From Alphaproteobacteria bacterium (GTDB lineage Bacteria > Pseudomonadota > Alphaproteobacteria > RF32 > CAG-239), in assembly GCA_017475525.1 (NCBI GenBank), contig JAFVFH010000054.1, positions 1 through 50,954 on the forward strand: a DNA stretch of 50,954 nucleotides, in the 5' to 3' direction. This document shows, in pieces, positions 1-50,954 of this stretch. The translations under genes and the position numbers were made by a program. Under the pieces are notes generated by a model. The model did no database searches. It was not told the origin of the DNA and was given only the letters and a program-made list of their open reading frames with translations. How positions within the stretch are numbered: position 1 is the first letter of the stretch; the number at the start of each line of letters is the position of its first letter.

Positions 1-162
1 ATGAAGAACCATCCGGCCAGCCACCGGAGGTATCTAAAGTTCCCTCCAAGCTGCGCTTGCCAATCCGACTGAAAGTCGGCTGTCAATTCGCTTTCCACCG
101 GCTGACGCCAGTGGTCCAAAGCATTTGATGTTATCAAAAACGCTTTTTAAGGGGGATTAAAT

Positions 163-210
163 AATTCGTAGATGCCTGGACGATTGCCTTTCAGGCAATC
201 GAGGCATGAC
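163..210. repeat. REP-like palindrome, family 1 (gtcat...atct type)
   Basis: aattcgtagatgcc..gacgatt[gcctttcaggc]aatcgaggcatgac matches the reverse complement of 40252-40296, with a different but still pairing inner stem. Confidence 0.75.
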
Positions 211-353
211 TCTCAAATGTATTTTTTTTTCTAAGAAGATAAAATCTCGTAACAAGAGAAATTTCTTTTGCAAAATATGAAGAACAACACGTTTTAAGCA
301 AAGGTCTTTTTTTGGGCAGGCGGGAGCTTTTGTTTTATATTGATAAAAAATAC

Positions 354-382
354 TTGACAAAAAAATCGGGGAGGGGTAAACT
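354..382 (+). promoter_or_regulatory. sigma70-type promoter
   Basis: TTGACA-17 bp-TAAACT, upstream of an AAGGA RBS and the ATG at 446. Confidence 0.7.
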
Positions 383-445
383 GGAAGTATATCATATGGA
401 GTTTGTCTTTTGCAGGCATCTTTGGATTAAGGAAAGGATAGGGCT

Positions 446-1906
446 ATGTCTGAATTTGATGAAAACATTAAACTACCAATCTCCTTAAGTATTATTGTTG
501 CCAAAGAGCTTAGGGATAAGTATGGTATAGATAAATGGAAGGACGGCACGCTCGTTCAGGCTCGTTTTACAAAGGAAGAATTATCAAAAATCAAAGAGTT
601 AAAATTTACAAATCCGAATAAAGGTGATTTGGTCGGTATTGAAAAGTTGCCTGAATTAAAAAGTTTATCCCTTGAAAGTAACGGATTTAATGAATTTTTA
701 CATCCGGATGCCAGAAAATCTATAGACGATGCCGATATAACAAGCATTGAAAAGTGCGCGAATCTTGAAACCTTATCAATTATAAACCAACCCAATATTA
801 CGGAAATAGATTTAAGTCGCCTGACGAAATTAGATGATATAAATATAAGCAACAATATGAATCTTGAAAGCATTCACGGAATCGATAAATTACAAAAGCT
901 TTCATTTTTAACGTGTTATGGCAATAAATCACTGCAAGATATTAATGGTTTGGATAGAGCTGTTGTTCAAAATAAAGAAAATCTGTCCGAACTCAATTTG
1001 GATGTTCTACTCTTTCCTAAAGCCATAAAATATAATTGTGCTACGGGTTCTTATTCTCAGGAAGCATCAGATGCTTTAGAGCGTATCAATAATGGTGCAA
1101 AAAGCGGTTTAAGTTCGATTAAATGGTGCGAAAATATTTCTAATTTCACGGCAACAAAAATAACTCATGGTAATATGCTCAAAATGCATAATGAGGCTTG
1201 CCGGATTTTAAATGAGGTTTGCCCTCGCACGACCAGTGTGCCGGATATGGTCGTTGCCGTTGAAAGATATTTAGCAGAAAATGTCACTTATGATTATGAT
1301 GGCCTAGCACATGGTTTTATTAAGGGTAAAGATATAAATATAGGCGAACATAAATTAAGGTTAGCAGATGGCATTAAATATGGAACAAACAGTGCTTTTG
1401 ATTGCCTTATAAAACATAATTGTATTTGTGAAGGATATACCAGAGGTGAACAATATTTGCTTGCTCTTAAGGGCATTCAAACGCGTAATGTGGCTTGTGT
1501 TGGTGAAAAAGATACAATGGGTATGGCGGATCATACAAAAACAGATGATCATCCGAGAGATTATCAGTTACCCAAAGATGGCTATCACAGCATTATTTAT
1601 ATTGGTGGATATTATGGCTTATATAGTGATCCTTGTTGGAATGCTTGCCGTTATCAGCAGGGAGATAAAACTTTGCCCTACAGTCTTTTAACAAAAGAAG
1701 AAATGGGTAAAGATCATATGCTTTCTTTTGAAGAGCGAGCATATACAGGTAGTGTACAAACGGTATCACGGTCTAAAATTTCAGAATCTATAGGATACAA
1801 TACCCTCTTTCGAAATTCTCGGGCTAGCGAAGTCACGGCTCAAAAGGGTATATTACAGCAAAATGTTGTCGGAATTGTGAGAGGGGCAGATGGAAGAGCG
1901 TATTAG
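446..1906 (+). CDS. Leucine-rich-repeat plus transglutaminase-like (Cys-His-Asp) domain protein
   Basis: N-terminal LxxLxLxxN repeats; C-terminal YDY..., CICEGY, YHS and SDPCWN motifs; no signal peptide. Confidence 0.75.
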   Translation: MSEFDENIKLPISLSIIVAKELRDKYGIDKWKDGTLVQARFTKEELSKIKELKFTNPNKGDLVGIEKLPELKSLSLESNGFNEFLHPDARKSIDDADITSIEKCANLETLSIINQPNITEIDLSRLTKLDDINISNNMNLESIHGIDKLQKLSFLTCYGNKSLQDINGLDRAVVQNKENLSELNLDVLLFPKAIKYNCATGSYSQEASDALERINNGAKSGLSSIKWCENISNFTATKITHGNMLKMHNEACRILNEVCPRTTSVPDMVVAVERYLAENVTYDYDGLAHGFIKGKDINIGEHKLRLADGIKYGTNSAFDCLIKHNCICEGYTRGEQYLLALKGIQTRNVACVGEKDTMGMADHTKTDDHPRDYQLPKDGYHSIIYIGGYYGLYSDPCWNACRYQQGDKTLPYSLLTKEEMGKDHMLSFEERAYTGSVQTVSRSKISESIGYNTLFRNSRASEVTAQKGILQQNVVGIVRGADGRAY

Positions 1907-2252
1907 TCAAAATCAAGTTTATGCTGAGGTTTATGCTGTTTTAACAGCTTTAGGCGGTGAATATATTCGAAAACTTCCGAGAAGTGTTTTGAATGTGATT
2001 GCTGAAGGACGAGATGTTCAGTATGAGCGAAAAATTAATCAAGATATGCCGCTTGAAGAACAGAATCTATCAAAAGAAGCTATCGCCATGTTGGCATCAT
2101 TAAAACTGGATTATTGGTGTGAAACTGAAGAAGAAAAAAAAGCGTTAAGGGGTATATTAAACTTAAACGAAGAAAAACAGTCAGGAGGACCTCTTTCAAA
2201 AGATAGTAAAAAAGCATGGATTGAGATGCTGAAAAATAGGGCGAAGAAGTAG
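1890..2252 (+). CDS. hypothetical protein
   Basis: 120 aa ORF overlapping the upstream stop, with a GAGGGG RBS. Confidence 0.75.
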   Translation: MEERISQNQVYAEVYAVLTALGGEYIRKLPRSVLNVIAEGRDVQYERKINQDMPLEEQNLSKEAIAMLASLKLDYWCETEEEKKALRGILNLNEEKQSGGPLSKDSKKAWIEMLKNRAKK

Positions 2253-2342
2253 AGATTAAATCAAATGGAATTTTTAATTTATGCCGGATAAAAAAGAGTA
2301 AATATGCTATTTTATAAATACTTTTCATAAAGGAGAACGACA

Positions 2343-2837
2343 ATGGAAAACAGGGATTTTAATAAAGAACTTCAGGACAGCGAGGTTTATCAGGTTGCGG
2401 CTCAGATAGGTATTGATATTAGTACCTATAAAGCAAGCAATGAAGAACAGCTTAAGAATGCTGAGACTGAAATTAAACATGCGATTAAAAAACGTCAATA
2501 TGAAAATACAGAAGAACAGAATGCGGCAGATATGAAAAAGCTGGATGATAAGCCTAAATTGCAAGAAGAGTATAAAAAAATAGAAAAGGAAGAAAGACCA
2601 AATCCAGAGGTTGAAAAGGAAAAGACACAACAGCAAGGCGAGAATAAAGACAAAGAAGCAAAAGAAGAGACAGCTTCGATGGGTGATTTATTAAGAAAGC
2701 TTTCGGGCAGACCCTCAAAATCAGATGCTTTCGAGAGGAAAACTACTGAAATTTCTAATCCTGTTAAAACGGTGGTAAAAACTTTGAATACGACGGCTAC
2801 GGTTATTAATCGTATTTCTAATCAAGGGCGGCCGTAG
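2343..2837 (+). CDS. hypothetical charged/coiled-coil protein
   Basis: AAGGAG RBS; 164 aa, E/K/Q-rich. Confidence 0.7.
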   Translation: MENRDFNKELQDSEVYQVAAQIGIDISTYKASNEEQLKNAETEIKHAIKKRQYENTEEQNAADMKKLDDKPKLQEEYKKIEKEERPNPEVEKEKTQQQGENKDKEAKEETASMGDLLRKLSGRPSKSDAFERKTTEISNPVKTVVKTLNTTATVINRISNQGRP

Positions 2838-2920
2838 ATTTTTGATAAAAAATGCTTGCAAAATAAATTTTTTCTGCTAAATATATGCACGAATCGGCAA
2901 TGGTGCCGATGATAACAATA

Positions 2921-3030
2921 TAACACACGCAAGCCAAGGCGGATTGCTTTTGATGAAAAGTTAAATTCGCTCCGGTGCCTTGAGAAATCAAAGCCAAAAG
3001 CTTGCGGAGGTTTAACCGGAAAAGAAAAGG
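2921..3030 (+). promoter_or_regulatory. rpsB 5' leader (S2 autoregulatory RNA)
   Basis: cacacgc...cggtgcc...gcggaggtttaaccgg in the long rpsB 5' UTR; resembles alphaproteobacterial rpsB leaders as recalled. Confidence 0.5.
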
Positions 3031-3039
3031 AATTTATAT

Positions 3040-3846
3040 ATGTCACTTCCGACTTTTACTTTGCGTCAGCTTGTTGAAGCAGGCGCGCACTTCGGTCACC
3101 ACGCTCGTCGTTGGAACCCGAAAATGGCTCCTTACATTTATGGTAAGAAAGACAATATTCACATCATTAACTTGCAAAAAACATATCCGATGCTTTACAA
3201 CGCATTAAATGCAGCGCGTGAAGTGGCGGCTAACGGCGGCAAAGTCTTGTTTGTTGCTACAAAAAAGCAAGCTCAAGATGTGGTGAAAGAAAACGCACTT
3301 CGTTGCGGTCAATATTATGTGAACTATCGTTGGTTAGGCGGTATGCTCACGAACTGGAAAACAGTTCACAAATCAATTACCCGTTTGGTCAAATTAAACG
3401 ATATGTTCGAAAATAACCAAACAGAAGGTTATACCAAAAAGGAAATTTTGAACCTTAAAAAAGAGCAAGAAAAACTTGCAATGTCTTTGAATGGTATTAT
3501 GAACATGGGTGGTCAGCCTGATATGCTTTTTGTGATTGATACACCTAAAGAAGCTCTTGCAATCAAAGAAGCTAAAAAACTCGGCATTCCTGTTGTCGGT
3601 ATTGTTGATACAAATGCTGATCCGACAGAAGTTGATTATCCGGTTCCGGCTAACGATGATGCTATTCGCGCCATTACGCTTTATTGCGAACTCATGAGCG
3701 CTGCCATCGTTGACGGTATGGCATCTGAAATGGAAGCCAAAGGTGTTGAGGTTGAAGCTGAAGCATCTGCTGAAGAAACAGCTGAAACAAAGGCTCCCAA
3801 AAAACGTGCCCCGAGAAAAAAAGCTGAAGAAAAAGCAGCTGAATAA
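3040..3846 (+). CDS. rpsB: 30S ribosomal protein S2
   Basis: [21 protein letters not shown] and [10 protein letters not shown] motifs. Confidence 0.99.
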
Positions 3847-3859
3847 TCTTTTTTAAGAA

Positions 3860-3893
3860 AAAAAGGCGGTGGTTTTCACTGCCGCCTTCGTTT
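3860..3893 (+). terminator. hairpin between rpsB and tsf
   Basis: aaggcggtgg-tttt-cactgccgcctt followed by a T-rich run. Confidence 0.55.
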
Positions 3894-3920
3894 GAAATTT
3901 TTTGTAAAGGAAAAAATATT

Positions 3921-4847
3921 ATGGCAGAAATTACAGCCGCTAAGGTTAAGGAATTAAGAGAAACAACCGGTGCCGGTATGCTCGATTGCAAAAAAGCTTT
4001 GGTCGAAGCAAACGGCGAAATGGAGCAAGCTATTGACTGGCTCCGCAAAAAAGGTTTGGCAACGGCTGCTAAAAAAGCTAGTCGTGTTGCTGCCGAAGGT
4101 TTGGTCGCCGTTAAGGTTGAAGGAAACAAAGGTGCTGTTGTGGAGGTGAATTCTGAAACAGACTTCGTTGCTAAAAACGACATTTTCCAAGAGTATGTTC
4201 AAGATGCGGCAACTGTCGCCCTTTTGAGTGACGGCGATATTGAGAAAATGAAGGCTTTCGGTTGCCCGAAATGCGGTAAGTCTTTTGGCGAACGTTTGAC
4301 GGATATGATTGCAAAAATCGGCGAAAATATGAATTTGCGTCGTGCCGCTGTTGTTGAAGTTCAAAACGGTGTTGTTGCTTCATACATTCACAGTGCTTTG
4401 AAACCCAACTTGGGCCGTATCGGCGTGTTGGTTGCTTTGGAATCATCCGCTGACAAAGAAAAATTAAATGAACTCGGCAAGCATATTGCAATGCATATTG
4501 CCGCTTCATCTCCGCTTTTCTTGGATGTTGCAAGCGTTGATCCGGCCGCTGTTGAACATGAACGCGGTATTTATGCCGAGCAAGCTCGCGCATCGGGCAA
4601 GCCTGAAAATATCATCGAAAAGATGGTTGAAGGTCGTGTTCGTAAATATTACGAAGAAGTTGTTTTGACGGAACAAGCCTACATCATGGACCCCGACAAA
4701 AAGGTCAAAGATGTGATTGCAGAAGCCGCCAAAGAACTCGGCACGGAAATCAAACTTTCTTCATATGTCCGCTTCAAACTTGGCGAAGGGTTGCAGAAGA
4801 AGGAAGAGGATTTTGCAGCCGAAGTAGCCGCTCAACTTCAAAAATAG
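3921..4847 (+). CDS. tsf: elongation factor Ts
   Basis: [29 protein letters not shown]. Confidence 0.99.
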
Positions 4848-5090
4848 CGTATAATGGCTAACTACTTGTAAGCTCTTGTGCTTATGTACCTTTTTGTACA
4901 CTGTGCACAAGAGCTTACTGCGTATTTAGCGCATTCTCCGCTATTTTTTAACAAAGGTATGGCGAGTTTAAGAGGTCCTGATAACTTTCAAATAATGGTC
5001 AACAGTTTGTAGGTATTCGTACTTATGTACCTTTTTGTACACTGCGCACAAGAGCTTACTGCGTATTTAGCGCATTCTCCGCTATTTTTT
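4840..5090. repeat. REP/RPE-like palindrome, family 2, tandem pair
   Basis: 4840-4948 is an imperfect ~110 bp palindrome (gtaagctcttgtgc/gcacaagagcttac). 4881-4949 recurs at 5022-5090 with 1 mismatch. Confidence 0.85.
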
Positions 5091-5146
5091 ATATTCAAAT
5101 AAATAAAGGCTTTGTGCGATTTTGTGAGTTTTAAGCTTTTGATTGT

Positions 5147-6580
5147 TTACCATAAATGATTATACAGATCATTTCGTTTGGATAGTTCTCTTTCTAAATA
5201 GGCACCGCCGAATTTTTCTTGAAGAGTTTGTTCTTGGGAAAAAACAGAAGTGCCGAGCCCGAGTCGATGAGAGTTCCAAGAGACACCTATTGCTTCTAAA
5301 ATTGTCGGAAACAAGTCGATTTGAGTGAATGTGCGATTTCTTTCCTGAAGATTAATATCCGTATTCAGAAACAAATTATAAATATGACGTTCATCAGGCA
5401 TTGAAAAATCATTGCCTTGTCGTAAATGGTCGCCCAGTAAAACAATAACCGTGTTTTGATAATAAGGATAGGATTGAAGAGTTGTGAGAAAATCGGCTGT
5501 TGCTTGTGCAGTGTGGTAAATCGTGTCATATTCTTTGTATGCCAAATGTGTATCTGTGGAAATTTTAGGGTCGTAATGATGATGCGTATCAATGGTGTTG
5601 ATAATGGCAACAAAAGGTTCTTTCATGCTCTTTAATTCGTTTGCGGCAATTTGAAAGACATCTGAATCACCATATCCCCATCCGCCGGCTCTTTGGTATT
5701 GAGGATACATTTTTTCGATATTTTGACTGTCTAAATATTTCTCCTGAAAACCGTTATCACATAAAAATTTTTTTTGGCCGGCAAAATTTGTATTAATTCC
5801 GGAAATAAAAAAAGTGTGATAATGGTTAGATGTTAAGATTTTGCCTAAAGTATATGTGTTTTTTAATTGTGTCAGATTTTTTCCGTATTGGTGCAATATG
5901 TCTATCGGAATAAGCGTTGTGGGAACGCCGCTGAATAAAGCAAGTATGGCAGGTTGTGTCGAGGTTGTGCCAAATCCGTTGGTGTAATTTTGAAAACTGA
6001 TACCCCGTGCTTGTATTGCTTGGAGCGGTGACAGAAGATTTGTTCCAAAAAAGGAAGTATTGCAGAAAGTTGTTTCAAAGCTTTCTAACAAAATGATAAT
6101 TAAATTTTTCTTTTGGGTCGGAAAAGTAAAATTTTGTTTTTCAGGTTCTACATAATTTTCTTCATAAAAAGTACTTTTCGGCGGAAAAATTTTTTCAGTC
6201 TTGGTCAGTAAAGTATGAATAGAATAAGTCCATATGATAAAAAAAGTGCCTAATATAAGGCAATTGATATAATTACTCTTTATATAGGACAATATTTTTT
6301 GAAAGACCGCCAGACGCATTATTTCAGGCAGAAGCAAGAAAGCCGTGCTATATGATGCCGAAGGTAATAAACAGCGAAAAAAATATGTTTCGATAAAATG
6401 ATAATCGGTTCCTTCTAAACCCGATAATAAAAAGAACAGAATTTGAGAAAAGTTTGAAAATGGGAATTGAACAATAATAAATTTTTTTGTTTCTAAAAAC
6501 AAAAAAATAAGAAAAAGAAGAAAAAAAGCGCAGATGTATGCCATTGCTTTTTTGATGCTTTTTTGTTTTTTTGCTGTCAT
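5147..6580 (-). CDS. LTA synthase / phosphoglycerol transferase (sulfatase-fold) membrane protein
   Basis: N-terminal TM segments; NLIIILLES, WGYGD, TIDTH, LGDH and DLFPTIL motifs. Confidence 0.85.
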   Translation of the reverse strand: MTAKKQKSIKKAMAYICAFFLLFLIFLFLETKKFIIVQFPFSNFSQILFFLLSGLEGTDYHFIETYFFRCLLPSASYSTAFLLLPEIMRLAVFQKILSYIKSNYINCLILGTFFIIWTYSIHTLLTKTEKIFPPKSTFYEENYVEPEKQNFTFPTQKKNLIIILLESFETTFCNTSFFGTNLLSPLQAIQARGISFQNYTNGFGTTSTQPAILALFSGVPTTLIPIDILHQYGKNLTQLKNTYTLGKILTSNHYHTFFISGINTNFAGQKKFLCDNGFQEKYLDSQNIEKMYPQYQRAGGWGYGDSDVFQIAANELKSMKEPFVAIINTIDTHHHYDPKISTDTHLAYKEYDTIYHTAQATADFLTTLQSYPYYQNTVIVLLGDHLRQGNDFSMPDERHIYNLFLNTDINLQERNRTFTQIDLFPTILEAIGVSWNSHRLGLGTSVFSQEQTLQEKFGGAYLERELSKRNDLYNHLW

Positions 6581-6603
6581 GTTTCATTTCCTTTTCTTCA
6601 ACC

Positions 6604-6808
6604 AAACAAAAACCCGACTTTTATTGAAAAAGCGGGCGGATGTTCGTCAACCAAAAGCAAATGAAATGGCTCGGTATTTTCGAGCGAAAGCCTTATATAA
6701 CCGACATCCGCCCTTAAAACAGGGGAATGTGTCGGCATATTTAAGGTCTTGCAATATGACCATTTGCTTTTAGGGCGACGAAGCCCAAAATTGTCATGTG
6801 ACAATTTC
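6604..6808 (-). ncRNA. putative structured leader/attenuator (copy D)
   Basis: 5' hairpin; closing stem ttcgtcg..taaaagcaaatg / catttgcttttg..tgacgaa; ggtc-atattgcaa-gacc hairpin; ataagg motif; catcc followed by terminator hairpin and U-run. Confidence 0.6.
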
Positions 6809-6919
6809 GATGTCAGTTTATTTTAATTTGAAGGAAAATCAAGCTTTATTTTGAAACGGTATCGAAAGCACAAGGAGTTTTTAGCGGATGTCTGAGAATT
6901 GAAAAAAACAATTTGAATG

Positions 6920-7612
6920 TTAAACAGCCGAAGTTTTTTTCTTCTTTTTTAATGTAAAGCTATGGCTTTCGGCGATCAAAGATAAAACCGTTTCATCATC
7001 CAGCGAATCGTTTAAAACAACTGTTATCCAATATTTTTTATTCATATGGTAGGCCGGATAGATGCCGTTTTGTTCGACAAGTTCGGGGATTTTTTTTGCA
7101 TCTATTTTAAGGTTCATCACTTCAACCGTGCCGGACTTGTTTTTATCTAATTTTTCAAACTCAAGGCTCATGACAAGGGCATACCACTTTTCACTGTCGG
7201 GGTTTTTGAAAACGCCGAATGTAGGGTATTTTTCCCACGGGAAAGCAGGCGAATCGCCGTATAGTTGTTGAAGCTTTGAAGCAATGCGAGTTGTTTGACG
7301 AGATAAGAACACATTTGAGGTTGTGCATTTCAAGCAAATGTCTTTTAAGATGTCGATATATTCGGTGCGCACCAAGCCGGCGTAGCCGATGGCCATTTCA
7401 TCAACACGAATGGCAAAATAAACATCACCCGTGTCAATATCATAGACGTCACCTTTGATGCCGTCTTTTGAAATCAAAACAATAGCTTTGAAAGCGCCGT
7501 TCATAATTGTTTTTTCAAAAACATAGACATTGTTTGATTTTTTGAAACCGTAAGGTTTAAGTTTTGAAAAATCAATGGTATGCCGCTCAAAAATTTGTTC
7601 TTCTATTGTCAT
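6920..7612 (-). CDS. MmcQ/YjbR family DNA-binding protein
   Basis: FPW, KWYAL and PAYHMNKKYW motifs. Confidence 0.9.
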   Translation of the reverse strand: MTIEEQIFERHTIDFSKLKPYGFKKSNNVYVFEKTIMNGAFKAIVLISKDGIKGDVYDIDTGDVYFAIRVDEMAIGYAGLVRTEYIDILKDICLKCTTSNVFLSRQTTRIASKLQQLYGDSPAFPWEKYPTFGVFKNPDSEKWYALVMSLEFEKLDKNKSGTVEVMNLKIDAKKIPELVEQNGIYPAYHMNKKYWITVVLNDSLDDETVLSLIAESHSFTLKKKKKTSAV

Positions 7613-7710
7613 AAAAACTTTCTATCATATTTAACTGATTCTTTCAAGGGCATGATTTATTTTTTTATTTGACATTTGATGTTTTTTATGTCATAACCAA
7701 AGTCACTTTT

Positions 7711-7730
7711 GGGGTTATAGCTCAGTTGGG
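7711..7730 (+). repeat. duplicated 5' 20 nt of tRNA-Ala
   Basis: ggggttatagctcagttggg is identical to 7875-7894. Confidence 0.9.
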
Positions 7731-7874
7731 CGCGAGGATAGAAAATGCCTGTAATGGCATTTTATACCACAAGCGGCGAAGTTTTGTTAATGAGCAAATG
7801 AAGCGAAAAGCGAATGCGGCGAATTTACAAAACGAGTGACCGAGCAACTGAGCCTCAAATACGAAAATTATCAT

Positions 7875-7950
<76 letters not shown>

Positions 7951-7952
7951 AT

Positions 7953-7994
7953 AAAAGAAAACCGAAGGTTCATATCTTCGGTTTTTCGTTTTTT
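7953..7994 (+). terminator. intrinsic terminator
   Basis: aaaaccgaagg-ttcata-tcttcggttttt. Confidence 0.75.
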
Positions 7995-8054
7995 AAACAA
8001 TCTGTTTCATAATCTTATTGTTTTTTTAAGATTTCTTGTTTATCGTTATTTTCG

Positions 8055-8269
8055 TTAGGACAGCCCAAGTCCTGACAGGACATTGACAGTCTTGAATAAC
8101 ATGGGCAAACATAGCTTTTGTGTTACATTGTTAATGCAAAAGGAAGTTGCCATATTGGGCATCTCACCTGAAAAGGGTGGATGCCAGTGAATAAGGCATA
8201 TACCCAATAGCTGGGCTACTTTTCGTGTTATTCGTAGTGTCAACGTCCACCCGCCTGAAAAAGCGGGTG
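8055..8269 (+). ncRNA. putative structured leader (copy E)
   Basis: 5' hairpin; gga-ca-ttgaca..tgaataaca / tgttattcg-tag-tgtcaa-cgtcc; gtgaataaggc motif; final hairpin cacccgc/gcgggtg. Confidence 0.6.
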
Positions 8270-8375
8270 AAATTGCGAGAAAATATGGCAAAAAAATAAT
8301 CAACCTCGCTAATTAAGTGATGATTTGTCGGCTGATTTTTGTTGCAAATTTTTTATCAAGCGATATTTTAAGAAC

Positions 8376-9062
8376 ATGAAAAAAGTTTTTATTTTGATGG
8401 GGGCGGGGATTTCCGCCGAATCGGGGCTCAAGACTTTTCGCGACGCGAATGGTCTGTGGGAGAATTTTAAGGTTGAAGATGTGGCATCGATTGAGGGGTT
8501 TGAAAAAAATCCGAAACAGGTGCATGAGTTTTATAATATGTTACGTCCTCAAATGGATAAAGCACTGCCGAATGCGGCGCATATCGCCATTGCGGATTTT
8601 GAAAAAAGAGCGGATATTTCGCTTTATTTGGTGACGCAAAATGTGGATTTATTACACGAAAAAGCAGGCTCGAAAAATGTGAGGCATATGCACGGGCGGA
8701 TTGATGAAACGGTGTGCCTCAAGTGCGGACATGTTATCAAAACGCCCGAAAAAAGCGCATTTGATGATGTGTGTGACAAATGCGGCGCAAAGGGTTATTT
8801 GAAGCCAAATATCGTGTTTTTCGGTGAGATGCCGATGTTTATGGACGAGATTGAAAATGAGCTCAAAAGTTGTGATGTTTTTGTGGCCGTCGGGACATCG
8901 GGGGTGGTTTATCCGGCGGCCGGATTTGTGCAAGAAGCAAAGTATTACGGCGCTGAAACGTATTTGTTTAATTTGGAATACATCGAAAACAACTATTATT
9001 TTGACCACCAAATTTTAGGCAAGGCTTCTGAAACATTGCCGGCGTTTTTGCAAAAGCTTTAA
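8376..9062 (+). CDS. cobB: NAD-dependent protein deacylase (sirtuin)
   Basis: GAGISAESG, TQNVD, HG, CxxC..CxxC, PNIVFFGE and GTSG motifs; start reassigned to ATG 8376. Confidence 0.93.
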   Translation: MKKVFILMGAGISAESGLKTFRDANGLWENFKVEDVASIEGFEKNPKQVHEFYNMLRPQMDKALPNAAHIAIADFEKRADISLYLVTQNVDLLHEKAGSKNVRHMHGRIDETVCLKCGHVIKTPEKSAFDDVCDKCGAKGYLKPNIVFFGEMPMFMDEIENELKSCDVFVAVGTSGVVYPAAGFVQEAKYYGAETYLFNLEYIENNYYFDHQILGKASETLPAFLQKL

Positions 9063-9118
9063 GATATATATTATTTGCTAAAAAAGCGCTTGACAAAGCA
9101 TAAAATATCATATATTCA

Positions 9119-9140
9119 AATCGTGAAAAAAATCACGATT
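9119..9140. promoter_or_regulatory. Rex operator just downstream of a TTGACA promoter (9090)
   Basis: aatcgtga-aaaaaa-tcacgatt palindrome fits the Rex consensus TTGTGAA-N4-TTCACAA; rex is the last gene of the operon. Confidence 0.75.
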
Positions 9141-9152
9141 AAAGAAAAAGTA

Positions 9153-9383
9153 ATGGTTACGATAAAAATTTGTTTAGGAAGTTCTTGTTTTGCGAGAGGC
9201 AATGACAGCATTCTTGCCTTTTTGCAGGAAAAAATCAAAGAGAAAAATTTGAGCGATAAGGTTGAAGTGTTCGGTTGTCGGTGCAATAATTTGTGTACGG
9301 ACGGGCCGAATATTTTTGTGAACGGTGAAAAATACAGCCATATCAGCAAAGAAAATATTGAAAAGATTTTGGAGGCTATTTAA
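9153..9383 (+). CDS. thioredoxin-like [2Fe-2S] protein (HfsA-like)
   Basis: ICLGSSCFARG...CNNLCTDGP; start reassigned to ATG 9153. Confidence 0.85.
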   Translation: MVTIKICLGSSCFARGNDSILAFLQEKIKEKNLSDKVEVFGCRCNNLCTDGPNIFVNGEKYSHISKENIEKILEAI

Positions 9384-11092
9384 TGGAAAAATTGAGCCCT
9401 GTATACACGCTCAACAATGAGTGCCAAGATTGTTACAAATGTGTGCGCAGGTGTCCGGTCAAGGCGATACGTATTCAAGATGGGCATGCGTGTGTGATTG
9501 GTAACAGGTGTATTGCATGCGGCAAATGTGTGGCGCCATGTCCGAGCGGAGCAAAGAGAGTGCGCTCTGATGTGGCGTACGTTAAAGAAATGATTGCTTC
9601 CGGCAAAAAAGTTTATGTTTCGCTCGCGCCGTCATGGCGTGCGAGTTTTGGTTGCACAGCCGAACAACTTGTTTCGACCTTTCAAAAGCTTGGTTTTCAA
9701 GGGGTGAGTGAAACGGCGCTCGGTGCCGAACAGGTTTCAATCAAAACGGCGGAAATCTTAAACAAAGCGGATAAAGGGCTTTTTATTTCAAGCGCTTGTC
9801 CGGTGATTGTGGATTATATCCATCTTTATAAACCTGAAATGGTGCAATATATTGTGCCGCTCGCTTCGCCGGCACAGACGCATGCCAAACTTTTGAAAGA
9901 AAAATTCGGTGAGGACATATCGGTTGTTTTTGTGGGGCCTTGTATTGCCAAGAAAAACGAATCTGATTCAAATCCTGATTTGATTGCGAGCGCTTTGACG
10001 TTTGAAGAATTGAAAGTTTGGCTCAAAGAAGATGATGTGGTGATAGAGGAAAAAGAAGGCGATGAAAATGGTTTTGTGCCCGATATGGCGCATGAAGGTG
10101 CGCTTTATCCCTTAGACGGAGGCATGAACAAGACAATAGAACTTGTCGGCGTGAAAAAAGATGTGCAACTGACACAGGTTTCATCACTCCATCTGTTTTT
10201 TAAGACGCTTGATTCGGTTGATGTCAGCCATTTGACAAAGCCCTTGTTTATTGAGGCTTTAGCTTGTGCCGGAGGCTGTGTGAACGGGCCTTGTGTGGCA
10301 ACAAATGAGGCGCATTTGAATAATGTGTCGACGATTTTAGGCAATGTGAACTATCGCAGTGATGTGCCGCAAGTAGCCGAGGTTGCCGTTGAAAAGCAAT
10401 TTGCAAGAGAGGCTGTTCAAAGAAAAGAATGGACATTAGATGAAATGAAAGAGGCTTTGAAGAGAATCGGCAAATACGCACCTGAAGATGAAATTAATTG
10501 CGCCGGCTGCGGTTATCAAACATGCAGAGGTTTGGCAAAAGCCCTCTTGCAAGGAGATGCGGAACCGTCGATGTGTGTTTCGTATATGCGTCAGCTTGCA
10601 ACAAAAAAGGTGGCGGCCATGCTCAAATCCATGCCGTCAGCGATGTTTGTTTTAGATAAAGAATTTAAGATTTTGGAAACGAATGAGGCTTTTATTAAGG
10701 AGTTTACGGGGGATATGAAAAATGAATTTCTTGCCAATCCTTCGCTTTTAAGCGGGGTGAATGTGCAAAATTTTGTGCCGTGGCAGGATATTTTCAAGAC
10801 CGTGTTGACAACCAATCAGGAAGTGCACAAAGAGCACTATCGCTTCAACGGCAAAGTTTATGATGTGCATGTGTTCGGCATTGAAGCCGGTGAGAGTTTG
10901 GGCGCTATTGTGAGCAATGTGACCTTGAATTTGAACGGGCATGAATATGTGGCAAAACAGGCGCGGGAAGTTATCAACAAAAATATTGCAACCGTTCAGC
11001 AAATTGCTTGTTTGCTTGGCGAACATATGGTCGAAACGGAGGCGCTTTTGAGCGCAATTGCCGAAGACTATAAAAACGAAGATGAGGAATAA
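9383..11092 (+). CDS. sensory [FeFe]-hydrogenase with FeS and PAS domains (HfsB/HydS-like)
   Basis: 2x[4Fe-4S] motifs; H-cluster motifs SSACP, GPCIAKKNE, EALACAGGC; CAGCGY..C; C-terminal PAS-like region. Confidence 0.9.
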   Translation: MEKLSPVYTLNNECQDCYKCVRRCPVKAIRIQDGHACVIGNRCIACGKCVAPCPSGAKRVRSDVAYVKEMIASGKKVYVSLAPSWRASFGCTAEQLVSTFQKLGFQGVSETALGAEQVSIKTAEILNKADKGLFISSACPVIVDYIHLYKPEMVQYIVPLASPAQTHAKLLKEKFGEDISVVFVGPCIAKKNESDSNPDLIASALTFEELKVWLKEDDVVIEEKEGDENGFVPDMAHEGALYPLDGGMNKTIELVGVKKDVQLTQVSSLHLFFKTLDSVDVSHLTKPLFIEALACAGGCVNGPCVATNEAHLNNVSTILGNVNYRSDVPQVAEVAVEKQFAREAVQRKEWTLDEMKEALKRIGKYAPEDEINCAGCGYQTCRGLAKALLQGDAEPSMCVSYMRQLATKKVAAMLKSMPSAMFVLDKEFKILETNEAFIKEFTGDMKNEFLANPSLLSGVNVQNFVPWQDIFKTVLTTNQEVHKEHYRFNGKVYDVHVFGIEAGESLGAIVSNVTLNLNGHEYVAKQAREVINKNIATVQQIACLLGEHMVETEALLSAIAEDYKNEDEE

Positions 11093-11098
11093 AAGCCG

Positions 11099-12256
11099 AT
11101 GTTCGTCGATGTGTGGTGTCATAAAGTTAAAAAATATAATCAAAACGCGTTTGGTGATTATTTTGTTTCAAAACGTGAAAAAGACGGCAAGATTTTTGCC
11201 GTTTTGTCGGACGGTTTAGGCAGCGGCATTAAAGCAAACATTTTATCGTGTATGACATCGACAATGCTTTTGAAATTTATGGAAAAAGAAGTGCCGATTA
11301 AAGAAGCGGCGGAGATTATTATGAACTCGTTGCCGGTTTGTCAGGTCAGAAAAATCAGCTATGCGACTTTTTCGGCCGTTCAGGCTGATGAAGACGGCAA
11401 TGTTTTGGTTGTCGAAGAGGGTAATCCCTCTTTTTTGCGGATGAAAGGTGACGAAATTTGCGAGCCGAATTATCATGAGGTGATTTCAACTTCTTTTCCG
11501 GACAGGCATTTGAGGGTCTATCAATTCAAAGCCGATTTGGGTGACAGGCTTGTTTTTTGCTCGGACGGGGTGACGCAAGCCGGTATGGGTGAAAGTGCCT
11601 ATCCTTTGGGGTTTACAAGAGAGGGGTTTATCCGGTATGTGAAAGGGGCTTTGAAGGTCAATCCTGAAATATCAAGCTCGAATTTGGCCTCAAAAGTTGT
11701 GATGCGTGCCATGCAATGTGAGCCGGAGATGTTGCCGCAAGACGATATTTCGTGCGCGGTGATGTATTTTAGGAATCCGCGAAAGGCGCTTATTTTTACG
11801 GGACCGCCGTATGAAAAACAAAAAGACGGCGAATATACAAGGCAACTCTTGATGTTTGGCGGCAAAAAAGCGATTTGCGGCGGCACGACAGCCAATCTCG
11901 TTTCGCGCGAAAGCAAAAGGCCCGTTATCAGTATGCCGGTGATGAATATGGGTTCGCTTCCGCCGATATCAAAAATGGACGGGGTTGATTTGGTGACCGA
12001 GGGAATTTTAACGCTGACGCGTACGCTTGAATATTTGGAACAGGAAAAACTCAATGAACAAGATGCAGCCGGTGAATTAGTGAAGTTTTTACTTGATTGT
12101 GATATGATTGAGTTTATGGTGGGTGCAATGCTCAACCAAGCCCATTATGATCCGAGCTTGCCGATTGAAATCGAAATCAGGCGCAATGTGATTAAAAAAA
12201 TGAAGAAGGTTTTGGAAAATAATTATTTTAAACGTGTGACCATTCATTATGTTTAG
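11099..12256 (+). CDS. SpoIIE-family Ser/Thr phosphatase (HfsC-like)
   Basis: LSDGLGSG, SDGVTQ, DDIS and CGGTTA motifs. Confidence 0.9.
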   Translation: MFVDVWCHKVKKYNQNAFGDYFVSKREKDGKIFAVLSDGLGSGIKANILSCMTSTMLLKFMEKEVPIKEAAEIIMNSLPVCQVRKISYATFSAVQADEDGNVLVVEEGNPSFLRMKGDEICEPNYHEVISTSFPDRHLRVYQFKADLGDRLVFCSDGVTQAGMGESAYPLGFTREGFIRYVKGALKVNPEISSSNLASKVVMRAMQCEPEMLPQDDISCAVMYFRNPRKALIFTGPPYEKQKDGEYTRQLLMFGGKKAICGGTTANLVSRESKRPVISMPVMNMGSLPPISKMDGVDLVTEGILTLTRTLEYLEQEKLNEQDAAGELVKFLLDCDMIEFMVGAMLNQAHYDPSLPIEIEIRRNVIKKMKKVLENNYFKRVTIHYV

Positions 12257-12266
12257 GAGAACAAAT

Positions 12267-12518
12267 ATGGCAAAAGTAAAAATACAAATTTGCAACGGAA
12301 CAACCTGCTTTGTGATGGGCGGCGGTAATCAGCAGGCCTTATCCGAGATTTTGAAAAATAAATATCAGGATAAGATTGAAATAGAAGCTGTGCGCTGTTT
12401 TGAGCTTTGCTCTCAGAAAGATGCATTTTCAAAAGCGCCTTTTGTGAAAGTTGACGGGCAAATGATTGATCAGGCAAATTTAGAAAAAATTAAAAAGGTT
12501 ATAGAAGAGAAATTATAA
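12267..12518 (+). CDS. thioredoxin-like [2Fe-2S] protein
   Basis: ICNGTTCFVMG...CFELC; AGGAG RBS before ATG 12267. Confidence 0.85.
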   Translation: MAKVKIQICNGTTCFVMGGGNQQALSEILKNKYQDKIEIEAVRCFELCSQKDAFSKAPFVKVDGQMIDQANLEKIKKVIEEKL

Positions 12519-12519
12519 A

Positions 12520-13977
12520 ATGACAGAAGAAATTGTTGCAACAAAAAGATTAAAAAGAGAAATTTTGGTGCGTCTGGTCAAGGCATTTATGTCGGACAAT
12601 TTTGAAGAAAATGTGCGATTGATTCCGTATGATATGAGACCAAAGGGAAGCGAAGTGCCTTTCAGGTGCTGTATTTATAAAGAACGTGCGATTTTGCGCT
12701 CGCGCGCTATTGCAGGCCTCGGGTTTGCCATGGAGGAAGATGATGAGCGCACGCTTTTATCTGACTTTGCGCGCAAGGCATTGGAGCGCGAAAGACCGGA
12801 GGAACATCCGCTGACCGTTTTGCAAAATGCGTGCAAAGGGTGTCCGTCTTCTAAAATTTTTGTGACCGAACTTTGTCAGAGCTGCGTGGCAAAGCCGTGT
12901 TTGACGGTTTGCAAGTTTGGGGCGATTGATCATGTGAACGGAAGGTCTGTCATTAATCAGGAAAAGTGCAAAAAATGCGGTATGTGTATGAATGCGTGTC
13001 CGTATCATGCTATTGTCAAGACGATTGTGCCTTGCGAGGAAGCTTGTCCGGTCGGCGCCATTGCTAAAGGTGAAGACGGATTTGCGCATATTGATCATGA
13101 AAAGTGTATCTCTTGCGGTAAGTGTGTGACGGCTTGTCCGTTTGGAGCCACGCATGCCAAAAGCCAGATTATTGACGTTTTAAGGCGCATTAAAGAAGGC
13201 AAAAAAGTGATTGCAATGTTTGCGCCGGCACTTATCGGGCATCTGCCTTGCGGTGCCGAACAACTCAAAGACGCATTCAAAAAGATAGGTTTCTTTGATG
13301 TTTATGAAGTGGCTCAAGGTGCTGATGTGACGGCCAAAACGGAAGCTAAAGATTTTGAAGAACGTCTCAAAGAAGGGGCGTCTTTTATGACAACATCTTG
13401 TTGTGCGGCATATAATGAGCTTGTGAAAAAGCATTTGCCGGAGATGAAACCTTATGTTTCAGATGCCAAAACACCGCTTTACTACACAGCAGAAATTGTC
13501 AAAAAAGAACATCCGGAGGCGGTGACGGTGTTTATCAGCCCGTGTTTTGCAAAACGACGTGAGGTTTTGGACAATCCGAACATCAATTATGTGTTAAATT
13601 TTGAAGAACTCGGTGCTATATTCATTGCTATGGGAATAGAAGTTGACACATGCGAAGAAAAGGAGTTTGCATATAAGAGCTCTAAAGAGGCGCGCGAATT
13701 TGCCGTTTCAGGCGGGGTGGCACGCTCTGTTTTGGCGGCATGGCGCGGCGAACCGGATGCTGTCAAGCCGGTGGTTATTAACGGGCTCAATAAGGAAAGT
13801 TTACGTAATCTCAAAGTTTATGCCAAAACGGGAAAATGCCCGCTCGGCAATCTGGTTGAGGTGGTGTGTTGTGAAGGCGGATGTATTGGCGGAAACGCCG
13901 GCTTAAATACGGTTAAATCCGCACTCAAAAAAGTTGGCGAATATGCTTCAAAGGCTCATTCGCTTGAAAATGAATAA
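12520..13977 (+). CDS. monomeric ferredoxin-dependent [FeFe]-hydrogenase (group B / HfsD-like)
   Basis: Multiple [4Fe-4S] motifs; TTSCC, SPCFAKRRE and CEGGCIGG motifs. Confidence 0.9.
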   Translation: MTEEIVATKRLKREILVRLVKAFMSDNFEENVRLIPYDMRPKGSEVPFRCCIYKERAILRSRAIAGLGFAMEEDDERTLLSDFARKALERERPEEHPLTVLQNACKGCPSSKIFVTELCQSCVAKPCLTVCKFGAIDHVNGRSVINQEKCKKCGMCMNACPYHAIVKTIVPCEEACPVGAIAKGEDGFAHIDHEKCISCGKCVTACPFGATHAKSQIIDVLRRIKEGKKVIAMFAPALIGHLPCGAEQLKDAFKKIGFFDVYEVAQGADVTAKTEAKDFEERLKEGASFMTTSCCAAYNELVKKHLPEMKPYVSDAKTPLYYTAEIVKKEHPEAVTVFISPCFAKRREVLDNPNINYVLNFEELGAIFIAMGIEVDTCEEKEFAYKSSKEAREFAVSGGVARSVLAAWRGEPDAVKPVVINGLNKESLRNLKVYAKTGKCPLGNLVEVVCCEGGCIGGNAGLNTVKSALKKVGEYASKAHSLENE

Positions 13978-14000
13978 GAAAAGAAAGGTAAAAAAATAAA

Positions 14001-16607
14001 ATGACAACAGAACAAAAACAAGTGTTAACGTTAGAAGATTTGGACGCGCTTCTTGACAGAGTGCATGCGGCGCAAAATCAATACGCCACATTTTCGGAAG
14101 AAAAAGTTGATGCGATTTTTAAGGCTGCCGCAACCGCTGCCAACAAAATGCGAATCGATTTGGCCGAAATGGCTGTCGAGGAAACGGGTATGGGCGTTTT
14201 GGAAGACAAAATCATTAAAAATCACTTTGCAAGCGAATATATTTATAACAAGCACAAAGGGGTTAAAACTTGCGGTATTATCAAACGCGACAAGGTAAAC
14301 GGAACAAAAATCGTGGCGGCACCGCTCGGGGTGATTGCCGGTATTGTGCCGACAACAAATCCGACATCAACCGCGATTTTCAAATCTTTGATTGCTTTGA
14401 AAACAAGAAACGGTATTGTGTTTTCACCGCATCCGAGAGCTAAAAAATCAACAATTGCCGCCGCTAAGGTCGTTCTGGATGCAGCCGTTAAAGCCGGTGC
14501 ACCGAAAGATATTATCGGCTGGATTGATGAACCGACAATGGAGCTTTCGGGCGCATTGATGGGGCATAAGAAAATTCAGTGTATCTTAGCAACCGGTGGC
14601 CCGGGGATGGTGAAAGCGGCCTATTCGAGCGGAACGCCGGCCATCGGCGTCGGTTCGGGAAATACGCCTGCGATTATTGATGAAACGGCAGATATTAAAA
14701 TGGCAGTTTCTTCGATTTTGATGTCTAAGACTTTTGATAACGGTATGATTTGCGCTTCCGAACAATCGGTGATTGTGGTCAAAGATGTCTATGATGCCGT
14801 AAAAAATGAATTTGTTTATCGCGGTGCTCATCTCTTAAATAAAAAGGAAACAGAGCAACTTGCAAAAATTATTTTGACACCGAAAGGGGTTAATGCGTCG
14901 ATTGTTGGTCAACCGGCTTATAAAATTGCTGAGCTTGCCGGATTTAAGGTGCCTCATGATGCAAAAATTTTGCTTGCCGAACAAACGGATTATAGCGCGG
15001 AAAATCCGTATGCCCATGAAAAATTATCGCCTATTTTGACCATGTATAAGGCCGAAAATTTTGAAGAAGCAACGGATATGGCTTATGCGCTTGTAAACCT
15101 TGGCGGTTTGGGACATACGTCTGTTTTATACACCGATGAGCGTGTGCAAGACAGAATAGATTTTTATGCGGCAAAAATGCCGACAGGTCGAATTTTAATA
15201 AACAGCCCGTCATCTCAAGGCGGAATCGGCGATTTGTTCAATTTCCGTTTAGAGCCCTCACTGACATTAGGTTGCGGTTCTTGGGGCGGCAACGCAGTGA
15301 GCGAAAATGTTGGGGTGAAACATTTATTAAACTATAAAACAGTTGCAGAAAGGAGAGAAAATATGTTGTGGTTTAAGGTGCCTCCGAAAATTTATTTCAA
15401 GCGCGGTGCAACCGATTTGGCTTTGCGCGAATTTGAAGGTAAAAAGCGTGCGTTTATTGTGACAGACAGATTTTTGTTTGACAGTGGCGCGGTGAGAGCC
15501 ATTACAGATGTTTTTGAAGAAATCGGAGTTGATTTTCAAATTTTCTTTGACGTCAAACCGGATCCGGATTTGTCGACAATTGAGCAGGCTTTGACAATGG
15601 TTAAAACCTATCAGCCTGATTTGATTGTGGCATTGGGCGGCGGTTCGCCGATGGATGCGGCAAAGGTGATTTGGCTGATGTATGAGCACCCTGAGACGAA
15701 TTTTGAAGATGTGGCAATGCGCTTTATGGACATCAGAAAGAGGATTTGCCAGCTTCCGGAACTCGGGCTGAAAGCAAAGCTTGTTTGTATTCCGACAACA
15801 TCGGGCACGGGTTCGGAGGTCACACCGTTTGCGGTGATTACCGATGATAAAACGCATCTGAAATATCCTTTGGCAGATTATGCGTTAACGCCATCAATGG
15901 CCATCGTTGATGCGAACTTTGTTGACGGTATGCCGAAAGGTTTGACATCTGCCGGCGGTATTGATGCTTTGGTGCATGCGTTGGAAGCTTATGTTTCTTG
16001 TATGGCAACAAACTATACAAACTCGCTTGCTTTAGAGGCAATTAAGCAAATTTTCCGTTATTTGCCAAGCGCATACAAAAACGGTGCAAACGATCCGAAA
16101 GCAAGAGAAAAAATGCACAATGCCGCAACAATGGCCGGTATGGCTTTTGCAAATGCCTTTTTGGGCTTGTGTCATTCCATGGCGCATAAGTTGGGCGCGA
16201 TGTATCATATTCCGCATGGTATTGCAAATGCGCTTCTGATTTGCCAAATTATTCGCTTTAATGCTAACGACAAGCCGACAAAGCAGGCGATTTTCCCGCA
16301 ATACAAAGTTCCGGAAGCAAAGAAACGTTATGCACAAATTGCTCATGTTTTGTATTTGGGCGATGAAAAGACAAGCGAAGATGAGCGCGTTAATTTGCTC
16401 ATTGATGCTGTTGCCAAGCTTAAAGACGAGATTGAAATTCCGAGATCAATCAAAGAATACGGCATTGATGAAAAGACTTTCATGCAAAATCTTGATGAGC
16501 TTGTGAGATTGGCTTATGATGATCAGTGCACGGGTGCAAACCCTGTTTATCCGCTAATGAGCGAGATTAAGCAAATTTATATCGATGCTTTTGAAGGAAA
16601 ATATTAA
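14001..16607 (+). CDS. adhE: bifunctional acetaldehyde-CoA/alcohol dehydrogenase
   Basis: ATGGPGMV, ICASEQ, TLGCGSWGGN, GGGSPMDAAK and HSMAHK motifs. Confidence 0.98.
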   Translation: MTTEQKQVLTLEDLDALLDRVHAAQNQYATFSEEKVDAIFKAAATAANKMRIDLAEMAVEETGMGVLEDKIIKNHFASEYIYNKHKGVKTCGIIKRDKVNGTKIVAAPLGVIAGIVPTTNPTSTAIFKSLIALKTRNGIVFSPHPRAKKSTIAAAKVVLDAAVKAGAPKDIIGWIDEPTMELSGALMGHKKIQCILATGGPGMVKAAYSSGTPAIGVGSGNTPAIIDETADIKMAVSSILMSKTFDNGMICASEQSVIVVKDVYDAVKNEFVYRGAHLLNKKETEQLAKIILTPKGVNASIVGQPAYKIAELAGFKVPHDAKILLAEQTDYSAENPYAHEKLSPILTMYKAENFEEATDMAYALVNLGGLGHTSVLYTDERVQDRIDFYAAKMPTGRILINSPSSQGGIGDLFNFRLEPSLTLGCGSWGGNAVSENVGVKHLLNYKTVAERRENMLWFKVPPKIYFKRGATDLALREFEGKKRAFIVTDRFLFDSGAVRAITDVFEEIGVDFQIFFDVKPDPDLSTIEQALTMVKTYQPDLIVALGGGSPMDAAKVIWLMYEHPETNFEDVAMRFMDIRKRICQLPELGLKAKLVCIPTTSGTGSEVTPFAVITDDKTHLKYPLADYALTPSMAIVDANFVDGMPKGLTSAGGIDALVHALEAYVSCMATNYTNSLALEAIKQIFRYLPSAYKNGANDPKAREKMHNAATMAGMAFANAFLGLCHSMAHKLGAMYHIPHGIANALLICQIIRFNANDKPTKQAIFPQYKVPEAKKRYAQIAHVLYLGDEKTSEDERVNLLIDAVAKLKDEIEIPRSIKEYGIDEKTFMQNLDELVRLAYDDQCTGANPVYPLMSEIKQIYIDAFEGKY

Positions 16608-16609
16608 AA

Positions 16610-17212
16610 ATGTTGGCAATCTCGGGTAAATTGATACATCGTTTGACGCTTTATCACGGTATATTAACTTATACGCTGTGCGGGCAAGAATATGTTTCAA
16701 GCAACGAGATTGCCACCCTTTTGAAGATTGATGATTCTCAGGTTAGAAAAGATATTGCTCTTTGCGGTGTTCAGGGGCTACCCAAACACGGATACAAGGT
16801 TTTGGCTTTGAAAAAAAGCATTGAGCAAAAGCTTTCTTTTAACAAACAGAAGGATATTTTTGTGATTGGCGCCGGACATTTGGCAACGGCTTTGACGCAA
16901 TATGCTGATTTTAAGGCTTACGGCATCAATATTTTGGCGCTTTTTGACAATTATGAATCAAAAATCGGACAAATGATTAACGGCAAGCGCGTTTTTGATA
17001 TTAATCGTTTGGAAAACTTGATTGGACGGATGAAAATCGACACCGTGATTTTGGCTCTTCCGCCTCAAAATGCGCAAGAAGTAACAAATCGTCTTGTCAA
17101 AAGCGGGATTAAATTTATTTGGAATTTTACGCCGTGCATTATTGAGGTTCCCGATGAGGTTGTCGTTTGCTATGAAAATATTGTGAGCGGGTTTTTACAG
17201 CTCATTTTGTAA
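16610..17212 (+). CDS. rex: redox-sensing transcriptional repressor Rex
   Basis: RL..Y, SQVRKD winged helix, GY.V..L, IGAGHL Rossmann motif, IWNFTP. Confidence 0.9.
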   Translation: MLAISGKLIHRLTLYHGILTYTLCGQEYVSSNEIATLLKIDDSQVRKDIALCGVQGLPKHGYKVLALKKSIEQKLSFNKQKDIFVIGAGHLATALTQYADFKAYGINILALFDNYESKIGQMINGKRVFDINRLENLIGRMKIDTVILALPPQNAQEVTNRLVKSGIKFIWNFTPCIIEVPDEVVVCYENIVSGFLQLIL

Positions 17213-17440
17213 ATCTTGAGAAGCTTTTCTCATGGCTTCTAATGTCCTCTTTTTTCCTTATGCAGTATTTTCTACACTGCGTCGAATTCATGCGTGCCGG
17301 ATAAAGATTTTGAAGAAGCGTATGATGCAAGGGATTATCCAAGTCCGTCATAGGTTTGCGAATTTTTATTAAATAACACAAAAAAACGCTCTACCGGATT
17401 ATTTTTTATATAACCCATTATATGCCTTGATTTTATTTGC

Positions 17441-17887
17441 TTTTTTGCACTTTTTATCGCTTTTATCATTTTTAATTCTCTGCCGGCGTTGAGCCTCTAT
17501 CTTCTGCTTGTCCGAAACCCGAATCCCGTTTGGCAAATCGAGCTGATTTATTTTAGCTTTGTGTCGCTCGGCTTTGTTCTCCCGTTTGCCTCGCTTTGTT
17601 TTTATTCCAACTTGGCTCTGCTGATTGAAAACGAACCTTGGTGCAATTTTAAGCAAATTTATCAAAAAACACGGTTTAAGCTCTCTAAAATTTTCTTTTC
17701 ATTTGCGGTTGTTTTAGGTTTTTGCCTGCTTTTGTTTATGAGCGTCAACAACAGCTTAAAGGCAAACATTTTTGAACCGTTTTTTGTGTATAACACCATA
17801 AGCGAATATCTTTTTGAACTCACGATTTTATTGATTTTCACACTTGTTTTGAACTTCATCCGCGTTCAAAAAGAGATTTTTGAATAA
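17441..17887 (+). pseudogene. 5'-truncated duplicate of the membrane-protein gene at 46760-47533
   Basis: Translation is near-identical to the C-terminal half of that protein; no start region. DNA homology runs to 17943. Confidence 0.85.
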
Positions 17888-17917
17888 AATTTCAGCCTAT
17901 CTTTCACAAGAATCTAT

Positions 17918-17946
17918 TTGACTTTTTTCCTTTGGTGTGGCATCAT
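17918..17946 (+). promoter_or_regulatory. promoter of leader A
   Basis: TTGACT-17 bp-CATCAT; same design at 40047-40019 (-) and a decayed copy near 46728-46700 (-). Confidence 0.7.
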
Positions 17947-17951
17947 TAAAG

Positions 17952-18111
17952 TATAACCGAAATGGTTATGGTGTCTAGTTGGCATTTTCGAAACGTATAC
18001 TCCTGCTAACGGGAGTTCTTGATATAAGCATATTTATGACGAATAAAAGAGGCTGCGTTTCGACAGTTAACTAGCTCCCACTTTGGATATTTTCTGAAGT
18101 GATTTTTTTTT
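17952..18111 (+). ncRNA. putative structured leader/attenuator (copy A)
   Basis: Colinear with copy B, with compensatory stem changes; ends in ctcc, hairpin and T9. Confidence 0.75.
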
Positions 18112-18162
18112 CAGTAAACATCATCCTGAGCTTGTTTCGGGATCTAACAAAGGAGAAAAACG

Positions 18163-19422
18163 ATGAGATACAAATTTTTAACAGCTGTCTTAGCAGCCTC
18201 AACAGCCCTATCTGATATAGCCATGGCAACAATTCCCGAAGGTTGTGTTGATAAGGGCGACGGCACTTGCATCTATCGCGAAAAAAATGTGACGTCGCAA
18301 TATGACACCTCAAGCGGATATATCCTTCAAAAAACAGTTTTAAGTGCCGCACAAGGCGGCGAAGGGGTTGGCGTCAGCACCAATGTTTATAACTATAGCT
18401 ATGATGCTAACGGAAATGTGAGCGAACTTTCTCTGACCCAATATCCGGATGGTTCTGATAAAAGCCAAAAAACCGTTGTGCAATACAGCTACGATGAAGA
18501 TAACAATTTGATTTCAGCAACGCGCCAAAGTTATGAAAATTATGACAACCCTAATGTCAACAATTTCGCTTTTAATGAACTGAATATGTTTGACGGACCT
18601 CACATGCTCTATACATCTGAGCCGTCGACAGATCCCTATGGCAACCCGCAGACTTATGTTTATGACACGCACGAAAACGGAAACAAAACAAAAACTTATT
18701 TGTGGGATGAGAATAACGGAGAGGTTTATACATATAATAGCGATGGCATATTGATAGGCTATGGCTATATACAAAACGGCGAAACGAATAATGTCTACAC
18801 ACTCGATAATAACGGTGCGCTGCTGTCCGTTGGCGCTCAAGCTGGAACTGTAATAGACGTCACTTATGATGAAAACGGCGGCTTTTCAGCCTCAGAAAGT
18901 TACGGTCAGTCAAACTCATACAAATTAACCATTGACCCGAACTATACTTTGCCTGACGGGAGAGTCGTCACTTTGCAAACGATGTGGCAGGAAAAAGGAT
19001 GGACAGGAGAACCTTTAGAAACAGTGTCCGCCTTTGCTTATCTTCAAGAAGGCAAAGAGATGATTGTAGACGGCTATACAAATTATGATAAATATGGCAA
19101 TCCGACATACATTCGGATGTACTATTACACAGAAGACGGTCAGCCGGAAAATATAACAAACAAGTATTATTCTTACACCTATGACGAAGACGGACAGATA
19201 TTAACCTGTTCAGAAAGAAATAATTCGAAAGATCCATGGGCGACTTGCAGTGAAAACAGCGGTTCAAACTCGAATGTTTCCGGCGGCGGTACAAATTCGG
19301 AAAATTCGGAAACAAGCGGTTCTTTTGCGCCTACCCGCAATCCAAAACGCATTTATACCGTTGAAGAAGCCGCGGCACTTTCAAAAGAAACAGGCAACAC
19401 CTTCCGTCTTCGTTACAAATAA
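18163..19422 (+). CDS. secreted protein with YD-like repeats, Ser/Asn/Gly linker and conserved C-terminal tag
   Basis: AAGGAG RBS; signal peptide; YSYDANGN, YSYDEDNN and YTYDEDGQ repeats; ends KRIYTVEEAAALSKETGNTFRLRYK. Confidence 0.85.
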   Translation: MRYKFLTAVLAASTALSDIAMATIPEGCVDKGDGTCIYREKNVTSQYDTSSGYILQKTVLSAAQGGEGVGVSTNVYNYSYDANGNVSELSLTQYPDGSDKSQKTVVQYSYDEDNNLISATRQSYENYDNPNVNNFAFNELNMFDGPHMLYTSEPSTDPYGNPQTYVYDTHENGNKTKTYLWDENNGEVYTYNSDGILIGYGYIQNGETNNVYTLDNNGALLSVGAQAGTVIDVTYDENGGFSASESYGQSNSYKLTIDPNYTLPDGRVVTLQTMWQEKGWTGEPLETVSAFAYLQEGKEMIVDGYTNYDKYGNPTYIRMYYYTEDGQPENITNKYYSYTYDEDGQILTCSERNNSKDPWATCSENSGSNSNVSGGGTNSENSETSGSFAPTRNPKRIYTVEEAAALSKETGNTFRLRYK

Positions 19423-19598
19423 ATTGTCTTTATTCAATCCCCCCTTGTGCGCCCTTGGCTCACAAACCCCAAAGCCCCCTCGTTTTTGCTCAAAGCAAAA
19501 ACGTCCGGGGGCAAGGCAAAAAGTACCGCAACGTACATAACGTGAAGACACTTTTGACCTGAAATTTTGGGCTTAGATAACCTGTTATACGCGGTTTT

Positions 19599-19808
19599 TT
19601 AAGGGACGGGGTCATAGCCGGATCCGCCCCACGGGTGGCAACGTATAATGCGTTTTATTCCTATATATAGTCCTTTGACAACGCCGTGTTTTTTTAATGC
19701 CTCAATCATATATTCCGAGCATGTCGGCTTGTACCTGCAGCATCCGCCGCAAAGAGGCGATAAAAAAATTTGATAAAAGCGAACAAGCTTAATTAAGAGC
19801 CACTTCAT
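19599..19808 (-). CDS. yidD: membrane protein insertion efficiency factor
   Basis: [31 protein letters not shown]; start reassigned to 19808. Confidence 0.95.
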
Positions 19809-20205
19809 CTTCAGATGTTTCCTTATTAACAGGTGGCGGAGGTGATTGAAAAATACCTTTTTCAATCATGGCATTTGCCTTTTTTAATGCCCATTTAATA
19901 TCACTTTTAAGTTCTTTATACGGGCAATTTGCCGTGTTGTAGCGCCCGATTAAAACATATTCCACATTATCCATTGCTCTTGAGGGAAAAACCTCGCGCA
20001 CAACGGCACGAAGCCTGCGTCGTGTTCTGGTACGTACAACGGCTGAGCCGATTTTCTTGGTGGTTGTAAAACCAACCTTAAACCGTATCTTTTCTTTAGA
20101 TAAACTGGGAGCCGCCTGAAGAATAACGGTCGAAACGACCATTCGAATCCCATCGGCGACTCTTACAAAATCTCTTCTTTTTTTTAAGTGAAGAATTTTA
20201 TCCAT
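19789..20205 (-). CDS. rnpA: ribonuclease P protein component
   Basis: [30 protein letters not shown]; lies between rpmH and yidD. Confidence 0.95.
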
Positions 20206-20210
20206 GAATT

Positions 20211-20345
20211 TTAAGCGGAAAGTTTTTTACGCCCTCTTGCGCGACGCGCTGCCAAAACTTTGCGTCCGCCGACTGTTGCCATACGTGTTCTGAAACCATG
20301 GCGACGAGCTCTGATGAGCTTACTTGGTTGATATGTTCTTTTCAT
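20211..20345 (-). CDS. rpmH: 50S ribosomal protein L34 (absent from the ORF track)
   Basis: Manual translation [44 protein letters not shown]. Confidence 0.98.
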
Positions 20346-20572
20346 ATATTTTCTCCGGTTTATTAGTTATTATTTAAAACCGCCCTCAAAGGCGATTCTC
20401 GGGGTTAACGCTTTGCCTTATAAAGTTTTTTTCTATCCCTGTCAAGCAAAAAAATGAATTGCAATCGAAATCAATTTAATTATCACAAGCTTAACATTTT
20501 TAAACCTCTGAACTTTCACTTATAAAAAAACAAATGAGCTGTAAACTTTTATAATGAGTTTAATAAAAACCC

Positions 20573-23500
20573 CTAAAATCTATACTTCAGCCCGAAATCA
20601 AAACGGCTGCGATATTCACTGTCAACATACGATAAGAACCCGCCGTAAATTGACACATCACCTGCATCGTAAGAAAGCGTTGAGCGCAAAACGGCATAAT
20701 CATCACGGCGCTTTTCGTCGCTGATTTTGAATGTGCCGTTCATTCCATTCATTTGAAGCTCCATATCATACGGATTGCCAAATTCGTGATAAAGCATGGC
20801 TCCTGCCATCAATTTAAGCTGATGGTTCTTCGCAATTTTCTTTTCTTTTGAAATATAGGCGCCAAAGCCCAATTCTGCCGAATAAGTTCTCTGATTTGCA
20901 CTCGAAAGGCTGTATTGTTTTGTATCTTCTTTGAGTTTTGTTTGATAAGCCGTTAAATGAACCGCTGTGGCCGGTGAAAGTTCAAAACCACCGAAGGAAA
21001 GCGGATAGCGCACTTCACTTTCAAGTCCGAAGGCGCGTTTTTCAATATGTCCGTCATAGCTTCTGCTCTCATAGCCGTTGCGGTCATATGTGCCGTAGAG
21101 ATACGACATCTTTGGTGAAAACACCATATTAAACCCGTTTTTCTTGAGCTGATACGGCATCAAAAGTTGAAAATTTTTGCTTTCTCTTGAGTTTTTCAGA
21201 TGTCCGTCATCCGAACGCAACTCCGAAATCGCCAAACCGACGCCGAAATGCCCTCCGGCCATATTCGTTCCCGAAAGTGCATATTTCGTGTTTGAACCTC
21301 TGTCTTGAAACACTTTCGGCGCCACTTCACCCGAAAATGAAAATTCCCCGTCTTTCAACGCAAAAAGTTTGCTGTTCAAATCAAAGTTAAGCTCCTTTTG
21401 CATAATCATATCCTCATCGGCAAAGCGCGAAATCACATTTTGTCCCGTCAAATCACGCATGGCATTCTCAACCTCATTCAAACTTGATTTTGTTTTCAAA
21501 TTCGCAAATAGAGCTTCATTATTTTGCATATCATAATTCTTTTCCAAAAAGCTTGCCACCGTGCTGTTTTCAACCACTTCATTGAAATCTTTTTTCGTTA
21601 ATACGACATCGTTTCCTTTAAGCTCAGCGTCAAACAACACCGACTGAGAACTCAAATTCAAAGCGCTGGCATCTGATGTGTCAATTGCATTTAAGAGGGT
21701 ATAATTTTGCTCAAATCCGTTTTTGACCACATCACTTGAAATGCTCAAATTGCCCGTTATCGCAGGCGCACTGAAAGTTCCGTTCTGCGCAAGTGTTACT
21801 CCTTTGCCCAAACTTAATGCTTTTGTTGCGCTCACCAAACCCATATTTTCAAATTCGGCGCCACCTGTTAAATAAATGGCATATCCGCCGTCAGGGGTTA
21901 AACAGCCTGTTGACGTATAAGTCGGATTATCTTCCCAGTTCAGATCAATATTATTAATTCTGAATTGAAATTCGCCCGTGTTTGTGATTTTTGCGCCGTT
22001 TGTGGCATAAATGCCGTATGTTTTTTCTTTTGACGGTCCCGAAACCCAAATGCGTCCGGAGTTTGTGACCTTGCCGCCGTCGCTGTAAATGCCGTATGCG
22101 TTGCCTGTTGTTGACGTTACATTGATTTCATAGCGCTGTGTTGAGTTTTCAATCGTTCCGCCTTTATTATAAATACCATAGGCATCACCGCCCGCACTTT
22201 CAACTTCAAGTCCGCTGGTGTTTGTCAGCGTTGCCGTGCCGCTGTCCGATTGCGTCACATAAATACCAAAAGCATTGCCCGTTCCGCCCGTTGTTTTTGC
22301 AGAAATCACACGCCCGTTTGTCATTGTGCCGTCTTCAACATACGCCCCGTAAACATTGCCCGTTGCACTTTGTGCTTGAACGGAATAAACAAGCGTTGTT
22401 TCGCTGATGTCTTTGATGTTATTGATTGTTCCGCCTTTGGTGTATAAGCCGTATGCATTGCCGGCATCTGCCGATGACGCCACCTCACCGGAATTTTGAA
22501 TTGTCCCTAAAGAATAAAGTCCGTATGTGTTTCCGCTGCCTTGAGAATTGATGACACTGACAACCGAATCAATATACGAATACGTTCCTATTTTATTTTG
22601 ATTATAAATCGTGCCGTTTGTGCCGGATTGGTAAATACCATAAGCCGCACCGTTTCCTTTATTTGAAACATTAATTTCTGAATACACAATTGCTGTCGGT
22701 GATGTTTCTTCCGCACTGCTGTCATCAAACTCGGCCGTATAAATATCATTCCCGCCGAAAATACCGTAAACCCTGCCGTCGCCGACATTGTTAATTGAAA
22801 TTGTGCCGATGGCTTTGGCGGAACCTTGTGAAGCAATATCCGAAACAAGAATACCCGAGCCCTTGAGCTCCGCATAAACATTATAAATCGTATCCGCATT
22901 GTTTGAATAGAGCCCGTAAACCGTTCCGTCACTGTTGTTGTTGATGGAAATCGAAGATGTTTTGTTCATCACCAAAAAGTTTTCTTCAACTTTCTTCGTG
23001 TCCGTTTTTAAAACATCGCCGATCTCCGTGCTGTTATTGTCATAAACAACGTCATTAATCACATGTCCGGCAGTTTCACCGTTAAAATAATAGGCATTCG
23101 AATCTTTCACATAACCCTTCATGGTTGTGCCGTCCGTATCATACCAAATCTTGTTGCCGTCATCGTCATACTTATAATCCGGCTCCGTCACGGTTGCCGT
23201 TGTCGGCTCAATTGAAAAATATCCGTTTGCAAACTTATCCTGATCCAAACGATAATCATGCGGTGTTTGCGCCGCGTCATAAAACAGACCGTAAACATCA
23301 GCATAATTGTTGTTTGTGAGCGTTAATGTGCCTGCTTCATTGTAGTTTGAGTTAATGTCCGGATTACCGTACACATCTTTGCTTTGTTTTTTAACGCACA
23401 TGCCGGTGCTGTCCTTGCCGTATCCGTTGATACACTCATCGCAAAGCGTTCCGCCGTAACCGTTTTCGCACACACATTTTCCGGCCTGTTGCGTTCCGTG

Positions 23501-24142
23501 CGCACATTCAAGCGTTTTATAACATAAATCTGTGCCGTAGTTGCCGTATCCTGCTGCACAGGTATTGCATTTTTCGCCCGCATACCCCGTATCGCAAACA
23601 CAAACACTTTCCGACCAATGTCCGTGCACACAATTCGGATCCGTGCTTGAGCCGCCACCGCCTCCGCCGCCTCCGCCACCGAGCGCAATGGCTGTTCCGG
23701 CACCTGCCGCCACAACACCGGCACCGATTAAAGCCTTTGTTTTCCAGCTCATAGAGCTCATCTTAGCGGCATTTGCAGCAACCGCCGTATCCATATTACG
23801 CACCGGATTGATGACCACCGATTGCATAAATTCGCGATATCCGTTAATTTCCCACGTGCAGGGATGTGAAGGGTTTGCTCCTGATTGCAAAAATGATTTA
23901 TAGGCTCTTCTGTCGCGGTTTCTTGCCGCCACGCACAACCCCGTGTCACCGCTTGAGTTGACCGAATCGATATTAAGCCCGCGCGAACGTGCCGCATTGA
24001 TTGCCGAAACATCACCTCTTTGAGCAAGCGCATAAAGTGCACGAAAGCTTTCGGGAGAAAGAGCCTGCAAATAAGCCTCTGCCCTAAAGCTATAAAAACT
24101 TAAAACACAAGCAGCAACAAAACAAAAACGCCTCAAAATCAT
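20573..24142 (-). CDS. autotransporter-like surface protein (ankyrin-like, EGF-like, beta-helical passenger, beta-barrel)
   Basis: Signal peptide; GDTGLCVAA..GANP; poly-Gly; CxCxxGYxGxxC repeats; AYGIY repeats; C-terminal GLKYRF. Confidence 0.8.
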   Translation of the reverse strand: MILRRFCFVAACVLSFYSFRAEAYLQALSPESFRALYALAQRGDVSAINAARSRGLNIDSVNSSGDTGLCVAARNRDRRAYKSFLQSGANPSHPCTWEINGYREFMQSVVINPVRNMDTAVAANAAKMSSMSWKTKALIGAGVVAAGAGTAIALGGGGGGGGGGSSTDPNCVHGHWSESVCVCDTGYAGEKCNTCAAGYGNYGTDLCYKTLECAHGTQQAGKCVCENGYGGTLCDECINGYGKDSTGMCVKKQSKDVYGNPDINSNYNEAGTLTLTNNNYADVYGLFYDAAQTPHDYRLDQDKFANGYFSIEPTTATVTEPDYKYDDDGNKIWYDTDGTTMKGYVKDSNAYYFNGETAGHVINDVVYDNNSTEIGDVLKTDTKKVEENFLVMNKTSSISINNNSDGTVYGLYSNNADTIYNVYAELKGSGILVSDIASQGSAKAIGTISINNVGDGRVYGIFGGNDIYTAEFDDSSAEETSPTAIVYSEINVSNKGNGAAYGIYQSGTNGTIYNQNKIGTYSYIDSVVSVINSQGSGNTYGLYSLGTIQNSGEVASSADAGNAYGLYTKGGTINNIKDISETTLVYSVQAQSATGNVYGAYVEDGTMTNGRVISAKTTGGTGNAFGIYVTQSDSGTATLTNTSGLEVESAGGDAYGIYNKGGTIENSTQRYEINVTSTTGNAYGIYSDGGKVTNSGRIWVSGPSKEKTYGIYATNGAKITNTGEFQFRINNIDLNWEDNPTYTSTGCLTPDGGYAIYLTGGAEFENMGLVSATKALSLGKGVTLAQNGTFSAPAITGNLSISSDVVKNGFEQNYTLLNAIDTSDASALNLSSQSVLFDAELKGNDVVLTKKDFNEVVENSTVASFLEKNYDMQNNEALFANLKTKSSLNEVENAMRDLTGQNVISRFADEDMIMQKELNFDLNSKLFALKDGEFSFSGEVAPKVFQDRGSNTKYALSGTNMAGGHFGVGLAISELRSDDGHLKNSRESKNFQLLMPYQLKKNGFNMVFSPKMSYLYGTYDRNGYESRSYDGHIEKRAFGLESEVRYPLSFGGFELSPATAVHLTAYQTKLKEDTKQYSLSSANQRTYSAELGFGAYISKEKKIAKNHQLKLMAGAMLYHEFGNPYDMELQMNGMNGTFKISDEKRRDDYAVLRSTLSYDAGDVSIYGGFLSYVDSEYRSRFDFGLKYRF

Positions 24143-24206
24143 TTTTTCATCCTGATTTTAAATATGAAATATAGGAGATTATATGGCGTTATATGTAAAT
24201 ATTTTA

Positions 24207-25511
24207 TTAAAAAGACTGCCCTATGCGGATATATTCAAACCCTTCTTTTTTCATTTGAGACGCATCAAAGATATTTCTTAAATCAGCCATTTTTTTGTGT
24301 CTCATTTTTTGTTTTAAGCTTTGAATATTAAGCGTATTAAATTCCTGCCACTCCGTCAAAACGGCAATCACATCAGCTCCTTCAAACACATCTTCAGGCA
24401 AGCGCGCATATTCGATTTTGTCGCCCAAAATGTTTTTGGCATTGTCGCTTGCTTGGTAGTCAAAAGCGTTAATTTTTGCGCCTTTTTCAAGCAAATGCGC
24501 CACAATTTCCATCGCAGGCGATTGTCTTACATCGTCTGTTCCGTTTTTAAAAGCGAGCCCCAACACCCCGATTTTAGGATTTTCAACGCCTTTGACCATA
24601 TCTAAAATACGCTCGGCCATTTGAAGTTTGCGTGCTTTGTTGCCTTCGATTGTTTGTTTGATCAGGCTCATGTTTGCTCCGCATTTTTGAGCCATCAACG
24701 CCATTGCCATTGTGTCTTTCGGAAAACAACTGCCGCCATATCCCGGACCTGCATTCAAAAATTTGTTGCCGATGCGCTTGTCAAGCCCCATTCCGAGGGC
24801 GACTTCGTCAATATCCGCACCGGCTTTTTCGCAAAAATTTGCCATTTCATTGATGTAATGAATTTTCATCGCCAAAAAAGCATTTGAGGCATATTTAATG
24901 GTTTCTGAAGATTTGCGCTTGACAAAAAGCATCTGCGTTTTCCCCTCAAAAGGTGCATAAAGTTTTTTGATCACCTCTGCCGCTTTTGCATTGTTTGCCC
25001 CGCAAACCACTCTATCCGGGGCAAAAAAATCGGCAAGCGCATACCCTTCTCTTAAAAATTCCGGCAATGAGACAACATCAAAATCGGCAGTCGGATTGTT
25101 TTTTTTGATGATTTTTTCGACTTCATCGCCTGTTCCGACCGGAACGGTAGACTTGTTCGCCACAACCGTATATTTTTTCAAAAACGGCGCCAGTTCCTGT
25201 GCTGCCGCATAAATATAGCGCATATCGGCCTCGTTGGTTTCGGGATGCGGTGGTGTGCCGACCGCCAAAATCACAACATCGGCACCTTGAACCCCATCTT
25301 TCATTGAGGTCGTAAATTTTAATTTTCCATCACCGGCAACCTTCAAAAACAGTTCTTCCAAACCGTCTTCATAAAGTGTGAGCTTTCCGCTTTGAAGGGC
25401 ATGGATTTTGTTTTCATCTTTGTCCACACAAACCACATCGTTGCCGAACGATGCAAATCCGACCCCTGTCGGCAAGCCGACATATCCTGTTCCGATAATT
25501 GCAATTTTCAT
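24207..25511 (-). CDS. ugd: UDP-glucose 6-dehydrogenase
   Basis: GTGYVG, KSTVPVGT, PEFLREG and GYGGSCFPKD motifs. Confidence 0.95.
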   Translation of the reverse strand: MKIAIIGTGYVGLPTGVGFASFGNDVVCVDKDENKIHALQSGKLTLYEDGLEELFLKVAGDGKLKFTTSMKDGVQGADVVILAVGTPPHPETNEADMRYIYAAAQELAPFLKKYTVVANKSTVPVGTGDEVEKIIKKNNPTADFDVVSLPEFLREGYALADFFAPDRVVCGANNAKAAEVIKKLYAPFEGKTQMLFVKRKSSETIKYASNAFLAMKIHYINEMANFCEKAGADIDEVALGMGLDKRIGNKFLNAGPGYGGSCFPKDTMAMALMAQKCGANMSLIKQTIEGNKARKLQMAERILDMVKGVENPKIGVLGLAFKNGTDDVRQSPAMEIVAHLLEKGAKINAFDYQASDNAKNILGDKIEYARLPEDVFEGADVIAVLTEWQEFNTLNIQSLKQKMRHKKMADLRNIFDASQMKKEGFEYIRIGQSF

Positions 25512-25517
25512 TTTTTT

Positions 25518-26072
25518 TCAAACCTCTGTATCGTCCAAACTTTGCCCTAAAATATCACAAACCACATCATAGTCAAATCCTGCCCTCAAAAGTATCCCCA
25601 TATCTTTTTGCCGATTTTCTTTTCGCTCATCATCATTTTGACGAAACGGGCCGATTTTCCTTTTTTTTGCGAGCTTTAAGGCAAATTCTTTCGGGTTATA
25701 TTCTTCCTTTTCAATCAAATCATCAATTGCATTTTCATCAATGCCCTTCATTTTAAGCTTTGTTTTGATGTATCGTGCGGATTTACCCGTCGCTAAATAA
25801 TCTTTAATCTTGAGCAAAGCATATCTTTCATCGCTCACATAATTCCAATTTTGAAAATCCGCTAAAATCTCTTCAATCCAAAGATATGCCTGATTCTTAT
25901 CAAAATCAGGATTTTGATATGCATACCGATCGACTCTCCTTTTTAAGACATCTCTTAAATTTTGAACCGAACTTTCAAATCTTTCCAGATAATAAAGCCC
26001 GATATTTTTAAGCCTTATTTTTGTGATTTTTTTTAAGGCTTTTTGTTTTTGGGGCTGAGTTTTTGAATTCAT
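25518..26072 (-). CDS. recX: RecX family regulator
   Basis: YLERFESS, DERYA, KKRKIGPFR and LRAGF motifs (alpha-type). Confidence 0.85.
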   Translation of the reverse strand: MNSKTQPQKQKALKKITKIRLKNIGLYYLERFESSVQNLRDVLKRRVDRYAYQNPDFDKNQAYLWIEEILADFQNWNYVSDERYALLKIKDYLATGKSARYIKTKLKMKGIDENAIDDLIEKEEYNPKEFALKLAKKRKIGPFRQNDDERKENRQKDMGILLRAGFDYDVVCDILGQSLDDTEV

Positions 26073-26143
26073 CTCTTGAAAAATCTTTCAAATTGACTTA
26101 AATTGCCGATAATACTGTTAAATTATAATAAGGAAATATCAAA

Positions 26144-27085
26144 TTGACCACTAAAAATTTTGACACTTGTGCATCATTTTATCTTGAAAACGGCGCTTTT
26201 ATGGGGCGTCTGGTGCGCTTAAACGACGTTGTTTCAACCATTTTAAGAAATCATCAATATCCGTTAAATGTTTCGTCAGCACTTGCCGAAACAACGGCGC
26301 TTGCCGCTTTAACATCTTCCATGCTCAAATATGGCGGTCTTTTTACGCTTCAAATCCAAGGGAACGGCCCTGTTTCGCTCCTTGTGACCGATGTCACGGC
26401 AAACGGTAAAATTCGCTCTTGTGCCAAATTCGATGAAAAAAAATTAAACGAAGCAAAAGCTTTGCGCAAAACAGAAGATATTATTGAAGAAGTGCCCCAC
26501 CTTGTCGGCGGTGGCTATATGGCCTTAACGGTTGACGAGCAAAACGGGTTGCCACCGTATCAAGGTGTTGTCGACCTCAAAGGTAAAAATCTTTCCGAAC
26601 TGGCTCTGCGCTATTTTGCCCAATCTGAGCAGATAGATACGCTCTTAAAGCTTTTCGTCAAAACACCTGCCGGCGAAAGCCAAAGTTATATGTCTGCCGG
26701 TATCATCTTGCAAAAAGTTCCGCTAAAGGGTGGCAAAGAAATTGATTTAAGCGAACAAAACTTAAACCAAACGTGGGAAGATTTGAGCGCCTTTGTCCAG
26801 AGCCTCAAGGCGGACGAAGTTTTTGATTCTGCACTCTCAAACGAGGAAATTTTGCATCGTCTTTTCCATCAAAACAACCTCCGCTTCACAGGGGATAAAA
26901 CTTTTGAATTCGGCTGTCGCTGCTCGCATGAAAAGCTCAAAAACACGCTTTCGTCTTTTGATGCAAAAGAGCTTGATGAAATGGCAGACAGCAATGGCAA
27001 AATCGAGGCAACGTGCAATTTCTGCGGTCAAAAATACACCTATTTGCGCACGGAATTGATAAAAGAAGAAAAACACTTGCAATAG
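26144..27085 (+). CDS. hslO: Hsp33 redox chaperone
   Basis: YQGVV, YFAQSEQ, CRCS...CNFC; TTG start. Confidence 0.95.
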   Translation: MTTKNFDTCASFYLENGAFMGRLVRLNDVVSTILRNHQYPLNVSSALAETTALAALTSSMLKYGGLFTLQIQGNGPVSLLVTDVTANGKIRSCAKFDEKKLNEAKALRKTEDIIEEVPHLVGGGYMALTVDEQNGLPPYQGVVDLKGKNLSELALRYFAQSEQIDTLLKLFVKTPAGESQSYMSAGIILQKVPLKGGKEIDLSEQNLNQTWEDLSAFVQSLKADEVFDSALSNEEILHRLFHQNNLRFTGDKTFEFGCRCSHEKLKNTLSSFDAKELDEMADSNGKIEATCNFCGQKYTYLRTELIKEEKHLQ

Positions 27086-27138
27086 ACCTCATTTTGTATT
27101 AAAAACTCGAAATAGATTGAACTGTAAAGGAGGTTTTT

Positions 27139-27744
27139 ATGCTTAAATTCTCTCGTATTTTGACTGTGATAACCATTCTGATATTAAGCGCTTGCGCTTC
27201 CAATAAAGAGGTTGCCGAACCTCGTCGTTATAAAGAACCGCGTTTTAATGAACAAGCTCCGATTGAACTTCTTGTGAGCAAAGTCAATATCACGTCTGAA
27301 TTTTCACCTTCTTTCACGCGTCCATACGTTGAACATTTGTTTCCGATTTCGCTTGAGCGTGCGGCACGTATTTGGGCAACTGATCGCTTAGAAGCGGCTG
27401 ATTTCAGCGCGAACCGCACGGCAGATTTCATCATTAAAGATGCAAGCGTTACCGAGCGAGAAGAAAAAGCGCAAGACCTGTTCCATAAAGACAGCTTAAA
27501 ATATCGCGCGACACTTTCGGTCGTTTTGAGAGTGACAGATGCCAACGGATCAACGGCACAAACTTCTATTGAGGCGTGGCGTGAGCTTGGCATTCCGGCA
27601 GATACTCAGATAGATCAAAAAGAAAAATATTGGAATGAAATGCTCCAAAAATTGATGGCAGACTTTAATGCCAAAATGCAGGAAAATATTGAGCAGTATC
27701 TCAATATGTATGTCAAAAACAGCACCGCAATTTTTGAATACTAA
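27139..27744 (+). CDS. lipoprotein
   Basis: Lipobox LSAC; AAGGAGG RBS. Confidence 0.8.
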   Translation: MLKFSRILTVITILILSACASNKEVAEPRRYKEPRFNEQAPIELLVSKVNITSEFSPSFTRPYVEHLFPISLERAARIWATDRLEAADFSANRTADFIIKDASVTEREEKAQDLFHKDSLKYRATLSVVLRVTDANGSTAQTSIEAWRELGIPADTQIDQKEKYWNEMLQKLMADFNAKMQENIEQYLNMYVKNSTAIFEY

Positions 27745-27968
27745 ACTCGTAAGCCCTCTTTTTTTTCGCTATTGTTATACTTTGCAAAAACATGGTGAAA
27801 CAATGATGGAAGCGTATTCTCGGGGGTTTGTTCGCCAATAAAAAAAAGGGATTTTGTGTTCGATTTTTGAGATTTGTTTGTTTACACATCTTTTCTTTTC
27901 TGGCTTGCAATTAAAGAAAATATAAATTAAAAAGAGAACATTGTCATTTTTATTGAAGGTTTTGACGT

Positions 27969-29624
27969 ATGAAAGAAGAAACAAAAAATTTATATACGGC
28001 GATTATTTTATCTATACTGATTATTTTCGGTGTGAACCGTTTTTTTGCACCGAAGCAAAGCGCAAATACACAAAATCAGGCTGTTGAAGTTGTGCCTGAA
28101 GTTGAAAAAAACGAAGAAGTGAAGGTCCCTGTTTCTTTGCCTGTCGATAAGGTATTGAAAAAAGATGAAAGATTAGCGATTGAGACACCGTCTGTGAAAG
28201 GCTCCGTCAGGTTGAAGGGCGCTCGTTTTGATTTTTTGGAACTGACAAAATATAAACAAACGATTGAAAAAGATAGTGCTGATGTTGAGCTCTTGGCACC
28301 AAGCGGGACGAAAGACACCTATTTTGCAGAGTTCGGATTTTTATCGGCCAATCCATCTGATGTGCCGACCACAGACAGTATTTGGGAAAGTCAAAGCACA
28401 AAATTGACGCCCTCTACGCCGCTTGTTTTGGTCTGGGATAACGGGAACGGTTTGAAATTTGTGCGCAAGATTGAAATTGATGAGCATTATTTGATGACTA
28501 TTTCTGATGAGGTGCAAAACAATACGGGAAAAGAGGTGACGCTTTATCCGTTCGGCCGAATTTATCGCGTTTATGACACAAAAAATGACGCAAGAAGTGT
28601 TGTGCACGAAGGAATAACCGGTGTGATTGACGGTTCGGCAAAACAAATCAAACTCAATGATATTAAACCGCGTGAGCCGAAAACTTTTGAGGCAAAACAG
28701 GCTTGGCTCGGTTTTTCCGACAGATATTGGTTCACGGCATTTATTTTAGATGGTGAAAATCAAAACAGCATTACTCTTTCAAATAACGGCACGGATACGT
28801 ATCAGGCAGATTTCAGAGGAGAACCGATGCAAATTGCGGCAAATGCTTCCAAAACGCAAAAAGTTCAATTTTTCGCCGGCGCAAAGGAAATTAAGCTTCT
28901 CGATCAATATGCCAAAAACGGGATTAAAAAGTTTGATTTGGCTGTTGATTTCGGTTGGTATTACTTTTTGACAAAGCCGTTTTTCTATATTTTGGACTTT
29001 TTATACCGTTTTATCGGCAATATGGGGTGGGCGATTTTGCTCTTTGCGGCTCTTTTGAGACTCCTTATGTTTCCGATTGCAAATAAATCGTATGAGAGTA
29101 TGTCTAAAATGAAAAAAGTGCAACCGAAAGTGATGGCTTTGCAAGCACTTTACAAAGACAACAAAGCTTTGTTGCAACAAAGGACAATGGAACTTTACAA
29201 AAATGAAAAAATCAATCCGGCAGCAGGATGTTTGCCGATATTTATTCAAATTCCGATTTTCTTTTCGCTTTATAAGGTTTTGAATATTGCCATCGAAATT
29301 CGTCATGCGCCGTTTATCGGTTGGGTAAAAGATTTGTCGGCGCCCGACCCGCTCACAATCTCGGTTTGGTCGCATATTCCGTTGCCCTCAATTTTGGATA
29401 TCGGTGTTTGGCCGATTTTGATGGGGCTTACCATGTGGGTGCAACAAAAGTTAAATCCGGCACCGACAAACAAAGATCAGGCGATGATGTTTGCGATGTT
29501 GCCGTTTATCTTTACTCTTATGCTCGGGCACTTTGCCGTCGGTTTGGTCATTTATTGGACCTTGAGCAATTTGCTCTCTATTTTGCAACAAAAGGCGATT
29601 ATGTATAAAAACGGAGTGAAATAA
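27969..29624 (+). CDS. yidC: membrane protein insertase YidC
   Basis: DFGWYYFLTKP, GCLPIFIQIPIFF and YWTLSN motifs. Confidence 0.97.
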   Translation: MKEETKNLYTAIILSILIIFGVNRFFAPKQSANTQNQAVEVVPEVEKNEEVKVPVSLPVDKVLKKDERLAIETPSVKGSVRLKGARFDFLELTKYKQTIEKDSADVELLAPSGTKDTYFAEFGFLSANPSDVPTTDSIWESQSTKLTPSTPLVLVWDNGNGLKFVRKIEIDEHYLMTISDEVQNNTGKEVTLYPFGRIYRVYDTKNDARSVVHEGITGVIDGSAKQIKLNDIKPREPKTFEAKQAWLGFSDRYWFTAFILDGENQNSITLSNNGTDTYQADFRGEPMQIAANASKTQKVQFFAGAKEIKLLDQYAKNGIKKFDLAVDFGWYYFLTKPFFYILDFLYRFIGNMGWAILLFAALLRLLMFPIANKSYESMSKMKKVQPKVMALQALYKDNKALLQQRTMELYKNEKINPAAGCLPIFIQIPIFFSLYKVLNIAIEIRHAPFIGWVKDLSAPDPLTISVWSHIPLPSILDIGVWPILMGLTMWVQQKLNPAPTNKDQAMMFAMLPFIFTLMLGHFAVGLVIYWTLSNLLSILQQKAIMYKNGVK

Positions 29625-30262
29625 TGGATGCAAATCAGGCTTTAAGATTTGAAAAAGCAAACAAGCTTTTTATGAAGGCGCCTGAGTTTATGCTCTCTGT
29701 GGCGCATTTGGAGCAGTTGCCGGCAGATGACAAGCCTGAAGTGGCGTTTGCAGGGCGGTCGAATGTTGGGAAATCGAGCCTGATTAATGCGCTCTTTTCG
29801 CGCAAAGATGTGGCAAAAACATCTTCAACGCCGGGGCGCACGCAACAACTCAACTATTTTAATTTTTCAAATCAAATGTATTTGGTGGATTTGCCCGGTT
29901 ATGGTTTTGCCAAAGCCCCTGTGCAAGAGGTAAAACGCTGGCAAAATGTTTTGACAACGTATTTGAAAGGCAGAGCTAATTTAAGGCGTGTTTTTTTGCT
30001 TGTTGACAGCCGTGTCGGCATTAAAAAGGTTGATGAAGATATTGCTAAAATTTTAGATGGGGCGGCTGTGCCGTATCAAATTGTTTTAACGAAAATTGAC
30101 AAGGTTTCGGCTCAAGAGCTTCTAAAAGCGAGGGCTGATATTGAGAAGTTTTTGCCAAATCATGCCGCCGCACACAATCTGATTTTGGAAACAAGCGCGG
30201 AGAAAAAAACGGGGCTTGATGAAGTTCGTGCCGAGATTGCTTCTTTTTGCGGGATTGAATAA
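29624..30262 (+). CDS. yihA: ribosome biogenesis GTPase YihA/EngB
   Basis: GRSNVGKSS, DLPGYG and TKID motifs. Confidence 0.96.
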   Translation: MDANQALRFEKANKLFMKAPEFMLSVAHLEQLPADDKPEVAFAGRSNVGKSSLINALFSRKDVAKTSSTPGRTQQLNYFNFSNQMYLVDLPGYGFAKAPVQEVKRWQNVLTTYLKGRANLRRVFLLVDSRVGIKKVDEDIAKILDGAAVPYQIVLTKIDKVSAQELLKARADIEKFLPNHAAAHNLILETSAEKKTGLDEVRAEIASFCGIE

Positions 30263-30358
30263 TCGCTCATTACAGAAAAGCAAGGGAAAGATATAACAAA
30301 AGTTGTTCTTGTTTTATGGCTTTTGATTTTTATGTTTTTATCGAAAAGGAGAAAAAAC

Positions 30359-30643
30359 ATGCAACAAAAAGTTGAAAAAACAGAACAAAATATTGAACGC
30401 TGTCTTTGCCTTAATTGTCCGTCATACAGCTCATCGTGCAAAATTAAAAATGCTCACCAGACAACGAATCAACCTTCGGCTGATTTGCTTTGGCGCACAC
30501 ATTATGAAAAGATGTTTTGCGCATTTGAAAAAAGCAACTGCATACATGCCGATAAAGGGTGTATTTGCGATAAATGTGCGAATTTCAGAGATTATAATCT
30601 CAAAAATTGCACATATTGTATCCATACGGGCGGCACAAATTGA
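30359..30643 (+). CDS. Cys-rich DUF2769-like protein
   Basis: CLCLNCPSY...FCA..KS.C...KGCIC..C...YC pattern; AAGGAG RBS. Confidence 0.7.
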   Translation: MQQKVEKTEQNIERCLCLNCPSYSSSCKIKNAHQTTNQPSADLLWRTHYEKMFCAFEKSNCIHADKGCICDKCANFRDYNLKNCTYCIHTGGTN

Positions 30644-31308
30644 AAACAGCGCGGTATGAGCGTTCTTACACAAAAGAAGCTGACTTGTTGAAAGCTTATC
30701 GCAAAGCACAAAACAGAGCCGAATATCTTTCAGATGTTGATGATAAGCTTTTGTCTTATGGCAATGTGATTGCTTTTTGCGCCGCTTCAAAAAAATGTTT
30801 GCAAAAAGAAAGCACAAAGCGCAATCAAATTTTGTTTTGGACATACCATCATATCGGCGATTTGTTCTTAAAAAAGAACCTTGAAAGGTTTGAACCCTCA
30901 AACAACGCTTTTGCTTTAGAGGCTTATCAAAATGCGCTTGAGCTTTCAAAAACAACAGGCGAACAAACGGATACCTTAAAAAAAATGCGTGATGTTTATC
31001 TGTTGTTAGAAGATGAAAACGGCTATTTTCAAACTTCGGCAGAAATGGCAAGGCTTGTTGATGATGCCTTAAAAGCACAAGCTTTTTTGGAGTTGGCACA
31101 AAATGCAACATCTGCTAAACAGGAGGCTTATTTTTTGGAACAAGCCTTAAAATTTGTGAACAAAGAAGATATTTCTTTTTTGCAAAAATGTCGGCAGACG
31201 GTTGTTTTGTGCGAACGGCTCTATGAGATTTATCAAAAAATAGGAGATTTCAATAAAGCTTTGGAATTTAAAAACATTGAACAACAGACCGAAAGGCTTA
31301 TAAACTAA
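30640..31308 (+). CDS. helical/TPR-like hypothetical protein
   Basis: Long ORF with TPR-like patterns; TTG start inferred from overlap with the upstream stop. Confidence 0.65.
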   Translation: MKTARYERSYTKEADLLKAYRKAQNRAEYLSDVDDKLLSYGNVIAFCAASKKCLQKESTKRNQILFWTYHHIGDLFLKKNLERFEPSNNAFALEAYQNALELSKTTGEQTDTLKKMRDVYLLLEDENGYFQTSAEMARLVDDALKAQAFLELAQNATSAKQEAYFLEQALKFVNKEDISFLQKCRQTVVLCERLYEIYQKIGDFNKALEFKNIEQQTERLIN

Positions 31309-31335
31309 AAAGGTCGATTAAAAAATCGACCTTTT
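31308..31335. terminator. bidirectional terminator
   Basis: aaaaggtcgatt-aaaa-aatcgacctttt between convergent genes. Confidence 0.75.
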
Positions 31336-31349
31336 GGTTTGAGATGTTT

Positions 31350-31661
31350 CTAGGCATTGTCCCTGTCATAGATCTCTTTGTCGATAAGGTGCGGGAGCTG
31401 AAAATACAATCCGTTCCAGACGACATCGACTTCGTCGCCGACCTTGAGACCTTCTTTGTCAAAGCCGTAGATGCCTTGATAGAGTTTGCCATCCTTCTCG
31501 AAGGAACACAGGAAGCAACCCTCTTCATCCTCAAAGTGATAGAGGAGCTTGGCTTTACCGACAAATGTGCTCGGGGTGCTTGTTTTACTGCGGCCAAAAA
31601 TCATGATGACCAGAGCAATCACGAAGATTGCTACAAAAATAATTGTGATAATTTTTTCCAT
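31350..31661 (-). CDS. small membrane-anchored hypothetical protein
   Basis: N-terminal TM helix plus a short beta-rich domain. Confidence 0.65.
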   Translation of the reverse strand: MEKIITIIFVAIFVIALVIMIFGRSKTSTPSTFVGKAKLLYHFEDEEGCFLCSFEKDGKLYQGIYGFDKEGLKVGDEVDVVWNGLYFQLPHLIDKEIYDRDNA

Positions 31662-31889
31662 ACGTATTGGGGTTAAAATTATATAAAACTATGGTCAGTT
31701 TACATTTTTTTTGTCAAAAGTCAAACAAAAAATGATTTCTTTTTGCTTTATTTGTGTTTTTTTAATTTGCAGAGGAGTGGCTGTTTTGTTTGTGCGCCAA
31801 GAGCGCTGAGGGGGAGTTTTTATTTTTATATCAAAAGATATATCATTTTTTGCTTGCCATTTTGATGAAAATAGACTATCTTTAGTATT

Positions 31890-32073
31890 GGATGGTTGAA
31901 ATAGCCGTCTATGGACCAGAAATCCATTACAAGAGGTCGTGTGCAAGACCTAAAAATGCATATTCCAGTTTTTGGACTGGAAGGTGGCTGAATAAGGAAC
32001 TTCCATTCCAAATAGGTTACGCTATCATCTTGTAATAGTTTCTGCTTCCAGTCGCTTTTATAGCGATTTTTTT
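31890..32073 (+). ncRNA. putative structured leader/attenuator (copy C)
   Basis: Follows TTGCCA-17-TATCTT (31854-31882). GAAAT-loop hairpin; cagaaa..ttacaaga / tcttgtaa-tag-tttctg; ggtc-gtgtgcaa-gacc; tgaataagg; cttcc, terminator and T-run. Confidence 0.65.
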
Positions 32074-32104
32074 GTTGAAACAAATTTTGGAAAGGAAACT
32101 TAAT

Positions 32105-32743
32105 ATGAAAAACAATCAAAATGGTCGTTCAATGGTCGAAATGCTCGGCGTTTTGGCTATTATCGGTGTGTTGTCAGCAGGTGGTTTGGCAGGCTATTCA
32201 AAGGCTATGTTCAAACACAAATTAAACAACACAATGGATCAACTCACAATGCTTGTGACTAACATCCGCACGATGTATGGCACGCAAGACAGCTACAAAG
32301 ACTTGAGCAACGTTCAAGCCGTTAGTTTGGGCATCGTCCCTGCCGCTATGAAGGGGACTGCTAAAGCAGCAGTTGCACCTCAGGGCAAAGAAGGTGAGGA
32401 TGGCTATGTAGCCGGTAGTGCTGCCAGCCAAGAACTGGTAAACCCGTTCAAAGGCACTGTGACAATTGAGCCTTCCGGCGCAACAGCAAAAGGTGATAAC
32501 AGGGCATTTACAGTGACGTATGCCGGTCTTCCGACAGAGGCTTGTATTGCTCTTGTGACAGCCGATTGGGGCGCAGGTGCTGGTTCGGGCTTTATCGCCG
32601 TTGCCGCAGGCAGTGAAAAAATTGAAGATGCTCTTGTCGGAAGCGGTCTCGGTGGTCGTGCTGAAGGTGCGGCTTATTCCGTTGGCAATGCTATCAATGT
32701 TTGTGGCTCGACAACGAACACAGTTGCATTGAAGTTCTATTAA
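32105..32743 (+). CDS. type IV pilin (PilS/type IVb-like globular domain)
   Basis: Prepilin-like N-terminus GRSMVEMLGVLAIIGVLSAGG; NPFKG, GLPTEAC and C-terminal C..NT motifs. Confidence 0.85.
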   Translation: MKNNQNGRSMVEMLGVLAIIGVLSAGGLAGYSKAMFKHKLNNTMDQLTMLVTNIRTMYGTQDSYKDLSNVQAVSLGIVPAAMKGTAKAAVAPQGKEGEDGYVAGSAASQELVNPFKGTVTIEPSGATAKGDNRAFTVTYAGLPTEACIALVTADWGAGAGSGFIAVAAGSEKIEDALVGSGLGGRAEGAAYSVGNAINVCGSTTNTVALKFY

Positions 32744-32785
32744 TTTCCATTTTCAAAAATTTTTTTCAAGTTTGTAAACCAACCA

Positions 32786-32817
32786 GCCGCACATTCTCGG
32801 ATGTGCGGTTTTTTTTT
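32786..32817 (+). terminator. intrinsic terminator
   Basis: gccgcacat-tctcgg-atgtgcggt followed by a T-run. Confidence 0.8.
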
Positions 32818-32895
32818 GAAAAACGAAGAGGCTTGTGTGCACTTAAAAAAGGGAGGGTGGATTGAAAAAGGCGAGAGGGACTTTTGGGGGAAAAG

Positions 32896-34236
32896 TTATT
32901 TGCCGATGCAGAAGGAGCCGAAAATTTTATCAAGGACTTCATCAATTTCAATCTGCCCCGTGATTTTGCCGAGTGCGCGAGCAGCAAGGCGTATGTCTTC
33001 GGCAGAAAGCTCAATTTCTTTATCAAAGTTGAAATTTGAGAGGTTTTCAAGGCAATCATTTAAGCATTGACGGTAGCGTTCACGGGTAATCAATGCTCCG
33101 GAATTTGAACCGATGTTGTTTTGAATACGGATTTTGAGCAAATCAAACAATTCCGGCACACCCTCTTTTGTTTTGGCAGACAAGATAAAACAACCTTGAT
33201 TTTTCAAATCCACCATTTGTGCGGGGGTTAATTTGTCGGCTTTATTTGCAACAAGCAAGATATTATTTTTATGTCGTTTTATCAAATCACTGAAAATGTC
33301 GGGCGAATCGACCGACGCGTCAAAAAGCGCAAAGATAAAATCGGCATCTTCAATTTTTTCGCGAGCAATTTCAATGCCCTGTTGTTCTATAGTATCAGTG
33401 CTTTCACGCAAGCCAGCCGTGTCGGTCAAAATGACGGGATAACCTGAAATGTCAAGATGGACATCTATGGCATCTCGCGTGGTGCCGGGGATGTCGGAAA
33501 CAATGACGGCGTTTCTTTCAAGAACGGTGTTAATCAAACTCGATTTGCCGGCATTGGTCGGACCGGTCAAAACAACGCGAAAACCTTCACGCAAGCGCTC
33601 TCCGACAGATGATTTTAAGTGGCTTTTTATGTCTTCTTTTAGTTTAAATACGGTGTTCAGATTCTTTTCAATGACGGAATCGGGGATATTTTCTTCCGGA
33701 AAATCAATGTATGCTTCTAAATATGCGTAAACTTCCAAAAGCTGTTCGCGCCAAGAGGAGTATAAGTTTTTTAAGGTGCCTGACATTTGGCGCAGAGCTT
33801 GTTTTTGTTGTTCAAACGTTTCGGCGTCAATTAAATCGGCTAAGCCTTCAGCCTCGGTCAAATCCATTTTTTGATTGTAAAAAGCACGCTTTGAAAATTC
33901 GCCCGGTTCGGCAAGGCGAAAATCTTCAATTTCAGAAAGGTTCTTCAAAAGCGATGATAAAACGGCTTTTGAGCCGTGGCACTGGATTTCAACAATGTCT
34001 TCACCCGTAAAAGAGTGCGGCGCACTAAAATACAAAACAAGTGCATGATCCAAGGGGTCTTTTGTTTGTTTGGTATAAAGTGTGGTCAGATAAGCATGGC
34101 GCGGTTTGATTGTTCGGATATCAATGTTTGTGAGCGCCTTGATGGCGTTCAGGGCGTTTTGTCCCGAAATGCGGATAACGGCAACGCCTGATTTGCCGTA
34201 TACTGTTGAAAGCGCATAAATGGTTTGTTTTTTCAT
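32896..34236 (-). CDS. mnmE: tRNA modification GTPase MnmE
   Basis: SFTGED, GPTNAGKSS, GTTRD and FCIGK motifs. Confidence 0.98.
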   Translation of the reverse strand: MKKQTIYALSTVYGKSGVAVIRISGQNALNAIKALTNIDIRTIKPRHAYLTTLYTKQTKDPLDHALVLYFSAPHSFTGEDIVEIQCHGSKAVLSSLLKNLSEIEDFRLAEPGEFSKRAFYNQKMDLTEAEGLADLIDAETFEQQKQALRQMSGTLKNLYSSWREQLLEVYAYLEAYIDFPEENIPDSVIEKNLNTVFKLKEDIKSHLKSSVGERLREGFRVVLTGPTNAGKSSLINTVLERNAVIVSDIPGTTRDAIDVHLDISGYPVILTDTAGLRESTDTIEQQGIEIAREKIEDADFIFALFDASVDSPDIFSDLIKRHKNNILLVANKADKLTPAQMVDLKNQGCFILSAKTKEGVPELFDLLKIRIQNNIGSNSGALITRERYRQCLNDCLENLSNFNFDKEIELSAEDIRLAARALGKITGQIEIDEVLDKIFGSFCIGK

Positions 34237-34279
34237 GCTTGCTCCTTATCAATATTTTGCGTGAATTTGAAGGGCTGAG

Positions 34280-34783
34280 CTATTTAATCACTTCGTCTTC
34301 ATAGACGCCGAAAACATTTTTCTTTGATACCCAACCTTCGACACCTTCAAATTTTATGAGGCAAAATTCGCTCTTGTTCGGGCATTTTTTGATTTCGCCG
34401 ATGACGCCGTCTTCAACCTTGGCAATCACTTTTGAATCATATTTCGGAGAATGGTAAATATTGTTTTCGCCGGGGGTGATGATTTTGATGAAACGGCGGC
34501 CGGATAAACGCGTTTTATGAATCCATGAAACATCGCCTTCCCAATCACGCACCTGACGCCATAGCTCAAATTCGTTGATAATTTCAAGCGGAGCGCCTTT
34601 TTGTTTATATATCCATTCAATCGGATATTTTGTGCCGGGGCCGGAGCGCGCATTGATGTTATCCGCGCGGATGGATACCATGCGTGGCAAAGCGAGCCCG
34701 CTTTCGCTTGAATCGGTTGTTTCGGCATGAGTCGGTTGAAGGCTCAATAATAAAATGGCTATAAAGCTTAAAAATGCTTTCAT
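34280..34783 (-). CDS. secreted tandem bacterial SH3 domain protein
   Basis: Signal peptide; LPRMVS, NARSGPGTKYPIEW and GWV motifs. Confidence 0.85.
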   Translation of the reverse strand: MKAFLSFIAILLLSLQPTHAETTDSSESGLALPRMVSIRADNINARSGPGTKYPIEWIYKQKGAPLEIINEFELWRQVRDWEGDVSWIHKTRLSGRRFIKIITPGENNIYHSPKYDSKVIAKVEDGVIGEIKKCPNKSEFCLIKFEGVEGWVSKKNVFGVYEDEVIK

Positions 34784-34849
34784 TTTTCTTCCTTTTGAGT
34801 TATTTTGGCACTATATTAAAGCAAAATATTTAAAAAAAAGGTAAAAGAG

Positions 34850-35959
34850 ATGCAACTTCTTGAGGTGATAAAAGATTTAATTTCGTTTAAGACCATAACG
34901 GGAAATGCAGAGCAAATTGATGCGTGCTTGAGCTATATCGAGCGGTTGCTTAAACCGACGGGTGCTGTTGTTGAGATATGTCGCCATGAAAATGCTTCGC
35001 CTGTTATTTTTGCAAAAAATACACAAACAGAGCATTTTGATGTTTTGGTTTTGGGACATTTGGATGTGGTGCCCGCCGATGATAAGATGTTTGAACCGTA
35101 TCTTAAAGACGGAAAACTTTACGGGCGCGGAACGCTTGATATGAAATCGTTTGCGGCGGTGGCTGTCAATTCAATGAGTCAAGTGATGAAAGAAAACTTG
35201 CCCTTAAAATTCGGGTTTGTTTTATCAACTGATGAAGAAGAAGGGAGCAAAAGTTTGGAAGAATTTTTGAAAAATCATCCGAACTTGAAGGCGGATATTG
35301 TTTTAGACAACGATGTGGGCGGTGATATATATAAAATTGTGACGCGCTGTAAAAATCCGGTTTATGTTAAGCTCAAGGCTAAAGGTTCGGCGGCGCACGG
35401 TTCAACGCCATGGGAGGCACTGGACGCCAATGAACAGCTTTTTAAAACGTGGCAAAATATCAGAAAAATGTATCCGGCTTTTGATTTGAAAACGGGAAAG
35501 CCGAAAGATGTATGGATTGATACGCTCCATTTTGCAACGATTGAAGGCGGTAAGGTTTCAAACATTATTTCAGATGAGGCAACGGCTTTGCTTGATTTCA
35601 GATTAACGGAAAAATCAAGTGTTCAAGATTTGAAGCAAAAACTCTCAGGTTTGATGGAAGAGGGGGTTTCGTTTGAGGTGACATATCAAAGCATTCCGGT
35701 TGTGGTTGATGAACAAAATCCGGTTTTGCTTGCCTATAAAAAATTGGCGGAAGATGTTTTGGAAAAAACAATCGAATTTGAATATATGGGTGGGGCAACC
35801 GACGCGCGTTCGCTTTATGAGCGTGGGGCAACGGTGATTATGCACTCGGGCACCGGCAAGGGAATGCACGCCAAAGGTGAATATGTGGAGCTCAAAAGTG
35901 TGGAGCAAATCGCCGATATTCAGATGAAGTTTTTGCTCAAATTGGCAGAAAAAAAATGA
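34850..35959 (+). CDS. M20 family metallopeptidase (ArgE/DapE-like)
   Basis: GHLDVV, GRGTLDMK, DEE, GATDAR and H..GE motifs. Confidence 0.9.
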   Translation: MQLLEVIKDLISFKTITGNAEQIDACLSYIERLLKPTGAVVEICRHENASPVIFAKNTQTEHFDVLVLGHLDVVPADDKMFEPYLKDGKLYGRGTLDMKSFAAVAVNSMSQVMKENLPLKFGFVLSTDEEEGSKSLEEFLKNHPNLKADIVLDNDVGGDIYKIVTRCKNPVYVKLKAKGSAAHGSTPWEALDANEQLFKTWQNIRKMYPAFDLKTGKPKDVWIDTLHFATIEGGKVSNIISDEATALLDFRLTEKSSVQDLKQKLSGLMEEGVSFEVTYQSIPVVVDEQNPVLLAYKKLAEDVLEKTIEFEYMGGATDARSLYERGATVIMHSGTGKGMHAKGEYVELKSVEQIADIQMKFLLKLAEKK

Positions 35960-36396
35960 AAATACATATTTTAGCAATCGGCAAATGCAAGCACGGCTCG
36001 CCGGAGGAAATGCTTATCAAAGAATATCAAAAAAGGATGAGCTGGGATTTGGTCATCAAAGAAAAAGACAATGATGTCCAAGAAAAAGAAGCTGAGTTTT
36101 TGCTTAAAAATATTCCGGTCGGGGCAAAGGTTGTGGTTTTGGATGAACGCGGCGAAAATATGAAAAGCCTCGATTTTGCAAAGAAAATAGGCGATTGGCA
36201 GATGAGCGGCATCTCGGATATTTGTTTTTTAATCGGCGGGGCGGACGGGCATTTGGACAAAGTGCGTGAAAGAGCGGATTTGTTGCTCGCTTTTGGCAAA
36301 CTCACAATGCCGCACATGTTAATACGCGCGGTTTTGACAGAGCAAATTTACCGCGCGCAAACAATCTTAAATAACCACCCGTATCACAGGCAATAA
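35956..36396 (+). CDS. rlmH: 23S rRNA (pseudouridine1915-N3)-methyltransferase
   Basis: IGGADG, TMPH, EQIYRA and HPYH motifs. Confidence 0.97.
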   Translation: MKIHILAIGKCKHGSPEEMLIKEYQKRMSWDLVIKEKDNDVQEKEAEFLLKNIPVGAKVVVLDERGENMKSLDFAKKIGDWQMSGISDICFLIGGADGHLDKVRERADLLLAFGKLTMPHMLIRAVLTEQIYRAQTILNNHPYHRQ

Positions 36397-36409
36397 GATT
36401 TTTATTTTT

Positions 36410-36883
36410 CTATTCACATTTCCAATATTGGCCCGTGTCATCGTTGCAGAATTTCAACGTTGTGCCACCGCTACAACCGGGCATTGTATAGCTTGTACAC
36501 GGTCCGTTCGGAACACAGGTAGCAATAGGGAGTTTGCTGGTAAATCCTTCGGCTTTGCAATGCTCATCAGTTGTTTGTTCGCCGCAATAGTAATAGCCAT
36601 AGCAATTATCTGTGCTATGCGGGCGTGCGCCGCACTCGGTGAGCGTGTATTTATAGCCGGCAGGGCAACACACTTTATAGTAGTTGCCATCATCAGGGCA
36701 CGGATTAACCAAAGCGCCGGCGCAGGTTGTGTATGTATAACCGGCTTGAATGCAACTTTTGTTTGATGTGTTCGGTTTAACACCGACACTTTCGGGGGCC
36801 TCTGCAAGGAAGGTGACGCCGGCCTCAGCCTTCAAAACAAAAGCAATGCTTAAGCAAAAAGCGGTCAATATCAATTTCTTCAT
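36410..36883 (-). CDS. secreted Cys-rich protein
   Basis: Signal peptide from MKKLIL after an AAGGAG RBS; many Cys residues. Confidence 0.75.
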   Translation of the reverse strand: MKKLILTAFCLSIAFVLKAEAGVTFLAEAPESVGVKPNTSNKSCIQAGYTYTTCAGALVNPCPDDGNYYKVCCPAGYKYTLTECGARPHSTDNCYGYYYCGEQTTDEHCKAEGFTSKLPIATCVPNGPCTSYTMPGCSGGTTLKFCNDDTGQYWKCE

Positions 36884-36967
36884 GGCTTTTCTCCTTTTGC
36901 AATAATCCATATTGAGTTTATTATACTTCTGTTTTTTAAGAAAATCAAATAAAAAGAAATGAATTTT

Positions 36968-38779
36968 TTATGACATTGTTGAAAGCATGATTTTTTGGAA
37001 AATCTGTGCGGGGATTTCGCCACCGGTGACGTTTTTCATCGGTGAATTATCGTCATTTCCGACCCAGACGGCAACAACATATTGTTTTGTAAAACCGACA
37101 AACCAAGCGTCACGATAGTCTTGCGAAGTCCCTGTCTTGCCGGCGACGAATGCGGGAAGTTTGGCGCGCTTTCCTGTGCCGGAATTGACAACATTTTCAA
37201 GCATTTTTGTGATTTTTTGAACTGTTTTCTCATCTAAGACTCGGATAGGCTCATCTAAGGTGCGTTCATAAAGTTGTTTGCCGTCTTTGGAATATATTTC
37301 CGAAATGGCATAGGGCCATGCGGCATATCCGCCGTTTGCGATGGAAAGATAGGCGGTTGCCATATCAATCACTTTGACTTCCGATGAGCCGAGCGCTAAC
37401 GACGGAATTTTCTTTAATGGGGTGGTGATGCCCATCTTTTTGGCGTTTTTGATGATGTCATTTAAGCTGAAATGGCGGCTCAAGTTAACGGTTGCAAGGT
37501 TCAGAGAGTTGGTAAAAGCAAAATTTAAGCTCACATCACCGTAGTGCTTTTTGTTATAATTTTCGGGTTTCCATTTGCCGACGGTTACGGGTGTGTCGGA
37601 GATGATGTCATCCGGCTCAAAACTGTGTTGAAGCGCAGTAATGTAAACAAAAGTTTTGAAGGCAGAACCCGGTTGACGCAAGGCTTGTGTGGCGCGGTTG
37701 AACTGGTTTTTTTGATAATTGATGCCACCAACCAAGGCTTTGATGGCGCCTTTATAATCCAAAATAACAAGAGCGCCTTCCGTGACGTTGTTTTTGGCAT
37801 TGTCAGCAACGGTTTGACGCAAAATTGTTTCTGCTTTTTGCTGGAGATCTTGATCTAAGGTTGTGCTTACATAAATATCTTGGTCGCGCTCGCCGATGTA
37901 GTCATTGACCTCAGAATAAACCATGTCGGCAAAGTGTTTTGCCCCTTCAACTTTGAAGGAGGTTGTGTCATGAAGGGGTTCTTTTTTGGCTTTTTCAAAC
38001 TCGCCTTCGGTGATGGTGCCGTGTTTGAGCATTATTGCCAAAACTGTTTGAGCGCGGTCGGAGGCGTTCTTTTTGCTGTAAATCGGGTTGTAACGTGACG
38101 GGGCTTTAAGCATTCCCGCAATAACCGCCGCTTCTTTTAGGCTTAAGTCGCGTGAGGATTTGCCGAAATATTTATTTGCCGCCGCTTCAATACCGTAAAC
38201 GCCGGCGCCTAAATAAACACGGTTCAGATAGAGCGTTAAAATCTGCTCTTTTGTGAATTTTTTTTCAAGCCAAAAAGAAATCAAAAGCTCTTGAACCTTG
38301 CGCTTAACGCTTTTTTTGGGAGTTAAGAAGAGGTTTTTTGCCACTTGTTGTGTGATGGTGGAAGCGCCTTGGGCATAGCGTTTTAAGAAGATGTTGGCGA
38401 TGGCGGCACGGGTAAAGCCGATGATGTCAAAGCCAAAGTGAGCATAAAAACGGCGGTCTTCAACGTCAATAATGGCAGCAGGGACATAATAGGGCAAATC
38501 TTGTAAATAAACAACCGATGAAAAGCTGTTGCCGAATGTTTGAATTTCGTTGCCGTTTTCGGCGATGACGGTTGTTGACGGTTGGCGCGTTTTTGAAAGC
38601 GCAACTTCAATATCGGGCAAAGTTGCGTAGCAATACAAAACATATGACGCTATGAGCGCAAAAATTGAGAAAGCGCTGACAAGAAAGACTTTAATCAGTT
38701 TTTTCTTAAATGTTTTTTTTGTGTTTTTTTTGCGTTTTTTAGGGGTGCGCTTTGATGTTTTTTTTGCTTTTTGAACCAT
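36968..38779 (-). CDS. class A penicillin-binding protein (PBP1A family)
   Basis: EDRRF, GASTITQQ, SAFK, SLN and KTGT motifs; start reassigned to 38779. Confidence 0.93.
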   Translation of the reverse strand: MVQKAKKTSKRTPKKRKKNTKKTFKKKLIKVFLVSAFSIFALIASYVLYCYATLPDIEVALSKTRQPSTTVIAENGNEIQTFGNSFSSVVYLQDLPYYVPAAIIDVEDRRFYAHFGFDIIGFTRAAIANIFLKRYAQGASTITQQVAKNLFLTPKKSVKRKVQELLISFWLEKKFTKEQILTLYLNRVYLGAGVYGIEAAANKYFGKSSRDLSLKEAAVIAGMLKAPSRYNPIYSKKNASDRAQTVLAIMLKHGTITEGEFEKAKKEPLHDTTSFKVEGAKHFADMVYSEVNDYIGERDQDIYVSTTLDQDLQQKAETILRQTVADNAKNNVTEGALVILDYKGAIKALVGGINYQKNQFNRATQALRQPGSAFKTFVYITALQHSFEPDDIISDTPVTVGKWKPENYNKKHYGDVSLNFAFTNSLNLATVNLSRHFSLNDIIKNAKKMGITTPLKKIPSLALGSSEVKVIDMATAYLSIANGGYAAWPYAISEIYSKDGKQLYERTLDEPIRVLDEKTVQKITKMLENVVNSGTGKRAKLPAFVAGKTGTSQDYRDAWFVGFTKQYVVAVWVGNDDNSPMKNVTGGEIPAQIFQKIMLSTMS

Positions 38780-38840
38780 TGATATTCTCCATGTTAAGGG
38801 AGAGTATATGTGCAAATGTCTTAAAAAATTATCAATATGG

Positions 38841-38938
38841 GGGCTTGTATAATGGCTCATCTGAAGTCATTTTTTCCTTGTGCATGCTTTTTGTACACGG
38901 CGTCAAAAATGACGGGTATTTGACTCATTTCCAAACCC
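38841..38938. repeat. REP/RPE-like palindrome, family 2
   Basis: gtataatggct...tgtacac.gcg...gtattt...catt framework shared with 4849-4940; the inner stem differs (gtcattttt/aaaaatgac). Confidence 0.65.
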
Positions 38939-38953
38939 TTGGATTTTATAGCT

Positions 38954-39829
38954 TTATTTATAGCGCAGTTTGAAGGTGTTGCCTGTTTTTTTAGAAACAA
39001 GTGAGGCTTCTTCTATCGTATAAAAACGCCTGTTCTCTCGTTTGCCGGATGTTGTGACAAGTTTTCCTTTATTGTCAAACACATAGGTCACACCATTGAC
39101 TTGTTTTGTTGTGGCTTTGATTGATTTGAGCTCGCCATAACCTGCCGCTTCTAAATTTGCGTCGCATTTTTTTGTATCTCCCGTGCAATAGATTTTGAGA
39201 TTTTCTAAATCAACACGCATATTTTCACCGTGCTCGGTAAAAATATGTCCTAAGGCGGTTTTGTCGCTGATGGTTAGGGTTAAAAGACTTTCACATGCGC
39301 TTAAAGTTGCAGAACCTAAGTTTGTAACAGAATCAGGAATAAAAACGTCTGTCAGTGACGTTCCGCGAAAAGCCTCAGCAATGTCTGTCACGGAAGATGG
39401 AATATTAATTTTTTTTAAGTCGGACCAGTTAAAAGCCGCAGTATCAATTTTGGTCACGGAATCCGGAATAACAACTTCATTAAGTATAGCGCCATAAAAA
39501 GCATTAGCGCTGATAGTTGTTATTGATGAAGGGATTTGAAGTATGCCCTCATCCTTAATACCATGAAAAGCTTGCCAACCTAAATCTTTGATGGTGTCTT
39601 CAATCACAATATTACGGATATCTTGACCACGCCATGGTGCCAATATTCCTGTACCATTAGACCAGCTTCCGATATTGCCATTATTACCTGTGCCGCGAAT
39701 CGTTAAAGTGCCATTGACAATTTGGTATTCGCAATTTGCCGTATTGCCCTTGGCATCTGTGCCGCAAGCTTCCCACGCGTTGGCGTTAAAACTTGCAAGT
39801 ATTGCTAAAATCAAAACTGTTTTTTTCAT
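38954..39829 (-). CDS. secreted BspA-type (LRR_5) protein with conserved C-terminal tag
   Basis: Signal peptide; IPSSITTI, IPDSVTKI and IPSSVTDI repeats; ends RRFYTIEEASLVSKKTGNTFKLRYK. Confidence 0.9.
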   Translation of the reverse strand: MKKTVLILAILASFNANAWEACGTDAKGNTANCEYQIVNGTLTIRGTGNNGNIGSWSNGTGILAPWRGQDIRNIVIEDTIKDLGWQAFHGIKDEGILQIPSSITTISANAFYGAILNEVVIPDSVTKIDTAAFNWSDLKKINIPSSVTDIAEAFRGTSLTDVFIPDSVTNLGSATLSACESLLTLTISDKTALGHIFTEHGENMRVDLENLKIYCTGDTKKCDANLEAAGYGELKSIKATTKQVNGVTYVFDNKGKLVTTSGKRENRRFYTIEEASLVSKKTGNTFKLRYK

Positions 39830-39850
39830 AAATTTGACTCCTTTCTAAAT

Positions 39851-40013
39851 AAAAAAATCCGTTCGAGATAAACAAAACGGAGGAGGAGCTCAAAGAACTG
39901 TTGGTGCACAGCTTGTCTTATTCGACGCAAAATTGACGCTTATATCGACTACTCCTCATCAAGGAGTTGAACACCAAAGATGTCTTTGAAACACCGCAAC
40001 CATTTTGGTTACG
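39851..40013 (-). ncRNA. putative structured leader/attenuator (copy B)
   Basis: Homolog of copy A with compensatory changes; promoter TTGACT-17-CATCAT at 40047-40019; terminator tccgtt/aacgga plus U7. Confidence 0.75.
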
Positions 40014-40158
40014 CTTTTATGATGCCACATCAAACGTTAAAAGTCAAATAAAAAAGGTTTTAATTATGTGTTTTTTGAGCTTTTCATATTAAAAAAGTTT
40101 GTTATATTGTTAAATATGGAAGCGGCATATATGTGCCTGATGGCACAACGCCGGCTTT

Positions 40159-40396
40159 GAGATCCTTGGACGAGGTGAGGCGAAAGCGTAGCGTGAGGGA
40201 TGACTTTTAAAACTGTCATGGCTCGCTGAGCCTGAAAGGCGAAACAAAAAAGTCATGCCTCGATTCCGTCAGGAATCGTCAGGGCATCTACGAATTTTAT
40301 TTTTTTCTAATTCGTAGACCCCTTGACGCACTCGGCTTTTCAAGCCTCGGCGAGGGGTGACTCTTTGGTTTGCCTAAAGGCAAAGTGAGGGATGAC
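40159..40396. repeat. cluster of family-1 REP-like palindromes
   Basis: Several agatcc/agaccc...gg(a/g)tgac and gtcatg units in alternating orientation. Confidence 0.7.
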
Positions 40397-40419
40397 ATAA
40401 GGAATAAAAAGGAAAAACG

Positions 40420-43161
40420 ATGGCGAAAAAGATTTGTTTGGTTGACGGTTCGGGGTATATTTTCAGGGCGTTTTATGCGCTTCCGATTTTGACCTCGCCC
40501 AAAGGGGTGCCGGTTAATGCCGTTTTGGGCTTTGTGAATATGTTTATGAGACTTCGCTCAAAAATTGCCTGTGATTATTGTTTGGTTTTGTTTGATGCGA
40601 AACGCCAAAATTTCAGAAATGAGATTTTTGCTGATTACAAAGGCACACGAAAAGAGACACCCGAAGAACTCATTGCCCAATTTCCGATTATTAGGGAAGC
40701 TGTTAATGCCTTAAATATCCATTTTTTGGAGATGGAAGGATACGAAGCAGATGATTTGATTGCAACTTATGCCAAAAAAGCCCGCGAAAAGGGGTATGAG
40801 GTGGTGGTTGTTTCTGCCGATAAAGACCTGATGCAGCTCATTAAAGAGGGGGTCGAATATTATGACGGGATGAAAGACAAGTTTTTTACGCCCTCAGATG
40901 TTAAGGAAAAATTCGGCGTTTTGCCTGACAAAGTGGTTGATGTGCAAGCGCTTTCGGGCGATTCCATCGACAATGTGCCGGGGGTGCCGGGGATTGGGCC
41001 GAAAACAGCCGCCGAGCTTGTGAATGCGTTCGGCTCACTCGAAGAAGTATTGGCGCATGCTTCGGAAATTAAGCAAAACAAGCGTCGCGAAACACTTTTG
41101 GAAAATATTGAAAATGCGCGGATTTCGAAAAAACTTGTGACGCTAAAAGATGATGTGCCGATAAGTGTTGATGTTGATGAATTTGCCTGCCGTGCGCCGG
41201 AGAAAAAAAAGGTGATGGATTTTATTGCCGAATATGATTTGAAAAGTCTCAAAGCGCGTGCGGAAAAATGGATTGATGAACAATGTGCGATTTTAGGCGA
41301 AGCGCCGTGTGAAACAAAAAAAGAAGTTGTTAAAGAGTATGAACTGATACAAGACGAAGCGGCATTGGCGCGCTTTGTTGAAAAAATTAAAAATGCTCGA
41401 ATGTTTGCAATAGATACGGAAACAACGGGTTTGAACCCTCATAAAGATAAAATCGTCGGGTTTTCTCTTGCATATAAAGAAGGAAAAGCTTGCTATGTGC
41501 CGTTAAATCACGGCGGACAAGCAATTGAAGATTTGTTTGGTGCGACTCAAAGACCTAAGCAGATTCCAATTGAAACGGCCAAAAAATATCTCAAGCCTCT
41601 TTTGGAAGATAAAGCCATTTTAAAAATCGGGCACAATATCAAGTTTGATATGCATTTTTTAAGCCAAATTATCGGGGATGAATCGGATATTCAACCTTAT
41701 GATGACACGGCTGTGATCAGTTATTGTTTGGATAGTTTAGAACACGGGCACGGTATGGATGAGCTTGCAAAAATCTTTTTGGATTATGACACAATCAAAT
41801 ATGAAGATGTTTGCGGATCGGGTAAAAATAAAATCAGTTTTGATCAAGTGGAGCTTGTCAAAGCGCTCGATTATGCCGCCGAAGATGCAGACATTACTTT
41901 ACGACTTTACAATATCTTAAAACCACGCTTGATTAAAGAAAAAAAATTGTCTCTCTATGAAAATATTGACAGACCTCTTGTTGCGATTTTACAAAATATG
42001 GAGCGCGAGGGAATTATGGTTGATGCCAAATCTTTGATGGCGCTTGATGAGGATTTTTCAAACCGGATGCGGCGATTGGAAAATGAGATTTATGCGCTTG
42101 CCGGACAAGAATTTAATCTTGCATCGCCAAAGCAAATCGGTGATGTGCTGTTTGTTAAAATGGGCATTAAGGGCAAAAAAACGGCAACAGGTGCTTTTCA
42201 GACCGGTGCAGATGTTTTGGAAGATTTGGCTGCCGAATATGAATTGCCGAAAAAGATTTTGGAGTGGCGCGGTTTTCAAAAGCTTAAATCAACCTACACA
42301 AGCGCACTTTTAGAAGAAGCGGATTCAAATGCTCGGGTGCATACGACTTTTGCGCAAACGGTTGTGAACACCGGAAGACTCGCTTCATCAAATCCGAATT
42401 TGCAAAATATTCCTATCAGAACCGAGGAGGGTAAAAAAATCATGGCGGCTTTTACGGCTCAAAAAGGGTATAAAATCATTTCTGCCGATTACAGCCAAGT
42501 GGAACTCAGATTGCTTGCGGCGGTGGCTGATGTGAAGGCCTTAAAAGAGGCGTTTAGAAATGAGGTGGATATTCACGCTTTAACGGCAAGCAGGGTTTTT
42601 CATATTCCGCTTGATAAAATCGATTCAAACAAGCGCCGTGATGCAAAAGCCATCAATTTCGGCATTGTTTACGGCATTTCGCAATACGGGCTTGCGCGCC
42701 AACTTGGGATTTCAAACGAAGAGGCTAAGAATTATATTGATTCTTATTTTGCGGCGATGCCGGAAATCAAAAAATATATGGCAGATACAATCGAGTTTGC
42801 GCACAAAAACGGATATGTTCTCACACCTTACGGGCGAAAATGCTTTGTGGGTTCGATTAATGATCAAAACAAGCGTCTAGTCTCGTTTGCCGAGCGTGCG
42901 GCTATCAATGCGCCGATTCAGGGCGGTGCGTCGGATATTATCAAGATGGCGATGAAAAAAGTTGATTTTGCCTTAAAAGAGGGCGGATTTGAAACAAAAA
43001 TGTTGCTTCAAGTGCATGATGAGCTTGTTTTTGAGGCGCCGTAAAATGAGGTTGAGGCGGTGCAACAAGTGATTAAAAACGCAATGGAAGGTGTCGTCAA
43101 GTTTGATATACCGTTTATTGCCGAAGTGGGTTTAGGCGAAAACTGGAGCGAGGCACATTAA
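40420..43161 (+). CDS. polA: DNA polymerase I with an in-frame TAA at 43042-43044
   Basis: 5'-3' exonuclease, DTET, DYSQVELR and QVHDEL motifs; the frame continues past TAA as NEVEAV...GENWSEAH. Confidence 0.95.
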
Positions 43162-44174
43162 TTGTTTTGGGTGTAGGCAAGCAGGCGTTTTCTGATTAAG
43201 CCGCGAAGAGATATTTCGGGACGCGCGCCGTAGTGAGTGATAATCTCGCCGGCGACAATACCGCCCATTAAAGCGCAAACGCCTAAAGTTTTGCCGTTGA
43301 CAAGACCGTGCATAAAACCGGCGGCATACAAATCGCCCGCGCCCGTGGTGTCAACAACATCTTTGATTTCTTCAGCCTCAACAAATGTTTTAATGCGCCC
43401 ATTGACCACAACGGAGCCTTGTGCATTGCGGGTAACGGCGCCGATTTCAACAATATTTTTAAGTTTATCAAGTGCGGGCATTAAGTCCGTTTCTTTGAAA
43501 AAGGCTTTGATTTCATCTTCGTTTGCAAACAAAATATCGACATGCTTGTCAACAAATTTTAAGAGTTCCTGACGGTGCGAAAGAACACAGCTCACGTCTG
43601 AAAGCGTAAATGCAACCTTTCGGCCGTATTTGTGAGCCAAATCGGCGGCTCTTAAAAGCGCTTGTCTGGCACCTTCGGAATCCCATAAATAGCCCTCAAG
43701 AAATGTGTATTTTGAGGCTTTGATGATGTTTTCATCAATATCATCAGGGGTCAAACGCGTGGCGGCTCCTAAATAGGTGAACATGGAGCGTTCGGCATCG
43801 GGTGTGACCAAGACAATGCTTCTGCCTGTTGAGGGGCCGGATTTTAACGGCGGTGTGTCAAAGTCAATGCCGGCGGCGCCGATATCACGGCGGAAAGTTT
43901 GTCCGAGCTCATCATCGTAGACCTTGCCGATGAAAGCGCAATCAGAGCCTAAGGAAGCCAATCCTGCAACAATATTTGCTGCACTGCCACCGGAAACCTC
44001 ACGCTCGGGATCCATATCGGCATAAATTTTTCCGGCGGTTTGGGCATCAACCAAAGTCATACGCCCTTTTTGAAAGCCGCGATCGGTTAAGAATTTGTCG
44101 CTGACTTTGCCTAAAACGTCAATCATGGCATTGCCGATGCCGACAACATCATATATCGTTTTTTGTTCAAACAT
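43158..44174 (-). CDS. PfkB-family sugar/adenosine kinase
   Basis: GGSAAN, EGYLWD and DTTGAGD motifs. Confidence 0.92.
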   Translation of the reverse strand: MFEQKTIYDVVGIGNAMIDVLGKVSDKFLTDRGFQKGRMTLVDAQTAGKIYADMDPEREVSGGSAANIVAGLASLGSDCAFIGKVYDDELGQTFRRDIGAAGIDFDTPPLKSGPSTGRSIVLVTPDAERSMFTYLGAATRLTPDDIDENIIKASKYTFLEGYLWDSEGARQALLRAADLAHKYGRKVAFTLSDVSCVLSHRQELLKFVDKHVDILFANEDEIKAFFKETDLMPALDKLKNIVEIGAVTRNAQGSVVVNGRIKTFVEAEEIKDVVDTTGAGDLYAAGFMHGLVNGKTLGVCALMGGIVAGEIITHYGARPEISLRGLIRKRLLAYTQNN

Positions 44175-44244
44175 AAAATTTTCTCCAAACTGATGAAAAG
44201 ATAAGATTAAAAGCCTTAAAAAGCAAGATTTTTATTGTATATTT

Positions 44245-44907
44245 TTATTGAATCGAAAAAATAAATTCAAGCAAATGTTTCAAATTTCGGCGGGCAAAAA
44301 AATCGTCTTGTAAAAAATCTTTCTTGAAAGCCGGCAGATTTTTATCAAGAAATGTGATGCCGGATTCAAAACCTTTGGCATAAAGAGGGTTGATGTCAAA
44401 AGGCGGGGTGAGGATATATCCCGACAACATAGCGGATTTTCGGAGTTTTTGAAGGGTTTGCTCGTCAAGATTCAAAGAAGGGACAACAAAGTGTTTGAAG
44501 GCATTTTTGCCCATGGTACCACGGGCTTTTTTGGCATTCCATAAAGCAGAAGACAAAGAAGATTTGACATCTGTCAAATCGTTTGCAATGTCCGTATTGT
44601 CGGCAAAGGTGAGCAAAATATCTGTCTCTTTTAAGAAATCAAATGTATGCACATCTAAAACAACAAATGAAAAGTCGGCTTTGGGGTTCAAATTTTTCAG
44701 AGAACTGAAATAAGCCGGAACGGGTAAAGTATCATTGTTTTTGAGATTGAAATGGTGGCGCTTGGCAAGAAACATTTCAAGCTTTTCATTTTGATTTGAG
44801 ATGAGAGATGTTTTATTTTTTTCTGCCAAAACGATGGCTAAATGTGCCGAAAAAAGGGTTTGCTTTGTTTTGTCTTGAGGGTCTGAAATGTATATGATTT
44901 GCGCCAT
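44245..44907 (-). CDS. divergent MipZ-like protein
   Basis: HLAIVL, R...LPVP, ALWNAKKAR, GITFLD and ARRNLKHL resemble MipZ blocks as recalled; no Walker A. Confidence 0.6.
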   Translation of the reverse strand: MAQIIYISDPQDKTKQTLFSAHLAIVLAEKNKTSLISNQNEKLEMFLAKRHHFNLKNNDTLPVPAYFSSLKNLNPKADFSFVVLDVHTFDFLKETDILLTFADNTDIANDLTDVKSSLSSALWNAKKARGTMGKNAFKHFVVPSLNLDEQTLQKLRKSAMLSGYILTPPFDINPLYAKGFESGITFLDKNLPAFKKDFLQDDFFARRNLKHLLEFIFSIQ

Positions 44908-44910
44908 ATT

Positions 44911-46092
44911 TTACCTTTCGGCAAATTGTGTCTTGTTTTCAATGAAAGCGGCAACGCATTCTTGCTTTTTGTTTTGAAGCGCAACGCAAAGTTTGCCGGC
45001 ATCGGCTTTGTTTAAGCCTGCAATTTGTGCACGATAAAGAGGTTTGCCGGAGCGCTCGAGTTTTTCAATTTGAATGTTGTTGGCTTTGAGCTTGTTTGAA
45101 TATTGTTTTTGGACAGCGCTTGCGTGTTGCATGGCTTTGTCATAACTCGAAAAAGCACCGATTCGGATGGCAAAATCAGAGGCAGGTTTGGCCTTTGGAC
45201 TCACGGAAATATTGTTTTGCGCAAGCAGTGTTCTTGTTTGCCCGCCTTTGGGCATTTCAATTTCGGCCTTAAGCTGTTGGACATCAATTTTTTTGTTTGA
45301 GGCTAAACGCTTAAAAACAGTATCCATCATAAAAGCAACTTTTTCATCACGCTCATCGGCTGTTTTATGTCCCATGGTGACAACAAACACGCGGTGGTTA
45401 CCACGTTTGGCTGAAGTCACGATATTAAAGCCGGCATTTGCCGTATAGCCTGTTTTCAAGCCATCGGCGCCCTCAAAGGTTTGTAAAAGGTTGTTATGCC
45501 CCTGTATCACTTGTCCCTGATATTCAAATTCGGTTAATGAGAAAAGGGAATAATATTGAGGAAAGTGATGATAAATAGCCAACGCCAAAATCGCCATATC
45601 ACGTGCGGTGGATTTTTGTTCGGAATGGTTGAGGCCGGAGGCATTTTTGAATGTGGTGTTTTTCATGCCGAGTTTTTGTGCGGTTTTAGTCATCATTTTT
45701 GCAAATTCACGCTCGTTTCCGCCGGAAAGCGCTTCGCCTAAAACGGTGGCGCAGTCATTGGCAGATTTGATGATCGAGGCTAAAATACAGGTTTTGACAT
45801 CGATAACGTCACCATGATTTAAGCCGAGTCTTGAAGGTGAACGAGAAGCGGCGGTGTATGATGTTTTGAGTTTGTCATCCATTTTGAGGTTGCCGTTTTC
45901 AAGGGCATTAAAGGTGATGTAAAGCGTCATCAACTTGGTCAAACTTGCAGGATAGCGTTTTTCATCGGCATTATGGGCATATAAAACATCACCGCTTTGC
46001 GCATCTATCATAATGGACGATGTGCCGGCTGTTGCGACGGCGGATTTGAAAAGAAAGAGAGCAAGAAAAGCAAGCAATAACGTTTTTTTCAT
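44911..46092 (-). CDS. D-alanyl-D-alanine carboxypeptidase (S11) with SPOR domain
   Basis: PASLTK, SAND and KTG motifs; C-terminal IRIGAF...YRA. Confidence 0.92.
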   Translation of the reverse strand: MKKTLLLAFLALFLFKSAVATAGTSSIMIDAQSGDVLYAHNADEKRYPASLTKLMTLYITFNALENGNLKMDDKLKTSYTAASRSPSRLGLNHGDVIDVKTCILASIIKSANDCATVLGEALSGGNEREFAKMMTKTAQKLGMKNTTFKNASGLNHSEQKSTARDMAILALAIYHHFPQYYSLFSLTEFEYQGQVIQGHNNLLQTFEGADGLKTGYTANAGFNIVTSAKRGNHRVFVVTMGHKTADERDEKVAFMMDTVFKRLASNKKIDVQQLKAEIEMPKGGQTRTLLAQNNISVSPKAKPASDFAIRIGAFSSYDKAMQHASAVQKQYSNKLKANNIQIEKLERSGKPLYRAQIAGLNKADAGKLCVALQNKKQECVAAFIENKTQFAER

Positions 46093-46189
46093 TTTTTTTC
46101 CTTTGGGTTAAAAGCTTAAATCTGGCAAAGAGAATAAAAGAAAAAGGGTAAAAAAGAGTTAATAAATAAAATTTGTTGCAAAATAAATA

Positions 46190-46457
46190 TCGTGAGTTCG
46201 AGTCCTGTTCCTTATCCCATAAAAAAAGCCCACTTAAAAGTGAGCTTTTTTATATGGGGCGGATTATGAGACTACTTCGCATAACACTTCGTGTTAGCTC
46301 GTTCACTGCGCTCATCGGCAAAGCCGATCGCGATGCTTCCGCCTCGCTTTCGCTTGTAGTCAAACTCACTTTTTCGTGAGTTCGAGTCCTGTTCCTTATC
46401 CCATAAAAAAAGCCCACTTAAAAGTGAGCTTTTTTATATGGGGCGGATTATGAGACT
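46190..46457. repeat. 84 bp exact direct repeat including the tRNA-His 3' end and terminator
   Basis: 46190-46273 is identical to 46374-46457. Confidence 0.95.
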
Positions 46458-46516
46458 CGAACTCACGACATCTGGTACCACAAACCAGCGCTCTAACCAA
46501 CTGAGCTAAATCCGCC
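46439..46516 (-). tRNA. tRNA-His (GTG)
   Basis: Anticodon arm ctggt-ttGTGgt-accag; G-1:C73; encoded CCA. Confidence 0.97.
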
Positions 46517-46759
46517 ATCGGCAAAAACTTTTTTAAGCGCAATCTTTTCAAAAGTCAAGCATAAATATTATTTTTATGTTCATGTTGCAAAAGTTTCACA
46601 CGGAAAAGGGGATTATAAGAGGGATTTTCGGGACAGGTTGATACCTGCTTTAAGGATGACGGGAAAGGAGAGGGGGAACTCGTTTGTTATCCCCCCCCCT
46701 TAATGCCACATCAAAGGCAAAAAGTTAAATAGATTCTTGTAAAGAACAGGTCGAATTTC

Positions 46760-47533
46760 TTATTTAAAACTCTCTTTTTGAACGCGGATGAAGTTCAAAA
46801 TAAGTGTGAAAATCAACAAAAGCGTGAGTTCAAAAAGGTATTCACTTACAATGTTATATATGAAATACGGTTCAAAAATGCTTGCTTTCAAGCTGTTGTT
46901 GACGCTTATAAACAAAAGCAGGCAAAAACCTAATACAACCGCAAATGAAAAGAAAATTTTTGAGAGCTTAAACCGTGTTTTTTGATAAATTTGCTTAAAA
47001 TTGTGCCATGGCTTGTTTTCAATCAGCAGAGCTAAGTTGGAATAAAAACGAAGCGAGGCAAACGGAAGAGCAAAGCCGAGCGATACAAAGCTAAAATAAA
47101 TCAGCTCGATTTGCCAAACGGGATTCGGGTTTCGGACAAGCAGAAGATAGAGGCTCAACGCCGGCAGAGAATTAAAAATGATAAAAGCGATAAAAAGCGC
47201 AAAAAATTTGAAAAATGCACGAATATTTGACCGAAAATAAGAAAAATTGATGTTTTGGTTTAGGTAAGTCGAATCATACCATGCACGCAAAAAAACGGAG
47301 AGGATAAAAAGTTTGATCAATAAATAAGCCATGTAACCCGAAAGATTGTTGAGGCAAAACGCTTTGTCTTTCAGCGGAGAAATGTTGCATCCCAAAGGCT
47401 CGCCGAAAACAAAAGCAAGAGCGCAAAGCACTAAGGCAAAACTCAAAGACAATTTCAAAAAAGATTTGATGTTGTCCGTGATGTCTAAAAAAGGTTTGGA
47501 AAAAGCTTTGATAACCGAATACTTTTGTTCCAT
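46760..47533 (-). CDS. multi-pass membrane protein
   Basis: About 6 hydrophobic segments; ATG 47533 lies 1 nt after the dnaE stop, with an AAGGAG RBS. Confidence 0.85.
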   Translation of the reverse strand: MEQKYSVIKAFSKPFLDITDNIKSFLKLSLSFALVLCALAFVFGEPLGCNISPLKDKAFCLNNLSGYMAYLLIKLFILSVFLRAWYDSTYLNQNINFSYFRSNIRAFFKFFALFIAFIIFNSLPALSLYLLLVRNPNPVWQIELIYFSFVSLGFALPFASLRFYSNLALLIENKPWHNFKQIYQKTRFKLSKIFFSFAVVLGFCLLLFISVNNSLKASIFEPYFIYNIVSEYLFELTLLLIFTLILNFIRVQKESFK

Positions 47534-47534
47534 C

Positions 47535-50500
47535 TTATATCTCCTTAATTTGTGTGACACCGGAAACGGCACGCAATTTCGACAGAATGGTCGAATCGGC
47601 AAAAGCATAGCTGCCGGCAAGCTCGATTTTGACATACCAATCCTTTATGTCGGGAATGAGATAAACTTTGTTTGCGCCTTGTCTGTCTTGGCTCAATATT
47701 TGTTTGAGTTCACGGACGGCGGAAACATTGTTTAAATAGATAATCACACCATTGGCTTGCTCGGCAATGGACTGATCTAAAGTTTTGACCTCATTAATCA
47801 TCACACGGGGGCCTTTCTCGGGATCTTGCTTATCAATCAAGAGTTTAGCAAGAACAGGTTCGCCGGAAGTTAATATATGTTCGTATTTTGCCAAACCATC
47901 GGAGAAAATCATTGCTTCAACGGCGCCGGCATTATCGGACAAAGAAACAAAGGCATATTTGTTGCCTGACGTTTTGGCGATTCGCTTTTGAACATTTTCA
48001 ACACAAGCGGCAATGCTGGCTTGGATTTTGTCGCCAAGCTCGATATTCGACATGATTTGAGTGCAATTTTTCAAGCCTAATTTTTCAATGCTTTCCTTAT
48101 AGCCGTCAAGAGGGTGTGCCGAAAGATAAAAGCCGATGGCCTCTGCTTCCATGCGAAGCTTTTCTAAGTTCGGCCAATCGGGAACATCTTTGAGCTTGAT
48201 TTCCGAGCTCAATTCTTCAGCGCCGAAAAGCGATGACTGTGCGCTCGTTTTTGTTTCAGTCGAGGCTGAAATGTGTTTCAAAATGTTTTCAATGTTTTCA
48301 AAAAGCTTTTGACGATTTGTGTCAATCTCATCAAATGCACCGGCTTTAATGAGCTGTTCAAGCTGTTTGCGGTTGATGAATTTGATGTCGATTCGGTGGC
48401 AAAAATCGGAAATGCTTTTGAAATTTCCGTTTTTTTCACGCTCGGAGACAATGCCTTGCATGGCTGCCGCGCTGACGCCTTTGATGGCGCCCAAAGCATA
48501 GCGAATGTTGCCGTTTTCGACGGCAAATTCGGCATCTGATTTGTTGATATTCGGAGGCAAAACATCAAAGTGCATATCTTTACAATCAGCCACAAAGGTT
48601 GTGAGCTTATCGGTGTTGGTGATATCTAAATCCATTACTGCGCACATAAACTCAACAGGATAGTGGCATTTCAAATATGCCGTTTGATATGAAATAAGCG
48701 AATAAGCGGCGGCATGCGATTTGTTGAAACCATAGGAGGCAAATTTTTCCATTTGGTCGAAAATAGAGCTTGCAATATCTTCTTTGATGCCGTTTTCAAG
48801 CGCGCCTTTCATAAATTTTTCGCGTTGCTTCGGAATTTCCTGAATCTGTTTTTTGCCCATGACTTTACGGAGTTTGTCGGCCTCACCCATCGTGTAGCCG
48901 GCGAGGCTCCGCGCAATTTGCATGACCTGCTCTTGATAGACCATAATGCCGTATGTTTCATCCAAAATGGGCGCCAAGGCGGGGTGCAGATAGGTGATTT
49001 CTTCCTCACCGTGCTTGCGTTTGATGTATGTCGGGATATTATCCATCGGTCCCGGGCGATAGAGTGAAACAATAGCAATTAAATCTTCAAAGCGGTCAGG
49101 CTTGATTTGTTTGTGCACATTTTGCATGCCGGGCGATTCAAATTGGAATACGGCGCATGTATCGCCCCTTTGCATCATTTCATAAGTTTCTTTATCGTCT
49201 AACGGAATTGTTTCCATATCAAGTTTGATACCATGTGTTTTTTCAACCCAATCAACCGCCTTTTTGATGACGGTCAGGGTCTTTAAGCCTAAAAAGTCAA
49301 ACTTAATGAGTCCCGTTTCCTCGACAAACTTCATGTCATATTGTGTAACAGGCATTTCGGCGCGTGGGTCTTTATATAAAGGCACAAGCTCATCAAGCGG
49401 GCGATCGCCGATCACAACACCTGCGGCATGAACACCGGACTGACGATATAAGCCCTCTAACTTCATGCAGATGTCAAAAAGCTTGTTAATCTGCGGGTCG
49501 GAAGTGCGCATTTGCTCGAGTTCGGGCACCATTTCTAAAGCTTGTTTCAGAGAAACATTTTTGCCTTGAACGGGCGGTGGCACCATTTTAGAAAGCTTGT
49601 CGGCCTGTGAATAAGGCATTTGCATCACGCGTGCAACATCACGGATAACGTTTTTGGCTTGCAATTTGCCATAAGTGATGATTTGTGCAACATGGTCGAA
49701 ACCATACTTATTTTGCACATATTCAATCGTTTTCTCGCGATTTTCCTGACAGAAGTCAACGTCAAAGTCAGGCATGTTGACGCGGTCGGGGTTTAAGAAA
49801 CGCTCAAACAAAAGCTCTAATTTGATGGGGTCAAGTTCGGTGATTTTCAAAGACCAAGCCACAATTGAACCTGCACCCGAACCACGGCCGGGACCGACCG
49901 GAACACCGTGCGTTTTAGACCAACGGATAAAGTCGGACACAATCAGAAAATAGCCGGGGAAGCCCATGCGCTTGATGACGCTGAGCTCGTATTCAAGGCG
50001 CTCGTAATATTTTTTATCAATCTCGGCTCTTTGTTCTGCTGTCATATCAGGCGTGTAGACCTGTTTTTCCATGCGCTCTTTGAGGCCTTTGTATGCTTCT
50101 TCGGTGATAAACTCATCTTGGGTTTTGCCGTCCGGACACTCAAAAATCGGAAGCAAAGGCTTAACTTTTTCAGACAAATAGTTGCAACGTTTGGCAATGT
50201 TGACCGAATTTTCCAAAGCCTCAGGCAAATCTTGAAAAAGATCATGCATTTCCGCTTCGGTTTTGAGCCGATTGTTAATGGAAAACTTTTTGCGGTTGTC
50301 ATTGGCGATAACCTCGCCTGCGGCAATGCAAATCAGGGCATCGTGTGCCTCATACATCTCCGCATCAAGAAAAAAGGCTTCGTTGGTGGCAACAAGTGCA
50401 ATGTTGTGTTTGTATGCAAGGTCTATAAAATCTGCTTCTGTTTGCGATTCTTCCTGAAGGCCTATACGCGAAAGCTCGATATAAAGCCTGTCGCCGAAGA

Positions 50501-50954
50501 TTTTGTGCAAATGCTCGGTCAGTGCATCGGCTTCGTCTTTGCGATTTTCTAAAAGAAGCCTGCCGATAGGGCCTTCAAAACCGGCGGTTAAGGCAATCAA
50601 CCCTTCGTTTAATTCTTCCAAATCCTGATATGTCAGTTGAGGTTCGTCACCGTTTTGCGTGCTGTCCAAATAAAAACGCTTCATCAGCTTCATGATGTTT
50701 TGATAGCCCGTTTCATTTTGAACAAGCAAAATGAATTTGTCGCGCTCTAAGGTTTTGCCTTTTGACCTTAAAATATCATCAGAATCGGGGTTATGCAAAA
50801 AAAATTGGCAACCTAAAATCGGCTTGATGCCATCTGCTGAGGCATAGGCCGAAATCGCTTTACCGCCGAACATATTGCCCGTATCGGTCATGGCAACGGC
50901 GGGCATGTTCATCTCTTTTAAGCGATGGATTAAATCGCCGATTTTAATCGCTCC
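47535..50954 (-). CDS. dnaE: DNA polymerase III alpha subunit (5' end outside the window)
   Basis: TDTGN, GPGRGSGAGS, MPDFDVDF, KFDFLGL and FNKSH motifs. Confidence 0.98.
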   Translation of the reverse strand, partial: GAIKIGDLIHRLKEMNMPAVAMTDTGNMFGGKAISAYASADGIKPILGCQFFLHNPDSDDILRSKGKTLERDKFILLVQNETGYQNIMKLMKRFYLDSTQNGDEPQLTYQDLEELNEGLIALTAGFEGPIGRLLLENRKDEADALTEHLHKIFGDRLYIELSRIGLQEESQTEADFIDLAYKHNIALVATNEAFFLDAEMYEAHDALICIAAGEVIANDNRKKFSINNRLKTEAEMHDLFQDLPEALENSVNIAKRCNYLSEKVKPLLPIFECPDGKTQDEFITEEAYKGLKERMEKQVYTPDMTAEQRAEIDKKYYERLEYELSVIKRMGFPGYFLIVSDFIRWSKTHGVPVGPGRGSGAGSIVAWSLKITELDPIKLELLFERFLNPDRVNMPDFDVDFCQENREKTIEYVQNKYGFDHVAQIITYGKLQAKNVIRDVARVMQMPYSQADKLSKMVPPPVQGKNVSLKQALEMVPELEQMRTSDPQINKLFDICMKLEGLYRQSGVHAAGVVIGDRPLDELVPLYKDPRAEMPVTQYDMKFVEETGLIKFDFLGLKTLTVIKKAVDWVEKTHGIKLDMETIPLDDKETYEMMQRGDTCAVFQFESPGMQNVHKQIKPDRFEDLIAIVSLYRPGPMDNIPTYIKRKHGEEEITYLHPALAPILDETYGIMVYQEQVMQIARSLAGYTMGEADKLRKVMGKKQIQEIPKQREKFMKGALENGIKEDIASSIFDQMEKFASYGFNKSHAAAYSLISYQTAYLKCHYPVEFMCAVMDLDITNTDKLTTFVADCKDMHFDVLPPNINKSDAEFAVENGNIRYALGAIKGVSAAAMQGIVSEREKNGNFKSISDFCHRIDIKFINRKQLEQLIKAGAFDEIDTNRQKLFENIENILKHISASTETKTSAQSSLFGAEELSSEIKLKDVPDWPNLEKLRMEAEAIGFYLSAHPLDGYKESIEKLGLKNCTQIMSNIELGDKIQASIAACVENVQKRIAKTSGNKYAFVSLSDNAGAVEAMIFSDGLAKYEHILTSGEPVLAKLLIDKQDPEKGPRVMINEVKTLDQSIAEQANGVIIYLNNVSAVRELKQILSQDRQGANKVYLIPDIKDWYVKIELAGSYAFADSTILSKLRAVSGVTQIKEI

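Follow-up and report, generated by a model that had tools for sequence, protein, structure and literature searches.

The two leader RNAs in the window, the whole 50,954-nucleotide stretch of DNA analysed here, are members of a leader family that is real and strongly supported as judged from sequence, and whose expression is predicted. The family probably represents a new group of cis-acting, riboswitch-like transcription attenuators with a predicted transcription start (+1), predicted termination and predicted read-through. The window is contig C86 of an 87-contig assembly of 1,444,936 bases (40% G+C, estimated 85% complete), and its two copies, A on the forward strand and B on the reverse strand, comprise the following parts.

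17918-18111, + strand: copy A as a whole, read from the sequence and aligned with B
17918..17946, + strand: promoter of A, with -35 TTGACT at 17918-17923, a 17-nt spacer and an extended -10 TGgCATCAT at 17938-17946
17953..17969, + strand: P0, the 5′-terminal hairpin of A, beginning at the predicted +1; 7/7 pairs change on both sides
17970..17975, + strand: segment a (GGTGT) of A, with the tail GCTCC as partner; near-invariant pairs
C17975, + strand: bulged base of A, forming a long-range tertiary pair with G18051
17976-17982, + strand: 5′ strand of P1 of A; 3-6 pair types per position, top mutual-information pairs
17988-17995, + strand: 5′ strand of P2 of A; likewise 3-6 pair types per position and top mutual-information pairs
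17999..18016, + strand: P3 hairpin of A, with b = ACTCCT at 17999-18004, a loop, and c = GGGAGT at 18011-18016
18017-20 and 18047-50, + strand: P4 of A, enclosing the conserved internal loop and P5; all pairs change on both sides
18021-28 (GATATAAG) and 18040-46 (CGAATAA), + strand: internal loop of P4 of A, near-invariant in the consensus of both alignments
18029-38, + strand: P5, the variable hairpin of A; all pairs change on both sides
18051..18073 region, + strand: J4/2 (GGCTG) of A, with G18051 as the tertiary partner of C17975
18056-63, + strand: 3′ strand of P2 of A, followed by a CAGT loop strand
18067-73, + strand: 3′ strand of P1 of A; covariation in the alignments of both own and foreign copies
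18074..18080, + strand: tail d of A, GCTCC plus the positions M1 and M2 (C18079, A18080)
18079..18111, + strand: intrinsic terminator of A, with stem 18079-18087 / 18095-18101 and T-run 18103-18111
18150-55 and 18163-19422, + strand: RBS AAGGAG and gene A (419 aa)
40047-39851, - strand: copy B as a whole, read from the sequence and aligned with A
40019..40047, - strand: promoter of B, with -35 TTGACT at 40047-40042, a 17-nt spacer, -10 CATCAT at 40024-40019 and TG at 40027-26
39882..40012, - strand: leader core of B (P0 through tail), scoring 147.5 bits with the covariance model and 125.9 bits with the second model, R2
39851..39881, - strand: intrinsic terminator of B, with stem TCCGTT../..AACGGA and T-run 39857-39851
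39843-39838 and 39829-38954, - strand: RBS and gene B (291 aa)

A preliminary description of the window had proposed a promoter and colinear linkers common to A and B, and a pairwise alignment bears this out, with 76% mean column identity over 281 columns that include promoter and terminator. The linkers it named are found in both copies (GGTGT, ACTCC..GGAGT, GATATAAG, CGAATAA, CTG, CAGTT and GCTCC), the P1, P2 and P4 stems differ in sequence between A and B and keep their complementarity in each, and the terminator placed ahead of the RBS is present in both as a hairpin and T-run followed by AAGGAG and then ATG (18163 in A, 39829 in B). A conserved internal-loop strand separates the 5′ strands of P1 and P2 in A (17976..17995). 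Copy B carries an extra TCC, its tail being GCTCCTCCTCC, and its terminator stem is displaced 3 nt beyond M1-M2. The two downstream genes had been taken for unrelated surface-protein genes, which holds for the protein bodies, as these differ, but not for the ends, since the products have in common a signal-peptide-like N-terminus and a 28-residue C-terminal tag with 18/28 residues identical. The product of gene A, with both of these features, matches no Pfam or NCBIfam family, and that of gene B is a BspA-type LRR_5 protein ending in the same tag. A poly-A RNA run with the same species label has 0 reads over 16600-20300, a result that speaks neither for nor against transcription.

The resemblance of A and B is far beyond chance, and an iterated nhmmer profile recovers 87 copies in their own genome (loci L031-L117), or about one copy per 17 kb. 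A BLAST-type search with A alone gives 40 matches in this genome, nhmmer with A and B gives 85 merged places, and iteration of the profile brings the total to 87, at which it converges. A covariance model built from the gapless two-copy seed with a hand-checked structure, to which the copies, varying in stem length, were realigned, matches 86 of the 87 nhmmer loci, two of them cut by contig ends; L117 is a weak partial nhmmer match without confirmation by the covariance model. The cassette measures about 200 nt and comprises a sigma-70-like promoter, a structured leader of about 130 nt from the predicted +1, and an intrinsic terminator. A strict pattern of -35, 17-19 nt and -10 is recognised in 62/82 own copies and in 67/98 foreign copies from other genomes, and the recognised -10 ends 6-7 nt ahead of the first model base in 60/62 and 61/67 of these promoters, respectively, which places the beginning of P0 at the predicted +1. 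Behind the T-run, a Shine-Dalgarno (SD)-like sequence and an ORF in the same orientation follow in 81/84 evaluable copies, at a median distance of 29 nt (10th-90th percentile 20-113); of the remaining copies, two are cut off by contig ends and the third precedes a 244-aa ATG ORF behind a weaker SD.

This sense placement at gene 5′ ends bears on the suggestion in the preliminary description that the copies could be scattered irrespective of gene starts and orientation, as MITE-like elements are, and it indicates that their spread is not MITE-like. Although the very high copy number would suit a selfish repeat, the orientation and the distance to the next ORF are fixed and the stems evolve by compensatory change, so that this explanation has, even when taken together with the leader-peptide attenuation considered below, next to no probability.

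The copies whose single-sequence MFE folds were read through have one architecture, which begins with the P0 hairpin and continues with a closing helix GGUGU:GCUCC containing a U-U mismatch, P1, a conserved 5x5 internal loop, and P2 stacked on P1. Beyond P2 lies a three-way junction with P3 (ACUCC..GGAGU) and P4, the latter consisting of an invariant internal loop, GAUAUAAG/CGAAUAA, and the variable P5; in short variants the two A-rich strands take the form of two AAUAAG repeats. When the own copies are aligned with the model, standard pairs fill 96.1% of the 3702 cells, compared with 71.9% in column shuffles (0/500 reach the observed value) and 36-47% with slid partners; both sides vary in 37/45 pairs, and single positions show as many as six pair types. 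As this alignment is fitted to the structure, the test was repeated on copies from other genomes, obtained by a pattern scan and from relatives and aligned with R2. The 99 distinct foreign copies, which were absent from model building, are 94.6% paired versus 43-48% with slid partners, and 34/45 pairs change on both sides. The P0 hairpin has 99.2% paired cells in own copies and 97.5% in foreign ones, and a blind mutual-information scan recovers all helices as top pairs. The covariation of the stems that had been read from A and B is thus strong in both sets of copies, and the leader combines a conserved, aptamer-like, covarying fold with invariant unpaired nucleotides in the manner of a riboswitch.

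A further interaction lies outside the helices. The base bulged out behind GGUGU covaries with the base that directly follows the P4 3′ strand (UA 40, CG 29 and UG 9 among 78 own copies; CG 63, UA 24, UG 5 and other 1 among 93 foreign copies), and this tertiary pair implies docking of the base of P1 on the junction, for which the P1/P2 internal loop is presumably sharply bent.

The 3′ strand of P3, c, is able to exchange partners. Its sequence (N2 N1 GGAG U) is complementary to the tail d (R CUCC M1 M2), and d can pair with a (GGTGT) or, better, with c (GGGAGT in A). As the model leaves the tail columns unpaired, it does not bias the alignment in favour of the c:d helix. The N1:M1 pair is the strongest mutual-information pair outside the model and exceeds the corresponding P3 pair; all four Watson-Crick types occur among the 99 foreign copies (GC 40, AU 26, UA 18, CG 7, GU 6, other 2), and AU 38, GC 33, GU 8 and other 2 are counted among 81 copies of the own genome. 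These counts are to be read with the fact that merely one or two positions of c:d are able to covary and that subfamily ancestry inflates them. By duplex energy, c:d is stronger than b:c in 82/84 own and 97/99 foreign copies, with medians of -11.0 vs -8.3 kcal/mol and -12.3 vs -7.7 kcal/mol, respectively. A hairpin abutting a U-run follows in 78/82 own and 83/96 foreign copies (median 9-10 bp, -10 to -11 kcal/mol), and M1 and M2 are also the first bases of its stem, which starts at M1 or M2 in 75/78 and 72/83 of these. The tail is therefore common to three partners, namely the closing strand a, the P3 strand c and the 3′ arm of the terminator. The leader thus appears to contain mutually exclusive pairings that include the terminator, as an expression platform does, in that c:d covaries and shares M1 and M2 with it. 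Nested energy models place the full fold plus terminator far below any alternative, which implies that c:d could form only if P1 melted or if the fold had the compact geometry to which the single tertiary pair points.

Pairing of P0 with the 5′ arm of the terminator was also considered as an antiterminator. The duplexes average -8.07 kcal/mol versus -4.81 +/- 2.15 kcal/mol when shuffled and -7.63 kcal/mol for non-cognate combinations, the cognate value being reached in 18/5000 permutations, and in folds truncated before the 3′ arm of the terminator the 5′ arm pairs with P0 at four or more positions in 34/83 copies. No P0-terminator column pair is among the top 45 mutual-information pairs, and with no covariation and modest energetic support this pairing was retained as no more than a weak secondary possibility. 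Ribosome-mediated attenuation through a leader peptide, suggested by an AUG within P0 in 63/84 own copies, was rejected, as the AUG is present in merely 30/99 foreign copies and the stop positions scatter like those of control frames.

Taken as a mechanism, these pairings would make each cassette a self-contained control unit, with promoter, leader and a terminator 10-30 nt ahead of the RBS. The covariation points to strand exchange as the step that would make the decision: b:c, i.e., P3, would serve as the anti-antiterminator and c:d as the antiterminator, which would remove the closing helix along with the two bottom, U-tract-proximal pairs of the terminator stem. Stabilisation of the compact junction fold would keep c in P3 and let the terminator form as the default outcome, and loss of this stabilisation would allow c:d to form and RNA polymerase to read on. 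The opposite polarity would be equally possible, as the sequence is compatible with either, and the choice would fall to an effector that binds at the junction. The description of the leader as bearing the signature of a riboswitch or a protein-dependent antiterminator appears apt in view of the covariation, the placement at gene 5′ ends and the absence of an Rfam match.

A constitutive module that does not switch at all, whether a 5′ stabiliser, an insulator or a factor-independent processive antiterminator like HK022 put or the EAR element of B. subtilis, is an improbable alternative to such an attenuator. A 5′-terminal hairpin at +1 is the classic layout of a stabiliser and P0 sits at the predicted +1, promoter, leader and terminator move as one cassette, and in HK022 put and EAR, too, a promoter is followed by a structured RNA and then a terminator. 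A constitutive module would nevertheless make a second partner for c needless, yet c:d stays complementary through four Watson-Crick types and is stronger than b:c, and some 130 nt with a tertiary pair exceed what stabilisation needs. The leader also has no Rfam match, the antitermination RNAs in Rfam included, and its conserved alternative pairing implies switching, for which put and EAR have, to our knowledge, no need.

Comparison with known RNA classes supports the view in the preliminary description that no known class is involved. A search of the window against Rfam 15 at the gathering score returns only two tRNAs and the rpsB leader. With copy A, matches at E<=10 are restricted to snoRNA or freshwater-2 chance matches of at most 17 bits; 15 diverse copies searched at E<=0.1 give nothing inside the leader and one weak RsmY match outside it. 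Across the whole genome RF01051 has 0 matches and the best match to RF01786 has E = 0.72. Full-text literature searches, which covered the main text of openly available articles, returned no description of the leader RNA. The leader RNA is previously undescribed, closest by regulon and layout to second-messenger riboswitches and by logic to three-element attenuators, and a member of neither.

The likeness to the c-di-GMP-I (GEMM-I, RF01051) and c-di-GMP-II (RF01786) riboswitches lies in multi-copy 5′ leaders with intrinsic terminators ahead of pilin, adhesin and surface-protein genes, as described in PMC11477304. Both sides also have a multi-helix junction with invariant unpaired nucleotides, but the architecture here is that of P0, a closing helix, P1/P2, a three-way junction and an A-rich internal loop, the number of copies per Mb is far higher, and the link to c-di-GMP is loose. 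With attenuators of the trp, pyr and T-box type the leader has in common the overlapping pairings b:c, c:d and d/terminator and a later helix that is stronger than the earlier one. It differs in having neither a leader peptide nor an Rfam match to a T-box or PyrR site, in an antiterminator that would overlap just the bottom 1-2 terminator pairs, and in a sensor that consists of a large junction fold. The RfaH/ops, LoaP and Bacteroides UpxY systems likewise have long 5′ leaders ahead of surface-structure genes, with regulated read-through of a leader terminator. These depend on NusG paralogs and serve few long operons, whereas the present family of genomes has a single NusG gene, and one leader is found before about 85 unlinked monocistronic genes.

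The genes behind the leaders are not metabolic, and gene content points to no particular ligand. Single-linkage clustering places 60/81 of them in one cluster, joined mainly via the C-terminal tag; the bodies of the secreted proteins consist of LRR or RHS/YD/MORN-type repeats or belong to no family. Nine controlled genes encode pilin-like proteins with an N-terminal methylation motif, below the Pfam cut-off, and a few encode small HTH-like proteins. Across the genome the tag is found in 97 ORFs, 52 with a leader within 450 nt upstream and 45 with none, and 9 of the 23 pilin-like ORFs have a leader, which indicates that the leader serves about half of these families and not all of their members. 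The regulon thus appears to be one of the cell surface, with about 50 tagged secreted proteins, pilin-like proteins and small HTH-like proteins.

As to the effector, we can draw on pure inference: a small ligand or second messenger bound at the invariant junction and loop nucleotides might well fill this role, and a dedicated RNA-binding protein could do so with somewhat less expectation. Tentatively, the family could then be a new riboswitch class, in which the P2/P3/P4 junction docked on the base of P1 would form the aptamer for a global signal and the strand-swap antiterminator would gate up to about 85 monocistronic genes. Either c-di-GMP, (p)ppGpp or another nucleotide second messenger may be the signal, or else a small molecule derived from the host. 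If this were so, several per cent of the genes in the genome would be gated, namely those for the pilins and the variable surface proteins of a gut alphaproteobacterium with a reduced genome, and we know of no riboswitch regulon that is larger relative to genome size.

A dedicated RNA-binding protein acting at the A-rich strands or the junction to set b:c against c:d, as PyrR, TRAP and LicT do, would make the leader a protein-dependent attenuator, a reading that we regard as rather unlikely though worth serious weight. The duplicated AAUAAG-like strands resemble a repeated binding site, the regulon is not metabolic, and the restriction of the RNA to one bacterial family is what would be expected of a lineage-specific protein partner. 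On the other hand, protein-binding leaders are typically less elaborate than this fold, and the candidates considered do not fit. The NusG paralog that had been suggested as a binder finds no backing, as more than one match to PF02357 occurs in 0/16 genomes of the family (the own genome and 15 relatives), 3 of the 16 having no match, and two matches are seen only in three larger genomes from other families. CsrA (PF02599) has no match in the own genome, which is 85% complete. The multi-copy small HTH-like family was rejected as partner because it does not track the RNA, being absent in the RNA-rich genomes G002 and G004 and present in 10/19 genomes of the genus g11, in which the RNA is found in 1/19.

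For a second messenger, the own genome encodes one RelA/SpoT protein and one membrane-PAS-GGEEF cyclase with an intact GGEEF active site and RxxD I-site. Neither a c-di-AMP synthase (DAC) nor a class III cyclase is found in it, and at its estimated 85% completeness EAL, HD_5 and PilZ have no match. Among the 25 family members analysed first, three complete genomes have no RNA, and exactly these three have no cyclase. A larger set of 151 genomes shows a weaker correspondence: RNA and cyclase occur together in 85, the RNA alone in 9, the cyclase alone in 31 and neither in 26. The nine genomes with RNA and no cyclase are seven of the genus g6 plus G169 and G099, and their RNA copies are intact; g6 as a whole has the RNA in 7/13 genomes and the cyclase in 0/13, and g11 has the cyclase in 0/19. 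The association between the RNA and the GGDEF cyclase is real, yet loose and clade-driven, and since it rests largely on g11 it reflects few independent events.

These data bear on the idea of a third c-di-GMP riboswitch class, in which the single cyclase would make the signal and the roughly 85 leaders would be its effectors. The presence of one intact cyclase in a genome devoid of matches to EAL, HD_5, PilZ or a known c-di-GMP riboswitch would fit such a circuit, as would the co-occurrence in 85/151 genomes. Pili and adhesins are moreover the classical regulon of c-di-GMP riboswitches, which control type IV pili and adhesins in C. difficile according to PMC11477304. The nine genomes that keep an intact RNA in the absence of the cyclase argue against this idea, as do the dependence of the association on g11, the degenerate motif (RADQF) of the second GGDEF-like protein, and the lack of resemblance to RF01051 or RF01786, and we consider it quite improbable, slightly more so than a constitutive module. 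The wider reading of a riboswitch class for some global signal extends to messengers other than c-di-GMP.

If the attenuator reading holds, one RNA fold would control about 85 promoters in genomes of 1.4-1.7 Mb, and the surface proteome of widespread uncultured gut and rumen Alphaproteobacteria would become directly addressable, with the identity of the effector revealing what these bacteria sense in the host. For RNA biology, the leader offers a well-populated new family with clean covariation and a tertiary pair, and what would be an unusual switch, in which a strand of a junction helix rather than of P1 swaps onto the base of the terminator. With its numerous natural variants, a single genome already provides a mutational series.

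R2 finds the RNA in 19/24 further genomes of the family and in 0/16 genomes that belong to other families within this order and class. When the order was sampled evenly, the RNA was present in 93/149 genomes of the family, covering 17/20 genera, and in 0/1 genome of the second family, and more than 700 matches are spread over 94 of the 151 genomes searched, the own genome included. The family consists of uncultured gut and rumen Alphaproteobacteria, in which the copy number ranges from 1 to at least >80 per genome. A scan for the exact pattern in 185,579 species genomes yields at least 107 stretches. Of the matches listed, nearly all are labelled as uncultured Alphaproteobacteria or as 'proteobacterium' MAGs and come from gut, rumen or faeces, and two contigs bear the label Lachnospiraceae. 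Five genomes from other genera have one copy each, and in all five the cassette is entire: it has the promoter, the leader, the terminator and complementarity of c and d, which reaches 9 bp in G063. The ORFs that follow encode pilin-like, small HTH-like or small unassigned proteins; in G014 only an ORF of 10 codons follows.

In other species, two or three complete units form arrays, as in G152, where three units at a spacing of about 222 nt precede an HTH-like ORF; tandem arrangement is also known for riboswitches. Such arrays without a gene between the units, together with the fact that each unit is a complete transcription unit, could suggest that the promoter-to-terminator transcript of about 165 nt is itself the product, i.e., a trans-acting small RNA serving as sponge or guide, with read-through being incidental. 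This we judge very improbable for several reasons. The copies lie 10-120 nt ahead of the RBS in 81/84 cases and leave no space for a further promoter, and the variable stems have no common seed. The spacers of the G152 array are remnants of the first codons of the downstream HTH-like ORF, which points to duplication rather than design.

A C-terminal tag of about 25-28 residues (consensus KRIYTVEEAxKxSKxTGNTFKLRYK, then stop) is found in 97 ORFs across the window's small genome, G000. Genes A and B, which follow the leader copies of the same names, both carry it:

Window 19339-19422, C-terminal tag coding stretch of gene A
Window 38954-39037, C-terminal tag coding stretch of gene B

The bodies of the tag-bearing ORFs are mutually unrelated, being LRR, RHS/YD, MORN or none of these, and the tag matched no family in Pfam or NCBIfam. 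It resembles a signal by which a dedicated export or attachment system would sort or anchor proteins.

A multi-copy family of small, weakly XRE-like HTH proteins (about 75-110 aa, up to 22 matches per genome), several of them predicted to be controlled by the leader, includes two members in G000:

G000:C7:26306-26542, small HTH-like protein
G000:C54:7603-7929, small HTH-like protein

The family, weighed also as a possible partner of the RNA, has relatives in other genomes as well. Among 151 genomes sampled from the order, 91 have it, and its presence does not co-vary with that of the RNA. Two or three complete promoter-leader-terminator units can stand in tandem, spaced by about 220 nt, with array spacers that retain the RBS and first codons of the HTH-like gene downstream:

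G152:C3 (locus L269:300-900), tandem array
G152:C7, tandem array
G068:C12, tandem array
G097:C2, tandem array
G000:C7:25893-26293, tandem array

Between terminator and RBS, copy A carries a short palindromic insert (..ATCATCCTGAGCTTGTTTCGGGATC.., window 18118-18146) that is missing from B in their alignment. Similar small, GC-richer hairpin repeats lie 3′ of the terminator in copies with long spacers (about 110 nt), as does a recurring GGTTTGGGTTAATATTTGCCACCCC-like block.

As to the leader's effector, one less likely idea is c-di-GMP made by a single cyclase. The 85%-complete G000 encodes an 'orphan' diguanylate cyclase, with orthologs elsewhere, and a second, degenerate protein:

G000:C81:1-1410 (locus L251), multi-pass membrane domain, PAS, and GGEEF with RxxD
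G000:C5, second GGDEF-like membrane protein, degenerate (RADQF)

In the same assembly, EAL, HD-GYP-type (HD_5) and PilZ domains gave no match and known c-di-GMP riboswitches no hit. CsrA, considered as a protein partner, was not found in G000.

Two Rfam matches were noted in passing:

Window 2924-3036, + strand, rpsB leader, 45.4 bits (gathering score 40)
L252:1679-1788 in genome G014, - strand, weak RsmY-like match, 25.8 bits, E 0.009 (gathering score 57)

G014 has one leader copy, and the RsmY-like match, which precedes it by about 50 nt, is probably due to chance. The rpsB match, immediately followed by the ORF at 3040-3846, represents a ribosomal-protein leader of the ordinary kind. The pattern scan also placed the RNA on at least two contigs filed as Lachnospiraceae MAGs (loci L144 and L156), which are likely mis-binned alphaproteobacterial contigs.

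Follow-up and report, generated by a model that had tools for sequence, protein, structure and literature searches.

Signals described in other bacteria

Type IVb pili export Sec-dependent exoproteins by means of a short linear signal that is bound by a minor pilin, according to two papers (PMC10120004; PMC9565799). In the cases described there, TcpB and CofB are the minor pilins that bind the export signals of TcpF (V. cholerae TCP) and CofJ (ETEC CFA/III), respectively (PMC10120004; PMC9565799). The known signals of this type are N-terminal, and each system exports a single exoprotein (PMC10120004). Another kind of peptide has been found in the tip adhesins PilC/PilY1, the last ~10 residues of which complete the β-sheet of a PilK-family minor pilin in trans; GspK and Caulobacter CpaL do so in cis, according to a preprint (bioRxiv 10.64898/2026.02.14.705861).

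Here we describe a C-terminal peptide of 25 residues, hereafter the tag, that is borne by about 113-117 ORFs (~8%) of the 1.44-Mb genome of an uncultured ruminant-gut alphaproteobacterium (G000), and two of these ORFs lie in the window, that is, the whole stretch of 50,954 nucleotides analyzed. Our overall reading, offered at rather less than even chances, is that it may be a lineage-specific C-terminal docking/export tag on Sec-exported repeat proteins, with a type IVb pilus as its most likely partner.

Several known C-terminal signals resemble the tag in their distribution. The CTD of the type IX secretion system (T9SS) in Bacteroidota is likewise a C-terminal signal on many unrelated Sec-exported proteins, including BspA-type LRR proteins, at dozens to hundreds per genome. 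However, the CTD folds as a domain of ~70-100 residues that Pfam and NCBIfam models cover, whereas the tag occurs in an alphaproteobacterial host and matches none of these models. The tag is not a T9SS CTD because it is only 25 residues long. The tripartite signals LPXTG/sortase, PEP-CTERM/exosortase and GlyGly-CTERM/rhombosortase are also C-terminal, lineage-restricted and present on many paralogous and unrelated exported proteins. Unlike the tag, they consist of a motif, a transmembrane (TM) helix and a basic tail; the tag is hydrophilic and matches no NCBIfam sorting domain, and since it lacks a TM helix it is not a signal of the PEP-CTERM, LPXTG or GlyGly-CTERM type. Dockerins, which attach many exported proteins to a shared cohesin scaffold as small modular appendages, are duplicated calcium-binding modules of ~70 residues from Gram-positive bacteria, a size that the tag does not approach, and no Pfam model, dockerin included, matches it at E<=10. 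Substrates of type I secretion, which also carry C-terminal signals, have no Sec signal peptide and exit the cytoplasm in one step, whereas 93 of 97 tagged ORFs have a signal-peptide-like start by a heuristic.

Two tagged genes in the window

The first gene, P0001 (18163..19422, plus strand), encodes an exported YD/RHS-like repeat protein of 419 aa with the tag at its end, as judged from the ORF and its translation. Its body gives only sub-threshold matches to YD_repeat_2x and RHS_repeat, and clusters with five other tagged YD-like bodies. A Sec type-I signal peptide, MRYKFLTAVLAASTALSDIAMA, is predicted at 18163..18228 (plus strand) from the translation and an any-start heuristic. A Ser/Asn/Gly-rich linker of 32 residues (19249..19344, plus strand, from the translation) precedes tag copy A, KRIYTVEEAAALSKETGNTFRLRYK (19345..19419, plus strand), which is followed directly by the TAA stop at 19420-19422 and is matched by the tag HMM at 19342-19419 (E 9.8e-19).

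The second gene, P0002 (38954..39829, minus strand), encodes an exported BspA-type LRR protein of 291 aa that also ends in the tag, again from the ORF and its translation. Pfam LRR_5 matches residues 70-182 (E 1e-22), and the AF2 model has a mean pLDDT of 89. Its predicted Sec type-I signal peptide, MKKTVLILAILASFNANA (39776..39829, minus strand), is seen in the translation, is positive by the heuristic and is conserved in orthologs. Tag copy B, RRFYTIEEASLVSKKTGNTFKLRYK (38957..39031, minus strand), ends at the TAA stop 38954-38956 and is covered by an HMM match at 38957-39037 (E 3.6e-17); it is encoded on the minus strand, and a plus-strand reading there gives nonsense. The neighbors of the two genes are adhE, a rex-like gene and rnpA, and genes for a class-A PBP and polA, and neither gene lies in a pilus operon.

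In a BLASTP comparison of P0001 with P0002 only the last 28 residues align (18/28 identical, E 1e-9; the next best alignment has E 1.8), and the tag DNAs are identical at 57 of 78 positions, with synonymous differences at six codons of shared residues (R, T, S, L, R, Y). A preliminary description of this DNA had proposed that two secreted proteins with unrelated bodies share a C-terminal tag, that synonymous codons differ between the copies, that a flexible Ser/Asn/Gly linker precedes copy A and that both proteins have Sec signal peptides. All of this agrees with the above, the signal peptides being type-I-like N-termini from translations and the heuristic. Only the number was understated, as the tag is found not on two unrelated proteins but on ~113 proteins in 20 body clusters genome-wide.

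Sequence and terminal position of the tag

The consensus in G000, common to both window proteins, is K-R-I-Y-T-[VI]-E-E-A-x-x-[VL]-S-K-x-T-G-N-T-F-[KR]-L-R-Y-K. Ten positions (Y, T, E, A, S, K, G, N, R, Y) are invariant across 22 diverse tags. The consensus has a net charge of ~+5 (K, R, K, K, K/R, R, K vs two E) and is hydrophilic throughout, with at most two consecutive hydrophobic residues. It thus contains no TM helix, as the preliminary description had stated. An alternating hydrophobic pattern, F-x-L-x-Y-K, runs along the terminal strand segment up to the penultimate Tyr. Of 112 tags counted in G000, 107 end in K, 5 in R and none in an aromatic residue, and R-Y precedes the terminal Lys.

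A six-frame HMM search of the entire G000 genome gave 117 tag copies ending no more than two residues from a stop, a number well above what chance would produce, 113 of them scoring >20 bits; the HMM search across genomes counted 115 matches in G000. One exception to strict terminality is ORF C56:3292-4212, in which ~22 residues, without an intervening stop, separate a 59-bit copy from the end of the contig. The other incomplete copies are two cut at contig ends and one short fragment. Among the 150 matches listed of 386 at E<=1e-3 in 1.84 billion representative proteins, all 150 are C-terminal, one of them at the penultimate residue. An internal position, which the preliminary description had named as a point against its reading, is confined in G000 to one possible read-through against 117 terminal copies, and all the matches listed (150 of 386) are terminal.

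A match to a characterized domain was named there as another such point, but 40-residue tails matched no Pfam and no NCBIfam model even at E<=10; whole proteins likewise gave no match for the tag. Tag sequence strings are absent from the literature searched, which also contained nothing relevant joining BspA/LRR proteins of rumen Alphaproteobacteria or RF32 to a C-terminal signal. The only sequence matches to solved structures (E 0.02-0.2) were two short stretches, a 9-residue helix motif that recurs in designed repeat proteins and 14 residues of strand and helix cap in ribosomal protein L1, and both were dismissed as local motifs. The ESM Atlas gave no usable feature match for the tag, and its structure matches were generic β-α-β units. 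With respect to Pfam, NCBIfam and the literature searched, the tag is a previously undescribed peptide.

Conservation of the tag is at the protein level. Identical tag residues use the same codon in 47.5% of pairs, compared with 45.8% expected from genome codon usage; within tags, all six codons occur for Leu and for Arg, and both codon families for Ser. The flanks are near random, with 27% identity in the 60 nt after the stop and 31.5% in the 75 nt before the tag. With synonymous sites randomized and the flanks unrelated, it is the peptide that is under selection.

To judge from the AF2 model of P0002, the tag hangs freely from the body instead of packing onto it. The body reaches a pLDDT of ~95, and the 10-residue blocks of residues 261-291 average 74, 64 and 60. 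Within the tag (residues 267-291) the only helix is at 272-278, and DSSP assigns no terminal strand.

Tagged proteins and their export

The bodies of 111 tagged proteins in G000 fall into 20 clusters: 84 are linked to the LRR group, 6 are YD-like, and the remainder form 3 pairs and 15 singletons. Pfam searches with 22 representative tagged proteins found RHS_repeat in 5 and LRR_5 in 2 and left most without a family; the PilY1 family was not among the matches of these 22. A signal-peptide-like N-terminus is present in 93 of 97 complete tagged ORFs and in 305 of 839 conserved untagged ORFs by the same heuristic, which is permissive and is not SignalP. The four tagged ORFs without such a start look like split genes or a miss of the heuristic. 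By this permissive count, the tag sits on exported rather than cytoplasmic proteins, as the preliminary description had it. Tagged genes are scattered singly among housekeeping genes in G000, and the family is partly pseudogenized, with split genes and fragments.

The tag is probably a docking, sorting or export signal of some kind. Its terminal position, its restriction to exported proteins and its novelty fit the sorting or anchoring role proposed at first, the role itself still being a matter of interpretation. Given that ~8% of the ORFs carry one peptide under strong protein-level selection, it would represent a major lineage-specific route of envelope placement. With the 25-residue HMM, those proteins of these uncultured ruminant-gut Alphaproteobacteria that are likely to be exported or associated with the surface can now be picked out of any metagenome, and the tag is a candidate portable export or display signal.

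Taxonomic range and search for dedicated machinery

The carriers are Alphaproteobacteria, as named in database records, and the tag is confined to one genus of ruminant-gut members of this class: it was found in 9 of 11 other species searched and in none of 29 genomes outside the genus. The genus set consists of 12 genomes with tag counts from 0 to 115; G006 has 33, and G003 and G009 are tag-free. Tags are alike within one genome and divergent between species, so that orthologs of one protein end in ..SKKTGNTFKLRYK, ..AKPTGNTVRIKYR, ..AGKV-NSVKIRYR and ..NRVSIKYR. G006 and G011 are among the genomes with tag variants of their own, and most other subtypes end in Arg (..IKYR, ..IRYR, ..ITYR). 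Likeness within genomes together with divergence between species fits co-evolution with a partner.

G000 was compared by subtraction with the complete tag-free genome G009 (82 pieces, 1.33 Mb). The whole of G009 has neither the tag nor any other enriched C-terminus, and only 1 of 111 tagged G000 ORFs matches it at E<1e-5. The subtraction left 182 untagged G000-specific ORFs of >=120 aa, of which 19 were annotated and 3 were profiled across genomes. It yielded no dedicated tag machinery, and none of the 3 profiled candidates tracks the tag. An exported C39-like peptidase (L130), a sortase-like candidate, is present in 3 of 10 tag-bearing genomes; a DUF2490-like outer-membrane protein (L115) in 4 of 10 and in one tag-free genus; and an autotransporter (L113) is family-wide.

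A type IVb pilus and a minor-pilin-like fusion

Each genome has a single secretin, which lies within a type IVb pilus cluster. In G000 this cluster is on contig C79 and encodes a TcpQ-like protein, the secretin, PAP_PilO, T2SSE, T2SSF and a PilS/bundlin-type pilin. As to other routes across the outer membrane, an usher was not found in the five genomes searched, Slam (PF04575) matched in 0 of 5 genomes with a control that also matched nowhere, and each genome searched has one BamA-type Omp85. The window itself contains a member of this candidate partner system, an untagged type IVb pilin-like gene of 223 aa (32072..32743, plus strand; Pfam PilS 6e-13, Bundlin 1e-10, TcpA 1e-4, N_methyl 1e-3).

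Comparison of the C-termini of 1171 untagged ORFs with a position-specific matrix (PSSM) of the tag suggests, weakly, that the tag may resemble the C-termini of core pilins. These rank 3rd and 8th but score only -32 and -42, whereas the median for tags is +84; the pilin at 32072..32743 is the 3rd, its score being very negative. Pilin C-termini of G009 rank 51 and lower, and G000 pilins have no match to the tag HMM at E<=10 (HMMER).

The first rank belongs to P0184 (G000 C55:2123-3541, 473 aa), a protein with a prepilin-like N-terminus from a family without the conserved Glu at +5, which ends in ..RILTKEEALKYVKDKDNQVRVKFK; this tail is near-canonical in G011 and G001. In the AF2 model, an α-1 helix (residues 8-64) comes first, then a globular domain that is confidently modeled up to about residue 212, and then a YD-like β body, which also dominated the fold search. 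DSSP gives strand-helix-strand in the tail, with the terminal strand 469-472 at a pLDDT of ~48. The 10-residue blocks from residue 441 average 60, 67, 52 and 48 and the pTM is 0.46, so that docking in cis is unsupported by this model. The long minor-pilin-like form, with a YD-like body and a tail of the tag family, occurs in seven tag-bearing genomes, and the tag-free G003 and G009 have only the 218-234-aa pilin domain of the family. G006 has only the short form despite its 33 tags, and the fusion is therefore a subclade event not required for tags.

Among the 12 genomes of the genus, those richer in tags also tend to give more pilin-like matches (Spearman rho 0.72, uncorrected for phylogeny). 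Pilus, pilins and leader RNA (see below) are all present in G009 and G003, so the pilus system is independent of tags. As a profile tracking the tag, the pilin family is non-discriminating, being family-wide with 105 matches in a tag-free genus. Nor do tagged genes cluster with pilin genes: a tagged gene lies within ±2 genes of 1 of 17 pilins, versus 339 of 1154 other genes. Complex prediction for the short minor-pilin-like protein of G006 (residues 40-231) with the 45-residue tail of a tagged protein of the same genome scored 0.00 and 0.01, the mark being 0.32; this was a single pair with alignments of 11 rows (minor-pilin-like) and 27 rows (tail), and without control runs, and it is counted on neither side.

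The tag resembles the PilC/PilY1 peptide in several respects. Both are short and lie at the very end of adhesin-like proteins that are exported by Sec and are not pilins, and both have alternating hydrophobic residues, which form a β-strand in PilC/PilY1 and are predicted to do so in the tag. Both also involve a minor-pilin-like protein without the conserved Glu at +5, with what would be cis and trans versions in related genomes; the long form of P0184 resembles the cis arrangement of CpaL and GspK. However, the unit here is ~25 residues (strand-helix-strand) and not ~10, and complementation is only proposed; the tag is on ~100 proteins per genome and not on one or two, and their genes are scattered and not in a minor-pilin operon. 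Furthermore, no PilY1 domain or β-propeller body was matched among the 22 representative tagged proteins, and the pilus is of type IVb. What the tag shares with TcpF and CofJ is that a type IVb pilus is encoded, that the cargo depends on Sec and that the signal, short and linear, lies apart from the folded body; their signal is system-specific, which would match the species-specific tag subtypes. By contrast, their signals are N-terminal and disordered, whereas the tag is C-terminal and highly conserved, and a single exoprotein gene lies inside their pilus operon, compared with ~100 scattered genes here. Because the known systems have N-terminal signals and one exoprotein each, the tag with a pilus would be a different arrangement.

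Proposed role and alternatives

We infer that the tag binds something, that the pilus is its partner and that tagged proteins reach the surface. The following course could be envisaged. After removal of the signal peptide, the body (LRR, YD/RHS-like or other repeats) would be left in the periplasm with its basic tail unpacked against it. The tail is predicted to fold as a strand (RIYT[VI]), a short helix (EEAxx[VL]S), a turn (K.TGN) and a terminal amphipathic strand (T-F-x-L-R-Y-K-COOH), and it would be bound, chiefly through the free terminal strand, by one shared partner via β-strand addition. Of the possible partners the likeliest is the only secretin-based machine of the cell, the type IVb pilus, which would act via the minor-pilin-like protein; we put this forward with considerable doubt. 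Riding on the pilus tip, tagged proteins may then pass the secretin and be displayed as interchangeable adhesins or released. That a type IVb pilus handles more than 100 interchangeable cargoes per genome in this way, the tag completing or docking onto a minor-pilin-like tip protein of which the long form of P0184 is the cis version, is possible but doubtful. If true, a single-export pilus would become a general tag-addressed display or secretion system, and C-terminal strand complementation would reach type IVb pili, with a large repertoire of exchangeable proteins. Were the pilus the partner, two recent lines of research, on type IVb export signals and on C-terminal strand complementation at pilus tips, would also be joined.

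The alternative that survives best, although unlikely, is docking, via the basic tail and amphipathic strand, to a core component of the envelope that is not the pilus; LPS, a periplasmic scaffold and an outer-membrane protein of high abundance are examples. The net-basic consensus suits this, as do the single scattering of tagged genes among housekeeping genes and the homogeneity of tags per genome with divergence between species, and a core partner predicts what was seen against G009, namely no tag-specific exported machinery among the candidates tested. However, charge-driven binding needs neither ten invariant positions nor a strictly free C-terminus, and docking to the core envelope leaves unexplained both how folded LRR/YD proteins cross the outer membrane and why a body of the tagged type is fused to a minor-pilin-like protein in seven genomes.

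It is improbable that the tag serves for self-association, so that the strand-helix-strand tails of different tagged proteins, and of the long minor-pilin-like protein, would pair with one another and build a mixed coat on the surface or a cluster at the tip without needing a separate receptor. The ESM Atlas model of the tag region aligns to β-α-β crossover units, the strand-helix-strand assigned by DSSP in the P0184 model would need further strands for stability if it stood alone, and the same tail is borne by ~8% of the ORFs plus a pilin-anchored protein; yet the tail is of low confidence in the AF2 models of both P0002 and P0184, and oligomerization modules need not be strictly C-terminal.

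Still less probable is mimicry of the β-signal of outer-membrane proteins, by which the tag would engage the BAM complex and have the cargo inserted or translocated. The β-signal has the pattern polar-x-G-x-x-aromatic-x-hydrophobic, which [KP]-T-G-N-T-F-[KR]-L fits, the hydrophobic alternation extends to the penultimate Tyr, and BamA is at hand in each genome searched. However, none of the 112 terminal residues is aromatic and the bodies are LRR or YD repeats and not barrels; the Gly is shifted or lost in other subtypes (e.g., ..AGKV-NSVKIRYR). Moreover, autotransporters of the same genome end in the classic ..KYRF, indicating that BAM substrates of this organism look ordinary.

Attachment of the terminal Lys to peptidoglycan by an L,D-transpeptidase, as a periplasmic tether like that of Braun's lipoprotein, which ends in ..YRK, is brought to mind by the 107 of 112 G000 tags with Lys after R-Y, but is very improbable: the Lys is not invariant, Arg, which has no ε-amine, ends most other subtypes and the five remaining G000 tags, and periplasmic tethering would be an odd fate for ~100 LRR/YD adhesin-like proteins. 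Finally, that the shared 3′ end is a DNA-level recombination or gene-conversion cassette shuffling variable surface-protein genes, with a functionless peptide, would suit a tagged family that is large, variable and partly pseudogenized and a copy number that swings from 0 to 115 across the genus, but is hardly credible, being already contradicted by the codon-usage and flank comparison (randomized synonymous sites, both flanks unrelated) and by the two window tags, which share 18 of 25 residues even though 21 of their 78 bases differ.

Leader RNA

A leader element of ~170 nt lies upstream of both window genes, at 17938..18106 (plus strand) for P0001 (nhmmer profile match, E 3e-36) and at 39855..40027 (minus strand) for P0002 (nhmmer profile match, E 1.7e-34). 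Its presence on both genes, claimed in the preliminary description, is thus borne out; its use as a marker of the tag system is not, because 10 of the 12 copies in the tag-free G009 are ahead of small unannotated ORFs (77-99 aa). None of the 12 precedes a pilin gene, which rules out the leader as a general pilus regulon. In G000 there are 86 copies, of which 53 precede tagged genes and 6 precede pilin genes.

A common C-terminal tag on two exported proteins

The preliminary description had claimed one C-terminal tag on two otherwise unrelated secreted proteins, and this is confirmed by BLASTP, which aligns P0001 (YD/RHS-like; 419 aa, 18163-19422, +) with P0002 (BspA-type LRR; 291 aa, 38954-39829, −) over the last 28 residues (E 1e-9) and nowhere else. 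The 25-residue tag of P0001 (copy A, 19345-19419, +) translates as KRIYTVEEAAALSKETGNTFRLRYK and is followed by TAA, and P0002 ends in RRFYTIEEASLVSKKTGNTFKLRYK (copy B), which is coded on the minus strand; its coordinates read on the plus strand give nonsense. The further features ascribed to the pair were also recovered: synonymous codon differences (tag DNAs identical at 57 of 78 positions, with six codons of shared residues differing synonymously), a linker before the tag in P0001 (a 32-residue S/N/G stretch), predicted Sec-type signal peptides at both N-termini, and a leader upstream of each gene (17938-18106, +, for P0001; 39855-40027, −, for P0002). P0002 matches Pfam LRR_5 (E 1e-22), and all YD/RHS signals of P0001 in Pfam/NCBIfam are sub-threshold. 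Each gene stands alone in a housekeeping neighborhood: adhE, a rex-like gene and rnpA around P0001, a class-A PBP gene and polA around P0002. Convergent with P0001 lies a 1189-aa ORF (20573-24142, −), whose C-terminal ~580 residues share 42% identity with a protein from another contig of the same genome (L113, C46:10724-14212) ending in a match to the Pfam Autotransporter domain; this family has several paralogues per genome throughout the bacterial family and variable N-terminal repeats of ~90 residues.

Copy number, cargo and distribution

In the window's own genome (G000; 1.445 Mb, 87 contigs, 40.5% GC, 84.8% complete), an HMM search recovered 117 tag copies no more than two residues from a stop codon, 113 of them above 20 bits; a separate profile search of genomes counts 115 matches there. 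Exceptions to terminality are a strong copy in C56:3292-4212 followed by ~22 residues up to the contig end, two copies cut at contig ends, and one fragment. The tag consensus reads K-R-I-Y-T-[VI]-E-E-A-x-[KAR]-[VL]-S-K-[PK]-T-G-N-T-F-[KR]-L-R-Y-K; none of the 112 tags counted departs from it at N(-8) or Y(-2). Tagged genes are dispersed singly across the genome. Split or truncated members and short remnants (C46:14885-15811, C30:7511-8638, C53:13798-14718, C3:8909-9007, C64:4927-5013), among them a 29-residue ORF that is almost the tag alone, suggest fast turnover and pseudogenization of the tagged family.

After removal of signal peptide and tag, 111 tagged bodies fell by single linkage into 20 clusters: one LRR-linked (84), one YD-like (six, P0001 among them), three pairs and 15 singletons. 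Among 22 representatives compared with Pfam, RHS_repeat was matched in five, LRR_5 in two, and MORN_2 and a low-complexity family in one each, the others having no match. Judged by signal peptide, the tag sits on exported rather than cytoplasmic proteins: a permissive in-house heuristic scores the N-terminus as signal-peptide-like in 93 of 97 complete tagged ORFs, versus 305 of 839 conserved untagged ORFs. Of the four ORFs missed, three begin within LRR repeats, apparently as the 3′ parts of split genes, and the fourth has a visible signal peptide. Many tagged proteins of the LRR type share a Cys motif just behind the signal peptide, roughly C-G-x-x-C-x-W or C-G-T-D-...-C-E-Y (for example, P0002 residues 19-35).

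Searched by itself, the tag matches neither Pfam nor NCBIfam at E<=10, a profile run against PDB sequences gave local motifs only, and the literature searched yielded neither the tag strings nor anything relevant on the topic. The tag is previously undescribed. A profile of 22 tag sequences matched 10 of 41 genomes, all within the window's genus; nine of 11 other species carry 7 to 104 copies each, and no match was obtained in the congeners G003 (86% complete) and G009 (99% complete) or in 29 genomes of other genera, families and classes. Of 1.84 billion representative proteins, 386 match at E<=1e-3 (167 at E<=1e-10), and in the 150 of them listed the tag is never internal, ending at the final residue or, in one case, at the penultimate residue. 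GTDB species genomes gave 240 candidate stretches, of which 82 were confirmed; the 80 loci retained come from nine MAGs of uncultured (Alpha)proteobacteria, six apparently from cattle, yak or reindeer (RUG, RGIG, Reindeer) and three without a host. In other strains, P0002 orthologues end in different tag subtypes (..AKPTGNTVRIKYR, ..AGKV-NSVKIRYR, ..NRVSIKYR) that keep a constant core, so tags are alike within a genome and diverged between species. The tag is a real C-terminal signal, confined to one genus, on repeat proteins exported by Sec.

Selection on the peptide

Pairs of identical tag residues have the same codon in 47.5% of cases, where genome codon usage predicts 45.8%; all six codons are used at Leu(-4) and Arg(-3), and both codon families at Ser(-13). 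Flanks are 27% identical over 60 nt 3′ of the stop and 31.5% over 75 nt 5′ of the tag. Codon sharing close to expectation and unrelated flanks show that selection on the peptide maintains the tag. The tag needs a free C-terminus. A recombination cassette conserved at the DNA level is ruled out by the same codon randomness and near-random flanks.

In an AF2 model (32-row alignment), pLDDT is ~95 for the P0002 body and falls to 74, 64 and 60 in the last three 10-residue blocks (261-291; tag, 267-291), where the only helix spans 272-278; in this model the tag is not confidently packed onto the body. The ESM Atlas model of the P0001 tail aligns to beta-alpha-beta units.

The leader

The leader occurs 86 times in G000: before a tagged gene in 53 cases, before an untagged ORF in 19 (six pilins and roughly nine apparent cut or split members of tagged families) and before no ORF in 14. 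The tag-free G009 has 12 copies, 10 before small paralogous ORFs of 77-99 aa, one before an OMP-like gene and none before a pilin gene. Because it precedes pilins in one genome and small ORFs in the other, the leader is a genus-wide regulatory or mobile element without tagged-gene specificity.

Candidate partners

Anatomy gives good support for a docking or sorting tag, which is its probable role. The main rival to a pilus as its partner is a core envelope component. With the whole genome of G009 as tag-free comparator, no tag or other enriched C-terminus was found there, and one of 111 tagged ORFs had a match; of 182 untagged G000-specific ORFs (at least 120 aa), 19 were annotated and three profiled across genomes, none of which tracks the tag. 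There is one secretin per genome and one Omp85 per genome (five genomes: three tagged, two tag-free), TolC-type proteins and autotransporters are core, and no usher was found in the genomes searched. Adjoining one tagged gene is an exported Peptidase_C39-like (papain-fold) protein (L130, C63:53269-54078); of 26 genomes searched, only G000, G011 and G004 have it, the last with an in-frame TGA.

The best specific candidate, though less likely than not, is the type IVb pilus acting via a minor-pilin-like protein. The G000 secretin lies within a type IVb pilus cluster (TcpQ-like, secretin, PAP_PilO, T2SSE, T2SSF, PilS/bundlin-type pilin), and a pilin of the same type is encoded in the window (32072-32743); 17 pilin-like ORFs were found in G000 by motif. 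The cluster (L216, C79:241-10760) also holds two large ORFs without family match, one of 582 aa 5′ of the TcpQ-like gene and one of 551 aa, Pro/Gln-rich and coiled-coil-like, between PilO and the ATPase. In an unbiased tag-PSSM ranking of 1171 untagged C-termini of G000, that of C55:2123-3586 came first. In its 473-aa form, P0184, the N-terminus is prepilin-like and leads into a pilin-like domain with homology to both the pilin C73:28051-28680 and a G009 protein; a YD-like body follows, and the protein ends in the tail ..RILTKEEALKYVKDKDNQVRVKFK. Its AF2 model has an alpha-1 helix (8-64), a confident globular domain to ~212, a beta body (236-407) and a low-confidence strand/helix/strand tail. 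The tail is conserved in 11 full-length homologue clusters (42-64% identity), whereas Glu at +5 is not; it comes close to the canonical tag in G011 and G001. The long form occurs in G000, G001, G002, G004, G005, G007 and G011, all tag-bearing, and a pilin-domain-only form (218-234 aa) in the tag-free G003 and G009 and in G006 (33 tags); the homologue is cut by a contig end in G010, and none was matched in G008 (59% complete). Tag count correlates with pilin-like match count (rho 0.72, n = 12 genomes, phylogeny and assembly quality uncorrected). The cited reports describe TCP and CFA/III as each exporting one Sec-dependent exoprotein, whose disordered N-terminal signal is bound by a minor pilin (PMC10120004; PMC9565799), and the last ~10 residues of PilC/PilY1 as completing a PilK-family minor pilin sheet in trans, with completion in cis in GspK and Caulobacter CpaL (bioRxiv 10.64898/2026.02.14.705861).

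Against the pilus, however, stand its presence, together with pilins and leader, in tag-free genomes; G006, which uncouples the long form from tags; and the G009 leader copies, which favor small ORFs over pilins. Tagged neighbors occur at one of 17 pilin genes versus 339 of 1154 other genes, so they are, if anything, underrepresented beside pilins. The likeness of core pilin C-termini to the tag is also weak (PSSM ranks 3 and 8, but scores far below zero) and is not seen in G009.

The tag-free G013, of another genus in the same family, has 105 matches to the pilin-like query versus 23 in G000; in that genus, expansion seems to have affected the pilins themselves in place of tagged proteins.

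Elsewhere in the window, an Rfam rpsB leader match (2924-3036, +; 45.4 bits, above the gathering score) lies 5′ of an ORF at 3040-3846, and tRNAs are found at 7875-7947 (+) and 46442-46515 (−).

Follow-up and report, generated by a model that had tools for sequence, protein, structure and literature searches.

A covarying, uncatalogued RNA leader and probable transcription attenuator before pilin and surface-protein genes of gut and rumen Alphaproteobacteria

What lies between the promoter and the start codon of a solitary pilin gene, and how might it bear on expression of that gene? Within the window, that is, the whole 50,954-nt stretch of DNA analysed here, positions 31854–32104 comprise a promoter-like site, a structured leader of ~185 nt, a terminator-like hairpin and a ribosome-binding site, followed by a type IVb pilin gene whose neighbours in the window are housekeeping genes. 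The earlier note had described a stand-alone pilin gene behind a terminator-containing structured leader, and each of the parts that it named lies where it had been placed. The landmarks of the locus around this leader (hereafter leader C) are:

31854–31882, + strand: sigma-70-like promoter, TTGCCA (31854–59), 17-nt spacer, TATCTT (31877–82)
32089–32107, + strand: ribosome-binding region GGAAAGGAAAC and pilin ATG at 32105, read from the sequence
32105–32743, + strand: type IVb pilin gene, 212 aa, ATG at 32105, identified from the ORF and Pfam
32785–32817, + strand: terminator-like hairpin 3′ of the pilin gene, 11 pairs and then a T-run

Transcription is predicted to start near 31889–31891 and, judged by eye, the promoter-like site directly precedes the first hairpin (P1) at the same position in relatives. 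The ORF at 32105–32743 matches the Pfam families PilS (5.3e-13) and Bundlin (1.1e-10), carries the prepilin leader MKNNQNG|RSMVEML and is one of ~25 pilin-like loci in its genome.

The 251 nt from 31854 to 32104 fold better than 200/200 shuffled sequences (z = −4.5), and the fold resolves into the following elements:

31891–31909, + strand: hairpin P1, GAUGGUU / AGCCGUC, loop GAAAU at 31898–31902 (covariation)
31912–31926, + strand: hairpin P2, UGGA / UCCA (covariation)
31927–31934, + strand: 5′ strand of P3, UUACAAGA, partner at 32028–32035 (covariation)
31935–31950, + strand: hairpin P4, GGUC / GACC (covariation)
31965–31980, + strand: hairpin P5, CCAGU / ACUGG, proposed sequestor of the antiterminator strand (covariation, energy)
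31975–31983, + strand: 5′ strand of P6, GACUGGAAG, pairing with 32045–32053, the proposed antiterminator pseudoknot
31984–32020, + strand: hairpin P7/P7a with conserved A-rich internal loop, UGAAUAA (31989–95) and AAAUAG (32010–15) (covariation)
32022–32038, + strand: 3′ strand of P3, UCUUGUAA (32028–35), with conserved flanks CUA (32022–24) and UAG (32036–38)
32039–32044, + strand: 3′ strand of pseudoknot PK1, UUUCUG, pairing with the P2 loop at 31917–22 (covariation)
32045–32053, + strand: 3′ strand of P6, CUUCCAGUC, its last four bases, AGUC, shared with the foot of the terminator stem
32050–32073, + strand: intrinsic-terminator-like hairpin AGUCGCU-UUUAU-AGCGAUU (32050–68) with T-run at 32067–73

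In the alignment of 42 sequences of the same subtype (C-type), 94% of the cells are paired overall, and the covariation score of 0.657 is reached by 0/500 shuffles, which score 0.244, and by none of the controls with slid partners (0.06–0.09). P1 is changed on both sides at 7/7 pairs, with 96.6% of cells paired, and the long-range helix P3 at 8/8 pairs (97.3%); compensatory changes in P3 already distinguish the two paralogous copies within this genome. The corresponding values are 4/4 pairs and 94.9% for P4, 4/5 and 97.1% for P7, 4/4 and 100% for P7a and 4/5 and 99% for the terminator hairpin, whereas P5, with 95.4% of cells paired, includes many G-U pairs. P4 occurs in most C-type copies, is missing from some (for instance, C63:42445 and C9) and is lacking in the second subtype (A-type). 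P6, although absent from the covariance model, is still 99.1% paired. PK1, for which the P2 loop CAGAAA (31917–31922) supplies the 5′ strand, also lies outside the model and is ~80% paired in C-type sequences (5/6 pairs changed on both sides) and 93.1% paired in the A-type (6/6). Both pseudoknots, P6 and PK1, covary in the two subtypes. The internal-loop letters of P7 are likewise conserved in both, and the flanks CUA and UAG might form a short helix, P8, which is 94.4% paired and so nearly invariant that covariation cannot decide on it. The leader thus has a conserved structured fold with covariation support, of the kind expected of an aptamer-like element.

P5 and P6 compete for the same strand, ACUGG, and this competition is itself conserved: where the central U is replaced by C (six sequences) or by A (three sequences), the partners in P5 and in P6 both change to match. 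At three positions, P5 contains G-U pairs in 15, 11 and 6 of the 42 sequences where P6 stays Watson-Crick, and the proposed sequestor is therefore weaker than the proposed antiterminator. The 3′ strand of P6 in turn overlaps the minimum-energy terminator hairpin in 42/42 C-type copies, by four bases in 36/42, three in 5/42 and seven in one; in the A-type, the overlap amounts to 1–2 bases in 31/41 sequences and to none in three. In leader C, the two alternative states are nearly equal in energy, with −4.5 kcal/mol for the P5 hairpin plus −7.0 kcal/mol for the terminator hairpin, against −13.4 kcal/mol for the P6 duplex plus −0.7 kcal/mol for what is left of the terminator once P6 holds AGUC. 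By the overlap, the three-way covariation and the energies, a mutually exclusive terminator and antiterminator, as sought in an expression platform, are present, and P5, P6 and the terminator hairpin appear to be laid out as sequestor, antiterminator and terminator.

Because P6 overlaps the terminator, control of read-through by a built-in antiterminator helix is plausible, and we consider that leader C probably belongs to a new RNA family and attenuates transcription in cis. Initiation would occur at the promoter at 31854–31882, and the first ~160 nt would fold into hairpins P1, P2, P4, P5 and P7, with P3 as the long-range helix that closes them. As the 3′ tail emerges, UUUCUG would dock onto the P2 loop to form PK1, and CUUCCAGUC could then invade P5 via a free AAG toehold, giving the 9-bp pseudoknot helix P6. 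P6 would sequester the AGUC needed at the foot of the terminator stem, and the polymerase would continue into the pilin gene; if P5 held instead, the full terminator would form, and transcription would stop at the T-run (32067–73), leaving a leader RNA of ~185 nt. Candidate triggers for such a switch, the existence of which we infer, would be the leader RNA itself, a small ligand or a protein, for example Hfq, which is encoded in this genome. Several observations weigh against attenuation. P6 is much stronger than P5, such that every transcript might end up in the read-through fold, leaving no regulated switch, and the small overlap between P6 and the terminator makes the same logic weaker in the A-type. 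One copy in the window (8047–8278) has no T-run and the pilin leader of one relative has no core. Furthermore, ~100 copies per 1.44 Mb is far above the number for any riboswitch or leader RNA known to us, and no common metabolic theme among the genes concerned hints at a ligand.

Alternatively, the locus could be a stand-alone small RNA gene, or a stability or processing element, with a constitutive terminator, the pilin being expressed from leak-through or from another promoter and the alternative pairings representing folding intermediates rather than a regulated switch. The element does have its own promoter and terminator, a very high copy number and a likeness to a described small RNA (see below), and the slight overlap between P6 and the terminator in the A-type would also fit. 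However, only ~30 nt, in which no promoter-like site was found, separate the T-run from the pilin ATG, the orientation and distance relative to the downstream gene are constant, selection keeps both competing helices, and the terminator overlap is present in all C-type copies (42/42), which makes this reading quite improbable. Among other known ways of controlling a terminator, trp-type and T-box leaders employ three competing segments to decide on terminator formation before the ribosome site, and T-box leaders are multi-copy and ~200 nt long. Leader C resembles these attenuators in that three competing segments would set terminator formation just before the ribosome site, but has no conserved leader peptide, specifier or tRNA-acceptor pairing element, and its antiterminator is a pseudoknot within a compact fold. 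Attenuation by a leader peptide was rejected on inspection by eye, given that the paralogue has only a truncated version of the 47-codon frame from the ATG at 31892, and copies whose P1 has no ATG lack the frame altogether. For the active antitermination that the earlier note had postulated for a supposedly highly expressed pilin, a specialized NusG paralogue of the LoaP/RfaH kind was also rejected, a single NusG N-terminal domain having been found in the genome (85% complete).

Leader C is not alone in the window. Searches with a model built from the 42 C-type sequences only (R3) and with a model of the ~170-nt A-type leader (R2) place four further leaders, two of them of the shorter A-type:

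6602–6814, − strand: C-type variant sister leader with P6 letters unlike those of leader C, GGGCGGAUG / CAUCCGCCC, R3 57.9 bits
8047–8278, + strand: divergent sister leader before a SIR2-family gene, R3 29.5 bits
17944–18114, + strand: A-type sister leader before the gene for a 419-aa secreted protein, R2 162.1 and R3 30.4 bits
39846–40021, − strand: A-type sister leader before a BspA-type LRR protein gene (38954–39829), R2 133.4 and R3 32.8 bits

The first of these stands before a sulfatase-family gene (5147–6580), and the last hairpin of the second is not followed by a T-run. A common architecture is shared by the two subtypes, consisting of P1, P2 with PK1, the long-range helix P3, the P5/P6 competition, the P7 loop (GAxAUAAG / GAAUAA), AGUU after P3 and the terminator. 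The claim that leader C and the other leaders of the window form a single architectural family is borne out by the R3 scores of 29.5–57.9 bits, compared to 18.9 bits for the best decoy of the window search (the reverse strand of leader C), and by the same two covarying pseudoknots. The further suggestion that leader C bridges the two subtypes holds in one direction: the C-type model detects all four other leaders, but the A-type model misses leader C, which, with filters off, ranked sixth in the window at 12.0 bits (E 0.46). As for treating all five leaders in one joint model, which the earlier note had proposed, cross-detection is similarly one-way, with R3 finding the A-type leaders at 30–33 bits and R2 giving leader C its 12.0 bits. 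The GAAAU loop of the first hairpin, noted as a shared feature, does recur with the same letters at 17961–17965; the alignments show a wide variety of P1 loops, and the identity between leader C and the leader of the 419-aa protein gene is coincidental rather than a feature of the family.

Beyond the window, the covariance model derived from leader C identified copies in 104/121 genomes of the family, covering 22/23 genera, and in eight genomes of other families. The genome of origin (1.44 Mb, 85% complete) contains ~87 A-type and ~12 C-type copies, including a second copy of leader C, 91% identical, before another pilin gene (contig C20), and at 13/25 of its pilin-like loci, a leader match lies on the same strand no farther than 260 nt upstream. 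The leaders thus form a family of gut and rumen Alphaproteobacteria, with ~100 copies per genome before pilin and surface-protein genes. As proposed, leaders of this family stand before pilin genes as well as surface-protein genes, the genes downstream of the copies encoding pilins, OMP barrels, LRR proteins, sulfatase-family, GT8 and HTH_3 proteins and small regulators. At least seven unrelated protein families are represented, the leaders are always oriented toward the gene start, the order of promoter, leader, terminator and start codon is constant among copies, and in 42/45 of the downstream ORFs found, the start codon lies 3–31 nt behind the model match. Within one genome, the letters of P3 and PK1 vary among copies. 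Such abundance, and the fact that many of the downstream genes come from expanded pilin and LRR families, could in principle reflect a selfish MITE-like repeat or a side effect of the duplication of gene families, in either case devoid of RNA function. However, the sequences are highly diverged and pairing is kept through compensatory changes, and the gene-start orientation, the at least seven unrelated protein families and the spread over 22/23 genera and eight genomes of other families are difficult to reconcile with this explanation, which was already disfavoured and which we regard as extremely improbable.

To what extent does the family resemble RNAs already described? At the gathering cut-off, Rfam 15 matched only two tRNAs and the rpsB leader in the whole window, and the search of 31650–32150 with E up to 10 returned five weak, unrelated matches of 12–28 bits. 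The leader family falls below every Rfam 15 gathering cut-off and is, accordingly, uncatalogued there. A full-text literature search, and PMC5737381 and PMC8040213 in their main text, yielded no leader of this kind for pilin or surface-protein genes; the motif could be listed in the supplementary tables of the two papers.

One special case of attenuation is a riboswitch, in which binding of a ligand or ion would stabilize P6 and PK1 and thereby turn on pilins and surface proteins. The ligand site would be the double-pseudoknot fold with the A-rich loop (GAAUAAG / AAUAG) and the junction, a cyclic dinucleotide being one candidate. The complex conserved fold, with invariant unpaired bases in both subtypes, speaks for such a sensor. 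In ZTP and fluoride ON-riboswitches, a pseudoknot strand overlaps the terminator, and in leader C, too, the last pseudoknot strand is the 5′ foot of the intrinsic-terminator-like hairpin; unlike these, leader C has an additional sequestor (three-state logic), far more copies, non-metabolic genes and no Rfam riboswitch match. Riboswitches for c-di-GMP occur as multi-copy leaders before pilin, adhesin and surface-protein genes, a placement that resembles that of the present family, and the genome encodes one clear GGDEF gene (160 bits) in addition to one weak match. However, the models of the c-di-GMP-I and -II riboswitches (RF01051 and RF01786) gave no match in the window, the leader C region, 20 relatives or 19 loci of this genome, the architecture differs, no known riboswitch model matches and no EAL gene was found in the genome (85% complete). 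Moreover, ~100 copies per genome would have no precedent known to us, neither transport nor metabolism is a theme of the gene set, and the internal-loop letters recur in sRNA-Xcc1, which is described as a regulatory small RNA, not a ligand sensor, in PMC12189769. On balance, the riboswitch reading is possible but somewhat doubtful.

The likeness to sRNA-Xcc1 (RF02221, Rfam cut-off of 53 bits) extends beyond the loop. The model gave no match to leader C at E up to 10 and none to 19 loci of the same genome at E up to 1, but among 20 C-type relatives it gave five matches of 33.3–40.3 bits (E 4e-4 to 0.016) on the correct strand, the other 15 having none; in L138, L133 and L149, the matches cover the full model (positions 1–87) over the core from P6 to P6. 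By eye, the equivalents of the three-way-junction elements of sRNA-Xcc1 in leader C span 31975–32053. Both start with a ~9-bp closing helix (P6), continue with a hairpin that has an A-rich internal loop (P7/P7a) and then with a second hairpin (P8) and a junction strand, and are followed by a U-rich tail; the sRNA-Xcc1 consensus shares the internal-loop letters. Going by PMC12189769 and the title of Chen 2011, sRNA-Xcc1 is a regulatory small RNA, free-standing and trans-acting, found on integrons, plasmids or islands; the leader core, by contrast, invariably forms the 3′ portion of a 5′ leader. A second set of likenesses is with c4 (RF01695), P4 CI and IsrK (RF01394), in which, according to PMC4825925, single-stranded elements pair with complementary stretches elsewhere in their transcript, as the 3′ core does here with two upstream segments through P3 and PK1. 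In the same text, P4 CI RNA is described as causing premature termination via pairing with upstream and downstream sequences, and IsrK as a short RNA of which the read-through form is its own target; like IsrK, the leader ends in a terminator that would need read-through for the gene behind it to be expressed. The leader differs from c4, P4 CI and IsrK in that both targets lie upstream inside one fold (P3, PK1), from the c4 and sRNA-Xcc1 group in having an added 5′ domain (P1, P2, P4 and P5), with a sequestor opposing the closing helix, and from all of them in its association with chromosomal pilin and surface genes at ~100 copies per genome rather than with phage immunity or integron cassettes.

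These resemblances raise the alternative that the leader contains a domesticated antisense module of the c4, P4-CI, IsrK or sRNA-Xcc1 type, with the 3′ domain P6-P7-P8 as the antisense RNA, the two loops of which would pair with two targets further upstream in the transcript. The terminated leader would accumulate and act in trans on nascent transcripts from its own locus, and the letters of P3 and PK1 would provide gene-by-gene, ligand-free feedback. The full-length, element-by-element alignment of RF02221 to the P6-to-P6 core in 5/20 C-type relatives argues in favour, as do the precedents of IsrK, with its read-through form as own target, and of P4 CI premature termination (PMC4825925), the presence of Hfq and the difference in P3 and PK1 letters between copies within one genome. 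Yet all scores are below 53 bits, with no match for leader C and the 19 loci of its genome, the context is that of chromosomal surface genes, and P3/PK1 variation is also expected from neutral drift under structural constraint. Nor did the copies show specific complementarity to the ribosome site or the post-terminator region: within each copy's own 82 nt downstream, the longest pairings were 5.3 and 5.8 bases, compared to 5.5 and 5.7 bases with the strands of other copies. We therefore judge an antisense module of this type unlikely.

If the leaders are attenuators as proposed, one uncatalogued fold would control pilins, outer-membrane proteins and LRR adhesins in a widespread, uncultured lineage of Alphaproteobacteria of the ruminant and human gut, and would offer both a natural library of hundreds of covarying double-pseudoknot terminator-switch variants and a handle on surface variation in minimal-genome gut bacteria. 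A broader and decidedly speculative scenario, which we put forward tentatively, is that the whole surface repertoire (~100 genes per 1.4 Mb, with about two dozen pilin variants) is under one RNA device derived from c4/Xcc1, namely, an antisense module fused to its own targets and a terminator, functioning either as a riboswitch class for a global signal or as a per-gene switch barcoded by P3/PK1. In the former case, the riboswitch class would be new and would exceed all others in copy number by a wide margin; in the latter, with P3/PK1 letters as barcodes, surface genes would be switched independently at the RNA level, amounting to RNA-based antigenic variation. Either way, phage antisense immunity RNAs would be linked to cellular gene control.

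Assembled contigs from four RNA-library runs, a type of data that carries no RNA ends, strand or level, contain three to five short pieces each from X8, X12 and X20 and none from X19. One 509-nt contig (X12) spans 32011–32295, across the terminator-like hairpin into the pilin gene, although DNA carry-over could account for it. Among the relatives, the pilin leader of G010 keeps P1/P2 and the terminator but has lost the core, and contig C79 carries two complete leaders in tandem.

By its modelled anatomy, leader C (31854-32104), the structured region in front of a type IVb pilin gene, is a genuine C-type member, that is, one of the longer of two subtypes, of a large, uncatalogued family of leader RNAs apparently built as terminator switches. 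The earlier note had reported a structured, terminator-bearing leader before a pilin gene, and this observation holds, because the signals, the hairpins and the fold score are all present in this region; the 251 nt fold better than 200 of 200 shuffles (z = -4.5). The promoter-like and terminator-like sites were called by a consensus scan, and the downstream ORF is identified as a type IVb pilin by its Pfam matches to PilS (5.3e-13) and Bundlin (1.1e-10).

31350-31661, minus strand: small divergent membrane-protein ORF, one flank of the leader
31854-31882: promoter-like site, TTGCCA-17-TATCTT
31891-31909: first hairpin, loop GAAAU
32050-32068: terminator-like hairpin followed by a T-run
32105-32743, plus strand: type IVb pilin ORF, 212 aa, product start MKNNQNG/RSMVEMLGVLAIIGVL
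32785-32810: second terminator, 3' of the pilin gene

The GAAAU loop letters also occur in the leader of the 419-aa gene at 18163. An AT-rich block of ~49 nt (GTYAAAAGTCAAAYAAAAAA...) lies in three intergenic regions (31713-31761, 38691-38739 and 40036-40084; 63-76% identity), and two of its three copies adjoin leaders or divergent promoters.

Covariation was assessed in 42 C-type sequences aligned to R1, a C-type covariance model. Pairing is 94% in the nested helices (P1, P2, P3, P4, P5, P7, P7a, terminator), and their covariation score is 0.657; shuffles give 0.244, with none of 500 as high as 0.657, and slid partners give 0.06-0.09. The alignment was fitted to the nested structure and is thus biased in favour of these helices; nevertheless, given how many double changes there are and how far the score falls with slid partners, there is no doubt about them. 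In P3, which joins 31927-34 to 32028-35 over a long range, both sides change in all eight pairs. PK1 and P6 are absent from the model, so that the alignment was fitted to neither. In PK1, the P2 loop CAGAAA (31917-22) pairs with UUUCUG (32039-44), with ~80% pairing and changes on both sides in five of six pairs, and in P6, GACUGGAAG (31975-83) pairs with CUUCCAGUC (32045-53), with 99.1% pairing and both-side changes in two pairs. Given that P6 crosses both P3 and PK1, the fold is a double pseudoknot.

P6 shares its central strand with hairpin P5 (31965-69 with 31976-80). Where the central U is replaced by C (six sequences) or A (three), its partners in P5 and in P6 are both altered to match, and G-U pairs are frequent in P5 at positions that are Watson-Crick in P6; both helices are maintained by selection. 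The 3' strand of P6, in turn, overlaps the terminator: four of its bases (AGUC) are part of the minimum-energy terminator hairpin in 36 of the 42 C-type copies, three in five copies and seven in one. In leader C, the predicted energies are -4.5 kcal/mol for the P5 hairpin, -7.0 for the full terminator and -13.4 for the P6 duplex, with a terminator remnant of -0.7 once AGUC is held by P6, so the two states are nearly equal if pseudoknot loop costs are left aside. The strand sharing, the terminator overlap and the close energies lead us to read the leader as a putative device of sequestor (P5), antiterminator (P6) and terminator, in which PK1 would position the invading strand beside a free AAG toehold. 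Parts of the stretch were matched in four RNA-library runs, as assembled contigs in which transcript ends are not visible. One of these, a 509-nt contig from run X12, covers 32011 to 32295 and so includes both the terminator and the first part of the pilin ORF; its 10 mismatches mark it as the sequence of a close relative. It is compatible with read-through, although it may also derive from DNA in the library.

No Rfam family reached threshold for leader C. The sRNA-Xcc1 family (RF02221) matched the core at full length and on the correct strand in 5 of 20 C-type pattern-scan loci, at 33-40 bits (cut-off 53 bits), with nothing in the other 15 and no match in leader C or in 19 loci of the source genome. 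By alignment, the likeness comprises P6, P7/P7a with its A-rich loop, the second hairpin, the PK1 strand and the P6 3' strand. The second hairpin of sRNA-Xcc1 (CUA...UAG) corresponds to P8, the loop of which is the 3' strand of P3; P8 is nearly invariant, so that covariation cannot confirm it. PMC4825925 describes IsrK as a short RNA with a read-through form that serves as its own target, and P4 CI RNA as causing premature termination by pairing with upstream and downstream sequences. By analogy, the leader may work somewhat like sRNA-Xcc1, c4, IsrK and P4 CI RNAs. However, both partners here lie upstream, within one fold, unlike in P4 CI RNA, and sequence beyond the terminator showed no pairing particular to its own copy; the leader does not pass the tests for membership among the sRNA-Xcc1/c4-type RNAs. 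The leader resembles ZTP- and fluoride-type ON-switches, as well as c-di-GMP riboswitches, in its proposed function and not by a match. The gene content of the source genome (1.44 Mb in 87 contigs, 85% complete) includes one NusG, one clear GGDEF match and one Hfq, with no EAL domain found, and points to no clear partner among these.

R3, a second C-type model built from the 42 C-type sequences only, was run on the window with filters off.

6602-6814, minus strand: leader, 57.9 bits; sulfatase-family gene follows
39846-40021, minus strand: A-type leader, 32.8 bits (133 bits with R2)
17944-18114, plus strand: A-type leader, 30.4 bits (162 bits with R2)
8047-8278, plus strand: leader, 29.5 bits; SIR2-family (deacetylase) gene follows
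Reverse strand of leader C, best decoy: 18.9 bits
Next best after the decoy: 15.6 bits

Thus, R3 detects all four other leaders of the window above the best decoy, but R2, the A-type model made from 16 source-genome copies, barely scores leader C (12.0 bits, E 0.46). The proposal in the earlier note that leader C bridges two subtypes is accordingly supported in part: the architecture is shared and R3 matches A-type leaders, but cross-detection, the check that the note itself set, is one-way only. The shared architecture is the stronger argument for relatedness. A-type leaders are shorter, lack P4 (also missing from some C-type copies) and have GGGAGU/GCUCCC as P6 and CUG...CAG flanking the P3 3' strand. 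In the 41 A-type sequences compared, pairing reaches 93.1% in PK1, where six of six pairs change on both sides, and 98.5% in P6; the conserved loop letters GAxAUAAG/CGAAUAA and AGUU recur in both subtypes. The overlap between P6 and the terminator is smaller in the A-type (1-2 bases in 31 of 41 copies). In the divergent leader 8047-8278, the last hairpin (CCCGC/GCGGG) overlaps its own P6 strand and is followed by no T-run; this leader may act on translation or may itself be decaying.

A second copy, 91% identical to leader C, again lies directly 5' of a pilin gene on another source-genome contig (C20), and eight relatives carry the same elements, with differing helix letters, upstream of pilin homologues. 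Within the source's taxonomic family, R1, built from five genus-level copies and a hand-drawn structure, has full-length matches (E <= 1e-5) in 104 of 121 genomes, which represent 22 of the 23 genera; a single genome has as many as 20 matches. Outside the family, it matches 8 of 149 genomes from other families of the class, all of them small (0.9-2.0 Mb). Of 99 other family genomes, 61 have R2 matches. An exact-pattern scan of the genomes of 185,579 species yielded at least 118 loci. Among the 80 listed, nearly all are in MAGs labelled Alphaproteobacteria (or proteobacterium, Azospirillaceae, Rhodospirillales), with isolate or contig names indicating ruminant or human gut samples; the exceptions include two labelled Eubacteriales and one Nocardia, the latter probably a chance match. 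At one locus (L014, genome G010), a leader 205 nt upstream of a pilin gene keeps P1, P2 and a terminator but no longer has the P3-P7 core; such a naturally occurring deletion could reveal the contribution of the core.

The source genome contains 87 R2 matches at E <= 0.01 (84 of at least 95 bits) and about 12 C-type copies (R1 and R3), about 100 leaders in 1.44 Mb. A downstream ORF was found for 45 of the 47 C-type leaders examined, and 22 of the 45 encode pilins. Of the 23 non-pilin ORFs, 21 were scanned against Pfam, the other two being a near-duplicate and a longer reading of an ORF already in the set. They include four outer-membrane beta-barrels, two HTH_3 regulators and a weak third, one BspA-type LRR protein above and one below the cut-off, and one each of sulfatase-family, PEGA, glycosyltransferase 8 and N6 methylase; eight have no family above cut-off, one of them with a weak MORN match only. 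About 25 type IVb pilin-like loci are present in the source genome, together with three T2SSE-type ATPases and one prepilin peptidase. Thirteen of the 25 have a leader match on the same strand within 260 nt upstream (four C-type, nine A-type), and two further loci are at contig ends.

About 25 pilin-like genes is a very large family for a 1.44-Mb genome; their N-termini are nearly identical (GRSMVEMLGVLAIIGVLSAG) and their C-terminal parts divergent, and one lies directly 3' of a T2SSE ATPase gene (C47:13314-14237). On contig C79, two C-type leaders (39054-39260 and 39332-39536; L035:1501-1707 and 1779-1983) stand in tandem, 72 nt apart, both complete and each with its own terminator, before a single small gene (132 aa, no Pfam family). 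In the window, the minus-strand ORF at 20573-24142 (1189 aa), with no leader match in front and a weak laminin-type EGF domain as its sole Pfam match, is probably another large surface protein. Just 3' of an ORF ending at 4847 are two 100-nt direct repeats (4851-4950 and 4992-5091; 88% alike, 141 nt apart), and within each is a long palindrome. An identical 84-nt repeat (46190-46273 and 46374-46457, 184 nt apart) overlaps a tRNA (46442-46515, minus strand) and appears to consist of a tRNA 3' part and a terminator-like hairpin. The rpsB leader (RF01815, 45.4 bits) at 2924-3036, before the rpsB-tsf genes, is an ordinary feature.

Follow-up and report, generated by a model that had tools for sequence, protein, structure and literature searches.

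A portable C-terminal tag on exported adhesin-like proteins and its likeness to type IVb pilin C-termini in a gut alphaproteobacterial lineage

Genes of the window and a portable C-terminal tag

The window analysed here, a stretch of 50,954 nucleotides, is one contig (C86) of an alphaproteobacterial assembly (G000) that comprises 1.44 Mb in 87 contigs, with 41% G+C and 85% completeness, and the DNA matches to the window come from gut metagenomes, no RNA data set being among the matches listed for positions 31000-40100. It encodes a full-length type IVb-like pilin and two exported proteins, cargoes A and B, which share a C-terminal tag (Table 1). The pilin opens with the leader MKNNQNG, whose final glycine precedes the cleavage site (G, then RSMVEMLGVLAIIGVLSAGG), and the mature protein, as read from the sequence, begins RSMVEML, with Glu5 in place and a hydrophobic helix. 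Curated models of the prepilin motif score just under their cut-offs (TIGR02532, 15.8 vs. 16.3; PF07963, 18.9 vs. 21.2), and Pfam matches the protein to PilS (PF08805, 49.6 bits with a cut-off of 22) and to Bundlin (PF05307, 42.4 bits). Its AlphaFold2 model (pLDDT 87.5, pTM 0.79) retrieves the solved type IVb pilins CofA, PilS and TcpA in Foldseek (E 1.5e-5 to 6.9e-4), the matched structures including 9iuf, 3fhu, 3s0t and 8uhf (E 1.5e-5 to 7.5e-5), and folds the last 22 residues into a helix (187-193) and a terminal strand (199-205, mature numbering), the arrangement that an earlier note on this DNA had ascribed to the region. The C-terminal disulfide pair is present, C141 and C194 being nearly invariant across 79 homologues, in which the C-terminal consensus reads EG..Y.V..AI..C.....NTV..KFY. 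The pilin departs from its class in one respect: type IVb pilin leader peptides are long, 15-30 residues according to PMC2500206, whereas that of the window pilin has only seven.

Table 1. Features of the window, with coordinates counted from its first nucleotide
Feature	Position	Strand	Basis
Type 1 5' leader of A, ending in a hairpin and T-run	17937..18107	+	nhmmer, E 4.3e-37
Cargo A, 419 aa: signal peptide, YD/RHS-like repeats under curated cut-offs, C-terminal tag	18163..19422	+	Pfam/NCBIfam
Tag of A (KRIYTVEEAAALSKETGNTFRLRYK)	19345..19419	+	65.7 bits to tag model
Upstream region of the window pilin, a different leader	31800..32104	+	type 1/type 2 models, E 0.32/1.1
Full-length type IVb-like pilin gene, 212 aa, 2 Cys	32105..32743	+	Pfam, AlphaFold2 model, Foldseek
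Last 22 codons of the pilin and stop	32675..32743 (codons 32675-32740, stop 32741-32743)	+	translation; helix 187-193 and terminal strand 199-205
Cargo B, 291 aa: signal peptide, BspA-type LRR_5 domain (80.8 bits), C-terminal tag	38954..39829	-	Pfam
Tag of B (RRFYTIEEASLVSKKTGNTFKLRYK)	38957..39031	-	62.9 bits to tag model
Type 1 5' leader of B	39853..40028	-	nhmmer, E 2.1e-35

The tag shared by A and B has the 25-residue consensus KRIYTVEEAxKVSKPTGNTFKLRYK, directly followed by the stop codon, and is found in G000 in 104 copies by regular expression, in 115 by a six-frame search with a 27-column profile and in 117 with a broader profile. Against 1.84 billion proteins the tag profile matched 368 cluster representatives at E ≤ 0.001, and in the 150 of these 368 matches that were listed the match extends to the last residue or, in two cases, to the next-to-last one. 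E, A, G, N, F and Y are invariant in all 104 copies, 101 of which end in K and the other three in R, and column counts show a strongly basic tail with an alternating F-x-L-x-Y pattern. Because these residues are near-invariant, synonymous sites are scrambled (six codons are used for each of Leu, Arg and Ser, and identical residues share a codon in only 47.5% of cases) and the DNA 3' of the stop codons is unrelated between copies, selection acts on the tag peptide and not on a DNA repeat. A signal-peptide heuristic was passed by 78 of the 90 complete tagged ORFs, nine more being signal-peptide-like by eye and three resembling fragments, and the mature N-termini are not conserved. Among 20 randomly drawn tagged proteins, 15 carry LRR_5, one an RHS family above and one an RHS family below the cut-off, and three match no family. 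LRR proteins of the BspA type are, as a rule, adhesins that stay attached to the cell.

No Pfam or NCBIfam family matched the tag at E ≤ 1, and Pfam searches found no barrel family in the cargoes. Four motif strings of the tag had no match in the literature text searched, and searches on pilin complementation brought up nothing on the tag. Hydrophilic, 25 residues long and matching no curated model, the tag is unlike PEP-CTERM, LPXTG, GlyGly-CTERM and the T9SS CTD, which feature either a membrane-spanning helix with a basic tail or a β-sandwich of ~80 aa; it also differs from the outer-membrane β-signal, in which an aromatic last residue ends a barrel domain, by ending in K or R on cargoes with no barrel. 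Together, these data show that the tail of A and B is a lineage-specific, portable C-terminal tag carried by ~115 Sec-exported, mostly BspA-LRR adhesin-like proteins.

The pilin C-terminus, the short pilins and the tag

As the earlier note had observed, the last 22 residues of the pilin align with the tails of A and B free of gaps and flush with the stop, with 7/22 identities to each when counted from the translations. The HMM-HMM comparison that it had suggested gave the right register but a weak match: hhalign of 22 tags against 79 pilins recovered exactly the proposed pairing (tag 10-31 on pilin 184-205), at an E-value of 0.0096, a probability of 4.3% and a score of 17, which 5 of 300 column-permuted tag alignments also reached (the reversed tag scored 10.4). 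The window pilin was absent from the hits of an HMM of the 104 tags run against all G000 ORFs (--max, E ≤ 100); with 26 columns drawn from near-identical copies this model is very narrow, and it was not taken as the sole test. Scored by an ungapped, stop-flush PSSM built from the tags, the pilin reached 4.0 against a background of -28.8 +/- 7.3 (z 4.5) from 1121 long ORFs, pilins and full-scoring tags excluded; four of the 1121 outscore it, three of them variant tags and one a non-tag, and among 20000 shuffles of the pilin tail the fraction attaining the observed score was 0.0001. Paralogues of the window pilin on contigs C15 and C47 gave z-values of 3.2 and 2.4.

The spacing of the tag is likewise that of the pilins, with Y at -5, V at -3, A at 0, Ser in place of the pilin Cys at +4 and N at +9, then T, F/V, any residue, L, K/R and F/Y, and variant tags such as RRIYTVEEASFVSGKKNTVRLRYK and its like in G000 or ...SGKTNTVTIRYR in G011 resemble the pilin's CGSTTNTVALKFY even more closely; each genome holds a mixture of variants. 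Judged by sequence alone, the resemblance between tag and pilin exceeds chance only modestly, and it is to the pilin family as a whole and not to one gene. Since the window pilin is itself full length, it is the template that the tag resembles and not the adaptor; its orthologues in tag-less species have an unchanged C-terminus.

Pilins truncated before the last helix and strand, which the earlier note had envisaged, do occur in G000. There are three, on contigs C26, C57 and C9, with 147-163 mature residues and no Cys, each stopping a few residues past the counterpart of the full pilin's GFIAVA strand (GLQEVLIN in the short pilin) and thus lacking the C-terminal region that in full pilins holds helices 167-172 and 187-193 and strand 199-205. 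The PTEAC site of the full pilins reads PKEAS, PKEAV or PQKVA in these proteins, their N-terminus reads GRSMVEM with Glu5 kept, and Pfam matches them to PilS. With the C26 short pilin as query there were 577 pilin hits at E ≤ 1e-5, the best of which include proteins of 147-179 aa, and the early end is common to all 31 short pilins fetched from these best hits. Folded alone, the C26 protein is modelled with less confidence than the full pilin (pLDDT 72.7 vs. 87.5, pTM 0.58 vs. 0.79): residues 141-169 have pLDDT values of 53, 45 and 40, GLQEVLIN does not form a strand, and Foldseek with this model matches PilS only (E 0.036). The neighbourhoods of the short-pilin genes hold a Hint-like secreted protein, a small Cys-rich secreted protein, an exbB-like gene and rseP-bamA-lpxD-fabZ, in which cluster the C26 gene sits; these neighbours pointed to no further partner. 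The tagged genes are scattered in G000, and none lies beside any of the three.

Co-folding of residues 33-169 of the C26 short pilin with the 32 C-terminal residues of A, from alignments of depth 33 and 22, respectively, gave ipSAE values of 0.66, 0.61 and 0.68, the runs sharing at least 80% of their contacts with a partner pLDDT of 66-69. Of the three controls the best reached 0.03: two used unrelated 32-mers (0.03 and 0.01), and the third replaced the pilin with an unrelated protein (0.00). Of 80 solved complexes 58 reach the pass mark applied, as do 2 of 110 mismatched pairs; this calibration is approximate only, given that user-made alignments were supplied. Residues 25-31 of the tag (NTFRLRY) contact both pilin residues 118-126 (SFEVVFDQL) and 149-152 (EVLI), which places the predicted tag strand between two pilin strands, and the tag helix contacts residues 130-139 and 47-55. 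Furthermore, the pLDDT of the pilin chain is 69-73 with the tag and 59-61 with the unrelated peptides. In the sheets of solved type IVb pilins the C-terminal strand is central. Since a discontinuous strand order is, moreover, described as a hallmark of type IVb pilin sheets in PMC4834066, we take the C-terminal strand of this class to be internal. The pairing of a truncated pilin with the tag raised in the earlier note passes in the computation. This means that the prediction handles the tag as the piece which the short pilin lacks, and it is short of proof that both bind; the score may reflect solved type IVb pilin structures memorised by the model, as two halves of a known fold can pass in this way.

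Distribution, pilus machinery and shared leaders

The search for tag and short pilin covered 61 genomes: G000, 11 members of the same genus, 25 of other genera in the family and 24 of other families. A narrow tag profile matched in ten of these, all within the genus and with 7 to 115 copies each, and exactly these ten also have a short pilin of the C26 type (E ≤ 1e-20, 161-193 aa frames), the remaining genomes giving only weak hits, to full-length pilins. Two congeners, G003 (86% complete) and G009 (99% complete), gave no tag in the profile search and no short pilin. In a DnaE tree of 10 of the 12 genus members and four outgroups (G005 and G008, with fragmentary or absent DnaE, were left out, and the G011 sequence is 45% filled), G003 and G009 group together (99/97), and the sister of this pair comprises all eight tag-bearing species included, themselves joined at a node with 85/85 support. 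Because the two tag-less species form a single sister clade, the co-occurrence of tag and short pilin within the genus amounts to a single event, and the count of genomes overstates it. A 1189-aa ORF of the window (20573-24142) had been considered as species marker and was dropped as variable and multi-copy in favour of DnaE.

A further case lies outside the genus. G015, which belongs to another genus and is separated in the tree by the tag-less G013 and G014, has three divergent tags, RRFYTPAEAAAVVEEGTGNTVEITF and RTHYTPPEAAAAMPDKNAKYSIKIDF, ending one LRR protein and two YD-repeat proteins, and a short pilin of its own that is Cys-free, 132 aa long and ends in ...DWGAKNISINNK; both could have arrived by one joint transfer. 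The phylogenetic profiling suggested in the earlier note came out accordingly across these genomes: no tag was found without a short pilin, and all ten tag-bearing members of the genus as well as G015 have both. A borderline match in G017 (E 0.005) does not correspond to any tag-like ORF end and was counted as no tag. In a sample of 13 of the shortest pilins from six tag-less genera, all have at least two Cys apart from one ORF that is cut by the end of its locus and has one, and the complete ones keep the terminal helix and strand. Five tag-less or low-tag relatives have 0, 0, 0, 1 and 1 LRR_5 genes.

The pilus itself is much older than the tag, given that the pilin family is present in all 36 other genomes of the taxonomic family and that the secretin is conserved in tag-less relatives (64-86% identity). 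In G000 an R64/TCP-like type IVb set lies on contig C79, with a TcpQ-like protein, a secretin (the only one found in this 85% complete genome), PilO (PAP_PilO), a T2SSE ATPase, a T2SSF platform protein and a PilS-like pilin, and a prepilin peptidase gene is on contig C73. The genome holds ~25 pilin paralogues, which are nearly the same at the N-terminus and diverge widely in their globular parts.

Many tagged genes are preceded by one of two leader families, for which Rfam gave no match at gathering scores or at E ≤ 5. The type 1 leader, ~170 nt long, has 86 copies in G000 by nhmmer, followed on the 3' side by 51 tagged genes, 8 pilins and 11 other genes (two of which read as variant tags and one as a pilin), with 16 copies at or off contig ends. 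Type 2, ~240 nt long, has 56 copies, leading into 31 tagged genes, three pilins (the C57 short pilin included) and nine others, of which four are variant tags, the remaining 13 being at contig ends. The earlier note had placed all three genes of the window in one leader family; A and B do share type 1, and the pilin, whose upstream region neither model matches, falls outside it. Its own leader recurs strongly only once, on C20, and there are a few weak copies, including one that precedes the C9 short pilin. The occurrence of the same leader families indicates that the cargo genes share regulation with part of the pilin repertoire, one short pilin included.

A docking model, its precedents and its rivals

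In light of these results, we propose a model to which we give an even chance: the tag would be a docking tag that imitates the last helix and strand of the lineage's type IVb pilins, and the tagged protein would be carried by the pilus. Its receptor would be the small set of short, Cys-free pilins, which retain the helix for polymerisation at the N-terminus. Once in the periplasm, the strand of the tag would insert between two strands of the short pilin's sheet, with the tag helix lying where the pilin's own helix would otherwise sit, and the fold would be complemented in trans without a disulfide, the tag presenting Ser at the position of the pilin's second Cys and the short pilins Ser or Val at that of the first. 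Two more speculative steps follow: the two-piece pilin of cargo and short pilin may be mounted by the R64/TCP-like machinery of C79, and the cargo may be displayed on the pilus, most likely at its tip, or be exported by it. Were every subunit to bear a cargo of 200-700 aa, the filament would not fit through a secretin, so that a tip location alone seems workable.

The evidence for the pairing of tag and short pilin is all computational. The core of the earlier proposal, a cargo that donates a pilin-like helix and strand to a truncated pilin, came through these computations, with the profile match as its weak part. Several observations count against the model: the tag-pilin sequence likeness is weak, the co-fold may draw on memory, the co-occurrence within the genus is one event, three short pilins would have to serve ~115 cargoes, the tagged genes are scattered and not beside the short pilins, and the latter keep Glu5, unlike PilK.

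Two familiar arrangements offer partial analogies. The PilV shufflon of the R64 thin pilus swaps PilV C-termini by DNA inversion; the proposed system would resemble it in combining R64-like type IVb machinery with an exchangeable adhesive end, and would differ in that the exchange takes place at the protein level, via a common plug. In chaperone-usher pili an incomplete subunit fold is completed by a strand of the neighbouring pilin or of the chaperone, and the completion of a subunit by a strand of another protein is proposed here as well; the fold, the machinery and the polarity are unrelated.

We rate as the nearest known mechanism, and the tag system as a possible variant of it, the trans β-strand complementation of PilC/PilY1 and PilK. 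As described in PMC12918778, the extreme C-terminal strand of PilC/PilY1 complements minor pilins of the PilK family in trans at the type IVa pilus tip, and GspK, a homologue of PilK, carries the complementing strand in cis. Measured against that account, the points of likeness are that the tag donors are Sec-exported non-pilins with a predicted strand at the extreme C-terminus, that the short pilins lack a strand which their homologues carry in cis (GspK there, the full-length pilins here), that the donor strand lies inside the acceptor sheet, here in silico only (ipSAE 0.66), and that the cargo is proposed to be held on the filament, as the adhesin is there. Foremost among the differences is the number of donors, ~115 per genome and mostly LRR proteins; in addition, the short pilins are type IVb-like by their Pfam matches (PilS/Bundlin) and keep Glu5, which the PilK/GspK family lacks, the donated piece would be a helix plus strand of ~22 residues and not one of 6-10, the cargoes are LRR_5 or RHS-like with no β-propeller, and the donor genes are scattered and not beside minor pilin genes.

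The parallel drawn in the earlier note was TcpF/CofJ, which gives way to PilC/PilY1-PilK, with its C-terminal strand complementation (PMC12918778), as the closer case. According to PMC9565799, an N-terminal peptide of TcpF/CofJ with a key aromatic residue binds a minor-pilin trimer, hooking into a cleft of this trimer; the minor pilin is large and has three domains, and each system has a single cargo. The proposed system would be similar in bringing a Sec-exported soluble protein onto a type IVb pilus via contact with a minor pilin; it would differ from that description in that the signal is a tag at the C-terminus, which by prediction becomes part of the pilin fold, and in having many cargoes.

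The docking model has to be weighed against three other readings. The first, which we consider unlikely, is that the tag serves as a sorting or anchoring signal for other envelope machinery or a surface polymer, be it a BAM/TAM-type β-signal-like strand or a basic LPS anchor, its pilin likeness being then a generic pattern of capped helix, turn and amphipathic strand. The weak similarity of tag and pilin and the very basic tail with its F-x-L-x-Y alternation would suit such a signal, and so would the fact that the tag, the LRR expansion and the short pilin share one branch, so that any other genes gained there could include the true receptor; the C26 short pilin lies in the bamA- and lpxD-containing cluster, which may be coincidence. 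Against this reading, the tag belongs to no Pfam or NCBIfam family, its last residue is K or R in 104/104 copies and not aromatic, and the cargoes have no barrel domain; moreover, the short pilin co-folds with the tag at 0.66 but with unrelated 32-mers at no more than 0.03, the Cys-to-Ser changes on the tag and short-pilin sides match, and G015 independently has both partners.

In the second reading, docking would be transient, and the type IVb machine would act as a type II secretion-like piston that releases the cargo to the medium. We consider this decidedly unlikely; most cargoes are of the BspA-type LRR kind, which is usually cell-bound. PMC9565799 does describe TcpF and CofJ as secreted by type IVb pili via a minor-pilin contact, yet PilC/PilY1 is, according to PMC12918778, kept at the tip by the same device as is proposed for the tag. 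The single secretin found in G000 would accord with release, whereas the burial of a central strand in the co-fold suggests a stable attachment and not a releasable one. Finally, we regard as highly improbable a third reading, in which the tag is a module for oligomerisation or capping that acts on other tags or on the protein bearing it, and the short pilins are nothing more than compact minor pilins of the ordinary kind. In its favour, type II secretion commonly has short pilins that lack disulfides, and the C26 protein alone is still nearest to PilS (E 0.036). Against it, the passengers joined to the tag have unrelated folds (LRR_5 in 15 of the 20 sampled, RHS/YD repeats, or no family), which makes an intramolecular role unlikely, and the last 30 residues of the C26 protein are unconfident when it is folded by itself.

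Returning to the docking model, a bolder extension of it, which we hold only tentatively and think less likely than not, is a 'shufflon' at the protein level, in which one type IVb pilus would have more than 100 interchangeable tip adhesins per genome, each plugging into a strand-deficient pilin, and the choice among them would be made by two terminator-bearing families of leader RNA. The common pilin-mimic tag would be the non-covalent plug of such a system, and the leaders precede the cargo genes and several pilin genes. If true, the docking model would amount to a modular arming of the pilus, in which ~8% of the coding capacity of a tiny genome could be displayed on one filament, and strand complementation in trans, described so far for type IVa pili with a single adhesin each, would be extended to pili of type IVb and to an entire repertoire of adhesins. 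The tag and its receptor, of ~25 and ~130 residues, would also constitute a natural pair usable for pilus display. For the organisms themselves, the model would explain adhesin variation in uncultured gut Alphaproteobacteria with genomes of 1.2-1.5 Mb.

Pilin paralogues and palindromic insertions

About 25 pilin paralogues in this genome share a near-identical N-terminus (GRSMVEMLGVLAIIGVLSAG), and their globular parts are highly divergent and often cysteine-rich, with four to eight cysteines. In other genera of the family (genomes G013 and G018) there are up to about 50 matches, without any copy of the 25-residue C-terminal tag. The paralogue on contig C47 adjoins a 327-aa T2SSE-type ATPase and looks frameshifted, its C-terminal ...NSVALKFY piece lying in a different frame. 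A palindromic repeat, translated as ...PPPPYLPPLNRAKGAKGED..., is inserted at the 5' ends of the C26 and C63 pilin genes, where it has duplicated the prepilin motif; the same palindrome recurs upstream of several tagged genes, and another small palindrome (catcctga...tcgggat type) also occurs frequently.

As for the cysteine-free short pilins, the C26 gene is flanked by fabZ and an exbB/tolQ-like gene, with the outer-membrane biogenesis cluster rseP-bamA-lpxD-fabZ immediately upstream, and the C57 gene is overlapped by one whose secreted product lacks the tag, matches Hint (intein-like) weakly and contains both a Cys-rich part and a long stretch rich in Gly, Glu and Ser.

Two families of 5' leader

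Two long leader families, of approximately 170 nt (type 1) and 240 nt, are present in 86 and 56 copies, respectively, and together make up about 2% of the 1.44-Mb genome. Both lie 5' of tagged genes and of several pilin genes, both terminate in a hairpin plus T-run, and neither has a family in Rfam; they look like attenuators or antitermination targets. By BLAST, type 1 copies number 12 and 11 in genomes G001 and G006 and one in tag-less G009, and are absent from G003 (tag-less, same genus) and G014 (another genus).

Other genes of the window

A paralogue of the 1189-aa ORF lies on contig C46, relatives carry multiple incomplete copies of it, and neither G008 (tag-bearing) nor G009 has a match. 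The ORF looks like a member of an untagged family of large, variable surface proteins. The two [FeFe]-hydrogenase-like genes and the bifunctional AdhE point to this alphaproteobacterium being an anaerobe that lives by fermentation.

Coordinates of the features discussed
Feature	Position	Strand	Remark
rpsB leader match (Rfam)	window 2924-3036	+	45.4 bits; gathering score 40
[FeFe]-hydrogenase-like genes (two) and bifunctional AdhE	window 9383-11092, 12520-13977, 14001-16607	+	
5' leader type 1	window 17937-18107	+	hairpin and T-run at end
5' leader type 1	window 39853-40028	-	hairpin and T-run at end
1189-aa ORF	window 20573-24142	-	weak EGF_laminin match only
Secreted Cys-rich protein, 166 aa	window 36410-36910	-	no family
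Pilin paralogues	window 32105-32743; contigs C15, C18, C22, C23, C26, C31, C46, C47, C50, C58, C63, C66, C70, C73		
Pilin paralogue	C47:13806-14336 and following frame		apparent frameshift
Pilin genes with palindromic repeat	C26:13144-14109; C63		
Short pilin gene	C26:4526-5032 (locus L051)	-	
Secreted-protein gene by short pilin	C57 (locus L034:3510-4853)	+	overlaps short pilin end
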